A DNA stretch of 64,000 nt, taken from positions 7,492,162 to 7,556,161 of the forward strand of contig CM119271.1 in NCBI GenBank assembly GCA_051294375.1. The letters run 5' to 3'. The notes below the pieces were generated by a model. It had not been told where the DNA came from, ran no database searches, and saw nothing but the letters and a program-made list of their open reading frames with translations. Numbering within the stretch: the first letter of the stretch is position 1; each line of letters begins with the position of its first letter. The stretch comes from Paraspadella gotoi. Its lineage: Eukaryota > Animalia > Chaetognatha. The position numbers and the translations under genes were made by a program. Positions 1 through 64,000 of this stretch are shown here, piece by piece.

Positions 1-950
1 ATTAATTAGTTCTTTGTAATAATTTATTGATAAATAAATTTATTAATTAGGTTGCATGATAAATTAATTTGATTATTTAATGTTATGCATTGATTAAAGA
101 AAATTAGTTCATTTAATTTTTACGTCGATTTTGATTGAGTTACGTCGTTTAGTTGCATTGCATTTGATTGATTAATTGAGACCTTGAATCAATTGAATAA
201 TTAATGCGCACGCCTTGATATTTATATTTAATAAAAAGAAAAGCGCAAATTAGGCGAAAAGGTTTGTGTGTTTTTGTCATTTAAACTCATTATTCTTGTT
301 TTTTTCCCCACCGTCGCAGGCACGAATTTTACCAATCTTACAAATCTCTACAATTTTTTCATTGTCGAGTTAAAAATTTTCTCACTGCTTATTGTGATCA
401 ACAAAAGAAGATTGTCGTAAAATTATACTCTACCAATGGAATTACATGCTCTAAAAGAAGACTTATTTTTATAAATAATAACAAATATAAAATTTCTAAA
501 AGAAGCCGCAGAGCGATGTTGCACTCGAACCGAAAGCGATGACCGGGCTAAACAAAGTTATAAGGATTTGCACCGCGAAAACGCCGAGCGGGAGGGGTCT
601 TGGAAGCGGCCGGAATTGCGCCAAGCGGCAGCGCGAAAATCGATTTCGCTTCCACAATCTCTGAGATGGCCAGTCAATTTGTAGACGCAAGACAACCTCA
701 AATCCGTTGTCGTCCGTGTTTATTTTATTATCCATTTAGTCATTATTCATTATTTATTGATTATTATTTATTATTATTATTATTATTATTATTGATTATT
801 GATTATCTATTCATTGACTGTTATGTATTATTATTACTCTCTTTTTCATTTTCCTTCCTCTTTTCTCCTTCTCTTTCTCAATCTCTCTGAACAATAGGCC
901 GGAACTGGTTGAAAACTAGAAGTTCTCTCAAATAAATAATGGTTAAGTGA

Positions 951-1080
951 ATGAAATTGGTACATCCAATATAAAAATTATCCATTCATTTAATAAATAA
1001 GCTATCTTGCCCCTGACTTTGGACAGGCTTTGGTGGTTTAAGGCCTCCATCACTCTTACAAGATAATGACATAGCAGGTC
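951..1080. repeat. Dispersed repeat, longest copy (other copies 6829-6958, 24449-24495, 34537-34583)
   Basis: ATGAAATTGGTACA(T/A)CCAATATAAAAATT(A/G)T(C/T)CATTCATTT... recurs four times with a shared left end and variable right extent; the 24.4 kb and 34.5 kb copies are one locus seen twice in the duplication. Confidence 0.8.
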
Positions 1081-1259
1081 CCTGCAAGCTTTCAATCAAG
1101 ACTCTCTCACAGTCTTGTTTATTCACTCCCAGAGTACCTGGCTTCCCTATCAATGAAGTGGAAAATATTTCAAAGAATGTTTCAATTGTATGAAAAGACC
1201 ACTCCCTTAAGTATTAGAGAATGTTAGAGAATATGAAAATAAAAATAATTTTTAAAATT

Positions 1260-1650
1260 TATTTTATTGATTAGCGCACAGAAGCATTTAAAGATTATTT
1301 TATTACTATATAAAGTTTAAAATATTTTTTTAATTTTTCAATCTTTTTAGGAGATTCTGGTAGAGCTTTAAAAGTTAGATAAAGGTTATTAATACTTTTT
1401 AAATTTTTTTGTTTTATTGATAAAAATTTTAAAAAACCATAAAATTCAGCCAATGATGATGATGATTTTTTAAGGTTTTTTTAATTTTTAACCAATTTAT
1501 TGTCAAAATTTTAAAAAATTATAATACTAACTTTTATTTAACTTTTCAAGTTTTATAAGAATCCGTTCTTAAAAATAAAATTTAAAAAAAAATTGTTGTC
1601 ATTTGTTATATATTAATAAATATTTAAAAGCTTCAGTGCAACAACCCAAT
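1260..1650. mobile_element. Degenerate AT-rich foldback/MITE-like palindrome
   Basis: Arms pair imperfectly about a centre near 1450, e.g. GCACAGAAGCATTTAAAGATTATTTTATTACTATATA (about 1276-1312) versus TATATATTAATAAATATTTAAAAGCTTCAGTGC (about 1607-1639). Ends are approximate. Confidence 0.55.
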
Positions 1651-3234
1651 GAACTAATTCAAAAAGTTGCATTGAAAATCGATTTAGTCATAGAAGGATA
1701 AAAGAATTTTTTTTTTTTGAGAGAACTAGAAGTTATAACAAGTGTTCAATTTTGGCCCACCCTACTGAACAATCTTCCTCTTTCTCACTCTCCACAACTC
1801 GACTTGTCTCTCTTCTCTACACACTCCCTACGCCCCTATTTCCTCTCTTGGCTTTTACCNNNNNNNNNNNNNNNNNNNNNNNNNNNNNNNNNNNNNNNNN
1901 NNNNNNNNNNNNNNNNNNNNNNNNNNNNNNNNNNNNNNNNNNNNNNNNNNNNNNNNNNNNNNNNNNNNNNNNNNNNNNNNGACCCGAAAAAATATTCCAT
2001 GAATTTGTAGCGAATCTAAATCCAAGTGTCAAGCGACACCGAAAAACGCGTTGCGCCCTTCCATTTATATTTGTCTCGTTTCGACGATTCCAAACGCGGG
2101 CGAGGGCGGCGCTGCCGTCGGCGCATGCGCGCTAGCGTGGGCGTAGGTGCGCGTGCGCGCGAGCGTGGGCGCGGGCGCACGCGGATTTAGATTTCGTGAA
2201 GAGAGACAAAACGAAAAAAACAAAAAAACAAAAGGCAGCGGATGAAAATTCGTTTTATTCATTGATTTTTTTGTGAATAGAGTTTTTACGCAGTAGCGGG
2301 GAGTAAAAAAAAACCACGCTTACGGTTACAAAGAACAGCAATTGCTACAATTTTGACATTGAAGTTGGGTAAAGTTATTCAGATTGTAATGTAGTACAAG
2401 GTTACAGTAGTTGACTTCTTTTTCTTATCTACTCCTTAATTTTTCATTTAAATTCATTTGATACTTTTATCCACCATTTTTCATCGCATCATTCCCCGTC
2501 ATGATTTTTTTTTTTTTTTTTTTTAAATTCCGCGAAAAAAATATAATTCATAAAAATTATCGCGATTTTTCTCCCTTCGTTCGACGCTTTTATTAGATTC
2601 GAAAAAAAAGAAGTAGATTTGTGGCCAGACTCGGCGGCTGACTCTTAGGGATTCGTCAGCTTCGCGAATGTTCCCGCTTTTTTTGAATTAAATAACAAAA
2701 ATTTTAAAAAGTAAAAATCGCCCATTAAATATTCATCGTGAAAACGCAGATGAAATCTTTTTTTTTTNNNNNNNNNNNNNNNNNNNNNNNNNNNNNNNNN
2801 NNNNNNNNNNNNNNNNNNNNNNNNNNNNNNNNNNNNNNNNNNNNNNNNNNNNNNNNNNNNNNNNNNNNNNNNNNNNNNNNNNNNNNNNNNNNNNNNNNNN
2901 NNNNNNNNNNNNNNNNNNNNNNNNNNNNNNNNNNNNNNNNNNNNNNNNNNNNNNNNNNNNNNNNNNNNNNNNNNNNNNNNNNNNNNNNNNNNNNNNNNNN
3001 NNNNNNNNNNNNNNNNNNNNNNNNNNNNNNNNNNNNNNTAAAGGGGGAAAAAAGGTCAAAGATATAAAAAATAATAATTTTGTTTTTTAAATTTAACTTC
3101 TTGGTTTTGAGAGGAACTCAGTTTTGATTTTATTGACTTCTATGGGAGGAGAGAATTTTTTTTTCCTTCGAAATTTAACATTTATCGCTTTTGTAAGTCA
3201 ACTTGTCATTAGTCATGCTGTCGCCGTCCCGGCA

Positions 3235-3352
3235 TCGTCTTTTTCGTCGTCGTCTTCGTCGTCGTCTTCGTCGTCGTCTTCGTCGTCGTCTTCGTCGTCG
3301 TCTTCGTCGTCGTCTTCGTCGCCGTCTTCGTCGTCGTTACCGTCTTCGTCTT
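3235..3352. repeat. 12-bp tandem repeat (TCGTCGTCTTCG)n
   Basis: About 9-10 imperfect units; reads poly-S on + and DDDE on -. Confidence 0.85.
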
Positions 3353-4179
3353 CATAGTCTTGGCAAACTCGCAACAATTCCGCTTCTGGACCCTGCATCT
3401 AACGTCCGTTGTCCGATGTCCACTGTCCAATCGTCCAATGTCCAGGTTGACGACCCAAAATCATTTCGTGATTTCTCAAAAAATATTCATATCATGAGAT
3501 TCGCTTCATATTCCAAAAAAAAAATGAAATCTTCGACAAAAAAAAAAACCGGGAAAAAAATTTTTCTTCTTCCGGGTTTGTAATCCATCATCTCTTTCTC
3601 TTCCTCCTTGACCATTTCTTTTATCCCGTTTGATTCTGCTCCTCCTCCGAGGTAAAGCAAAGCGGGGTTTTCGACCTCTCTTCGCAAACGGTCGAAAGAT
3701 CGAATTCGATCGATAATCAGTCGAATGCGCGGAGGAGCGTGAATTCATTGAAGGCTCTCCGGTCGAATTCGACCGAGATTTGATTTCATTCGAATGAATT
3801 TATTGAGTAAAGCTCATGGTGCCACCAATCATCATTGCTTACATGACTTATAGAATATAGAAGAAAATGTCATCGTATAAGGTCTTTTTTGCATCTGTTA
3901 CTCCTCCTCCTCCTCCTCCTCCCCTTCTTCCTCCCAAACTCCCCCTCTATTTCCTTTCCTCTTCTTGCCCCCCATTTTTTTCCCTGGTCCCACATATGAT
4001 TTCCCATTTTCATCCAATTTTCAAAATGACCAAGAAAAAGAATTTCAGAGAGAATCTAATCAATGCTTTTCTTTTTCTTTTCCCTTTATCTTTCTCTCTC
4101 TCCGTCTCCCTGCCTCTTTAGTACTTTCTTTCTTTCTTTCTTTTCTTTCAGTCTCCCTGTCTCTTTAGTTCTGTTTTTA

Positions 4180-4256
4180 TTCGGTCTTTCTTTCTTTCTT
4201 TTCTTTCTTTTCTTTCTGTCTCTTTAGTTCTTTTTTTATTCGGTCTTTCTTTCTTT

Positions 4257-4312
<56 letters not shown>

Positions 4313-4330
4313 TCATTCTTTCTTTCTTTC
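4180..4330. repeat. (TTTC)n microsatellite
   Basis: Seen directly. Confidence 0.9.
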
Positions 4331-6828
4331 TTTTTTTTATCTTTTCCGAATCTTTACAAGACGTTATCTTTTCTCTGATATCTTTATCTTAAAGCTTTTA
4401 TTCATATCTCACCTACCTTTATCTCTTTCTTCCACCTGAAACTTTGATCTCATCTCTGTCTCTATCCTATCTCTTATCTGTCTCCCTCTCTGTACTATCT
4501 TTCTCATCTCCCGACAGAGTGAGATTGTCGGCTGAAAAAAAAATGGAATCGTTTAACCAACTGGGATCGAAAGCCTCGTTATTTCCTTGGCTTATTGATA
4601 TAAATAGTCAACATAAAATATAGAATCGCCTGCGTTTTATAAACATATAACTTTTTCCGACATTTTCCCGGTATTTTCTTCTTTTTTTTTGTAGGGTAAT
4701 TATTAAAAGTTTTCTACAATATTCTGTTACCTAGTATTGAACACTATCAAATTACCATCCGTATTCTACGTTTTTCAACAATGTTTTTCATCGTATTTCA
4801 ACAATTTGGTACTTAGGTAGTTATTTTTTAAAACTATAAATTGCCACTTTTTTATATCACTTCCTCATATACCTCTCCCTCTTCCTTTCCCTCCCTCTCT
4901 CTCNNNNNNNNNNNNNNNNNNNNNNNNNNNNNNNNNNNNNNNNNNNNNNNNNNNNNNNNNNNNNNNNNNNNNNNNNNNNNNNNNNNNNNNNNNNNNNNNN
5001 NNNNNNNNNNNNNNNNNNNNNNNNNNNNNNNNNNNNNNNNNNNNNNNNNNNNNNNNNNNNNNNNNNNNNNNNNNNNNNNNNNNNNNNNNNNNNNNNNNNN
5101 NNNNNNNNNNNNNNNNNNNNNNNNNNNNNNNNNNNNNNNNNNNNNNNNNNNNNNNNNNNNNNNNNNNNNNNNNNNNNNNNAGGACCGCCGCGCTGCCGCC
5201 GCTGCCGTCGTCGCTGATGCTGCCCCGGATCTGCCGCTGACGCCGCGGCAGGAGGCCCACGCGGTGCTGCCGCACTCTCGTCTGAAGCGGGGCACTGGCG
5301 CCACGGCGCTTGACGTCTGGACTTTGACGTCAGGTTTTTTTTGTTGTTTTTTTTAAATAGGACGAGGAAAGGTTCGACGACCGGGAACGGAAGCGACGGA
5401 GAATATAATCGGCTTCGCTTGTCCTTGTCGTCGTCGTTGTTGTTGTTATTTTCGGTTGCAGTTTCGTTGATAGCGTCGAACTCGTGCGTCCGTTCTTAAG
5501 CTTCGAACGGATAAGTTCGTCACTTCATAAGGATTCCCTTAATGTTTTTTTTTCTTTTTTTTTCTTTTTTTTCCATTCCTTTATTCCGCAATTTTTATTT
5601 TTTTCATCGAGATAAATATCATTATTATCATCATCAGGAATCCCCCGAATTTATTAGCATCATCATCGTCATTATTATCAATATTATCAACGACCAAACC
5701 AGCCCGAGCGCGAGTCTCGTGTCTCGTCAGCCACGCATTCAACATCAACATCTTTCATGACGACAAAAAGATGCATTACCTCTAGCCCAAAAAAATATAT
5801 TTCTACTAAAAATTTTAAAAAATAAAAATAAAACCCCCCCAAAAAAACAAATCGTCAATGCAAAGAGTCAATCGAGACCCACGTGACCGAATTTTAATCA
5901 ACACTCGCAAGTAAACTAACAAACAAAACGACAAATGGAGACAAAAGACTAACGCGACGCGACGAACAAAAAAAATAAATAAATAAATAAAGAAAGAAAA
6001 GTTAAAAGAAAATAAAAATAAGAAAAAAAAAAGAGATTTCCTCTTTTTTCCTCCATTTTCGATTTAGTTTCAAAGGAAATTTACGATGGCGACGTCGTTC
6101 CATCCTAGTTCTTCTTTCTCCCTTCCTACTCCAGTTNNNNNNNNNNNNNNNNNNNNNNNNNNNNNNNNNNNNNNNNNNNNNNNNNNNNNNNNNNNNNNNN
6201 NNNNNNNNNNNNNNNNNNNNNNNNNNNNNNNNNNNNNNNNNNNNNNNNNNNNNNNNNNNNNNNNNNNNNNNNNNNNNNNNNNNNNNNNNNNNNNNNNNNN
6301 NNNNNNNNNNNNNNNNNNNNNNNNNNNNNNNNNNNNNNNNNNNNNNNNNNNNNNNNNNNNNNNNNNNNNNNNNNNNNNNNNNNNNNNNNNNNNNNNNNNN
6401 NNNNNNNNNNNNNNNNNNNNNNNNNNNNNNNNNNNNNNNNNNNNNNNNNNNNNNNNNNNNNNNNNNNNNNNNNNNNNNNNNNTCTCTCTCTCTCTCCCCT
6501 TTTATCGCCGTCTCTCAAAATTTATCTTTCTTTCTATTAAAACAGGATTTTCTTTCAGACGTCGCTATTCGTCATCCGAAACCATTTGTTTCCACCTTTT
6601 TTTTTCCCATCCGCCACCACTACTGCCATCTAATCCTCATCATCAGAGGCTTCCTTCCTTTTTTTTTTCTAGTCCGATCTTCCTCATCTTTGCTCCAGCG
6701 CTGCTCCAATTAAAAAGACTCCTTAACATGTACCAGAACTGCGCTCCATCTTCACCTTATCTTCTTTCTCTCTATATTTTTTCTCTATTTTAAATTTCCT
6801 CGCCAGTTTTATAATTTACGAGGTTATT

Positions 6829-6958
6829 TATGAAATTGGTACAACCAATATAAAAATTGTTCATTCATTTCATAAATAATCTATTTTGCCCCTGACTTTA
6901 AACAGGCTTTGGTGGTTTAAAGCCTCCCTCACTCTTACAAGATAATGACTTTGCAGGT
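6829..6958. repeat. Dispersed repeat copy (same family as 951-1080)
   Basis: Closely similar to 951-1080 through ...CACTCTTACAAGATAATGAC. Confidence 0.8.
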
Positions 6959-9900
6959 ATTTTATACTCATCAGATATTTTGTACATAGTATGTTTTATA
7001 GTCGCATGAACACGTGAAAATATGATTAAAATAACATGATATGACCCAAAATTGAATTAAAATTAATATATAAAATGAAGAAAAATGAAATTGCCGTTTC
7101 TCGTTTCTCTGAATTTTTGCCAGACACACGGAATCTTGGCTCCATCTCCCCACCCGCTCCACACTCCACAGTCCACAGTCCCACACCTCCACCGCTCCAC
7201 CTCACCACCGCTCCACCTTACCACCGCTCTTCTCACTTCGCTCCCCCCCCCTCAATCCCATTCAAGCTCTCTCACGCTCCAATTCTCGGAGAGGCGATTA
7301 ATCTCGAAAATGTGAATCCGTAATCACGCTCACGTGAAAATTCGAAGAAAAAAAGAGAATTTTATTAAATNNNNNNNNNNNNNNNNNNNNNNNNNNNNNN
7401 NNNNNNNNNNNNNNNNNNNNNNNNNNNNNNNNNNNNNNNNNNNNNNNNNNNNNNNNNNNNCTATTAGCCAATCTTTTCCCCCCAAATTCTCGCTAAGCTT
7501 CTTCGAACGGCATGACAATAAAATAAAAAAACAAGTCTTAAAACAATAACAACGAAAACAACAATAACAACAACCGCAACAACAAGAAATCTTCGTCTCG
7601 TCCTTTCGTCTCTTCTGTCTCATCATCTCTAGATCTCCCTTACCTTCTCCCTTACCCGAGCGACCTTAGCCCCGCGCAGCATCTATCCTCACCGTACGTG
7701 AACCAACCCTCTCTGCCCTGTTCTCCTCAGTCCTCAGTCCCAATCTGACCGAACGCGCCTTCTCTTCGCGCGCACACTTTCCCCGGAAAGTACGATCGAG
7801 TCCGGACCACCTTCATCAAGTCCCGGACGTTGTGGAGATAACTTGCTGCAGCCGCCCCAGCCACCCGCCCGCTACCGCCGCCGCATTCGAATCTTCTGAG
7901 ACTCATCGACCGAAGCGGTCGCCGCAGTCGCCGCAGACACCGCCGCCGTCTCTTTCTAAACCTGCAAACCTTCGCCGCCGCTCCGCCGCCGCTGTTGCCG
8001 CCTCATAACCCGACAATCTACTCCGCCCCCACCCGCCGCTCGCCGCCGCCCTCCGCTGCCCTCCGCCGCCGTCCGCCGTCCGCCTAGATCCTACGACGCG
8101 CCCCTCGGCGACGCGGCGCCTCCCGGAAATAACGAGGCTTCGACGCGACCTCTCGCGCCTTCATAACTTTCTCTCTNNNNNNNNNNNNNNNNNNNNNNNN
8201 NNNNNNNNNNNNNNNNNNNNNNNNNNNNNNNNNNNNNNNNNNNNNNNNNNNNNNNNNNNNNNNNNNNNNNNNNNNNNNNNNNNNNNNNNNNNNNNNNNNN
8301 NNNNNNNNNNNNNNNNNNNNNNNNNNNNNNNNNNNNNNTCTCTCTCTCTTTCGCGTTGAGGTCGAGTCCGACTGTTCGAGCGTAAAAAAGAAGAAAAATC
8401 AGCGCCAAACGATTTCGAGGTTCGAGGCGAAAGATGAGTTTTTTTTTAAAAAAGGGGTCATGAGGTCGAGAGGTCGAGAGGTCACGTAATGGCGAAGAGA
8501 TGAGCAAGACAAACAAACTATTATAGGTGAGTAAAGATCATAGGGAAGCTGTTTTTTTACAACGGTGAAATGTTTACTTTTTAACTTAGTTACTTAGATC
8601 ATCACCGAGCCAACTATTGTGATTCAAGTTTTTTTCGTTTTTCCGTAATTTTTATTATCATTGACATTGGCTTGTCTTTTTGTCTTTCTTTGTTTGAATT
8701 TTATTTGGACTATCTTGTTTTAGTTCTACAGATGTATTTTCTTTAATGAAAAAAAGTAAATATATTTACCCAATACTTATATTCTAGAATTTTGATTCGA
8801 CAAAGAGCTGCCTCGCTCAATTATATATTTATAGCCTCGCTCAGATTTTGAAAGCCATTATTCCGCCATGACTGACTTATTTTAAATCTACTAAAAAAGC
8901 CTTCATGTTCTGCAAACAACGAACGCATATTTTTCTTCTTTTTTTTCCAACTCGCTCTCAAGTCCCGATCGCTCTGGCCCAGAGGGAGACTGAGCGCTGA
9001 AAACGACGAAACCGTAAAAGAGGGAAATTTTTTTTAAGATTCCGTAATTCTCTCCGAACTTAATGCGACCCAAGGATGTCTTTAAACCGGCTCGAGGCCC
9101 ATCGACTCTCTCTCTCTCTCTCTCNNNNNNNNNNNNNNNNNNNNNNNNNNNNNNNNNNNNNNNNNNNNNNNNNNNNNNNNNNNNNNNNNNNNNNNNNNNN
9201 NNNNNNNNNNNNNNNNNNNNNNNNNNNNNNNNNNNNNNNNNNNNNNNNNNNNNNNNNNNNNNNNNNNNNNNNNNNNNNNNNNNNNNNNNNNNNNNNNNNN
9301 NNNNNNNNNNNNNNNNNNNNNNNNNNNNNNNNNNNNNNNNNNNNNNNNNNNNNNNNNNNNNNNNNNNNNNNNNNNNNNNNNNNNNNNNNNNNNNNNNNNN
9401 NNNNNNNNNNNNNNNNNNNNNNNNNNNNNNNNNNNNNNNNNNNNNNNNNNNNNNNNNNNNNNNNNNNNNNNNNNNNNNNNNNNNNNNNNNNNNNNNNNNN
9501 NNNNNNNNNNNNNNNNNNNNNNNNNNNNNNNNNNNNNNNNNNNNNNNNNNNNNNNNNNNNNNNNNNNNNNNNNNNNNNNNNNNNNNNNNNNNNNNNNNNN
9601 NNNNNNNNNNNNNNNNNNNNNNNNNNNNNNNNNNNNNNNNNNNNNNNNNNNNNNNNNNNNNNNNNNNNNNNNNNNNNNNNNNNNNNNNNNNNNNNNNNNN
9701 NNNNNNNNNNNNNNNNNNNNNNNNNNNNNNNNNNNNNNNNGTCACTGGCGCGGTTACCCGAGGACGGTCTCGCAAGAGCATCCAATTGTGGATATAGAAC
9801 AATGAAAAGTTTCAAAAATAAACATCATGGCTGAAAGATATAATCATCTAAAAAGCAAATTCAAATGCTTTCTGTCTTAAAAGTTTCTAAATTTCAGCTC

Positions 9901-10040
9901 AAACAAAAACTAAATCAATTTAACGAAAAATCTGGAAACAAAAAAAGTCTTTTCAGTCGATGAAGGAAAAAAAAACGCTTCGCTTGGGAGAAGCGGTTTC
10001 CTCTGAGAAGCGGTTTCGCTGCGGGAATTCCGCTCTTAAT

Positions 10041-10145
<105 letters not shown>

Positions 10146-10267
10146 GCTGTGCTTTAAAGTAAAAAATCAATTTCATTTTCCGTCTTCACTTTCTTCATTT
10201 TCTCTCTTCACCTCATTTCGTGATTACAATTCTTTCGATTATTGTTATCATTTCTTTCTTTTTGTTA

Positions 10268-10321
10268 AACTAATAACTAATAACTAATAACTAATAACTA
10301 ATAACTAATAACTAATAACTA
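10268..10321. repeat. (CTAATAA)n heptamer tandem repeat
   Basis: About 7-8 perfect units. Confidence 0.9.
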
Positions 10322-12975
10322 TGATTTCCTTCATTTCTTTCTCTGTTTCATTTCCTCCTCTACTTTCACGATTACATTTATTCTCGTTCCTTATTCTATT
10401 TCTCACTTTTCTTTTTTTACTTCCTCCTGTTAATTTCTTCTTCTAATTTACACCTTTTTTTTCTCCTTCCTCTATTTACGTATTTTCTTTCCTCCGCGGA
10501 TTTCCTTCTCTCTATTTCCTCTTTTTCTTTCCTTCTATTTCCTGCTTTTCTTTTCTATCATTCTTTCCTCCTTTAATTTTCTTTCTAATTTTCAATTTTA
10601 TATTCCTATTTCAATTTTCTTTTTCCTCCTTCCTCCTTCAATTACTTCTTTCTATTTCCCCATTTTAATTTTCTTTTTCCCCTCCTCTTTTCTCCTTTAC
10701 GTTCCTCCTTCTATTTCCTCCTTTTCTTTCCTCCTTTAATTTCTTCTTTCTATCCCTTCCTTTTCCATTTCTCCTCCAATTTTTCCTTTTCTCTCAATCT
10801 TTCCTCCCTCCTTCAATTTCCTCCTTTTCTTTCCTCATCTTCTCCACTTCACTTTTCTTTTTTCCTTCTCGAGCGAAACTCCATCATTTCCGGTTTCCAC
10901 CAGAGACGAAGCTTCGCCCGGAACGAAGACAAAGACGACAGCGTCGACGCTGTACGCCTATTGTACGTAGTTCTTGAAAGGAGGCGATAATGTCGATAAT
11001 TCCTCTTTAAACGAATTAAAATGAAAGGAATCGATGAAAATAAAAAACGTATTTGCAAACCCAGACAACTTCATAATATAAAAATTTCGGCTCCGAATCA
11101 ACGGAAAAAGTTATTGGCGCGAAATCTGGCAAATACGGCACTAAAAGCGGCGGCAGCGGCGGCGGCGGCAGCTGCGGGCAGAGCGGCAGACGGTGGATAG
11201 AGGAAGAGGTAAGGGTTCACCGGATTACAGTTAGCGAACGGTCAGACGCAAGCCCTTCCAAGTTTGAACTGCGACACACAGACTGGGATCTCGCTGTCCC
11301 GAATGCAATAAAACGAACGAATGAACTTCCGACGGAGTTTTTTTTTTGTTTTTTTTTTTTTGTTCAAAAAAAAAACGGGACCTCCCACTTTCAACCACAC
11401 TCGTCAGTGAAATTATTATCTCGTGATTGTATAAAGAAATAAAACTTCACGACACNNNNNNNNNNNNNNNNNNNNNNNNNCCCACTCTCACTCTCGTGAA
11501 TCCGTGAAATTGTATAAACTCACCACTCTAAACATGGACACTTAGATATAACCTGAAATAATCGCCATACACGCCATATAATAATAATGATAATATAAAT
11601 TATAAAATAATATAATATAATATAGATATAATAATCGCCATTCCCGTCATTCCCCGCCTCTTTCCCGCTCCCACCCCTCCCCCCTCTTTCTCACCAATCA
11701 CTCGGCGCAAAAGTCTAAAACTTCAAGACGAAGAAAAATGATGATGATGATGTCAACGGGGCAGCGTCTACCATAACTCGGACCATTTTTTTCCTCTTTT
11801 TNNNNNNNNNNNNNNNNNNNNNNNNNNNNNNNNNNNNNNNNNNNNNNNNNNNNNNNNNNNNNNNNNNNNNNNNNNNNNNNNNNNNNNNNNNNNNNNNNNN
11901 NNNNNNNNNNNNNNNNNNNNNNNNNNNNNNNNNNNNNNNNNNNNNNNNNNNNNNNNNNNNNNNNNNNNNNNNNNNNNNNNNNNNNNNNNNNNNNNNNNNN
12001 NNNNNNNNNNNNNNNNNNNNNNNNNNNNNNNNNNNNNNNNNNNNNNNNNNNNNNNNNNNNNNNNNNNNNNNNNNNNNNNNNNNNNNGTTCGGAAGATAAG
12101 TAAAGAAAACTGTTCCGCGCGCAAAGCGGAAATTGCGAGTTCAGCCTTCGCCGATAGAGGCGCGTGCGAGTTACGCTATGTTTATGTTTTTGTTTATTTT
12201 TTTTAATGTCAAGTTCTAGATTCCTTAATTTAAAGTTATCCCGAGTCTTACATTACTCCTTGTGAGCATTAACTGGGGCATATCGTCTCCTTTGCCCTCT
12301 TTTCAAGATCGAGAGGAAAGAGATAACAATTTGAATTTGGCCACTGAGGTCTCTCTCTCTCTCAAGAGAGAGATAAACTGAAAGCAGTGTTCTTTGGAAC
12401 AATTATCACAACGCCCGGGCCACGGACAAACCAAGAGTAAGTCAAGAAAACACAAAAACAAAAAACAACAAAAACAAAACTTAATCAAAAACGACAACAA
12501 GAAAAAAAAATCGAAAAAACAAAAACGAGAACAGGTGAGCAAGAAAAAAAAAAGGTATGGCGACGTGAAAAGGATGAAATACGAATTCGTTTTAAAATGT
12601 ACAATGTCAAGGAAATCATAATAAGCCCGATGACCTGCGATGATTTTCCCGGCGAATCTCTTGCAAGTTCAACTCGGCCAGTTCACCCGATAAAGAAAGG
12701 GAGTGAGATCGCGAATCAACCGTGCAACTGATCACCCAAAGGATCGTTTTTTTCTTCGTAGAAAAAATTAGCTTCTTCTTCGAAAAAAGCTCGCTCACTA
12801 TCCGAACTCATCGCACCTAACTAATCTCATTTATCTCATCTCACTCAGTCCTCTTTTCATCTCTTCTCATCTCTTTTCATCTCATCTCATCTCACCTTCG
12901 ACACATTCGTATTCAGAAGTTTATTCCCCCCCAAAAAAAAAGCGAGATTCTCTCTTCATCTCTCTCCCTCTCTCT

Positions 12976-13009
<34 letters not shown>

Positions 13010-13686
13010 ATCTCCTCCTCTCTCTCTCTCTCTAATCGTCTTTCTCCCAAAAATGTAGAATCCATTTTCGATGCGCGAGAAAAAACATTTCCGACGCCGT
13101 CGGACGTCGGGACGCCTCTGCCGAAAAAAACGGACGCTCATTCTCTGCTCTCTCCTCTCTCCTCTCTCTCGTCTCTCCTCTCTCTCTCCGTCTCTCTCTC
13201 TTCTCTCTCTCTCCTCTCTCCATCGTCCAGATTCCGATTCCATATTCTTTCTTGTACTTGGAGCAAAAGGAGGGGATAAAGGGAAAAGAGCGAAAGACAG
13301 AAATAGGGAGAAGATAGAGAGATAGAGAAGATAGAGANNNNNNNNNNNNNNNNNNNNNNNNNAAGAAAGAAAGAAAGAAAGAAAGAAAAGAAAAAAAAGA
13401 AAGAAAAGAAAAGAAAGAAAAGAAAAGAAATAAAAGAAAAGAAAAGAAAGAAAAGAAAGAAAAGAAAGTAAAAAAAGAAAGAAAAGAAAGAAAAGAAAGA
13501 AAAGAAAAGAAAAGAAAGAAACGTTATATAACGCATAACCGCGAAATGGAGGTCATTGGTCGTTTTCGACTGGTCGTCGTCCTCACTGTCGTCGTCGTCG
13601 TCATCGTCGTCACCGTAGTAGCCGAGGATATCGTCCGACTCGTTACGAATGCTAATCCCGGCCTAAAAAAGGCGCTTAGTGCGAGT

Positions 13687-14072
13687 GCGGGCGGCGAATC
13701 GGGCGGCGGAGCGGGCGGCGGAGCGGGCGGCGGAGCGGGCGGCGGTCGCGGCGGCTTGTCGAGCGGGCGGCGAGTCGGGCGCTTCGGGCGGAGCTGCGCG
13801 GCGGAAGCGGGCGGCTGCCGAGCGGGCGGCGTGGTACACTGCCGGTGCGGTGGCGCGGCGGGCGGCTGGGACGCGGCCGGGTCCCGGGCGGGAGGCGTGC
13901 GGCGGGGAGCGGTCCGCGGCCGGTCGAATCGGCCCGCGTGGGAGCGGGGCGGCCGGACGCGGGGCGCGCATCGGCGCGGAGCGGGCGGCGGAGCGAGGCG
14001 GCGAGCGGGCGGCGGAGCGGTGCGGCGGAGCGGCGCCGGATCGGGCGGCGGAGCGGGCGGCGGAGAGGGCGG
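13687..14072. repeat. GC-rich 12-bp minisatellite (GGCGGAGCGGGC)n, degenerate
   Basis: Many GCGGGCGGCGGA units; encodes (PPPA)n on - or (GGGA)n on +. Confidence 0.8.
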
Positions 14073-14377
14073 CGCATCGACGGGTTGAACGGGCAGCCGG
14101 TCAGTACGGACGGGTTCTCTTGCGAGCGGACAGACGAGAATGGAGTTAGTAAGCAGCTTGACTGCGCCACTCAACGGAGGAAATGGGGCGAGGAGGAGAA
14201 AGTGGATCGGTCGTCGTAGGATGTGGGTGAAGGGGGCGGGGCCGTGAGGGTCGCGGGCCGCCGGGGGCGTTTAGGGCGATTGAGCCGAGATGGCCGAGAG
14301 CCGCTGCGCTTCTGGCGGCGTTTATTTTTGGCCATAGACGGGGAAAATGTGCGTGGACTGAGAGAGAGAAGAGAGAT

Positions 14378-14408
<31 letters not shown>

Positions 14409-14411
14409 AGA

Positions 14412-14442
<31 letters not shown>

Positions 14443-17318
14443 AAGGAGGAGAAGAGATGAGAGATGAGAGAGAGAGAGAGAGAGAGAGAGCAGTGCTTGG
14501 TCAAACAGTTAAGATGGTTTTCGCTTGGAGCCTACGCGAATTCGAAGGCAGTAACGACTGTCGACGCCTCTATAAATGAGGTCGCCTTCTCCAACCTCCT
14601 TCAACCCCTCGGTCCGCTTCGAGCCTATGCCATATGCAATTTGCAATTCGAAGATGAAAATGTCGTTTCGATCTCTCGTCGCCGTCGACATAAAAAAATC
14701 GGGGAATGAAATTTCGCGTCTTTCTCGTGAATGATTAGGATTTTAATTTAAAAAAAAAAAATAGAATTTGTTTCCATCGGGATCGTTCCGGTGACCTTTC
14801 CGTTTCTTTCACTTGAGAATCGTTTTCTCGTCACGTCGTCATCCGTTTCTTTCTTACGTCGCCCTTCCGCTAATCAACGGACTCCTCGATCGAACTCATT
14901 CGGAAGCCGAGGATGACCAGCAAACAACCGGTCCTTGGAGGGAGCCCCCTTCCCCTCTCCCCGGCATCATACCATCTAGGAAAAAAGTATATCACATTTT
15001 TTGTAGAGGATTTCTACTCTAAAACTTTGATTTTTTTAAAAATCAGAAGGTTTCAAAATCTATATTAAATTTTTTTTTAAATAAATTTCTTTCATTTTTT
15101 CGTAGGTCAAATCATTTAGAAGCAAAAAAAAGGGGAAAAAATTATATTTAATTTTATAATATTTTTAATATTAAATATTTTTTTTAGTTCAATTTGGTTA
15201 TTTTTTTTTAATTTGGGAATGCCAAAGGCAGCGCCCTTATTATTGGCTCATAAAAATTCCATTATAGCTCTCAGAAAAAAGAAAAATATATGGAACATTA
15301 GCGGAATGACAAATCATTGACGCTGAAGAAGGCTTGCATCCAAAGCCGAAACATGTACGTTTTATATGATAAAATAAAATTCGTTGTGAAACAAAATCAT
15401 TTTGCCCCAATACATATAACAACGAAAAAGAAAGGTTATTACCACAATGACTTTTTAGTTTTAGTTTTGAAACTCACTGAATTTGTTTCGCCCGTAAGAA
15501 ACTACGTTTTCACGAGTTTCTGACGGATTATCTACAAGAAATAAAACTACTAAAAATTTGATACTTTTTCTTCAAAACCTCTTACATTAGCTCACGTTAA
15601 AACATTTCCAAACGGGTGAAACCTCAGTTAAACGTTGGTCTCCCTATGGCATAGAAAATATAAAACATTTTCTAGTTTCTGTAATTCGACCGGACTAAAA
15701 TTTTATCATTAAAGCAAATAGAAATTGAGACACCCGACGCGTACAGCTCCCCCGAGTTGGCAAACGATCTGCCCGAATTCTCGTGGGACAGACGCGGTTC
15801 CAACCGATCCTGACTTAATCAAAAAAGGCTCGAGGCAATCTAGTAATCAGGGCCGAATTGCAACGTACGTACAAAGATATATCGGTATATCCTTTCTTCG
15901 GCACTGTCATCCTTTCATACGTTTCCTTTTTTGTGCTTACTCAATTACTGGATTAATTGGTCATTTTTTATCGAATCTTCTCAAAATTTGCCAAAGTTTC
16001 GTTTCATTTCTTCGTTAAGTTCCAGCTGTTTTCGTGACGTCTGCACCGTCGTTGTCGTCGTCGTCGCCGGCGTCGTCGTCTATGACCCCCGACGACGTTA
16101 ACTAAGGGTTTCAGTTTGCGTCTTCCTTCCATTAGTCCGCCTCCTCGTGTTTCCGCCGATCGACGCGAGTATTCGTCGTCCTTTTGTTTTCCGATGGCGG
16201 CGCGATTGTTCCGCTCTTTTGTTCTTTTGTTCTTGAGCTAACGATTTTTAAACTCATGGTTGCGGAATCGACGTCCCAACCGCCTCTCGCTCTGTCTCAC
16301 TTCTAATTAAACAAGTATAAAAGGAGAAAAATAAGTATTAATTTGACTACCGTACAGCTGTTACAGCTGTACATTATTGTCGGCAGTGCTGAATGATAAA
16401 TCGGGTCAATAAAAAAGTATTTCTGCGATAAGGATCTCAAAGCCTCCACTTTGTTTAGTTTTCGTGTATTTCTTACAGTATGTCTAAATTACGTCTATTT
16501 GACAGTTTTCACAATCTTTGTTGCTGCATTACTATGTCTTTAGAATATTTTACTACGTACGTATCTATAAATTATGATACCGAATAACAAACACAAACTT
16601 TATTCGCAATTAATTAAATTATTAATATCAAGTGCGAATCGAGAAAAAAAAAGCGTTAAACTCAAACGTGTGGTAACTTTAATGACAGAGAAATAATAAA
16701 TTATCAATTATAAAATACGATCTAAAAACTATGTCTATGATTGGATGCCAAGAAAATGGCAATAACTTGTTTTAAATATTTAATATTCGCCGCAAAAAAG
16801 CGATAGTAATAAAACGCATGAAGCATTTAAAAATGTTTTTTCATATTAATTTGGTATTGCAGGCCGTTTTTTTTTTTGGAACAGTAGTCTTGAAAATGTA
16901 AATATATCTCTAAAAAACTAAACAAACAGATAAAACTGACGCTACAAGTAAACAATACAGAACGACTAATAATTAACCAATGTGAAGTCAGAAATAAATA
17001 TCGAATGTATTATTTATTTATCTCGCCCACCTGGATAGCGACGTAAATCGGTAAATTGGTTAACTGATAATTTGTTAATGTACCTTTTATTCTCAACGTA
17101 AACAAAGTTTGAACAATTCCATTAATTTTTGGAACAGCTTCGGATTTTCTTTTAGTCAAACATCGCAGAGAAAAATAATGTAAACATAAAAACGTCAATA
17201 GAAGCGATAGGCCGCTTTTAAAAGACGCGAAAGGCGGTTTTCTTTGGCTACCCCCCTCCCCCCACCTTCCACTTTCCCATTCCCTCCCCCTGAATTGTTC
17301 ATTTATCCTCTGGCGTGT

Positions 17319-17933
17319 TTATCCCGGCGGCGGCTTTGGCGGCTGAGGCTGCGGCATGCTTTGCCGCCTGACTGTTCCCGGAGATCCCGCCAGAGGCGCC
17401 CATCGACGCGTAAAAAGCGAATCCCTTCCGCTCAATTGACTCATGGGACCGACAACATCGCCGCTGCCGCCATCGCCGCCGCCGGCGCCACCAACCCTAC
17501 CACATTCACCACCTCCACCGCCGTCTTCGCTACCCCGCTCCTCGCGTTCGTCCCCAGGGGTCGTGGCGTCATTATCGCCTGCGTCGTCGTCGTCGTCATC
17601 TTCTTCTTCGGTTTCGTTCTTGATCCCTCCCGTGATAATTCCGGGTCTCTGCCTCCCCTGCCATTTGTTCCCCTTGGATCCGGGGTCGTCGCGGTCGTCG
17701 TCTTCGTCGTCGCCGCGTGTCGGTTCCTCGCGGCATCGAACGGCGTTATCGCACTCTTTTGACGAAGGACGTTCCGACGCCGGATCGGATGAGACTTTGA
17801 CGTCGCCGGCGACGCCGGGGGCTTTGACGTTATCTGGCTGAGCTGCGTGGTTGGCGAGGTTGCTGAGGTGAGGAAGGTGAGATGACGCCGTCGACGAGGC
17901 GTTGGAAGACGCTAGGGAAGCGGCGCAGTCGAA
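17319..17933 (-). CDS. Candidate low-complexity terminal exon (acidic/Gly-rich), possibly the 3' end of TRAK
   Basis: Polypyrimidine CTCCAG acceptor at 17935-17934 followed by a 204-codon open frame ending TAA at 17319. No recognisable domain, and the phase link to the upstream TRAK exon is unresolved. Confidence 0.3.
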   Translation of the reverse strand, partial: FDCAASLASSNASSTASSHLPHLSNLANHAAQPDNVKAPGVAGDVKVSSDPASERPSSKECDNAVRCREEPTRGDDEDDDRDDPGSKGNKWQGRQRPGIITGGIKNETEEEDDDDDDAGDNDATTPGDEREERGSEDGGGGGECGRVGGAGGGDGGSGDVVGPMSQLSGRDSLFTRRWAPLAGSPGTVRRQSMPQPQPPKPPPG

Positions 17934-19954
17934 CTGGAGGGTGAGAGCGGGGAGGAAGGATGGAATTGGAAATAAGTTCATCGTTTTGATTCGACAAAAA
18001 TGTTCGCGTTTTCGTAAGTTAAGTCCTCGAGGACAGGACACAGAAAGGGAAGGTGGCGATGGAGAGCGGAGAGAGATGAGAGAGAGTCGAGAGAGTGGAC
18101 GAGAGAGACGAGACTGAGAGGAAGACAGAGAGAGCAGAGATGAGAGAGACGATGCTACGAGATAGACGAGAGAGATGATGTGAACTATTTGCCCCACCGC
18201 TCTTTCTCTCTCTCGAGCTTCGTTGCAGATCGACAGGAGATAAAAGTTTGACGTAGCTCTTCTGCCCCATTGGGGAATTTTCCAGCGACCGAGGTGGGAA
18301 TAAAAAGGTGGAGAGGGGGAGGGGGCGAGGGTGGAACGTTGGAAAGGGAAAGGGGGTGGAGAGGAAAGTGGAAAAGGGGATAGAGTGGTAGGGTTAAAGA
18401 ATAAAAAGAGATAAGGTTAGGCGGAAAAGGAAAAATGGACAGTGAGTTNNNNNNNNNNNNNNNNNNNNNNNNNCCATCCCATGCAGAGAGAGAGACGCCG
18501 TCGTCGTCGTGTTGATTTGTTTCTCACCATGCAGATTCTTTTCTATTTCTCTTTTCTTATGTATTGAGCACGAATGTTTTTAAGCGACTCTCCTTTGTTC
18601 CTCTCGCACTTTCCACTCAATATTGTCTTACTACATAGTCGAGGGATTCTCTCCTCTCCTCTTACCATTCCTACCATCTCCTAGTGAGGCTACGTGCCAG
18701 GACCAGTTATGTATTTATTTGTTTTTCGTCTCGCCAGATGGCGTATTATCATCGCGAGGCGGTGGGACCGACAGCGGCGCCGGAAGAAATATCTCCCTCT
18801 ATTCCGAAGATGATTTTTTTTTCCCTTTCGAAATTGAATCACACACTCTTCGCCTTGCCTTCGCTTCGTCTTGTCTTCGGCTCTCGCTCTCGTTGTACTT
18901 GCGCTCCGTTTTCGGGTGGTTTCAGTCGGACGTTTAAGCGTATCGGCCTGTCGTCGTATGTCGCCTTCACGTCGCCCTATGGCATAGTTGTCGAGGACTA
19001 CTTCTTTCATGACAAAACAAAGAATCAAAAAATGGAGAAAAAAAACGGAACTGTTGTCATTCGGCAAAACTCGTAACTAAACGTCGTACTCTGCGTAGTC
19101 GTTCAACGGAGGTCGTTATCAAACGACGATCAATGTCCGTCTGTTGCGTAACATCCGGCCGTACGAAATGTTCTAATGCTTGGCTATTAGTTGTCCTTGT
19201 TTGTCACAGGGGCGATTCATCTAATTCATCGCTAGCTGAACTTGGTAATGCTGTCGGTCGGTCGTCGTCGCTCGTCCATCTCGTCTGTTTTTTTTCCTCA
19301 TGTTCACGATATCTTTTTTCTCTCCTCGCTCGCTCGTCGTGCTATGTTAGTTGTTATTATCGCACGCTCGCTCACGCTCACAGCGTTCCGGTACGTGTCG
19401 AATCAAGTAACGCGATGGTAGGACCCTACGTAAGATCGTTAAATCGTTCAGCCCTGCAGCATGCGCCGCGTCGGGGCTCTCTTAAGGCTCTCAGAAAGTC
19501 TCGACAGTGCCATCGCGCACCGGAAAGGATCTGCAGAATCGATTGCGACTACCCGAAAATACCGAGAGCGCCGGGTTCCTCACCTCCCCCCGCCCGCCAT
19601 CTCGAAGTCCATTACTCCCACCCCCTCAGTCTCCCTGGTTGCAATTACCCGTGTTTTCAGCTACTTCTCTTCTCATATGATGGAGCCTTTCCCTTTATCT
19701 TGGTTGCTTCTTTTCCGAACAATCCCTCAGCATTTTAGATACCTTCTTTTTCTCTTATCTATTTAAATCTTAAATTGATTTCTATCGATATAGAATAATC
19801 CATTTCTTCACCTTTTGAAGCTCCGATGATTAACGTTTTTATATTTCAAAACATCAGAATTTTCATCCTGCGTAGCGTACGAGCACATTGTAATTTATGT
19901 ACGCAGCACGTTTTTCCCTTTTTCATCCTTTCCCATAGGCATAACTCAGCTGAC

Positions 19955-22900
19955 CGAAATGCTGCGGTCGATCGCCGATCGGGCTCGCGGCGCGCCGTTC
20001 GGGCGAAGAGGGCGGAGTGAAGGGGCGCGTGGGCGAGGAAGGAGGCGTGGCGGGCGTCGAGGGGCGGGGCCGCGTCTCGGTCGGCCAAGGGGGCGTTATT
20101 GACGATCCGTCTGAACCTGGAACGATGAGAAAAAAGCGGGGGGAGATTATGCGGATACTGGATAGTTTTACATTAGGCGGAGAAATTGGGGAAGGGTTTC
20201 AGGTAAAGGCGAAAATGTTAGGGAGTCGGGGGGGGAAACGAGAACGAATTTTATATTTAATAATCGAAATCTTAATTTTTTTTATTATTCAAATCATTCT
20301 CAACCTAATTTAATCAACCTTAATTATTTCGCCGACATACTACTACAAATTAGCTTGAAACCCCCCCCCCCAAGAGAAAGAGATAATTTTGACGAGGGGT
20401 CGAGTTGTCGTTCCTGACTTTTCATCATTTTCCAAAAGACGCGGAAACTCGGGGTAGAAATGAAAAAGAAGTCGGCGATTAACGGGGTCCCGCATTCATT
20501 ACCGCTAAACGGATTCATTATCGTTAACAGCATTAAAGACGGGCGATTCTGGTCTCTTCTCTCTCACACCCTCCCCCCCCCCAAAATCCCCATCGCCGGC
20601 TTGTTTTTCTTTTTCACTGAACTTTCTACGGAAAACCTGTTCGGAAAGTTGGACCGCCGCCGACGCCGCCTCCGATCCCGGCGCCCGTTGATGGACTTCC
20701 GCACCGGCCCGCGCTACTGATCCACCGCCGGCGCCGCTGGTCTCGGTGGCGCGCGCCAATTGCGCACGTCCTCGTTAAAGCTGTACGTCGCGCAAAGGCC
20801 GGCCGGTCGGCCGCCGGCGCTTCGTCCCGCAGCCGGCGTTGTTGTTGTCGTCGTTTGTCGAAACGCTTCCGACTCTGGCGAGGAAGAAACAAACTAATTA
20901 ACGTGCGCCGGTCGGCGTCGGCGGCGGCCATTTTGGAGGAGGAAGAGGATGAGGAGGAAGAAGAAGAAAATAAAAAAGAAGGGAAAAAATAAAAGACGCG
21001 AGGAGGTTGGTAAAATTAAGGGGGGGGAGAGGAAAGTAAGGGCGACCTTGCTACGAGCTAATTCCTTCTCGGGTCTTCTTTCAGAGTCTCGTTATTCTCC
21101 TCTTAGACGCATATATACTTAATTAGTTAAATGTGTTGATAAAACGAAGGCTAAACGGCAATTGGAAACGAAGAGACAAGTCGTTATCGACGTCGTGGAA
21201 ATATTTACTATTTTAGGCTCACAGTCACAAAATTTTATAAAGACTAGATGAGTAGACGTGTACTCGATCAAAAACTTTTTCCGATAGTGATATTAGAAAG
21301 GAAAATGTTAACTTAGAGCTTGTTATATAATATTAAAGATAATTTTTTTTAAAAATCAAATTTTCCACTCGGAAAATGTCACGCCCGATTCCGTTCTCAA
21401 CCTCTGCTGAGATACGGCATCGTTCGCTTCGACAAAGGACGCCATCTTTCGGTCAAAGTTGTCAGCGCCGCGAAGGTGAGTCACGCGCGAATCCGTCGCC
21501 GTCGACGTCATCGCCGATCCCGCCGAGTTGAGGGAAGCCGAGAATGATTCCTGGAAGCCAATATCGAGTTGAGGGAAGCCGAGAACGATTCCTGGAAGCC
21601 CAATATCGAAGCCGACGAGGACGACGTGACGGCGACGTTGAAGAGGTCAATCTGGGGGATTAAAAGAGGTTCAGATTACAAAGATCGACGCAAATGATCC
21701 TGGACTAGTCTTTAGGGCATTCGTCATCCACTGTCAAAGCTGTTGTAATATTCAGAGATGGTGGAGCTGCAGCCGTTTTATTTTCCGACATTGACAACCG
21801 AGGCGCCGTCTAGTGTCTAGTGACCACTGCTCATTGACAAGGTTGGCTGGGCCAGTCAAATTGATCCAGCCAAAAATTTGACAGGAACGTCCCTCTCGAT
21901 CTCGGCGTCACTCACCCGACGAAAAAGTCGTCTGTCTCGTCGTCGTCTTCCTCAAAATCGGAGAAGAGAAAAAAGTCGCGAGGAATCTCCGTTGAAATTC
22001 GTTCGCGCGAACTGAGCCAATTCCGGGTTCAGGATTTGGGCTCTGGAAGGAGGTTGGGGGGAGGAAGAGGAATAATTTGGAGAGGGGGAAGGAAGGAGTT
22101 TGGCTTCGGAAGAAGAAAAAGGATGAAGCAAAAAGTGGGAAAGGAGGTTGGGGCTTTGGAAAGAAAAGAGCAAAATGAGTTGGGGAGAACTAGAACTAGT
22201 TGGAAGCGGAAAAATATGTTTAAAAAAAATCATATTAGAAAATTAGAAGCTGAAGGGAAAAAAAAAACGAGAGTGAGAATTTTTTTGGGGGTGAAAAAGG
22301 AATAAAAGCCAAAATGGTTCGGAGAAAAATGAGGGGAAATAAAGGAAGCGTTTACTTTGAATAAGAACGAGAAATAAAAAAAAAATGGGGAAAAAAAACT
22401 TGAGAAGCGATTCCACGAAAATCATCTCATGAATTTAAGGCTCGAAACAAAAAAGAGAGACAAACATTGTCAGACAGAAAGCCTCTCTTCAAACTCGCTA
22501 AGGAAAAGGAATTAAGGAAGAGGAGAGAAAATGGCGAACGACACTTTTTTTTCTTTTTTTTTTTTCTGCGCCAAATTTTTTTGTTGACAAAAAAAAATGG
22601 GGGGGGGCAAAGGAAGTCTTTCCCGAGGAAAGTACAAAATCATTGAAAGCCGCAAAGCCAAAGGATGTAAGGAAGGAAAAGAAGGGGAGGGAGAAAAAAA
22701 AACAGGAATTTCTCCAGGGGAAAAGAATAATATATAGCGAATATGCAGATCCCGAAAATATGACGAGTCATATGCAAATGAGAAAAGCGGATTAGGAAAA
22801 AAAAAGAAGGGAGGAAAAAAAAATGCGCGGAAAAAAAAATGCGCGGGAAAAAAAAAGTTTTTTAGAAAGCCCGGGCGGAGGAGGAAGCGAAAAGGAAAGA

Positions 22901-23449
22901 AAAGAAAAGAGAAGAAAAAAGAAGAAAAAAGAGGAGAGAGAAGAAAGGATAAAAAAGATTAGGAGGAAATAAAGAAAAGTAGGAAAGACGAAAATGAGAA
23001 AATGGAAGTCGTAAGGAAGAAGAGGCGAGGACGTCTCGGCGTCCCTAGGTGAGCCGGTTCGAACAACGGCGGCTGCAGCTGGAGCGGCGGAGACGGAGGC
23101 AGCAGCGGCGTGGCGGGGGGGGGAGGCGAAAAAAAAAACAAACCTGTAACGGACGCCTTTGTATTCCCGGCGGACGAGACTGAAGGAGGTCGAAGGAAGG
23201 TCGCGCTAATTGACGCCAAAGTTGTAGCGTTTACCGAACCCGCGGAGGGGTTTCACGATCTCGAGCCGTTCCGGCAAGGCTGGCCTGAAAGAACAGAAAG
23301 AAAAGTTTTAAAAAGGGAAAGCTCTCAAAGCTACCATGTTCAAACAGAATCACCGAGACTGAGTGATAACGGTTGTCGGCCATTGACCTGAGGATCAAAT
23401 AAATGAAAGAAACTCTTCTTTCCGCCCACGTCTTGTCTCTCTCTCGCTC

Positions 23450-23526
<77 letters not shown>

Positions 23527-24025
23527 ATTTTACGACTTCCGGCGCGCCATTCTTTTCTCTCTGCCAAAATTATTTTTGTCCTTCTTCATCCCGTTCCCCT
23601 ACCTGACCCCTAACACCTGACGCCAAAAAATCTGACCCCTCGCATCTGATCCCGCGCCGCATGATCGCCACCATTTGACCCTTAAACTTGTCGCCAACGC
23701 AAAGCCCACCATCTGCCAACTGAGACACTCAAACTTTGGCAACTTTGCTTCCCCCCTATTCTTTTTTTTTTTTTTGAATCTCTCCGCCCAATCTCATCTC
23801 TCATCGCATCGATTTCTATTCAAGCTTCCCCTTTACCTGACCAGTGACCAATGATCATGGGAGAGTGGGGAGGGAAAGAAAAAGGGGAGGTAGAGAAGGA
23901 GAGAGGGGGGAATGGAGGGAGGGGGAGAGAGAGAGAGAGAGCGGATGAAAATTAATAAGAATAGAAGAATGGAAGGAAGAAAAAAAAGCTTTCGCGAGAA
24001 ACATCTACCCTGCCTTTCCGCCCTA

Positions 24026-24105
<80 letters not shown>

Positions 24106-26425
24106 CTGAACATTGAGAGAGAGTCAAGCGACATCCGTCCACCGGAAGTCGACGAATAAAGGTCTTCTTCTTCTGCGCCGTCGGTTTCGTCAAAACCAGA
24201 CGGTGATCTGTCTCGCCTCCGCGCACCTGATTGGTCGGAAGGGTCAACGAACGGTAAATTTGCTTCCAAAAGTAGATGTAAAGCCAAAGAAAGTCGAAGT
24301 GTTAAGGTTAGATAATTATTAATTAATCTGGTCTAGAGATTGTCATTTACCCTTGGAAAAAAAATGTTTTGAATTTGTTTTTCAGGTACAAAACAAATGC
24401 AAGAGTAGAGACTTGAAAATAAAGATAAAAAACATGATATAGACGCCTTATGAAATTGGTACAACCAATATAAAAATTATCCATTCATTTAATAATTATA
24501 TAAATAATATGTTTCTATAAACTAGTCTGGTGATTGAAAAAAAAAAAAAAAAAAGAAACGGGATTAAGGCGTGATTTGGAAAGAAGAAAGAAGAAAGGCA
24601 GGAAGGCTGCTCGTTCGCCGAAGCGCGAAAAAAGAGTTCGAGGAAAATGGAAGGAGAAAAAAAAAATGGCCGCCTCCATTCCTTTTTTTTTCGCTCTATC
24701 GCGGTAGACTTGATTTTTGTCTTTTTTTCTCTCTCTTTCTCTCTTCCTTTCATCCCCTTTTAATCAAGTCAAATCTTCCCCCTCCGCGTGGATTGCTCCT
24801 TTGTTTCTTTCATTTCGTTACCCTCGTTCCACGCCTCTCCGCCTGCAAGCGCTGGCGTCGCTGTCGTCGTCCAAGCGAGAAAGACGAGGCGGGGGGACGA
24901 GGACGAGAGGGGAGGGAGGACGAGGAAGAGGGCGGAATCGACGGGAGGGACGAGAGTTGAACGCCGAAAGGGGGATCGAGCGGGTGCTTGCGGAGGGGGT
25001 CTGGAGGGGGGTTGGATGAGGGAGGGAGAAAAATAGAACCGTAGTGACACTTTTTGAACAATTAGAATCTTGCGCGACGGTCAGGTGGCGAATCGATTTT
25101 CGGTTTGAACGCTGATCATTGGTTATACATAACAATACTAAATTGCTTAACGACAAAAATAGAAAGAAAAAATGTTGGAAAAAAAAATAAAAAATAGGGC
25201 AAAACATTCTTTCGATTGCGTCATCGGCCAAAGGTCGAAAACGTCACCTTGGCAACGGCGAAGCCGTGTTCCCGCGCCGCCCGACGCAGGCGCCGAATCC
25301 TGGCGATGGCGGCGTCCAAGTCGGTTGAGCCGGGCACGCCGGGTCGACCCGGCACCGCGGGGAGGGCGGTGGACGGGGTCGGGGGTGGACGGGCGGAAGG
25401 TTGAGGGGCTGGAAGAATAAAATGGAAGTGGGGGATGTGTTAAACCGTTAATATGTAATATTGCCGAGTTTAGAAGGTAACTTTTTATTGACCTTTGGGT
25501 TCAGTTTTGTAGACGTTTTTATCACAGTTGTATTCGTTTTCGTTGGCGCTTAGCCAAAACTTTCTGCACGCTACGGGGTAGATAGTTTAGATTGAGAGGA
25601 CGCTTTGGTAACGCATCTGAAAGAAAATAGAATTTTTTGTTAAATAATAACAAACATTTAGCAAGCTATTAAATAATTCTTTCACCTTTTGCCTTGGCAT
25701 CGGGCGATGCCTGTGACGAGGACCCGTCCCGGCGGATCTCGGCAGCGGAGGGCAAAGTTCGCCCGACGATTTTGCGTCCACCGCGCAGCCGCCGATGATG
25801 CCCGTTCGTCGAAGACCCGCATCGGGTTTGGAAACCTCCGTGGCGGTCCCTCCCGATTCGGATCGACGAGCGACTGGAGGCGTCGAGGAGAGTCGACGAC
25901 GACGTCGTCGCGGAGACGGTCGTGGAAGAGATCGATGGCGTCGCGGCGAAGAGGCTCGTCGACGATGAAGAGATCTTGGACGAGGTCGAGGGAAAGGCGG
26001 CAGAATGTTTTGATGAGGTAGTAGAGACGCGAGTGTCGACGGAGGTCGGCGACGATATACTGGAGGCCGAAAGGTTCGTCGTCGTTGTAGTGGGCAATGG
26101 CTCAAAAATTATCAAAGTTCGAACAACAATTGGAGTCCAACGATTCGTGTTGTCGGCGATCAGCGTAGTCGACGTCGGCCAAGGGGTTCGACGAAACCCT
26201 CGCCACCGTCGACGTCCGTACGAGCGACTCGAGCGTCATCGACGAAGATATCGGCGTTGGCGGTCAATGGGATCGTCAAGTTTCCCTCGTGAAAGCTGCT
26301 ACCCATTCCCGAGTCGCGAGGAGGGGGCGGGAGAGGAGGAAGAGGAAGAAGATTGACTCCAGTAGTAGTCGGCGCCGATTCCGACGCCGTCTGCGTCAGG
26401 TAGGCGGCGTTGCTTCGACGCCCAC
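19955..26425 (-). CDS. TRAK: TRAK/Milton 3' exons, copy A (frameshifted as assembled), plus unique exon 19955-20116
   Basis: Same exons as copy B, e.g. 23144-23284 (LPERLEIVKPL) and 20637-20874. Exon 19955-20116 (162 nt, phase 1-1) encodes STPATPPSSPTRPFTPPSSP, resembling the TPPxSP motif of TRAK C-termini. Confidence 0.6.
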
Positions 26426-27560
26426 CTGCAGTAAAGAAGAAGAAAAAAAGGCGTTGGCTTAAGGAAATAAAATATACAGACGATTCGGCGGGAGAACGGA
26501 GAGAGAATGTGGCGGGGATAATGTGGCTGGGAGAGAGAAGAGAAAACCGATTCCACTACCCCTCCCCTTACCCTTCCCCCCACAATCCGACCCCAAAAAA
26601 AGGACGATTCTGGAAACAATTTGAGGCGCAGCGGAGCGGCTGAAGAATTAACCTCGGAAAAGTAATTCCTTCTAATGTTGTCGGGCATTAAAGCTCCATC
26701 GGTTTCAATTAGCGGTCGCCGACGAAATTAATCGTCACCGTTAAAAAAAAAAGTAAACAAACGTTAAAAAAATAAAGCTAAAAAAAAAAAAAAGACGAGG
26801 AGTGGAAAAACAAAATAGTGAAAAGAAAGAGAAACTAAAGAAGAGCGAAAAAACTCTATCCGTCATAACTCTTTTTATTTTTCATTCAATTCATTCTTAG
26901 GTTTTTTTATTTTGTTCATTCACTTTATCTGTTCCTTTTTGTTCTCTCTTTTCTATTTTTTCTCTCGCGTCGCTTCTCTTTTCCCGCCCTCGGGTTTTCT
27001 TCCTTTTTCTTTTGTCCTTGGTCTAAAAAAAATGGAGAATATGTGCTGTCGATGGAAAACGGAGGCTGCGGTATTTGCGGTCGTTGTTGTGTTTGTCACC
27101 AAGTTTTCCGCATTATTCATGAACATTGAACAATTTTTTAATTGCGAGCGGCACTGTTCGATACAGTCGATTGACAGAAGCGAATGATGCTGGCAAGTAC
27201 AAACGTTAGATGGAATAGGGGTATTTAAAAGGGATGAGGGTGAAGGGCGAAAGGGACACAAAGGGGCGTGGAACCGTCGATCCATTTACTCCGTTTTTCT
27301 CTCGCGCCGAGTCGCGTGTCAAAGATTGAAAAGAGATAGGCGCGCAGCCTCATTAGCACAAACCATTTTGAACTTTTAACAAACGCGCGGGACCCTCGCT
27401 CAGGCGGGCGAACGAGCGAACGAACGAGCCAACGAACGACCGAACGACCGAACGCGTTGATGAATTACCGGCTGGCTCGCGTTCCGGAATCCGGGAACGC
27501 GCCGTCTTAACAAGCCGTCTGTCCTCTCTCTCTTCTCTCTCTCATCTCTCTCTCTCTCTC
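20236..27560. repeat. About 7.3-kb near-identical duplication, copy A (copy B about 30049-37630)
   Basis: Colinear identity from AAACGAGAACGAATTTTATA to the (CT)n tract; differences are mostly 1-bp indels. Confidence 0.95.
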
Positions 27561-30023
27561 TGAAAGAGACCAGTGGCCACAGATAGTTTGTGGACCGAGA
27601 GAGACTGAGATATCTCTCTCTAGCTCTCTCCTCTTCTCCCCGGTCAACCTCAGTCAGACTTTGGATCAATGAAATTCAGTTTTGATAGATTCCGCTCGCT
27701 TGGACTTATTTCCCTCGGTATTTTAACCATTTTCCTACGGCATTTTACACTGGCTTTAACGAATTATTACTGGATTATATGACGGATTATTGATGCATTT
27801 CTTTAGAATTATACTTCGATTACTCTATGATTTCTCTTACATTGTCTTCGAGATTATACTCATGATATAGAGTCAGTGGATGCCTTGTCGGTTGCGGTAT
27901 TTAGCCGAGCCTTTCCTGGACCAAAACTGATATTACTTGTAGCGGCGTAGAGAGACAGAAACTTCTCTACAGTAGGAAAATGAATTTTCCATTCGGAAAA
28001 CAGCATCGCTTCTTCAGGTAATTCAGTTGATATGAATTAACGTCTGAATTGCAGATGGGTGACGCCTTTCTACAAACATCTGGGACGTTAATCACGGTGA
28101 GTCCAAGTGATGTCGGATTGATAGAATGATTGATTATTTTGATTGAATGATTGATTCATCTGATTAAATGATTGATTTAATTATTTAGAAATTGAATTCG
28201 AATTTTTAACATTGATTGGTTTCATTGATTTGATTGATTTTCTATGATCACTCTTTGCAAGAAACATTTTTCTCTCTAAAATTATGAAAAACAGGATTAA
28301 AATTTTAAGAATTGAACAGAATAAAAGAAACCGATAACAATAATTATTTCATGAAATACTAATTGATTTATTGAAGTTTAAATTAAAGAGTTACGCTTTT
28401 TATTTATTAAACTTTTGATTTTATCAATGATTTGGTCTCTTTTTTAAGACGGAATTAAATGGTTTGATTGAAATAATTCGAATTTGAATTTCTGATCTTT
28501 GATTTTGTTTGATATTTTTTTGAAACTTTTCCTAATTCTTTTTCGTTTTTTCTCTTTTCGAGATGTCCCTCAATGAATTGAACGTAATTGATACAAAGGA
28601 TTGCACGCCTAACGGACTACGAAAGTCTGTTCACGACATTGCAAAGTTGATTTCGCGATACGTGAACTGGCCTCAAAGAAAACCAACCTTGCTTCACGAA
28701 ACTTTTCAACGACCTTTGTGCAAAGCAAGAAGAATTGCAAAATGGCACAAACTCTCTTCCCAGATGACACCATTCTTCTGGAAGAAACTATTGGTGAGGC
28801 CCAGTCTATTCTGGAGGGACCAGCTCCAGAAGAAGAGAAGAACGGAAAAGTGTGTTGGGAAAGAATGAGAAAGTGATTTGGCTTCTATTATTTCCTCTTG
28901 TCCAAACTCCTCTGTGACTATTCAGTCAGCTCTATTCTTTGAAAGATTAGAGCAGATGAATGATGCTTGGAAATCGAGTTTTGATGAACTGAAGACTGAT
29001 GTTGGCCAATTGAAGGAATCCAGGATGAATGATGTAGTGATCAAAAGAGCTGTCTCTGAGGCTTTAATTGAAATAAAAGAAAAGTATGAAACTGAAATTA
29101 AGCAACTCAGAGAAGAACTCGATTCTACAAAAGAAGAACTTGAAAATGAAAGAAAGAAAAATTCGACTCTTCTCTCTACACCATCCTTGAGTGGTGGGGG
29201 CGACGAAATAACATCTCAACCACCAATACCCATTGTTACTTCTTCGCCCAAGAAACCCTCAAGTGTGGGGGCACAGTTGAAAACCGAAAATTTTATTGCA
29301 CTTCGTCTCCACTGAAACGAAAAAGGACAATCTCATTGAAACTGAAAAATCAGGTATGGATAAGAAAAAGCATGGTTGCTATCATTGCAAAGAAAAACAT
29401 TATATAGAGAGTTGCATAGCTTTTCAAGAAAATTGATTCCAAATCAAGAGCAAATGTTGCATACAAGGAAGGATTATGTTTTTAAATGTGTCAGAAAAGG
29501 CATCTTGCAAAAGATTGCCATTCACAAGAAATATGGCAAAGCATGCGGAAAGAACACCATACCATCCTCATGATGTATTTATGAACAAAAAAGAGATCAA
29601 GAAAACGGAAAAACCGCCAATCAAGGTTGGGTCTGTGTGTGATAGGAAACAGGACAGAGGAAATAGTACTATGATACGAGTTCCAATAGGGACGAGATCA
29701 TAGTTTTATGTGATGTGTGTTTTGACCTTTGATGAGCTTTCTTAACTGGGTGACTGTCCAATTAAGCACAAAAACACGATTAAAAGAATAAGAATTTTGA
29801 TGAGAGACTTCACATGTCAAGTCAATTCCACTAAGCAAGAGAAATTTGTTAGGACATTGCCATCCATACTAGGAATGCATTGTCAACTAGGAACTAGAAC
29901 CATACCATTAAGCTTATTCACAGACGACTATGATCAGGCGAGCTCCGGAGGCGGCCGGCCCGGTAAGCAGCCATTCTTGGAGCCGGCCGAGCGGCAACGC
30001 AGCGATTCCGCAAATATCGTTCA
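27561..30023 (+). mobile_element. 5' part of a BEL/Pao-type LTR retrotransposon (putative LTR plus frameshifted gag), truncated by an N-gap
   Basis: Begins TG right after a (CT)n tract and is absent from copy B. Coiled-coil ORF at 28878-29315. At about 29374-29575, with frameshifts repaired, it reads CYHCKEKHYIESC...LCFKCVRKGHLAKDC...CKACGKNHHTILHD, the triple Cys-His box of BEL/Pao Gag. Confidence 0.75.
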
Positions 30024-30048
30024 NNNNNNNNNNNNNNNNNNNNNNNNN

Positions 30049-33000
30049 AAACGAGAACGAATTTTATATTTAATAATCGAAATCTTAATTTTTTTTATTA
30101 TTCAAATCATTCTCAACCTAATTTAATCACCTTAATTATTCGCCGACACATTACTACAAATTAGCTTGAAACCCCCCCCCCAAGTGAAAAGGGATAATTT
30201 TGACGAGGGGTCGGGTTGTCGTTCCTGACTTTTCATCATTTTCCAAAGACGCGGAAACTCGGTGGAGAAATGAAAAGAAGTCGGCGATTAACGGGGTCCC
30301 GCATTCATTACCGCTAACGGGATTCATTATCGTTAACAGCATTAAGACGGGCGATTCTGGTCTCTTCTCTCTNNNNNNNNNNNNNNNNNNNNNNNNNNNN
30401 NNNNNNNNNNNNNNNNNNNNNNNNNNNNNNNNNNNNNNNNNNNNNNNNNNNNNNNNNNNNNNNNNNNNNNNNNNNNNNNNNNNNNNNNNNNNNNNNNNNN
30501 NNNNNNNNNNNNNNNNNNNNNNNNNNNNNNNNNNNNNNNNNNNNNNNNNNNNNNNNNNNNNNNNNNNNNCCGGCCCCGCGCTACTGATCCACCGCCGGCG
30601 CCGCTGGTCTCGGTGGCGCGCGCCAATTGCGCCACGTCCTCGTTAAAGCTGTACGTCGCGCAAAGGCCGGCCGGTCGGCGGCCGGCGCTTCGTCCCGCAG
30701 CCGGCGTTGTTGTTGTCGTCGTTGTCGAAACGCTTCCGACTCTGGCGAGGAAGAAACAAACTAATTACGTGCGCCGGTCGGGCGCCGGCGGCGGCCATTT
30801 TGGAGGAGGAAGAGGATGAGGAGGAAGAAGAAGAAAATAAAAAAGAAGGGAAAAATAAAAGACGCGAGGAGGTTGGTAAAATTAAGGGGGGGNNNNNNNN
30901 NNNNNNNNNNNNNNNNNNNNNNNNNNNNNNNNNNNNNNNNNNNNNNNNNNNNNNNNNNNNNNNNNNNNNNNNNNNNNNNNNNNNNNNNNNNNNNNNNNNN
31001 NNNNNNNNNNNNNNNNNNNNNNNNNNNNNNNNNNNNNNNNNNNNNNNNNNNNNNNNNNNNNNNNNNNNNNNNNNNNNNNNNNNNNNNNNNNNNNNNNNNN
31101 NNNNNNNNNNNNNNNNNNNNNNNNNNNNNNNNNNNNNNNNNNNNNNNNNNNNNTTACTATTTTAGGCTCACAGTCACAAAATTTTATAAAGACAAGATGT
31201 CACTTAAAAATGCCGAGAATTCGGTTTTTTAAACATCAATAATTGGAAAAGTATTTTTTGGATTTTTAAAAATAAAGTATGTAAAATGAAGTATTTTTTC
31301 CGCTCTTTAAGTTGACGCAGGTTAAATTTGATTCCGACTGATATATATTCAGATATCTAACATTTTTAAGGAAAAAAAACGTTTTTTTGCAAATTTTGAA
31401 GAGTTGCAAGCACTTATTGATCGATTTTTAAAAAAAACAAAGATGGGAAAAAATTAGTAGCATATAGGGGACTAATTTGTACTATAGTGCTAAATTCTGT
31501 AAAAAAGTTTGAAAAATTTGCTAAGGCCTAATGTGTACTCGATCAAAAACTTTTCCGATAGTGATATTAGAAAGGAAAATGTTAACTTAGAGCTTGTTAT
31601 ATAAATATTAAAGATATTTTTTAAAAAAATCAAATTTTCCACTCGGAAAATGTCACGCCCGATTCTGTTTTCACCTCTGCTGAGATACGGCATCGTTCGC
31701 TTCGACAAAGGACGCCATCTTTCGGTCAAAGTTGTCAGCGCCGCGAAGGTGAGTCACGCGCGAATCCGTCGCCGTCGACGTCATCGCCGATCCCGCCGAG
31801 TTGAGGGAAGCCGAGAATGATTCCTGGAAGCCCAATATCGAGTTGAGGGAAGCCGAGAACGATTCCTGGAAGCCCAATATCGAAGCCGACGAGGACGACG
31901 TGACGGCGACGTTGGAAGAGGTCAATCTGGGGGATTAAAAGAGGTTCAGATTACAAAGATCGACGCAAATGATCCTGGACTAGTCTTTAGGGCATTCGTC
32001 ATCCACTGTCAAAGCTGTTGTAATATTCAGAGATGGTGGAGCTGCAGCCGTTTTATTTTCTGACATTGACAACCGAGGCGCCGTCTAGTGTCTAGTGACC
32101 ACTGCTCATTGACAAGGTTGGCTGGGGCCAGTCAATTGATCCAGCCAAAAATTTGACAGGAACGTCCCTCTCGATCTCGGCGTCACTCACCCGACGAAAA
32201 AGTCGTCTGTCTCGTCGTCGTCTTCCTCGAAATCGGAGAGAGAAAAAAGTCGCGAGGAATCTCCGTTGAAATCGTTCCGCGCGAACTGAGCCAATTCCGG
32301 GTTCAGGATTTGGGCTCTGGAAGGAGGTTGGGGGGAGGAAGAGGAATAATTTGGAGAGGGGGAAGGAAGGAGTTTGGCTTCGGAAAGAAGAAAAAGGATG
32401 AAGCAAAAAGTGGGAAAGGAGGTTGGGGCTTTGGAAAGAAAAGAGCAAAATGAGTTGGGAGAACTAGAACTAGTTGGAAGCGGAAAAATATGTTTAAAAA
32501 AAAATCATATTAGAAAATTAGAAGCTGAAGGGAAAAAAAAAACGAGAGTGAGAATTTTTTTGGGGGTGAAAAAGGAATAAAAGCCAAAATGGTTCGGAGA
32601 AAATGAGGGGAAATAAAGGAAGCGTTTGACTTTGAATAAGAACGAGAAATAAAAAAAAAATGGGGAAAAAAAACTTGAGAAGCGATTCACGAAATCATCT
32701 CATGAATTTAAGGCTCGAAAACAAAAAGAGAGACAAACATTGTCAGACAGAAAGCCTCTCTTCAAACTCGCTAAGGAAAAGGAATTAAGGAAGAGGAGAG
32801 AAAATGGCGAACGACACTTTTTTTTTCTTTTTTTTTTCTGTGCCAAATTTTTTTGTTGACAAAAAAAATGGGGGGGGGCAAAGGAAGTCTTTCCCGAGGA
32901 AAGTACAAAATCATTGAAAGCCGCAAAGCCAAAGGATGTAAGGAAGGAAAAGAAGGGGAGGGAGAAAAAAAACAAGAATTTCTCCAGGGGAAAAGAATAT

Positions 33001-33712
33001 ATAGCGAATATGCAGATCCCGAAAATATGACGAGTCATATGCAAATGAGAAAAGCGGATTAGGAAAAAAAAAAGAAGGGAGGAAAAAAAAATGCGCGGAA
33101 AAAAAAATGCGCGGGAAAAAAAAAAGTTTTTTTAGAAGCCCGGGCGGAGGAGGAAGCGAAAAGGAAAGAAAAAGAAAAGAGAAGAAAAAAGAAGAAAAAG
33201 AGGAGAGAGAAGAAAGGATAAAAAAAGATTAGGAGGAAATAAAGAAAAGTAGGAAAGACGAAAATGAGAAATGGAAGTCGTAAGGAAGAAGAGGCGAGGA
33301 CGTCTCGGCGTCCCTAGGTGAGCCGGTTCGAACAACGGCGGCTGCAGCTGGAGCGGCGGAGACGGAGGCAGCAGCGGCGTGGCGGGGGGGGGAGGCGAAA
33401 AAAAAAACAAACCTGTAACGGACGCCTTTGTATTCCGGCGGACGAGACTGAAGGAGGTCGAAGGAAGGTCGCGCTAATTGACGCCAAGTTTGTAGCGTTA
33501 CCGACCCGCGGAGGGGTTTCACGATCTCGAGCCGTTCCGGCAAGGCTGGCCTGAAAGAACAGAAAGAAAAGTTTTAAAAGGGAAGCTCTCAAAGCTACCA
33601 TGTTCAAACAGAATCACCGAGACTGAGTGATACGGTTGTCGGCCATTGACCTGAGGATCAAATAAATGAAAGAAACTCTTCTTTCCGCCCACGTCTTGTC
33701 TCTCTCTCGCTC

Positions 33713-33789
<77 letters not shown>

Positions 33790-34162
33790 ATTTTACGACT
33801 TCCGGCGCGCCATTCTTTCTCTCTGCCAAAATTATTTTTGTCCTTCTTCATCCCGTTCCCCTACCTGACCCCCTAACACCTGACGCCAAAAATCTGACCC
33901 CTCGCATCTGATCCCGCGCCGCATGATCGCCACCATTTGACCCTTAAACTTGTCGCCAACGCAAAGCCCCACCATCTGCCAACTGAGACACTCAAACTTT
34001 GGCAACTTTGCTTCCCCCCTATTCTTTTTTTTTTTTTGAATCTCTCCGCCCAATCTCATCTCTCATCGCATCGATTTCTATTCAAGCTTCCCCTTTACCT
34101 GACCAGTGACCAATGATCAATGGGAGAGTGGGGAGGGAAAGAAAAAGGNNNNNNNNNNNNNN

Positions 34163-34193
<31 letters not shown>

Positions 34194-37100
34194 CTGAACA
34201 TTGAGAGAGAGTCAAGCGACATCCGTCCACCGGAAGTCGACGAATAAAGGTCTTCTTCTTCTGCGCCGTCGGTTTCGTCAAAACCAGACGGTGATCTGTC
34301 TCGCCTCCGCGGCACCTGATTGGTCGGAAGGGTCAACGAACGGTAAATTTGCTTCCAAAAGTAGATGTAAAGCCAAAAGAAAGTCGAAGTGTTAAGGTTA
34401 GATAATTATTAATTAATCTGGTCTAGAGATTGTCATTTACCCTTGGAAAAAAAATGTTTTGAATTTGTTTTTCAGGTACAAAACAAATGCAAGAGTAGAG
34501 ACTTGAAAATAAAGATAAAAACATGATATAGACCCTTATGAAATTGGTACAACCAATATAAAAATTATCCATTCATTTAATAATTATATAAATAATATGT
34601 TTCTATAAACTAGTCTGGTGATTGAAAAAAAAAAAAAAAAGAAACGGGATTAAGGCGTGATTTGGAAAGAAGAAAGAAAGAAAGGCCAGGAAGGCTGCTC
34701 GTTCGCCGAAGCGCGAAAAAGAGTTCCGAGGAAAATGGAAGGAGAAAAAAAAATGGCCGCCTCCATTCCTTTTTTTTTCGCTCTATCGCGGTAGACTTGA
34801 TTTTTGTCTTTTTTCTCTCTCTTTCTCTCTTCCTTTTCATCCCCTTTTAATCAAGTCAAATCTTCCCCCTCCGCGTGGATTGCTCCTTTGTTTCTTTCAT
34901 TTCGTTACCTCGTTCCACGCCTCTCCGCCTGCAGCGCTGGCGTCGCTGTCGTCGTCCAAGCGAGAAGACGAGGCGGGGGGACGAGGACGAGAGGGGAGGG
35001 AGGACGAGGAAGAGGCGGATCGACGGGAGGGACGAGAGTGAACGCCGAAAGGGGGATCGAGCGGGTGCTTGGCGGAGGGGGTCTGGAGGGGGGTTGGATG
35101 AGGGAGGGAGAAAAAATAGAACCGTAGTGACACTTTTTGAACAATTAGAATCTTGCGCGACGTCAGGTGGCGAATCGATTTTCGGTTTGAACTCTGAACA
35201 TTGGTTATACATAACAATACTAAATTGCTTAACGACAAAAATAGAAGAAAAAAATGTTGGAAAAAAAAATAAAAATAGGCAAAACAATTCTTCGATTGCG
35301 TCATCGGCCAAAGGTCGAAACGTCACCTTGGCAACGGCGAAGCCGTGTTCCCGCGCCGCCCGACGCAGGCGCCGAATCCTGGCGATGGCGGCGTCCAAGT
35401 CGGTTGAGCCGGGCACGCCGGGTCGACCCGGCACCGCGGGGAGGGCGGTGGACGGGGTCGGGGGTGGACGGGCGGAAGGTTGAGGGGCTGGAAGAATAAA
35501 ATGGAAGTGGGGGATGTGTTAAACCGTTAATATGTAATATTGCCGAGTTTAGAAGGTAAACTTTTTATTGACCTTTGGGTTCAGTTTTGTAGACGTTTTT
35601 ATCACAGTTGTATTCGTTTCGTTGGCGCTTAGCCAAAACTTTCTGCACGCTACGGGGTAGATAATTTAGATTGAGAGGACGCTTTGGTATCGCATCTGAA
35701 AGAAAATAGAATTTTTTGTTAAATAATAACAAACATTTAGCAAGCTATTAAATAATTCTTTCACCTTTTGCCTTGGCATCGGGCGATGCCTGTGACGAGG
35801 ACCCGTCCCCGGCGGATCTCGGCAGCGGAGGGCAAAGTTCGCCCGACGATTTTGCGTCCACCGCGCAGCCGCCGATGATGCCCGTTTCGTCGAAGACCGC
35901 ATCGGGTTTGGAAACCTCCGTGGCGTCCCTCCCGATTCGGATCGACGAGCGACTGGAGGCGTCGAGGAGAGTCGACGACGACGTCGTCGCGGAGACGGTC
36001 GTGGAAGAGATCGATGGCGTCGCGGCGAAGAGGCTCGTCGACGATGAAGAGATCTTGGACGAGGTCGAGGGAAAGGCGGCAGAATGTTTTGATGAGGTAG
36101 TAGAGACGCGAGTGTCGACGGAGGTCGGCGACGATATACTGGAGGCCGAAAGGTTCGTCGTCGTTGTAGTGGGCAATGGCTCAAAATTATCAAAGTTCGA
36201 ACAACAATTGGAGTCCAACGATTCGTGTTGTCGGCGATCAGCGTAGTCGACGTCGGCCAAGGGGGTTCGACGAAAACCCTCGCCACCGTCGACGTCCGTA
36301 CGAGCGACTCGAGCGTCATCGACGAAGATATCGGCGTTGGCGGTCAATGGGATCGTCAAGTTTCCCTCGTGAAAGCTGCTACCCATTCCCGAGTCGCGAG
36401 GAGGGGGCGGGAGAGGAGGAAGAGGAAGAAGATTGACTCCAGTAGTAGTCGGCGCCGATTCCGACGCCGTCTGCGTCAGGTAGGCGGCGTTGCTTCGACG
36501 CCCACCTGCAGTAAAGAAGAGAAAAAAAGGCGTTGGCTTAAGGAAATAAAATATACAGACGATTCGGCGGGAGAACGGAGAGAGAATGTGGCGGGGATAA
36601 TGTGGCTGGGAGAGAGAAGAGAAAACCGATTCCACTACCCCTCCCCTTACCCTTCCCCCCACAATCCGACCCCAAAAAAAAAGGACGATTCTGGAAACAA
36701 TTTGAGGCGCAGCGGAGCGGCTGAAGGATTAACCTCGGAAAAGTAATTCCTTCTAATGTTGTCGGGCATAAAGCTCCATCGGTTTCAATTAGCGGTCGCC
36801 GACGAAATTAATCGTCACCGTTAAAAAAAAAAGTAAACAAACGTTAAAAAAATAAAGCTAAAAAAAAAAAAAAGACGAGGAGTGGAAAAACAAAATAGTG
36901 AAAAGAAAGAGAAACTAAAAGAAAGAGCGAAAAAACTCTATCCGTCATAGACTCTTTTTATTTTTCATTCAATTCATTCTTAGGTTTTTTTATTTTTGTT
37001 CATTCACTTTATCTGTTCCTTTTTGTTCTCTCTTTTCTATTTTTTTCTCTCGCGTCGCTTCTCTTTTCCCGCCCTCGGGTTTTCTTCCTTTTTCTTTTGT

Positions 37101-37612
37101 CCTTGGTCTAAAAAAAATGGAGAATATGTGCTGTCGATGGAAAACGGAGGCTGCGGTATTTGCGGTCGTTGTTGTGTTTGTCACCAAGTTTTCCGCATTA
37201 TTCATGAACATTGAACAATTTTTAATTGCGAGCGGCACTGTTCGATACAGTCGATTGACAGAAGCGAATGATGCTGGCAAGTACAACGTTAGATGGAATA
37301 GGGGTATTTAAAAGGGATTGAGGGTGAAGGGCGAAAGGGACACAAAGGGGCGTGGAACCGTCGATCCATTTACTCCGTTTTTCTCTCGCGCCGAGTCGCG
37401 TGTCAAAGATTGAAAAGAGATAGGCGCGCAGCCTCATTAGCACAAACCATTTTGAACTTTTTAACAAACGCGCGGGACCCTCGCTCAGGCGGGCGAACGA
37501 GCGAACGAACGAGCCAACGAACGACCGAACGACCGAACGCGTTGATGAATTACCGGGCTGGCTCGCGTTCCGGAATCCGGGAACGCGCCGTCTTACAAGC
37601 CGTCTGTTCTCT

Positions 37613-37630
<18 letters not shown>
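30049..37630. repeat. About 7.5-kb near-identical duplication, copy B
   Basis: Starts immediately after the 25-N gap at 30024-30048; colinear with 20236-27560. Confidence 0.95.
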
Positions 37631-37643
<13 letters not shown>

Positions 37644-37892
37644 TCTCTCGTCTTTCTCTCTCTCTCTCCTCCTCTCTCTCTCTCTTTCAGCTTTCCCTCT
37701 CTTTCGCTCTCTTGCGTGCGCGCAACGCACTTCCGCAAACGAGTTTTTCAGAGAAAACGAAGAGAAAAAAAGAAATTGAGAAAGACATGAGAGAGAAAGG
37801 AAAAAAAGGAAGAAAATTTCTTCTAAAAGCCTAAACGAATTCGTTTTTTTTTTTTTTTTTTTTTTTTTACGGCACAAACAAGCTTTTCCCCA

Positions 37893-37971
<79 letters not shown>

Positions 37972-38831
37972 CCAACCTCGCCTTGCCCCGATGCAAAAAA
38001 AAACCGCGTTTCACAGCCAGCTTACCTCGCAGGGTAACTAATAACCAAGAGGAAAAAGGGAAAAAATATACAAGTAAAGAAAAAAGTGAAAAAAAAAATT
38101 ATCGGGAAGGAAATGGTTTTTTGAAGTGTGGTCGAGATTTTTTTTTTCTCCGCTTCTTTTGCCCTTTGCATTATTCATAAAGAAGAATGCAGCGTCGAGC
38201 GGCGGCGTCTTATGAGCAGCGGCGGCGCCCGTTTATCTTCCGGCTTAGCTATTAGGAAAAAACGAGACGCCAACGATGACGACGACGAAGACGGCCCCGA
38301 CGACGACGCCGCCACCGACGCGAAGGAGGATGACGATGACGAAGATGACGACGAGGAAAACAACGACAACCGCCTCCGCCAGCATTCAACGAGAAAAAAA
38401 TTCACCGGGACTTCATACCCTTTGCGCGGATGGGGTACAAGGGATAAGGGGAGAAAAAAAAAAGACGGACAGAAAAAAGAGAAAAAATTGAAAGCGGCGC
38501 GACTTGCACGACTCACCGGGTCGAGGAAGACGCTGCCTTTCTCCACTCCGTCGCTGCTGACGCCGCTCCTGCCGCCGCCAATGCGACGAGCAATTGGAAG
38601 AAGTCTCCGAATCTGTTTTCGAGAACCCGTCTCCGCCGCCGCCCCTGTCGTCAATATCGTCGTTTTCGCGTTCGTTTTCGTCGTCGTCTTCATAGTCGTC
38701 GTCTTCGCCCCGAGATTTGAGCAACTCTCGTCGCTGACTTTTCTCCACCTTGAAAAGAAAATTCCTTTGCGTTAAAATTTAAATCAGTATGTGCCAAATC
38801 TGGTGCGTGCGAGCGGCCGGCAGGGAGAGAC

Positions 38832-38879
<48 letters not shown>

Positions 38880-41800
38880 AGAGAGAGAGAGGAGAGAGAG
38901 AGAGAGATGAAGAGCACGAGACAGTGGTGTTACAAGCATTCTGAGTAAAAAGAACCGTTTTTTTAACGTTTTTCCTTCATCTTCTTTTTTCAACAAATGT
39001 TATCTTCGTTTTCGGCTTTGAGAAAGCTTTTCTTTCTTTTTACTTTTAAATTCCCCTTGAAAAGAGACTCTTCGGGAAGAGTGTTGTCTGTCGTTTGTTA
39101 TCATGATTTAATTTACTACTTTTTTTTTAGCTTTTTTTTACTCGCGGATTTTTCTGACAAGAAACGAGAAATAAAACAAATAAAACGGGCGATAAAACGC
39201 GGTCGAGGCATTTTTCCCAAGAGTGAAGTAGTGACCGCGCGGTTGGCAGGACGCGGCAATTTTATTATGTTATTAACGGAGATGGAAACTTTAGTTTATA
39301 AAAAAAATTTAAATATTAAAATTTAATGCAATACGTCCACCCGAGCATAAAAACATAAAGAAAACCGCTAAGTTAAAACGATCCAACTCACACCGGGAAC
39401 ACACCGACGACCGACCTGCTTCAAGGCTTTTGACGCCGCTTTCACCGTCTCAAAGACACGACGGTTTTGATGGCGCAGATTTTCTTGGAACCGCGTTATC
39501 TCCGGTTCCGCCGACGCCAGCAGGGTCGATTCCAGTTCCATGGCCAACGAGGCCGGGCCCGCGCCAACGGATAACGGCGCCAGAGTCGCGCCGCCGCCGA
39601 GGAACCGAAATCCGGCGTCAAAACCGGCGAAGCGAGTGGGCGATGCCGCCAACAGCTGGCGGTGGCAGAGGAGACAATGGAGTGATTAACGACGGAGGAA
39701 TTAGCAGGGAAAAAAGGAAAAAGGAGAAAGAAGAGCAGAAATTTAAGGAAAGTACATAGCGAAGTGGGGAGAGGAGACGTAGGAAGAATCTCCAAATTTA
39801 ACTTAAAGTGGTAAGAAAATTGTTAAGTTTAATGAATTGTCTATTGCCAATATTTTCAACGTATTTTAATAAATTATTAATACATTAAGTCCTTTATATT
39901 ACTATACCTATAGTCATCGGGATAGACGCGTAATATAAAGGATAATGTAGAGATATTAATAATTTATTAAAATACGTTGAAATTTAAAATAATTTAAAAA
40001 CTACGGAGACAATTATTTGTGCATTTAGTCAAACAAAAGTCAAACATCTCCTTACCGAATCCTTGGCCGACGACTCGACAACCACTTTGGGCGACAACTT
40101 CCGCTCGAGATTCTTGACGTTCTTTCGACTCTCATCCAACATCTCGACGGCGACGGTGTGGTCCTGACGAAGTTCTCCCAACTCCTGCGTCAACTCGCGC
40201 TGAGTCTCCCGCGCTGCCAGCAGATGCAGCTGTAGTTCTTCCTTTTCGAGAGCCTGACGCTGCGACGTGAATTAACAAGTTATTTTTAAGAAAAATTTTA
40301 ATAATAGCTTTGACAATATAGATGAAATAGCTCCTTCGCTTTCATTCGCAATTCACAATTGGGGCGTTCACCTTAAGTTCATTGGAACTGTCGCACATCT
40401 GACTAAGCATCGATGTAATGTCTTGCTGTTGATGCAAACACTCTTCGGTCTTGAGCTGAAGTTTTTGCAGCAACTGCGCGTTGCGGCGGTCGCTCTCTCG
40501 AAGCTGCCGCACCACGTCGTCGACGAGAGCCGACTCGCGAGCCTCTGCCTCTTCTTCAGCCAATTCAATCGATGAGGCCGTACTCTTAAAATCAATGATA
40601 ATTTTAAAAATATAAAAAAATATTACAATGAAGCTATTCGCGACAACGTCCATTCAAAGTCAATACCTTTAGTTTTTCGTTTTCTTGTTGCAGTTGTTCA
40701 ATTTTCTTTTGAAGATTATCGACTTTCGCTTTAGAGGCCTCACCGTCTAAGAAAAGAGGGAAAAGACAAACAAAAGTACAACGCACCAATTGAATAATTC
40801 AGTTTAAATGATTGAAATATTTTATTTTTATTTTTGGAAGAAAGCATTCCCACCTTTTCGGCCTTCATCGTCTTTTGGTTTCACGGCATAAAGAGATGTG
40901 AGGTCCTCCACCGAATCGCTGTTCATTTGTTGGTTTAAAACGCGGATTAAATCAGTCTTCATTGACGCTTCGTGACGAAGTTGGGAAACCTTCAATTTAA
41001 CCGGAAATTAAAACACGAGGGTCATTTTCATATTTTACCTTTTTAAATTTATGGTCATTAAACAACGGTAACTAAATAAATTCTGAACGTGTCTTTCAAG
41101 ACCTGCTCTGTCAACGAGTGCACCCGTTCCTCAAGATCCTCGTTGCGAATTCTCTGCTGTTTGTTCTCCTCCAACAGAGACTGTCCGATCCTGGCGGCCA
41201 GTTCCAGGTCTGCCTCCTTTTCGCGCAGCAGCGCCACCATCATTTCGGGATCGGAGTAGGTTTTCGTCATGGCAGACAAGCGGCATCCGCTTTGAAAGAA
41301 AGGAGTTGAAAACAAATAAGGAAAGATTGTGTGCGAAATGAGAATGCTTATGTAGAAAATGCCCCTATATGCCTATAATCGAATGCTTTGAAACATAGAG
41401 ATAAGATTTAGGTAATTTCGAGCGAGTGTAAAATTTATTTATTATTTGGCTCCATTGTTTATGTGTCATCGTTTGTTGATACGGGTTTCTGATTATTTGA
41501 AAAAAAAAATCGATTTGACCACATTAACCTTTCTTATAGAGGCAGGGATGGACATTTCTTTCTTATCTCTGAAATTCTTATTCTTTTTCCTGTCTCTTTT
41601 GAATTTCTTTACCGAAGAATTTCTTGATTATTTTCCCCTGGAATCGAATCGCCACCAAAACAGATTTGGGCGAAAGATAAAAAAAACCAGAGGAAAAACC
41701 TTTTTCCAAAAAAACTAAGAAAGTAAGAAGGAAAAGGGACGTTAACTGAATATTTTGACCAAAAAAGATTAAAAAAAAAAAAGGAAAATGAAATGTTTAC

Positions 41801-42956
41801 TAATAAAAAAGAGAGAACTGAAGAGACAGTAATAATTGTTATGTGTTAGTGACAGAACCGTCCAATATAAGCAGTCCCTGAGCTTCGGATCAGGCGAAGT
41901 GAATGACTTGCCTCCGGCACGGTTGGTGGAATTTAGTCCACCATAGAACCTTATAACGGGTTCAAAGGCCGGTTTAAAATAAAAATTGTCAACGGAGTCC
42001 AAGCAGTCGTAGTGTGGGTCACCTCAAAAGAAAGAAGCCGAGTGTCGCCTCGATCTGCTCCTCGGAAAGATCGAGTCGTCTGCCGATCTCCTCCGTCGAC
42101 AGAACCGGGAATTCCAAGGTGCCCGTCGGATCATCGAAATCTGACGCAGAGGGTGGTGGTGGTGGTGGTGGTGGTGGTGGTGAAGGGATTGAGAAGGGAT
42201 AAGGACAAAAAATGGATGAACGGTTAACCAAGTCGAAATTCTAATTCGAGGATCATTTCGACAACACGGTTTCAGTTAATGTCACGCTTTCGATGCACTT
42301 TTAGTTCATATATTTGTATATTAATATAGTGGACGACAAGTAGTATGCAAAGTTATTCGAGAGTCGACACATTTCATTTCCGAATAAACTATAAAGATAT
42401 AATGAGTTTTTGTTTTCCAGTGAAACGAAATTACATGATTGCGTGAGTCGGATTTTTAGTTGGTGGGAACTCACCGGGATTTATTTTTTTTCTAAATCAT
42501 GAGATTTGAGATATTTCTGTTATAAAAATTATTGATTTAATGAGAGATTGATGGCGATTAAGATTCTCCTTTAACTCACCTCTAAGTTTGTACAAAACCG
42601 GCGAACACTGTTCCTCCACTTCAGTGCGGTTTGGAGTATCTCGGAGTTCCCTCGATAAACCTGCAATCCAGAAATTATTTAGGCTTTTCGATTTTATCAT
42701 CGACGTAATAGACTATAATTTGATAATTGAGTCCAAGATTAACGTATAACACAAACACACACACTCTCTCATCTTTAATATTAATTACCTTAATGGATAA
42801 TTTTTGTTTTGGTTTACTAATTAAACCCATTATAATTTATATCAAATGCTTTACTTTTTCATTGTCTTTTCTCTTCTTCTCACCTCCGGAACAAGTTAAA
42901 TAATTCAGAAGATCATTGCTACAGAATCCTTTTTCGTCCACCAGTTCCAGAGGATT
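30570..42956 (-). CDS. TRAK: Trafficking kinesin-binding protein (TRAK/Milton; HAP1_N plus Milton motifs), multi-exon; start exon not found
   Basis: GT-AG exons: 42884-42956, 42580-42660 (LYKLR), 42023-42140 (LSEEQIEATLGFF), 41103-41289 (MTKTYSD..LLREKEADLELAARIGQSLL), 40854-40989 (VSQLRHE), 40667-40746, 40372-40584, 40056-40259, 39416-39655 (SLAMELE..RVFETVK), 38517-38748, 35765-36505, 35327-35487 (PGVPGSTDLDAAIARI), 34909-35082, 34194-34315, 33413-33550 (LPERLEIVKPLRGSVTLQTWRQLARP), 32191-32316, 31675-31926, then 30741 into the gap. Phases are consistent down to 33550; below that, indel errors and one unresolved junction remain. Confidence 0.92.
39854..39982. mobile_element. About 130-bp hairpin/MITE-like inverted repeat in a TRAK intron
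   Basis: TTTCAACGTATTTTAATAAATTATTAATA pairs with TATTAATAATTTATTAAAATACGTTGAAA; the inner arm CCTTTATATTAC pairs with GTAATATAAAGG. Confidence 0.75.
41819..41945 (-). mobile_element. Solo LTR (internally deleted) of the TRIM family at 54306-54888
   Basis: Same termini (TATGGTGGACTAA...CTGTCTCTTCA on -), flanked by a 4-bp TSD (GAAC on +, 41815-41818 and 41946-41949). Confidence 0.85.
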
Positions 42957-44752
42957 CTGCCGCGAAACGTCTGTCAAATATCATTGATCTTATGAATTGA
43001 AAACATTCTTCGTAATTTGCACATCATCTATTAGTAGTGGCCAATGTCTTCACGAAACTTAAAAAAAACCAATTGTATATTATTTTTTTAGATGGATTGA
43101 AATCAACCTTACTTCAAAACACCGAGTTATTGCTTAAGTGCGACAATTTCGCATAATTCAGAAATTAACTTTATAATCGATGCTAATGAAAATATGTTTT
43201 ACTCATCATGATCATTTCTTGTTAATTTCTTGTTATTTTCTTACCTAAACTCGCTACTGCCGCCTTCTTTTTCCCCCCAGGGTCGCTCGTTTCGGAGATC
43301 GTCGTCGCCGCAGACGCCGTGGGTTGCGATGACACCGGCGTCGACAACGAAGAATCAAGTCCAGAAACCGGACGATCACGTCGACGGCGGCGCTCGGCGG
43401 CGTCGCTTTCGGTCGACGCCAGGATGACGCCGAGTCGAAAACGGCGTCGTCGTGCCGAGAATTTTTGATTTTGAAGAGGATAACGAGATCATGGACGGTT
43501 TTTCACGAATGTTTTATTGCTTTACAATTTTTGTTGATGCTTTAGATTTGCTTTCAAAAGTCTTCTAGCAACTTGGGGTTAAAAATTGAGCTCAAAATAT
43601 AAGGACGGCGGACGCTGCTTCATCGTCCAAGTCCTTCAAAGAAGTGACCTTGCCGACGACCGCCTCATCTACATTCGTCGTCCGAATTGTCTCAAACCCA
43701 GGAGATATAATTCGACGAACTTCGTATGACTCGACGAAGTTTTAACGCAAAAATATTAAAAGAGCGTACTGCGACGTTAGGGAGTTACTGTAGTGTTAGG
43801 GTTTATAGTCCGAAACTACGAAGGCATGAATCAAGTTTTTCATTTGTTGCTCATTTTATAGTTGACGCCCTTGGGAGGTCCGCGCCAGAAGATTTTGAGG
43901 TAATAACAGTCTTCGATAAATAACGAACGCCCGTTCGATATAAGCGATGAATTATCACGGGTCGATGAACCTTTTCTGATCGCACCATAGACGAGAGATG
44001 AGGTCCATACAATTGGCCCAATCGGACGGAGTCGCTCTCCAAAGTCCAACTTTAACCCGGTTTAAGAATTCCCCCCCCCCTTGAATTCATACCTCTTCTT
44101 CTTCGATCCACAGCATACTGGTTGCCCTTGACGTTCGAGATGAGATGATCCAACCAACCCGGTCGTGGAGTTCAAAACCAAACCCGCCGCCCCGATTTCT
44201 GCTATCGCTATCGCTATCGCTATCGAATGAGTAATCGACTTCGTCAAAGCCTTTCGACGTGAGGGCCTTTTATTTTTAGGTCGTCGACTCTATCTCTATC
44301 CTCTCGCTCTCTCGGTGAAAACTGACTCGTCTCTCTCAGCCAATCCGCGTCCACCGCTTTGACTTCTCTTCCCGTTCCCGTCCACTCAACACTTTCGTCT
44401 CTTCTCCGTGGAGATCTATTAAATACGGAGGCCGAAAAGGATGTAATAAAAAAAGGTCGTCTACGTCTCTGTCTCTGTCTTTTCCTGTCACTCTCCGGCT
44501 CAAATCCGCGTACGGTCGTGACCCAACCAGGAGGAACGGGTTTGTCCACTAACTCTCTCCGGAATCCGCCACGAAAGCACGGCTGACTTTTTTTCTCTCT
44601 TTGAATATATGGGAATACGGGGGGTGGAAACGACGGAATTTATCGATTTTTATTACATTTTGTTATTGTCTTCTCTTTTAATAGTGCTTTATCCCTTTTT
44701 ATTGCCTATTAGGGACCCATTTTCTTTAACGTGAACGCCAGGAAAATCCACA

Positions 44753-46141
44753 ATGAAGAAATTCGCAATTTTGATCGGCGTCCTTGGGATTTTCTTGACT
44801 GGTAAGTAACAACGAACCTGTTTTTTATTTCTTTTCTTCACGTTCTAAACTAAAGTTAATTATAGTTTGTATAATTTATTTAAATACTTGAGATAGCTGT
44901 TGTCCAAGTTGACCTTTTTAAACATTTCTAGGCGAATTGACATGGGCGCTATCTTCAAACGGTACTGAGGTTTCTACCCAAGCCCCTACACAACCGCCAA
45001 CGCAAGCGCCTACACAAGCACCAACACAAGCACCCTCGACCGGGACGGCAGCGCCAGTCACGCCTACAACGGCCCCGGCGCCAACGACGGCCCCGCTCCC
45101 TCCCGCAAAGAAGAGAACGTTTGAATTGAAGACGGAAGGAGGAAAGCTCTGTGCCAAACTTGAATTGGCTGGCAGAATCAAAGATCTGAAGGTACAACTC
45201 ATTCTGTTCGTATGGTGAATGGGGGTTCCTCAAACATTAAGTTAAAACTTGATGTTTCGTAAAACTAAACATTGATATAATATGAGTTTAACTATTCAAA
45301 AATTATGATTATTTGAAAATATTATATATTTAAAGTTTAGTCTTTCTCGATTTTTCTTTCCAGCTTTCGGTCGACATTCCCCAGGATGCTAACTACACTG
45401 GCAATTGTAGCAATACATTCACTTTGACTTTCGGCAAAACCGAGATTTCGTTCGATTTCTCCTCGGTATAATCTGTTTGTTTTTTTTTAGATTCGTGCAA
45501 GCAATTCGATCAATCTTTGTTTACTTGTTATTTTACTTAGGACACCCAAGAATGGGAAATTAACGCGATCGACGTGAAGTTCGACGGTAAGATGATCAAA
45601 GTTTAATTTTTACTTTTAACAAAATCAACATCGTCCACGTTTCTCTGACAGGAAAACAATTGGAGTTCCTTTACAACGACACCAAATCGCGCTTGGGAAA
45701 CTGCTACTGGTAATGAATTGCATGCTGATTTTTGGTCAGTTTTTTTACTTTGAAATTTTTGAAAATGTAATGTTTTCTCCGACAGGTGCAACGCCGTCAA
45801 CAAGCTGGAATCGAATGGAGTTGACTTTGAAATTAGTCACTTCAAGTTCCAACCTTTTATGGATCAGTCTAAAGATTCTGATTTTGGACGAGGTGATTTT
45901 AAGAAAGATTAATACTAGATAACTTACATTCCATGGTTTTCATCATGTAGACAGTTTTGTTAATTTTCTTTTACATGATACTTTCCGTTTCCTTTCAGCA
46001 AACCGATGCCGCAAAGACAAGGAGGTGAACAACGTGGTTCCCATCGCCGTTGGCGCGGCTTTGGCGGCGCTTGTTGTAATCGTTCTTATTCTCTACCTGA
46101 TCGGCCGACGAAAGCATCAGAAGGGCTACCAGACCGTCTGA
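44753..46141 (+). CDS. LAMP: Lysosome-associated membrane glycoprotein (single LAMP domain, mucin-like stalk)
   Basis: Seven GT-AG exons: 44753-44801 (signal peptide MKKFAILIGVLGIFLT), 44932-45191 (TQAP repeats), 45364-45465, 45541-45586, 45652-45709, 45786-45892 (FQPF), 45999-46141 (VPIAVGAALAALVVIVLILYLIGRRKHQKGYQTV*, with the GYxxphi lysosomal signal). Confidence 0.95.
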
Positions 46142-46826
46142 GCGAACGGCCCTGTCTGCGCCACGCCGGGTGCACTTGGGCGATCTCTGTGTTAAACTTT
46201 CGTCTTCAAAAATTAAAAAAAACCTGGTGCAAGTTTTTATTTGGAAAAAAAAAATAGCGAGAATTAGAATTTCTGGAGGAATGTGATTTCTTTAACTTTT
46301 TTTTTTATTTACCAGACTTCTATTTTCACTTGTGCCCCTCCTGGAAGTTGGATCTTTTTTACGATATGAATCGCGTAAGACTCTCCTTATTCTACTATAA
46401 AAACGATAGATGGGTTGCGATTCACAATCACTGGTTTTGATAGTCTTTTTTTTAGTTTAGTTCTTTCGCAATTTGTAGCGGCTGGGTCTTTTTTCCGTGC
46501 GCCACTTGAAGCACATTTTAATTAATTTTTAAGTGTTTTGATTATCAAGTTTCGTTAAGTTCATTTTCCGATCTGATTAACTTGAATCTCTTCAACTTAA
46601 CTTATCAAAACAGTTGAAAACATTCGACTTCAAGTAAGATTCCTAAAAACAATTCCACTGTAAATTTGTATTAAATTGTAATTTTTACTGCTCACTGTTT
46701 CGTTAAATAAACCGTTTTATCTTAATAATTGCTTCATTTTTTCTACCGAGTGCATGTACCGTCAAGTGCTGTAATATTAAGGAAGTGCCCCTTTTATTTA
46801 TTTTGATATTTCTAAATATAATAATA

Positions 46827-47746
46827 CATGGTGACAATTTTACAAGCGCCGGTAGAAATATGCTGTCATTTGCAAACCAGTGGTCATTTTATTGATTTTA
46901 AAAATTAGTTGAGTAGAACATATTAAAGTCATTTGTGTTCAAATTTTATATTGATCAGTTAAGATATGCTTTGGCAATGAGTGGAGAAAGTTGGCTTGTA
47001 AAACCGGGTTTCATTTTCCAACTCACTGTTTTTAAATTCTTTTTTTTTTTAACTTTTAGTTATTTTTTAAACAAAGTATTTATTAAGATATTAACATTAT
47101 TAATATCCTCAGAAAGCCCTTTAAAAAATGAAGAGAATGATATACTTATGAAAGCTCTAACATAAAAATTAAGCTGCCCAGCCTTGGTTTAATTAAGAGT
47201 CAAAAGTTAATTATTTAAAATTTTAAATCTTTTTTTAAAATATATGACCTGATTAAATTATTATAACATAAAATATTATTATTTATATAAGTATCATGAA
47301 AGAGCCTAAAAAAAAGATTTAAGATAGCCAATCACAATTTGATAAAAATCTTAAATTTATCCTCCAGCTATTGATTTTTGGAAAGATGTTTTGTTTTTGA
47401 GTATCCTAATTAAATTAAAGCTGGGCCAGTTAAATTTTATACTACAGTATTTGTTTTCAAAAGATAATAATATTAATATTATTTTATTTCAAATTTCTTC
47501 AGAAAACTTATTGAAAGTAAGAAAAAAAAATTGAATTTAAAAAAGTGAGTTAGAAAATGAAACCCGATTTTACAAGCCAACTTTCTCTACTCATTGCCAA
47601 GGCATATCTTAACTGATCAATATAAAATTTGAACACATAAATGACTTTAATATATTCTACTCGACTAATTTTTAAAATTTATGAAATAACCACTGGTTTG
47701 CAAATGACAGCGTATTTCTACCGGCGCTTGTAAAATTGTCACCATG
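46827..47746. mobile_element. 920-bp foldback MITE with TA target-site duplication (Tc1/mariner-type)
   Basis: Termini CATGGTGACAATTTTACAAGCGCCGGTAGAAATA... and its reverse complement; inverted similarity continues several hundred bp inward; TA at 46825-46826 and 47747-47748. Confidence 0.88.
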
Positions 47747-47844
47747 TAGTTGTGGTGTTGCGGTATATTCAGTGAATATTATTCACCGCCTCACGTCCAT
47801 CCATCCCATTGCCATTGGCTAAGACTTCCCTCTGCGTTGGCAAA

Positions 47845-47970
47845 GCGAGACCGTCCTAGGGTAACCGCGCCAGTGACTGGAGGCGTCACTGAGGGTCGGA
47901 AGCCCCCAAAGTCAACAGTGAGGTGCCCCATCCTAATGGGCATCACGGGCAACCCGGCAGTTGCCCTCGT
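47845..47970. repeat. GC-rich multi-hairpin dispersed repeat (inverted partial copy at 9741-9773)
   Basis: GCGAGACCGTCCT(A/C)GGGTAACCGCGCCAGTGAC is shared with the reverse complement of 9741-9773 and is followed by several hairpins. Confidence 0.6.
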
Positions 47971-49062
47971 GGCTTATTTTTACATTCGCCGACGGATTTT
48001 GTCATCTTTTTTTTTCCGTTACCCAAAAATGAAAAGGGTAGAAAATTTTATTATAAATTTTATTTGAAAAATTCCCCGAATAACCCTTAAACCCTAATTA
48101 ACCTTCAATACCCCTAATCCTTAACTACCCAATTGTTAAACGTTTAAAAAAATATATAAAAATAATAAAATCAATTTAAAATAATTATTTGAACAAATAA
48201 TGCGAAATATTCGGAAATATCTTTTTTCAATTAAAGAAAAATGAAATGAAAAAAATTATATAATATATTATTGTGCTAACTGAAACGATATTAGAAGGAA
48301 AACAAAATTCAATGGATTAACAAACTACCGACCGGAGGTAGCTAAGGTTGGTTGCGGACGTCGAATAGTAAAGTTACCCCTTAATTAATTAATATCAGAA
48401 ACTCGTCTGTTTCACGTTTTTTTCATGTCACTGACAGTGTTTGGCTGTCTGAGAGAAGTAGAAAAAATTTAGGCTCGAAGCTAATTTTTTCAAGGTTTGC
48501 CCTTGTAACGTTTGGTAATTAGTGGTTTGATATTTTTTTTATTTTCGCGGTGTGTGTAAAAGGTGACGAAAAACTTGCGACTAAAAATAAAAGGGGCTTA
48601 CTTCATAATGTCATAATGTTCAATTCAGCCTTTTGCATATTTTTCCACGTCCTGTTTATCCTTACTGAAACTGGACTTCTAGCGTTTTTGCAACGGTAAA
48701 CGTTGAACTCTAAACGGTTGTGAAGGGAGAAACTCGGTGGCTGTACCAACAATGATCGAAAATAAAATGACTTAACGGTATTTGCTCGCCTATTGAAGGA
48801 TTTTTCGTTAATCGTGCGGAATTTTAAAAATCCCAATTGTCATGCCTACAAACCGAAGAGTTGTATTCGTCCTTCATTAATTTTATCACTTTTCGTTGAA
48901 GATTATGTTGTGAATTATTCTCGGTTATTTGAAAAAAATATAAACTTTTCCTGCGCTGGGAATAATCGCAAAAAAATATAAATGTATTACCGATCACGAA
49001 ATCTTTTATTAAGTTAAACGAAGGCGCTTGGAATACAAAGTAATGAACAAAAGGGAAAGGGA

Positions 49063-51259
<2,197 letters not shown>

Positions 51260-52245
51260 ATTCTCGATTATTCTTTTTTTAAAGAATTGATGGCTCAACG
51301 CCAAAACGTGACCTAATGCGTATATACGTAAATGCTACGCTTTTTTTACAAAAACAGATTTTCTTTTTTTTTTCTTTGGTTGAAGTGTAATAATATTCTG
51401 ACGATAGATTTATCGAGAGAAATATTTTTGCGTGCTACTCGAGGAGGAAGAAGGAGCCAACTGAGCGAGAGGCCTCTCCGTTACGAATAGAAAAGGGAAT
51501 GGCAAGAGCACAGAGGTGGGCAGCGGATGTCGGACGACTCCGCGACGCCGCGGCGCTGACGCTCCTGGCGCCGCGTTGTCCCTGGCTCTCTCGGAATTAA
51601 TTATGCTGATGAGATGGCGTGCAGATTTTTTGAGAAGATTATGAATAAAGGATCGAGTTTGATTTTTAAAGAACCTAGATAAAGGGAAAAAAACTAGATA
51701 AAGATAGTGGCAGATAAAAGCAAAATAATAGTTTTTAGGAAGACGGAAAGGCTGACGAAAAGATTCAGGAAATCGTATGATATCTAAAGGTCATACATTT
51801 ACAGTAATCAGCCGAGCGTAAGGTTGTCACAGCTTTTGAAAAGAAATTAATAGACAAACATCGACGTTATATTTACGTAGTATCATAATAAATGAATTTT
51901 ATTAATTCTTAGGGTTAATTATCCAATTTTAGGGCTCTCTGTCAGTTTGTCGGTTCGTCGCTTGCTCTCTATTTGAATTGACGATAATGAATAACTCCAG
52001 CCTTTAGCATTCATTCAATCACACACTTTCCTCATTTGGTTCCACAATCCGTTCCAAACCAAGTCAAAAATGTATGCATCCAACAGAATCATGGGACTGG
52101 CAAGGTGGCAACCGTACGAATAATTAAAACAGTATTTCCAAATATTGATTATTAACGACAGTCATCTTTGTGATTTTAATCAGTGATTCAATTCAAATTA
52201 ACTTTTATTATAATTCAGTAAAGATGATTTGATTTGATTGATTTG

Positions 52246-52283
52246 ATTTGATCCTTGGCATCTATAGATGCCAAGGATCAAAT
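52246..52283. repeat. Perfect 38-bp spacerless palindrome
   Basis: ATTTGATCCTTGGCATCTA|TAGATGCCAAGGATCAAAT. Confidence 0.95.
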
Positions 52284-52895
52284 TTAATTAATCGATTGAG
52301 TTTTGTTTTGAAAAGTAGTGGATTTCGAACCCGCTCATCGACCCAAACTTCCACTTCAAAACCAAAAGAGAGGAAAAAAAGAAACATTGATTATCATGCT
52401 TATCAGCCTAATTAATAAAACCTACAAACATTGTATCCTCCAATAACTTCTTGGTGATAATATGAATTGGCTGTTAGTAAACAAGTTACATTATCAAAGA
52501 TCATTGTGTTTCGTGTTTATTGCGTAACCTTAGGATGTCCGCTTTCCGGACTTAATATCCCGTCTTCTTATGACGGAAACACATTAACATGAAACGGCGA
52601 AACCTTCATTGTTAGCATGACAGTTAATCTTTTTTTGTTATTTTTTAATGCCTCCACTTATATAGTACAGAAGCGATACAGAGCTGAACGCCGAATTGAA
52701 ACTTTAGTAATGCTTTCCGAATATGATAATAGCTAATTTAATAACAATTACCAACACGCCAACTGTTGAAGGATTAACGAACGGACGGAATGACATGACT
52801 GACTAATAATTTCTTTGAAATTAGGTTGATATTGCTCTTTTAATTTTCCTCAGTCACGTTACAAAAAAATTAAATAAAAAAACATATAGCATTTT

Positions 52896-53136
52896 TCATT
52901 TAAAATTCAAGTTGATGACGGTTTGGATGAAGTCGTATTCGTCGACGAAGTCCACGACGACGACGTTGACGCCGCCGTCGCCGATCTTCTTGTCGGCGAG
53001 CCACTGCGTCGTCGCCTTCGTCATCGGCAGCGCCAACTTTTTGCGCAGCGACGACAAGACTCCCCAAATTATGTCGTTCGCTTCAGGCGTCAAGACTCCT
53101 TGCGTCACCTGAGTGGGAGAATATGGTTTATATTTT

Positions 53137-53180
<44 letters not shown>

Positions 53181-56100
53181 TCCCCCATACCCAAAAACAA
53201 TCACTGGGTTGGTGACTCAGGGCGTAGTTTCTATCGAGTTTCGCGATTCCTTCGTCGACGTCGTTTGTCCGTAACCATGGAGACGTGATGTGGTAATTTG
53301 ACCAGAAACGAGAGTCCCTTTCGTTGAGGCTGGCGTGGTAAATAAGAACGACCTGGAGATTTTTAAAAATAGTGAACACTAGAAAGGCCTAGAAAAAAAA
53401 AAGCTGATTGTGTTTCTCTTTTCATTTATATTTAATAAATAACGCTCAGAAAATGAGGCTCGCCTGCTTTTCTTCTTTCCATAAATTCGCCAAGGTCAGT
53501 TGATCGTAGGAGCGGACAGACGCGAGCTTCGATCCGAGAATTTCGGTGATAAGCCTTTATGCAATATTGATTCGTAGTTTATAAAATAGAAGTATTTGAG
53601 AGATGTGATTAAATGGGGGAAAAAAATTATAAAAAAAAAGGAATTAACTTTGTTGAATCCTGAACTTTTGAGAAACAAAATTCTACAAAAATTCAAAATA
53701 AAACTGGGATAAAAAATTGAAAAAAATTTCTAAAAAAATTTGGTAAAAAACACTTAATAAAGTAAACTGCTCTTAATAAAAAAAATTGTGAGAAAGCTGG
53801 GTAAGGCGAATATAATTTGTGTAACTTGCCTGGCGAAATTTCTATGGTCCGTCGACGACATTCCGTAAAAATGATTAATATCAATAATTACGACCTCCTT
53901 TGGGTGATTCGACAGGAATTTGTTTACTGCCATCAAGCCTTCTTTCGCAGACTGTGAAAGAGTTACGGATAATGAAATTGTTCATAGTGATATAATCTTA
54001 ATGAACTACAAGGTAGAAATCCAAAGAGGAAAACAAAAATTAGAAAATTATCTTTTGACAATTAATTAATTGTCAGGTTACACATAAGTTACCGTTCGTG
54101 AAAAATAGACGGGTTTATTTTATTTAATACCTGCGCGTATAAAGAGTGGAGAAGATAGATGTCCCCATTCTTCGATTCCCGAGATGCGACTCTAAAATCC
54201 AGATACCGAATTCCAGCTTCGAGTTGTTGTTCCAAAGTTAGCGCTTGCGTCACTCCCCAGTTATATATTATTTTTTTCGCGGCTTTTCCGAAAAAATTAA
54301 TAACCTGAAGAGACAGTAATAATTGTTATGTGTTAGTGACAGAACCGTTCAATATAAGCAGTCCTTGAGCTTCGAATAAGGCTGTAATACCATGTTACTT
54401 GCGGGTTAAGCTAGGCGACCACCGGGCTAGAACCCCGGATCTTTGGGTTGGGAGGTGAATGACTTTCCTCCGGCACCAATGGCCGCTGATGAACGGTTGG
54501 TGGATTTTAGTCCACCATATATCCCCCCCTCCCGTAGGGATAAGTCTGTTGCGTCTCTTCAGTTAATTTTTGTTGTTGTTGTTGGAAAGTTCATCACCAA
54601 GTTGAGGTATGTCACCTGATGTGTTGTTGCTGTTGTGTTCGGAAGTCGGGCTCACCAATGAAGAGACAGTAATAATTGTTATGTGTTAGTGACAGAACCG
54701 TTCAATATAAGCAGTCCCTGAGCTTCGGATCAGGCTGTAACACCATGTTACAGGCGGGTTAAGCGCCCCGTCCCTCTTAACTGCTAGGCGACCACCGGGC
54801 TAGAACTCCGGACCTTTGGCTTGGGAGGCGAATGACTTGCCTCCGGCACCAATGGCCGCTGATGAACGGTGGATATTAGTCCACCATAAACCTGAAAATT
54901 GGCGAGAGATAATGTGCTTCATTTTTTTAAAGAATTTCTATAAACAGTGTTTATTAAACACAATGTTTATTAAACACAGTGTTTATTAAACACGGTACCT
55001 TGATAAGCGTTTCAGACAAATCAGGAGATGGACCTAGTTCCGCTTTGTAATCCAGCAAAGCTGTGAAAGAGTCGTGTGATCCGGGAATCGCTATTCCTGA
55101 AAACATAAATAAACTAATTATTAAAATACTAATGTAATAATTTACATCGAAAATGAAAAGTCTTTAAGTCTTTATGTTTAATCTGTGACAGAAAGTCTGT
55201 TCAAATAAAGTTTTAACTAAGGATTCAACAAAGTTAAAAACAAAAACAACTGCAGCGATGGCGATAAAAAAAAACTTAATCCTTTCCGATTATTTCAACT
55301 TTGTCAAGTTAGATAAAAAAGCCAGACTCAAAGACGTCGTAGAGATTTTCTGAAGAAAAAATCCAAGATGGCGGCTGAACCCATGAATTCCAAAGACGAA
55401 GATACAGACGACGATGACGACGAGTCTCAGTTGACGAACGATCGGGAAAATGTTGTCACATTTAAAGTAACCGGTTAGTTCATTCGTGGCGGGAAGAAGG
55501 CCGGTCGGAGATTTACGCCTTTTCGACCCGAGGTTTTTTTTTTTTTTTTTTTTTTGTTCCTCAGTGGGGTTTTGCTTCCCATCTTTGCCCAAGGCCGATG
55601 AGAGCCAACAACAACAACAGCAACAACAACAACAGCAGCAGCCGCAACCACCGAAGCCGCCGGCTGCTGTAAAGTTTTTTCACTGTTCGTTTTTCATGTT
55701 TCCCGAGGATGTGAAGCCGGTAGAAGCCGACGTTGTGATATTTCATCAAGGTAGACGTTTTCGGTCTGAAAAAAATCTTTCAATCACTAATAGCTATAAT
55801 AGTAAGGAGCTATCTTTGACGATTGAAACGACAGAACCCATGGGCTACATCGCCAAAATCTACACCGAGGACAACGAGCCTCAAGTGACTGGAGTTTGGG
55901 TGAACAAATCGTCGTCGTGGATCGCGTGGGAGCATCGATTGAGAATCAACGCCACCGCGAAATGGATCCCCAATCTCGTCGACCACGCCGTCGACGTCCG
56001 CCTCTGGGACACCCCGGACAAGGTGTCGCCGAAAGCGAAAAACGACAAACCGAAAATGTTCAAAATGTTGGAGGGCACGAACCTGCAACTGCGCGACAAC

Positions 56101-57975
56101 GTGAAGAATCTGGTCATGAACATGTCGCAACATTTCCCCGTCTGCGGTCGAGAGCTGCAATTGAGGGGATGCGACGAGCGCAAGCTTCCCCACGTAATCG
56201 AGGCGGAACCGGAGCCGGAGCCGGAGCCAAAACCGGAACCGGTCGTGCCCGAAGTACCCGCGGAACCTCCGAAGACTCCGGGAAAAAAAGGCAAGGGTGG
56301 CAAGTCCGGAAAGAGCAGCCCCAAGAGTAAATCGGGAAAGAGCACGCCCAAGAGTAAATCGGGAAAGAGCACCCCAAAAGGAAAACAGGAGAAGGTGAAA
56401 ATATCCCCCGAGGAAGTGGCGCGAAGGCTCAAAGAGCAAGAGGAGGAGGCCAGACGGAAGAAGAACGGGATCGTTGGCGTGGCCCTCGATATGAACCCTT
56501 TTTTCTCTGCCAACCGTGTCGAATGGACCAACCGGTTGGACGTTCCTTATAACGAAGTCCAGGATATGTTCGTTAAGGTGAATTCTAGAGAACAAAACGC
56601 TTTCACATCGTATGTCATTCTGAACGCTCTGTTTCTCTTCCAGATTTCTTTGGACGAACCTCTCCTGTCTCCAGAAATTCAGCAGGAACTAAACCCATTT
56701 ATTATCGACGTTTCCTGCGTCCGCGATCTTCCGCCACCGATGAATCCTCAACCCGTTCCTGACTACATGAGCTACCAATTCCCGACTCAGCCTCACCGCG
56801 TCCGCCAAGGAGTCCGACGAGGACGCGAGGTGTTCTGGGACGATCTGCACGTCATTCTAGTCGGTCTCTTACCGGAATCTCGGCTCCGGGAGATCTTTCT
56901 CGATCCGCCGATGACCATCGAAATTCACGATCGAGACAGGAAAGACGTTCCGGTTCCGGCGAATCGCTTCGAAGATCGTTATGTGGATTGCGGCAACCCG
57001 AATTGCCCGCACACGCCGAACGAGCCATGCTATCGTCCGCGAAGATGGGAAGAATACGGGATAGCGCGCTTAGATCTCTCGCCGCTTATCTTGGGACAGA
57101 GGGGTTTTCACGCAACGATCCCTATCGTGCCGGCTCAACCGCCGGACCCGCTGGCTCGTAATCCAAGAGTAGATCTCAAGCGGTTACGACGCGACATCAA
57201 GCGGGGAGAGAAGACGGAATGGAACGAATGGCCGGTTGAAAAACTGGTGCCGCCGCTGGTGGCGCCAAAGGCGCCTTATTTGGAGGAGGAGTCGTCTCTG
57301 GAGGTTCGCGTGGAACTCGCTGTCAAACTGAAGCCGCTTCAGGCCGTGACTAAAGCGGGACGGCCGAAGATCGTGGACGAGGCGATCGCCGGTGGAGAGG
57401 GTCGAGAAGGCGGCGAGGGTTCGAAGAAGGAAGAGGGGTTGGAACCGGAAGTCGTCGTCGAAGCGGGATCCGAGGAAGGGGAGGAGTTCGATGGAGAAGA
57501 CGGCGCCAAAGAATCCATCAAACCGGAGAAAATCGAAAACGCTTTCGGAAGAATCGTCTTGAAATTCTCCGGCGACAATCGACGACTCATGCTGAGCATT
57601 TATCAAATGGTCGCCAACATCAACGTCGAGGCGTTGGGATTTCAAGAGATTCCCGAACACACGACCAGCTTCGCCATGGCGGCGAGGAGGCTCGCTCCCG
57701 AAGAGCGGGAGTCGATCGAGTTGAACGTCATTTCTGGTTTTCACTTCATGGATCCCGTCATTCAAATCATGGTGCTGGAGGGCGTGGCGGAGAAAGGGAT
57801 TCTCAATCTTTGGGAGGATTTTTCGAAGATGCTGACAGACGATCCCTATTTTACGATCTTTTACAATTCCTGCATCAGCTTTGAGGAGGTGAATCGCTAG
57901 TTTGACGTTTCGAATAAACGCTTGAAAACTAAGTCGCGGCGTTCGTTTGTTCTTTCTTTGTTCTTTCCTTTTTTT

Positions 57976-58067
<92 letters not shown>

Positions 58068-58578
58068 GATTTTTTTTCGATAATGATTAAAACCAATTTC
58101 CGAAAACACCATAACATCGAAAAGCGTCTTATTGAGTCGCGACCAAAATGATAATGACAGCGGTGATAACGATGATTATGATTATGTCGCTTCCCAGAGA
58201 CTTTACATCCGGGAGGAGGTTGACCTCATCCGTGTTACTCTGTGGAGTCCGCTTATCGACTTTGTTTCCAAGTCGTTGACTTTCGTCCGTGGGATCGTAA
58301 GGCCAGAAACTTTCGATGCGCTGTTGAGGCTGAAAGGAATCGTCTTTGCTCAAAAACTCAGAGACGTCGTTCACAAGGACTACTTTCCCACGCCAGGTGT
58401 GGAAGGGGTGAGAATTCATTCATTACTCCGATAAAAAATTAAATAAAAATTCGTAGTATGTATGGGAAAATAAATATAAAAAAGAATTAGTTTAGGATAT
58501 TTCATTACTAAATTCGATTCACTTAATTTACCGTTTATCTGCAGAATTAAACGGAAATAGCTGAAACATTGCTGATGC

Positions 58579-58651
<73 letters not shown>

Positions 58652-59487
58652 TCGAACTCGATTTTCACTACTGCTAGCAATTTTCGTAGTATCGGCTTCC
58701 ACAAATCACAATACTAAGTATTTTCGTTTCACGCTTCTCAGTGATGTTAGACTCGCTGCAGAAAGAATTCGGGATCCCGCTTGAGCAAAGATTCTTCGAC
58801 GGGTTTCAAACCATCATCCCAAGAACCAAAATTATTCCGGAAGTTCATGAGTCCTTCCAGGAGGAGAGTCCCGAGCCGCCCGAGTTCACCAGCGCCGAAA
58901 GATTGGCCATCAGGAATCAGTGGCAAGAGAACGCGCCCAAAAAAGCAGAGAAAAAAATTTCGGAATGCGCGGCGTCTCGAAATTCGTTCATCGCTTGCGA
59001 AGTCCGTAGTTTGGAATTACTCAGACAGATTTGCGATTTGACGTGAACATTTAAAATTTCTCAATGGAAGAGAGTAAAATATAATATTCAATACCTTTTT
59101 AATTGCTTTTCATATCCGATTTATTTCCAAAATACTATACGGAAATAGGAAAGAGTGCAACAAGGGTTTTAATTTTAGTTATACCTACACTGTAGGTCCT
59201 ACAGTCTTTCTGTAATGAAAATATCGAAATTTCGACGAATATCTTACCAGTTTTTTTTCGTGTATTTTAGACAGATTACCTGAAAGTGGCATATTTTGTA
59301 TTTTTGTCGGAACCGTACTCATCCAATCGGAATTTGAATTGCTGAAAGATGTCTTCAAGAAGTTAAAAACTTCAACGTTTTCAGCCATTTTTTGGAGGAA
59401 CAACTTCTGGACCCCATACGGCGTCGGCTTGGTAGAAAATACATTTTGTACTGAAAACAAAAAGACGAAAATCGCTAACGGCGTCAT
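52896..59487 (-). CDS. PLCXD: PI-PLC X domain-containing protein
   Basis: Seven exons: 59280-59487 (..DWMSTVP..MPLS), 54999-55096 (GIAIPGSHDSF), 54131-54304 (WGVTQ..QLEAGIRYLDFRVA..YLLHSLY), 53830-53951 (FLSNHPKEVVIIDINHFY), 53464-53554, 53191-53352 and 52896-53108 (VTQGVLTP..VNVVVVDFV..VINLN). All phases are consistent. Confidence 0.93.
54306..54888 (-). mobile_element. Non-autonomous LTR retrotransposon (TRIM), 583 bp
   Basis: 5' LTR 54659-54888 and 3' LTR 54306-54519 (TATGG...TTCA on -). PBS TGGTGAGCCCGAC follows the 5' LTR; PPT GGGAGGGGGGA precedes the 3' LTR; TSD GGTT at 54889-54892 and 54302-54305; 139-bp non-coding interior. Confidence 0.9.
54787..54859 (-). other. 73-nt tRNA-Gly(CCC)-like module inside the 5' LTR (second copy 54414-54486); not a functional tRNA call
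   Basis: 7-bp acceptor stem GCGGCCA/TGGTCGC, anticodon loop CTCCCAA, T-arm CCGG(A/G)-GTTCTAG-CCCGG and A-box-like TGGTGCCGGAGG; D and anticodon stems are imperfect. Confidence 0.6.
55368..59046 (+). CDS. CFAP92: CFAP92/KIAA1257 (DUF4550)-like cilia/flagella-associated protein, nested antisense in PLCXD intron 1
   Basis: Exons 55368-55473, 55565-55750, 55835-56577, 56644-57888, 58198-58396 and 58742-59046 (3' end tentative). Motifs include WIAWEH..VRLWDTPDKVSPKAK, ELNPFII, IEIHDRDRK, YGIARLDLSPLILGQ, FGRIV, VISGFH..IMVLEG, RLY and EFGIP. Confidence 0.8.
57981..58066. repeat. (CTTT)n microsatellite in an intron shared by both strands
   Basis: Seen directly. Confidence 0.9.
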
Positions 59488-60256
59488 ATTGACAAGGACA
59501 ACGATCAACCGAGAAAAAAAAATTTATATCATACGATATATATACGAACACGTTGCATAACTTGGTCGGAAATTTACCGCCGAAATTGTGGAAATTGTGG
59601 TAAAGGCGAGGAAAGTTATTGGATTAAAATAGTATAAACATGAACTTAATTTTGGTTTTTGATTGGAGTTACAGTTCACATTAATATATTTATATCAGTC
59701 ACTCGGCAAATTGATAAATAATTACTGGTTTTAAGACTAAGCATTAACTGGCGTGTCGTGGGAACTCACGACTGTTTTTGGGTGGTTATTAAAAAAGAAG
59801 ACATAAAATTCGTGTTTCGATCTTTTGAATATCGACTTTATTTATTCTCGCCACTTCTCTCTTATTTTGCATCGAATTTGAGGAAAATTGTTCCTGAGAT
59901 AAACTTTATAAACTTCCAATTGTTGTTGTTGTTGACGTTGTTGTTGTCACCAAACAATCAAACCAGATGATTCGAGCGAAACAGACTTCAAATAAATTTA
60001 GCTTCGGCTTTACCTTTTTTTTTCAATTATCTGCCCTCTTCCCCCACTTCTTTTTCTCGTTCCAATAAATTATTCCATTACCAAGCACTTCACTGCACAT
60101 TGAGTGCCTCCTTCACACAGTAATTGCACTAAGTAAGCCTTTAAGATAACACAAATATAATCGACCCGTTAAATCAATTCATGATTGGTTCCTGAGACTA
60201 TTGCTGATGGCTTTGTTATTGTTAATACTTTTTTTTCTTCCTCTCTCTCTCTTTCT

Positions 60257-60328
<72 letters not shown>

Positions 60329-61430
60329 TCTTTCTTACGTATTGATGTTGTTGTTGTTGTTGTTAGAAAAGGAGGAAATATCACGAAAAAGAAACTTTCG
60401 CTACAATATCAAGTTTGTTGTTGTTGTTGTTGTTGTTTCTAGAAAGCCCTTAGAAGTAAAAGAGATCGTTCAAAGAGAACGACTGAAGTTGTTGCTGTTG
60501 TTGTTGTTATCGTCATGAAGACAACGTCGTCGTCGTCGTCGACAGCGTCGAAGTTCTTACAGAGTAAAGATCGTTCGAGGAGAAGAAAGAAGATGGCAGA
60601 TCTCGTTTTATGTTTGTTTACATCTTTTTCTCATTTTTGATCGATTAAAACTTTAATTTAAAAATTTCACTTCACTCTTTCCCGCCATTGGTTAAAGTTA
60701 AAAAAAGTTTTCTGAGTGCGCACATGACAACAAATAATGAAAAAGACTTATCATTATTTATAAATTATTTATACCTGTGATATTTTAGAATTGTCGAATT
60801 CTGTGAAGCAATGACTGAGCTTACAATTCAGTTACAATATTCCTTGCACTCTCCTCTGTACATTTATGGTACCATTTGTTTTTTGATCCAGTTACTCTAT
60901 TCGCGCAAGCGCCATTAGAGTTCACAAACTCGACCAAGATTCTCATTGTATTGGTCAGACCTCATGGTAGCGAAAAGAATAAAACCCAATATTTTTCTCG
61001 CTTCGTGTCATTTCCTTCTTCTCCTGGTTTAAATTTCGGTCCCATTCAACCGTTTTCATCATTCAGGAGGATAAAAATGGGCGGAAAATTAGTTTACTTG
61101 TACAAAACACAATGACTGTGCAACGAAAAAGTTGTTGTTGTGGCATTTTCTTTTCAAAATTTCTTTTTCCTTCCCGCAAGTAAATTTTCTTGTATTGCAG
61201 ATGGAGGTCGAAGGAAAGGTTTCGCCCGCTGGATCGTGGACGGACGACCGATGTTGGAAACGACTCTCAAGGCTTGACCCTCTCGTCGAGGCGCTAACGG
61301 ATCGTCAGTCCGGCTTGACTTAAAAAATTTACCAGTGCCTCCCCATTCGGTTCGTCTCTCACTCTCTCTCTCACTCCCTCTTTCTCGTTGAAGTTCTAAT
61401 ACATAAACACAATGGTTGAACGTAACCCTT

Positions 61431-64000
61431 ATGGCTGGTCGTAAAAAAATCAAAGGCCGCGCGTTGACATTGGCCGTCGTCCTCGTGGCTTGCGTCGGAT
61501 TCCGCGTCTCGCATCAGCTCCACCTTCGTTTCGAATCGCTTCCCGAGGATTCCACAGTGTCGCCCAACGGCACGGTGACTTTGCATTGCGACGCGGAACG
61601 GGTCTTCGGCGAGGAAGAAGCCAAAGCCCCCGTCGAGATCGAATGGAGAAAAGACGGGGAAAAATTGAATCTACTCTCGAACGACTCGTCGGCGAGAATT
61701 TATCAGCTCTCCAATGGATCTCTCGTTGTGCAAAGATTCGAGTCGCGTTCGGATCGCGACGATGGAAATGAAAATACCGACGAAGGTCGATACCGCTGCG
61801 TGGCCACCGGTCCGGAAGGAGTTCTTCTTTCCAAGTCCGCGACAGTGAAAGCGGCCGCGACCCCATTTTTTCCCGACGATGGTCATCCTCAATCTACCTC
61901 TGTTCACCGCGGCGGCGCGGCCAGGTTCCGTTGCTCCGTCGGCGATGGGACCGAACCGCCCGTCGAATACTCATGGAAGTTTAATCAGGGAAATCTACCT
62001 CAAAACTCACGATTTACCGTCATACCTGGAGGCGCTTTGCAAATCGCAGACGCGCGTTTTTCTGATTCAGGTTTCTACCAGTGTATTGCATCCAATATTG
62101 CAGGCGTCGCATTAAGCAACAAAGCTTTTTTAAATGTTTTACTTGGCCAAGATGATTCAACTACCTCAAAAAATATTGAAACCAAGCCTTTAGTTATGAG
62201 AGCCAGACCCTCGAATGTTTCCGCTCTTATTGGCACTGATGTAGTTTTGGAATGTTTGCCCGATGGATATCCATATCCTGAAGTGAGTTGGTTTTTTTCG
62301 ACTGGACACCCGATAGACACAACAAATAACTCCCATTACACGATTTTTGGTCGGGGTAATCTCATGATTATTGGCGCAACCGAACAGGACAGGGGCTTAT
62401 ATGTTTGTAAATCAACGATTCCAGGCTCACTATCTTCTATATTAACATCTGCGTTTGTTGAAATGCTAATTCCACCTAAGTTAATCGAAACACCCAAGAG
62501 CTTTTCCTTACCAATTGCTCAAACTGCGAGATTTACTTGCCTCTCTGATTCTTCTACTTACCCAACTCCGATCACAAATTGGTATAGAAATGGAATGGCC
62601 GTGAATTTCATTGGAAGAATAAAGAAAATGGATGGTGGAAAAACTTTATTAATATCCCAGCTTACCACTTCGGATGATGGAATATATCAGTGCATAATAG
62701 AAAATAAAGTAGGGTCAGTTACAGCCGCCGCAAAGCTGACGGTAAATATATCAGGTAACGAGCCTGCATCTCCGACAAACCTCAAAGCACTTAGTCTGAA
62801 AACCACTTCTGTAACACTTGAATGGGAAGCAGTTTTGACATCTATTTCTCGTCCTATTGTTGCCTATTCTGTTCATTACTTCCAAACCAAAGGAGGTCTC
62901 GAGTTTCAAAAAATTGAAATGGAAAACAGGGCTTATATCACAGAGTTAAAACCATTCACCAACTATACATTTTATGTTGTCGCTTATAACAAAGAATCTG
63001 CATCGGAACACTCCAATTATTTAACACTTACCACAAAAACCTCTTTGCCATTAGCAGTGCCAGATTTTGTCGTAACTCCAACCTCTTCAACGAGCCTCAG
63101 GCTCGATTGGAATGAACTCCCAATCGAAAAAACAAGAGGTATAATTACTTCTTATAAGATTTTGTTGAGGTCAAAAGTTGATCCCGAAATTACCGTTCGA
63201 GAAATTGATGGAAAAGAACGGCGATTCACATTAACTGGACTAAAGCCTGGAACTTCATATGACGTGTAAGTTTCCCAATAAAAAAAAGTAAATATTCTGA
63301 AATAATTTTAAACAAAAATTCTTTATCCTAATTTTCTTTCAGACTATTGCTTGCTGGAACGACTGTCGGTTATCCTGTTTACAATGAAGAAATGTGGAAA
63401 ACTGTGTCAATGCCTGCTCAAAATTTAATTAACATATTGAAATCTCCGTCAATGAACGTTAATATCTTAAACGCAACCGCAGTCCTCATAAACTGGAACT
63501 CAAATGCCAAAAACGTCATGGGATACAAACTATTTTACAATAAAGAAACTGAGTCAGTGTACGGACCTATTATTCATATTAAAGATGTTACGTCGCATTT
63601 ATTATCCGATCTACAGCCAGGATCTGTTTACATTTTTAAGTTGGTTGCCTTTAATATAAATGGTGAGAGTGGCCCGGTTACACAATCTGTACATTTACCA
63701 TCGAAGTTCCAAACTACTACTGTTGACCTGGGAGATCAGCCAAAAATGATTGAAAACACAGAGAATAATACTAGAAGTTCTTATTTGCCACCTCCTCCAC
63801 ATAACATTCGAATTGCTGTAAGGTCACCAGATTCAGTCAGTATTTCTTGGCAGCCCCCTTTCCAGCATAAACATTCTTATAATACTGAAGTTGTCAGATA
63901 TACGATTAAATATAAACCCTTTATTACAAATCGCCCATCAGATCCTAACATTTCTTTGTACAAGTACAAACAAAGTGCAAGAACAAAGATTTTAGTGACG
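61431..64000 (+). CDS. PRTG: Protogenin-like / DCC-neogenin family receptor (signal peptide, 4 Ig, FN3 repeats), 3'-partial
   Basis: Exon 61431-63265 holds four Ig domains (DEGRYRC, DSGFYQC, DRGLYVC, DDGIYQC) and most of two FN3 domains (LKPFTNYTFYVVAY, LTGLKPGTSYDV). Intron 63266-63342 (GTAAGT..TTTCAG). The next exon runs from 63343 to the window end (LLAGTTVGYP.., LQPGSVYIFKLVAFN). Confidence 0.85.

Follow-up and report, generated by a model that had tools for sequence, protein, structure and literature searches.

TRIMs whose LTRs contain tRNA-derived sequence have been described under the name Helenus (TRIMp3) (Kojima, 2024, Biology 13:119, PMC10886601). Animal Helenus families are recorded there from six phyla, the hosts being fish, bivalve, wasp, brachiopod, nemertean and ctenophore, and they display 4-bp TSDs and PBSs common to Gypsy elements. 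Helenus elements range from 311 to 1263 bp, and in most families, not all, a box A of the form TRGCY...YGG and a box B GGTTC are found; use of Pol III is predicted and has been validated for no family (PMC10886601). Another paper (PMC12859917) merely cites Helenus in the portion of it covered here. The original prediction for the locus analysed in this work, a TRIM with a tRNA-like module in each LTR, had supposed that no such family was described, a claim overtaken by the publication of the Helenus design in 2024 (PMC10886601). Because the class of tRNA-bearing TRIMs is thus already described, a further member matters little as such; what the present element adds is probably a new family and a new host lineage, an apparently high abundance, and the prediction of a helper (a CsRn1-type Gypsy element primed by tRNA-Trp).

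Other systems share single traits with the locus. The TRIMs Cassandra and Ajax are non-autonomous like the element and have in their LTRs an internal Pol III promoter derived from a small RNA, such as is predicted here, but their LTRs carry 5S rRNA sequence whereas the module considered here is tRNA-derived, and the Ajax TSD comprises 5 bp. Gypsy elements of the CsRn1 clade (PwRn1, AgCR) possess a tRNA-Trp PBS consensus whose seventh base is G or C, and a 4-bp TSD (PMC2582038). Introners, among them LTR-derived ones (Gozashti et al., 2025, PMC12130899), are transposons spliced out of pre-mRNA by way of encoded or co-opted splice signals.

Structure of the element

Within the window, which is the whole 64-kb stretch of DNA analysed, a 583-nt LTR element is located on the minus strand, running from 54888 to 54306. 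Two LTRs flank an internal part of 139 nt that has the PBS at its start and the polypurine tract (PPT) at its end, and the following features were assigned:

54659..54888, minus strand: 5' LTR of 230 nt with ends TA...CA; loose contig ends at 54659
54306..54519, minus strand: 3' LTR of 214 nt; loose contig ends at 54306 and 54519
54645..54657, minus strand: PBS of tRNA-Trp type, one base past the 5' LTR; identical at 12 of 13 bases to the PBS for tRNA-Trp shown in PMC10886601 (Fig. S2)
54522..54533, minus strand: PPT of 12 purines, 2 nt ahead of the 3' LTR, assigned from the sequence
54553..54561, no strand: internal inverted copy of the last 9 LTR bases, whose predicted stem with the U5 end would enclose the PBS
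54302..54305, no strand: TSD copy, AACC on the plus strand; base 54305 completes the new splice-acceptor AG
54889..54892, no strand: TSD copy, AACC on the plus strand; overlaps the old acceptor

Boundaries and parts agree with the original prediction, in which a complete miniature LTR element with two LTRs, PBS, PPT, a 4-bp TSD and no ORF had been proposed. The LTRs differ from each other by 12 substitutions in 210 aligned columns and by two indels (4 and 20 nt). The terminal sequence TA...CA is backed by the loose contig ends at 54306, 54519 and 54659 and by the GAAC TSD of a solo LTR described below, a 4-bp TSD being present in both of the two family copies within the window. The longest ATG-started ORF codes for 14 aa on the sense and 46 aa on the antisense strand, and no retroelement domain was detected by Pfam in the 84 long ORFs scanned (12 + 72) out of the 110 in the window. 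The PBS was assigned to tRNA-Trp by comparison with the published PBS and consensus. The stem formed by 54553..54561 and the U5 end appears in both the minimum-energy and the centroid fold, with an overall z of only -0.59. The internal part (54520-54658) also contains a degenerate direct duplication of the PBS and of a CAA-rich tract, spaced by about 58 nt.

Judged on its sequence, the element falls under the definition of Helenus, combining TRIM structure with tRNA-derived LTR sequence, PBS, PPT and a 4-bp TSD. It has two LTRs, is non-coding and with 583 nt stays below the limit of about 1 kb; tRNA-derived sequence is present inside both LTRs, where general detectors were negative; and the 12/13 match of the PBS to tRNA-Trp, the 12-nt PPT and the 4-bp TSD typical of animal families complete the set. 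As in the Helenus families covered in PMC10886601, the tRNA fold is non-functional, box B reads GGTTC in the 3' LTR and in the majority allele, and the PBS is directed to a tRNA 3' end; Helenus-2_SyJa likewise has a tRNA-Trp PBS and the LTR of Helenus-3_TheEle likewise starts with TA. In contrast to most Helenus families, box A of the element lacks TRGCY, and no T-run follows the module, unlike in many of the bivalve, brachiopod and fungal LTRs seen in that source. When the supplement of PMC10886601 was searched for 12 motifs of the window, 9 were absent from it and the other 3 occurred, in the passages displayed, in unrelated contexts or in an anticodon loop shared by fish families. On account of the 9 absent motifs the element is probably not a listed Helenus family and probably constitutes a new one, this being the outcome of a motif search of the supplement and not of an alignment. 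In part 9 of the same supplement, the LTR ahead of Helenus-1_SyUm-I shows by eye a hammerhead-like core (CTGATGA, hairpin, GAAA) that goes unmentioned in the main text covered here.

Membership in two further groups was considered and rejected. An Rfam search gave no 5S rRNA match at E<=10, and identity with Cassandra or Ajax, which have 5S rRNA-derived sequence in the LTR, was discarded. A complete hammerhead core was found on neither strand of the element, within which no GAAA partner occurs, and the Rfam search gave no hammerhead match; the element was therefore not classed as a retrozyme, since its LTR is without a hammerhead ribozyme.

Ancestry of the LTR module

Both LTRs contain a segment of 73 nt for which a tRNA-like nature had been proposed:

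54787..54859, minus strand: decayed tRNA-Gly(CCC)-derived module of the 5' LTR with degenerate box A and box B; 55/75 identical to tRNA-Gly(CCC) gene L007; model R1 33.1 bits, E 4e-7
54414..54486, minus strand: decayed tRNA-Gly(CCC)-derived module of the 3' LTR; 53/75 identical to L007; model R1 23.1 bits, E 3e-4

These two segments, predicted from the outset, are the best positions for a cloverleaf template in their respective LTRs. The template score is 50 in both LTRs, a value reached by 0/300 and 1/300 dinucleotide shuffles of the whole LTRs and, when the GC-rich part was shuffled, by 1/1000 for each LTR. As the antisense strands score 47-48 against 50 for the sense strands, the template test taken alone is thin, and real tRNAs obtain 69-73. 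The acceptor stem has 7 pairs, one of them G-U, the T arm is kept and a CCC anticodon loop is present, whereas only 2 of 4 pairs are formed in the D stem and 4 of 5 and 2 of 5 in the anticodon stems of the two modules, and the minimum-energy fold of neither module is a cloverleaf. The description of the modules as cloverleaf-like is thus justified for acceptor stem and T arm but not for the D and anticodon stems or for the folds. ARAGORN found 0 tRNA genes in the window, and no tRNA match was obtained with Rfam (RF00005) at E<=10 for a region of 1.6 kb or for each 96-nt module region. The covariance-model check that had been suggested with the original prediction consequently came out negative, though a Gly-specific model, R1, matches both modules. 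A functional tRNA gene was rejected, the cloverleaf and the invariant bases being absent.

Because the template test is thin, the tRNA claim rests on the similarity of the sequence to genuine tRNA-Gly genes. Metagenome contigs were scanned with a degenerate pattern to which both modules conform and which had been designed after the module had been seen; it was found at 38 loci, 9 of which were identified by ARAGORN as tRNA-Gly(CCC), representing 5 distinct genes; the seven of these loci inspected are without encoded CCA and continue into a T-run. In order to avoid circularity, only the bases outside the pattern were scored in a flank-only test, which covered 36 of 38 loci, 2 being set aside for their short flanks. 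Loci L007/L024 scored 47 against 13.8+-4.7 in shuffles and L001/L034 41 against 12.9+-4.6, in each case with 0/2000 shuffles reaching the score, and the other three tRNA-Gly genes gave weak results (33, 115 and 346 of 2000 shuffles). Matches at 0/2000 were hence obtained for 4 of the 9 tRNA-Gly(CCC) loci, equivalent to 2 distinct genes, and these matches extend to both sides of the pattern, with z of about 6-7, and stay exactly aligned to the 73-nt tRNA frame. In the whole 64 kb, model R1, built from the five tRNA-Gly genes, ranks the two modules first, followed by a match of 12.5 bits; its E-values are partly circular, as the tRNAs in R1 were picked by a pattern taken from the module. The flank matches of the L007 and L001 type indicate that the module is a decayed tRNA-Gly(CCC) copy in which acceptor stem and T arm are kept and the D and anticodon arms are broken. 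The original prediction of a tRNA-like module, sense-oriented in both LTRs, is thus supported.

Box B has the form GGTTC in the 3' LTR and differs from it at one base (54807) in the 5' LTR; GGTTC is the majority allele, accounting for about 98% of the family depth at 54807. In box A, which starts with TGGTG like that of Gly tRNAs, YGG is present and TRGCY is absent. The promoter may be dead, since box A lacks TRGCY and the invariant A14 and box B has a T at position 57.

Among the loci of the metagenome scan, L004, L006, L025, L029, L031 and L038 resemble SINE heads of tRNA-Gly(CCC) origin, with intact A and B boxes and without an acceptor stem, and the same properties characterize a second group (L008, L011, L017, L026-L028 and L036).

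Family copies and their transcription

A second copy of the family is present in the window:

41819..41945, minus strand: solo LTR of the element's family that has lost most of the tRNA module through two internal deletions; GAAC TSD at 41815-41818 and 41946-41949

It has a 4-nt insertion in common with the 3' LTR and distal variants in common with the 5' LTR of the full element. The differences between the two LTRs can be taken in part as subfamily variants, and the two LTRs of the complete copy may be chimeric between subfamilies. Since the solo LTR agrees at some of these differences with the one LTR and at some with the other, dating by LTR divergence was rejected.

Eleven public runs cover all or part of the stretch, nine of them from one organism (A), while runs X10 and X11 cover small shares of it only. 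In X1, the flanks had a summed contig depth of 23.7; for the internal part this value rose to 84,000-135,000 and for the LTR to as much as 1.2 million, and loose-ended contigs numbered 162 at 54519, 83 at 54306 and 106 at 54659. Since summed depth is not a copy number, the junction counts were taken as a floor, from which the family size is read as hundreds to thousands of copies. The module is covered at a depth similar in order to that of the remaining LTR. Deletion joints, among those listed, were each confined to one or two contigs per run, and the common variants in the acceptor stem (54791 and 54788) are G-U/G-C swaps that keep the pairing. A family with so many copies would be a good substrate for a Pol III test of Helenus. 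In X10, which derives from a second organism and of which 2 contigs were examined, two short contigs match the LTR end (54622-54719), one of them including the PBS, and may represent a related family or contamination.

We consider it likely that a Helenus-type non-coding element is present whose tRNA-Gly(CCC) copy acts as an internal Pol III promoter, which depends for its copying on a Gypsy helper acting in trans, probably one of CsRn1 type, and whose copy at this locus is spliced out. TFIIIC would bind boxes A and B, and Pol III would start near 54859, read through the internal part and the 3' LTR and stop at a flanking T-run. A helper particle would package the element RNA, tRNA-Trp would prime the minus strand and the PPT the plus strand, and the integrase of the helper would produce the 4-bp TSD. 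At this locus the insertion hit the acceptor of a 107-nt intron in a PI-PLC X-domain (PLCXD) gene, where the 3' end of the LTR and the first TSD base rebuild an acceptor, and the element would then leave with an intron of 694 nt, so that the reading frame survives. The sense strand contains neither TTTT nor AATAAA or ATTAAA. The lack of a T4 run and of a poly(A) signal suits Pol III read-through, TTTT being missing from 26/302 window tiles of the same size, though it is also missing from 512/2000 shuffles of the element and from 1036/2000 shuffles of an LTR-plus-internal unit.

Because the PBS fits the CsRn1 consensus exactly and the TSD has 4 bp, the CsRn1 clade of Gypsy is probably the best candidate for the helper, in keeping with the original proposal of an animal TRIM that has a tRNA-like module in each LTR and is mobilised, probably, by a Gypsy-like partner. 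CsRn1-clade elements, as described in the part of the literature covered, also resemble the element in having non-canonical LTR ends, but they are autonomous, and it is at the 3' end that they deviate (TGT...AAA or TGT...ATA), whereas the element does so at the 5' end (TA...CA). PBS and TSD length would fit a dependence on this clade, which is regarded as a candidate helper only.

A competing explanation is that the element is a Helenus-like TRIM by descent in which a tRNA (SINE-head) relic is carried as a passenger, the RNA being made by Pol II, either from a TATA-like motif located distally in the LTR or as read-through of host genes. Such a passenger would agree with the degenerate boxes A and B, with the TATA-like motif near LTR position 180, with the loss of most of the module from the solo LTR and with the sense orientation of the copy inside a transcribed gene, but neither poly(A) hexamer is found in the LTR, the module is kept at high depth throughout the family with its listed deletion joints restricted to one or two contigs per run, and the acceptor-stem variants retain pairing, which together make this explanation unlikely. 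An ordinary TRIM with a GC-rich hairpin region that resembles a tRNA by chance would account for the silence of Rfam and ARAGORN, for the small distance between the sense and antisense template scores and for a likeness detected with a pattern designed after the fact; it is considered very improbable in view of the L007/L024 and L001/L034 matches, which reach beyond the pattern on both sides at 0/2000 each among 36 loci and keep the exact register of the tRNA frame.

The intact 7-bp acceptor stem and the CCC anticodon loop could also be those of a working tRNA-Gly gene borne by the LTR, and other functional RNAs might be suspected from a weak antisense score for the C/D snoRNA sR38 (E 0.11) or from a CTGATGA motif on the antisense strand of both LTRs. 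However, the D and anticodon arms are broken and the folds are no cloverleaf, the template score of 50 lies well apart from the 69-73 of real tRNAs, the sR38 score is 14.6 bits against a cut-off of 50, and the hammerhead motif is without its GAAA partner inside the element, leaving a functional RNA of any of these kinds scarcely credible.

Insertion at a splice acceptor of a PLCXD gene

The anatomy of the element had been correctly predicted, but its position on a host splice acceptor had been missed: the element sits exactly on a 3' splice site of the PLCXD gene, with the following arrangement:

54999..55096, minus strand: PLCXD-like host exon that precedes the element; its donor GT occupies 54998-54997
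54131..54304, minus strand: PLCXD-like host exon directly downstream of the element
54305..54336, minus strand: LTR-derived 3' splice site with CTAAC branch motif (A at -29), AG-free spacer, pyrimidine tract and CAG
54892..54898, minus strand: acceptor inferred for the gene before insertion, at present upstream of the element; lost from one X4 contig by a 6-nt deletion

The 3' end of the LTR supplies what we take to be the branch motif, CTAAC, together with a pyrimidine run and CA, and the G of the TSD completes the acceptor; the TSD corresponds to the last G of the intron plus the first codon of the exon. In a contig of run X9, position 54999 is followed directly by 54304, the minus-strand ends of the skipped part being GT-AG (joint listed as 54302|54997, CT..AC ends), and the PLCXD frame stays open. 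The 694 nt skipped are made up of the 107-nt host intron, the element and a single TSD copy. Splicing to the old AG would instead add 587 nt, with a stop at codon 69 and a frameshift. X9 behaves as RNA, since several introns are absent from its contig. At least one insertion junction was present in each of the five DNA runs of organism A (5 samples, 2 studies; one run is possibly the source of the window), and among the joints listed for these runs none corresponded to an empty site. In an X4 contig with a depth of 12.2, six bases are missing at 54889 and the old acceptor is gone. It appears quite probable that the acceptor formed by LTR end and TSD is used at the PLCXD locus, with the qualification that an empty allele in the X9 animal would produce an identical join.

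If true, the replacement of the PLCXD acceptor would be a clean natural case of a TRIM concealed at the border of an exon, and it would matter more if it were family-wide. Both TSDs in the window begin with G on the element strand. The consensus of loose ends over many junctions, in contrast, is ATAT with an agreement of 0.39-0.45, and a target preference for a starting G is therefore unsupported, as is a family-wide acceptor strategy. It is doubtful that a Pol III-driven Helenus family in a new host lineage, with hundreds to thousands of copies, would use its LTR end as a ready-made 3' splice site and repeatedly replace host acceptors, with the PLCXD locus, where one allele is already without the old acceptor, as a replacement in progress. 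In a literature search by title and start of the abstract, outside subscription papers, no report of splice-acceptor replacement by a TRIM or Helenus was found.

Introners, as far as described in the part of PMC12130899 covered, make new introns, whereas the PLCXD copy lengthens an intron that was already there, leaves the host donor in place and substitutes the acceptor only. The locus was rejected as an introner, as the donor, 107 nt away, belongs to the host and an older acceptor lies upstream of the element.

The host DNA is that of an animal, as a protogenin-like Ig/FN3 protein encoded in the window is 35% identical to fish proteins. PLCXD relatives show 45-67% identity to the protein P0024, the best named ones having 36-39% identity to the nearest full-length relative, and in a PLCXD tree from which the window's own protein was left out, the closest relatives group apart with moderate support (83/89). 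With moderate confidence, given word-limited searches, the host lineage is placed outside the fish, bivalve, wasp, brachiopod, nemertean and ctenophore hosts of Kojima.

Additional features were observed in the window. On the plus strand, an 809-aa frame with a DUF4550 match (55471-57900) lies antisense in a 4.2-kb PLCXD intron (55097-59279; the upstream exon ends at 59280) and forms a nested gene. The protogenin/DCC-family Ig-FN3 frame, also on the plus strand (61407-63269), is uninterrupted over 620 aa, its best matches being only 35% identical, and would presumably be an unusually long exon for this family. Positions 20236-27561 and 30049-37648 form a tandem segmental duplication of about 7 kb with 95-98% identity, possibly a haplotype artefact of the assembly. 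Finally, a 290-nt inverted repeat pair with 87% identity at 46825-47748 and a 129-nt imperfect palindrome at 39854-39982 may be MITEs.

Follow-up and report, generated by a model that had tools for sequence, protein, structure and literature searches.

What becomes of an intron when a retroelement inserts exactly on its acceptor? The question is raised by an LTR retroelement of 583 bp (54888-54306, minus strand) in the window, the whole stretch of 64,000 nucleotides of Paraspadella gotoi DNA that was analyzed here, where it occupies the 3' end of intron 2 of a PLCXD gene (Table 1). The element has no protein-coding sequence and can be described as a Helenus-like TRIM. Its insertion is most likely a tolerated accident.

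The host gene was modeled with seven exons and the new, element-derived acceptor of intron 2, which gives a protein of 355 amino acids with no internal stop; the closest two of its 10 homologues share 61-62% identity with it. These 10 homologues were found for exon 3 among 33 candidates; the name PI-PLC X domain-containing applies to four of them, and PF00388 is found in two others (six out of 10 in total). Pfam searches of the single exon frames gave no match to a PLC family, and the name PLCXD rests on the homologues. The joint between exons 2 and 3, TLIK|VINFF, aligns without a gap to TLVK|VINFF of homologue P0001. This gapless joint implies that exon 3 opens with an ancestral GTT, and that the duplicated target consists of the old acceptor G and those three bases. 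Apart from intron 2, four of the five introns of the gene measure 82-275 nt, and intron 1 is 4,183 nt long. The donors of the gene include weak ones (GTACCG, GTATTA, and two GC donors). The two GC donors, CAG|GCAAGT at 53829 and CAG|GCGAGC at 53463 (minus strand), belong to two of the six introns; both introns match skips in the RNA contig described below, and the one that starts at 53829 ends in an AAG acceptor. The same RNA contig reaches 55102, since the last six bases of exon 1 are common to the end of intron 1. Three tandem self-complementary units of ~16 nt lie directly 3' of the intron-2 donor (54947-54993, minus strand), and the original intron 2 may once have been shorter than 107 nt.

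The two LTRs of the element are identical at 198 out of 210 aligned columns and differ by gaps of 4 and 20 nt. They enclose an internal part of 139 nt that carries a primer-binding site, with a donor-like TTG|GTGAGC inside it at 54655, and a polypurine tract. The element is flanked by the target-site duplication GGTT (54892-54889 and 54305-54302). The boundaries of the element are fixed, and are no chance coincidence, since a solo LTR of the same family, found elsewhere in the window, shares these ends but is flanked by GTTC instead. An alternative boundary with TG...CA termini and a longer duplication was ruled out, because the solo LTR shows the same TA start next to a different duplication. 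With regard to the TRIM criteria in the part of PMC4717578 that was covered, the element is 583 bp long and has terminal direct repeats (the size limit is <1,500 bp, or <1,000 in other definitions), occurs as a complete copy and a solo LTR with different duplications, and, as judged by frame length, encodes no retrotransposon proteins, the only stop-to-stop frames of at least 50 aa within it being of 55 and 62 aa. The primer-binding site, polypurine tract and 4-bp duplication agree with those of Helenus (TRIMp3).

Table 1. Positions, within the window, of the PLCXD gene features, the element and its parts, and the splice-related sites
Feature	Position	Strand	Description
PLCXD coding exon 1	59280..59487	-	ATG to intron-1 donor; open 355-aa model
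PLCXD exon 2	54999..55096	-	ends in AAG; donor GTACCG at 54998; homologue tblastn and RNA contig piece 54997-55102
Original intron 2	54892..54998	-	107 nt; old acceptor AG at 54893-54892
PLCXD exon 3	54131..54304	-	174 nt; begins at the ancestral residue; homologues and RNA contig
Left target-site duplication GGTT	54889..54892	-	old acceptor G and first three bases of exon 3
5' LTR	54659..54888	-	230 nt; TA...CA termini
tRNA-like head in 5' LTR	54788..54859	-	7-bp closing stem; box A/B-like words
Twister-like fold (candidate)	54710..54785	-	type-P5 order; in 5' LTR, sense to the pre-mRNA; predicted cut 54761/54760
Primer-binding site	54641..54657	-	begins with TGG one base past the 5' LTR; 3' limit approximate
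Polypurine tract	54522..54533	-	precedes the 3' LTR
3' LTR	54306..54519	-	214 nt; TA start, CA end
Branch-point-like CACTAAC	54332..54338	-	LTR-borne; branch A (54333) 28 nt before the new acceptor
New acceptor	54302..54306	-	A of the LTR end (54306) and G of the right GGTT (54305-54302); spliced joint, skip of 694, CT..AC ends
Possible 51-nt cassette exon	54841..54891	-	in frame; old acceptor to GC donor GAG|GCAAGT at 54840; from sequence only
First stop (TAG) that would be met in frame upon exonisation of the whole element from the old acceptor	54784..54786	-	35 codons past the joint; 137 of 355 aa
Solo LTR of the same family	41819..41945	-	internally deleted; own 4-bp duplication GTTC

Each LTR has a tRNA-like head, the closing stem and T-arm-like stem of which fold well, while box A is partial. 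The fold reaches z = -3.0 in the 5' LTR (0 out of 200 shuffles as good) and z = -2.4 in the 3' LTR (5 out of 200). The 3' LTR carries the box-B word GGTTC, which is altered in the 5' LTR, where position 54807 departs from the family majority. Neither ARAGORN nor Rfam called a tRNA over the head, Rfam showed no meaningful match anywhere over the element, and a pattern made from the LTR start had no match in metagenome contigs. The family is present at very high copy: in three DNA runs the summed depth of LTR contigs is thousands of times that of unique flanks, a quantity that is not equal to copy number. It is abundant in an RNA-like run as well. Some DNA contigs carry LTR-to-LTR joints that skip the internal part, which suggests tandem or deleted forms.

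The geometry of the site is exact to the base. The old acceptor has its AG at 54893-54892 in the context AATTTTCAG|GTT, and the LTR terminus CTGTCTCTTCA, followed by the duplicated G at 54305, creates an AG at 54306-54305. The terminal CA of the LTR and the duplicated G thus re-form CAG|GTT at the same point of exon 3, at a distance of 587 nt from the old acceptor, and intron 2 is lengthened from 107 to 694 nt. Duplications beginning further upstream would have retained the entire AG. The observed register is the last one that still yields an AG, because its A is supplied by the LTR end; one base further on, the acceptor would have been lost in frame. An internal control is provided by the 5' LTR, the final 55 nt of which are identical to those of the 3' LTR but are followed by a T after the CA, so that no AG, and no acceptor, arises there. 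From the duplication and the homologue alignment, we infer an original empty site. A re-check of the sequence bore out the coordinates that an earlier, sequence-only reading had given for both acceptors, the GGTT and the LTR end. That reading had also placed the donor at 54999, which is correct as the position of the joint, but on the minus strand 54999 is the last exon base and the GT of the intron lies at 54998-54997. Its proposal that the regenerated acceptor is in frame with exon 3 agrees with the open 355-aa model and the gapless homologue joint.

Use of the new acceptor was seen in X9, a single RNA-like data set assembled as contigs, the RNA nature of which is a guess. A contig of 1576 nt (record 25) joins 54999 to 54304, with 694 nt removed (intron 54998-54305). 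The same contig skips 179, 275, and 111 nt, each matching an intron of the model with GT/GC-AG ends, and none of these splice joints is present in the three DNA runs compared. The exact skipping of other predicted introns and the absence of the joints from the DNA runs imply that the contig represents a spliced transcript. Among the X9 joints listed, the predicted 54999-54304 junction was thus found and none led to 54891, the first base past the old acceptor; contigs drop minor forms. The X9 depth in the exon-2 bin is 110.5, which is that of the single spliced contig; it is 17.4 in a bin where this contig spans 12 out of 76 bases, and 4.77 at 54875, where reads may stem from this locus or from another copy of the family.

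The filled site was recovered from DNA. The 5' junction of the element is bridged by contigs of X1 (record 8), possibly the source of the assembly, and of X5 (record 15), from another study. The 3' junction is entered by unique contigs of X1, X2, X5, and X6, which extend 19-29 bases into the LTR with no mismatch, overlaps that fall below the bar of 31 bases used for bridging. The search for an empty-site allele, which had been proposed as a check, yielded neither a joint nor a loose end of that kind among those listed for three DNA samples of two studies. No X9 contig places the element in the RNA sample. At 54194 the RNA haplotype of X9 has a synonymous change, which none of the three filled samples shows; X7 has this change, but its contig ends at 54272, short of the junction. 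Between the RNA sample and the window there is a difference at one out of 174 intron-1 bases and at one synonymous exon base, and the single intronic difference has a Poisson P of 0.045 under an assumed divergence of 2.8%, or 0.0005 under 5.7%. The element copy itself differs from 85-100% of the family depth in X1 at seven positions. The excess of these private changes over the differences between haplotypes suggests that the insertion is likely older than the sampled haplotypes.

The end of the LTR appears to bring more than the AG. Its CACTAAC matches the branch-point consensus at six out of seven positions, the best score among the seven acceptors compared, and the best match of the old acceptor reaches 3/7. 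The last 38 nt before the new acceptor contain no other AG, and pyrimidines make up 12 of its last 17 nt, compared with 13 for the old one. With a branch point close to the consensus and a pyrimidine-rich stretch free of AG, the new acceptor would likely be the stronger of the two, and the LTR-borne branch point, presumably in use, is likely the reason why it wins. Three other used acceptors of the gene score just 3-4/7, one of them 3/7, which shows that a weak branch match does not disable a site. Moreover, with four of the five other introns only 82-275 nt long, the nearer and equally pyrimidine-rich old acceptor should compete. Two acceptors followed by the same first exon bases and separated by 587 nt make the locus a natural test of branch-point competition.

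The 5' LTR additionally contains a candidate for a twister-like ribozyme, predicted from a fold model. From the predicted cut it is 131 nt back to the old acceptor and 456 nt on to the new one. A descriptor of the motif, built from twister residues once the site had been seen, gave one match in the window, compared with 0.01 per simulated window (100 simulations). The descriptor, which takes in stem P4, the U-A cut site, the conserved loop L4, and the pseudoknots T1 and T2 of type-P5 twisters, fits the 5' LTR only, and the predicted fold forms P3, P4, and P5. In both LTRs the 5' strand of stem P2, a stem of four Watson-Crick pairs in the type, is three bases long. The Rfam twister models gave no match at E values up to 1, nor up to 10. 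In the 3' LTR, 20 nt of the fold are missing and six further positions in it differ, and the solo LTR has lost most of it. Compared with the twister described in the covered part of PMC5408937, the fold resembles type P5 in stem order, U-A cut site, both pseudoknots, and L4 loop, and a minimal P1 is tolerated in that type; it differs in the P2 that is one base short, in an extra G after P4, and in the missing Rfam match.

Since empty and filled alleles would yield identical mRNA, the spliced contig could derive from an empty allele, with the filled one damaged or mis-spliced. The haplotype difference at 54194 fits this possibility. With this proviso, the spliced joint (54999-54304) and the gapless alignment support the removal of the insertion, proposed by the sequence-only reading, with the coding sequence left unchanged. 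We consider an empty-allele origin improbable, given that filled junctions occur in three DNA samples of two studies where no empty one was listed, and that the private change of the copy exceeds haplotype divergence. Less improbable, though still unlikely, is that the old acceptor is often used and that its products are destroyed, either because the stop at 54786 triggers nonsense-mediated decay or because the twister-like RNA cuts them; the allele would then be a hypomorph or carry a filtered splice choice rather than being neutral. The old acceptor is intact and near the donor, and the 5' LTR fold retains its cut site, both pseudoknot pairings, and conserved loop. Family variants at frequencies of at least 3% (depth-weighted, from contigs at least 90% alike) are rarer in the fold core, with 3 out of 75 (two of them in a loop) compared with 15 out of 96 in flanking positions (P 0.02), and all six LTR-LTR substitutions within the fold depart in the 3' LTR from a family-like 5' LTR (P 0.03, post hoc). 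Destruction is opposed by the absence of any old-acceptor product among the X9 contig joints listed, by the failure of Rfam to match a twister, by the descriptor having been composed after the site was seen, and by the three-base strand of P2, in view of the statement in the covered part of a review that P2 has four pairs and that a change there may disrupt the active site (PMC5408937). The kinetics of cleavage bear on both sides: introns cut by a slow ribozyme can reportedly still be spliced, but a fast intronic one is reported to abort splicing (PMC2995048, partly covered and cited second-hand). If the fold cuts, old-acceptor products would be missing from poly(A) RNA irrespective of the decay pathway, so that poly(A) RNA-seq could not by itself show the old site to be unused; the locus would also test the splicing of an endogenous intron across self-cleavage. 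An extended form of this idea, in which the element not only rebuilds the acceptor but polices its choice, with RNA spliced at the old site cut by the 5' LTR twister and discarded and the 3' LTR, its twister wrecked, providing branch point and AG, is doubtful; a literature search for twister, intron, and splicing listed nothing on such a splice filter.

A minor cassette of 51 nt, reaching from the old acceptor to the GC donor at 54840 and adding 17 residues in a loop of PLCXD, is in frame and free of stops (372 aa), and the intron part of its donor is the same as that of the used intron-4 donor of the gene. Its frame depends on the 4-nt gap, which is rare in the family (low depth at 54875), and additional residues occur in the homologues P0006 and P0009 a few positions past the joint. 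The cassette is absent from the contigs, one in three lengths is in frame by chance, and the gap resembles slippage in a short repeat; its use is quite improbable. Even less probable is a two-step ratchet, in which a donor, AAG|GTTTAT, arises anew once exon 2 has been joined to the old acceptor, and element and duplication (587 nt, GT...AG) are then removed from it as a second intron. Its geometry is exact, the final mRNA would be identical, and the gene uses weak donors; moreover, the 51-nt cryptic exon with its downstream donor recalls the cryptic exons of roughly 50 nt at Drosophila ratchet points (PMC8605326, in the part covered). CAG|GT is present at the old acceptor, but the re-formed donor has a T at +3, a position occupied by A or G in each of the six real donors of the gene, and the X9 joints listed include no intermediate. 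According to the same source, a weakened ratchet donor in flies results in inclusion of the exon, and most ratchet points occur within long introns. The least credible reading is that the family targets AG|GT splice-site-like sequence, which would make the rebuilding of acceptors a strategy of the element. In the window, the duplications of both copies start with G (GGTT and GTTC), and the LTR end forms a ready acceptor cassette. The preference for AG|GT-like targets suggested by the sequence-only reading did not emerge from the family at large. We counted contigs with a match ending at the LTR end or one base beyond it, leaving out rows for truncated ends at 54307-54308 (24 in X2 and 7 in X8). 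Among the contigs listed, a G followed the LTR end in 38 out of 170 (X2), 20 out of 87 (X7), and 9 out of 47 (X8, which shares contigs with X9 and was not counted as an independent sample), or about one-fifth, near the background share of G in the window (0.21). These counts give P values of 0.25-0.62 at an assumed share of 0.20 and 0.02-0.33 at 0.16. Duplications starting with GG made up 2 out of 47 in X8, and in most of the rows listed the majority letters beside both LTR ends are ATAT or GTAT.

A chance insertion that rebuilt the acceptor, with the element removed together with the intron and tolerated, is the probable explanation. The small non-coding element would have inserted, likely by chance, with a duplication starting on the acceptor G of intron 2; its terminal CA and the duplicated G would have restored CAG|GTT ahead of the unchanged exon 3; and the element would probably be spliced out inside the lengthened intron. 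The old acceptor would be left upstream, where products most likely meet the stop after 35 codons and are lost. The spliced RNA presumably derives from the filled allele, and the survival of the insertion presumably reflects selection. With an assumed genome size and acceptor number, 0.8-4 exact acceptor landings are expected per 2,000-10,000 insertions. This rough estimate, together with family flanks that show no AG|GT preference, explains the site by chance and survival. About one-fifth of family copies end in a full CAG acceptor, which makes the family a likely genome-wide source of cryptic acceptors.

Retroelements on acceptors and splice sites derived from duplications are already known, and the literature search did not find the replacement of an acceptor split between CA and G. 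The search covered titles, abstract openings, and few subscription papers, and within that scope no case was found in which the terminal CA of an LTR and a duplicated G form an AG that replaces an existing acceptor. The following comparisons concern the parts of the cited papers that were covered. In canine merle, a SINEC_Cf at PMEL intron 10/exon 11 (PMC7349775), a retroelement likewise sits on an existing acceptor, the duplication involves that acceptor, the element provides the pyrimidine tract, and competition between normal and exonising splice products is possible. However, the SINE of merle lies antisense, has a poly(T) tract, and is flanked by a 15-bp duplication, whereas a sense LTR element is found here with a 4-bp duplication in which just the acceptor G is copied, and hence with an AG split between element and host and a branch point that likely comes from the LTR. 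Introners and AGGT-based intron gain (PMC9860276, PMC12130899, PMC3443670) share with this copy splice sites derived wholly or partly from the target-site duplication and an element that reads GT...AG together with its duplication, and LTR and solo-LTR introners have been reported. Introners insert into exons and create new introns in many genes; by contrast, the PLCXD copy replaces the end of an existing intron. The animal Helenus TRIMs (TRIMp3; PMC10886601) are likewise smaller than 1 kb, with two LTRs, primer site, polypurine tract, and 4-bp duplication; their LTR has a tRNA-derived sequence with boxes A and B, to which the tRNA-like head with its box A/B-like words may correspond, and a Gypsy helper has been inferred for them; TA...CA termini and a twister-like fold, present in our element, are not noted in the parts covered, and the likeness is by description only. 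Drosophila elements of the Gypsy group (412 and Idefix clades; PMC3276498) make 4-bp duplications with an ATAT core that resembles the flanks of this family, compared with which the GGTT at PLCXD is an off-consensus target. The PLCXD copy represents a clean, base-exact replacement of a 3' splice site by an LTR element: the LTR contributes the A and likely the branch point, and the duplication contributes the G. As any LTR ending in CA rebuilds an acceptor when its duplication starts on the acceptor G, exon edges are less fatal targets than assumed.

Several further features were observed in the window. The solo LTR at 41819-41945 (minus strand) is sense to the exons of a gene with a HAP1_N domain (41372-40029) and ~450 nt upstream of them; it keeps the CACTAAC and makes a CAG with its G-first duplication, forming a possible cryptic acceptor. 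A stop-free frame of 809 codons with a DUF4550 domain (E 2.5e-20) lies as a nested gene on the opposite strand in intron 1 of PLCXD (55471-57900, plus strand). Two copies of a repeated block (21640-27138 and 31915-37223), ~10.1-10.3 kb apart, are 98-100% identical in most of the pieces listed and have assembly gaps between them, and they represent either a tandem duplication or two haplotypes. A segment at 45923-46141 (plus strand) encodes a LAMP-type transmembrane segment (Lamp2_2nd, E 4.8e-15), and a frame of 620 codons at 61407-63269 (plus strand) contains four Ig and fibronectin-III domains and is presumably DCC/neogenin/protogenin-like.
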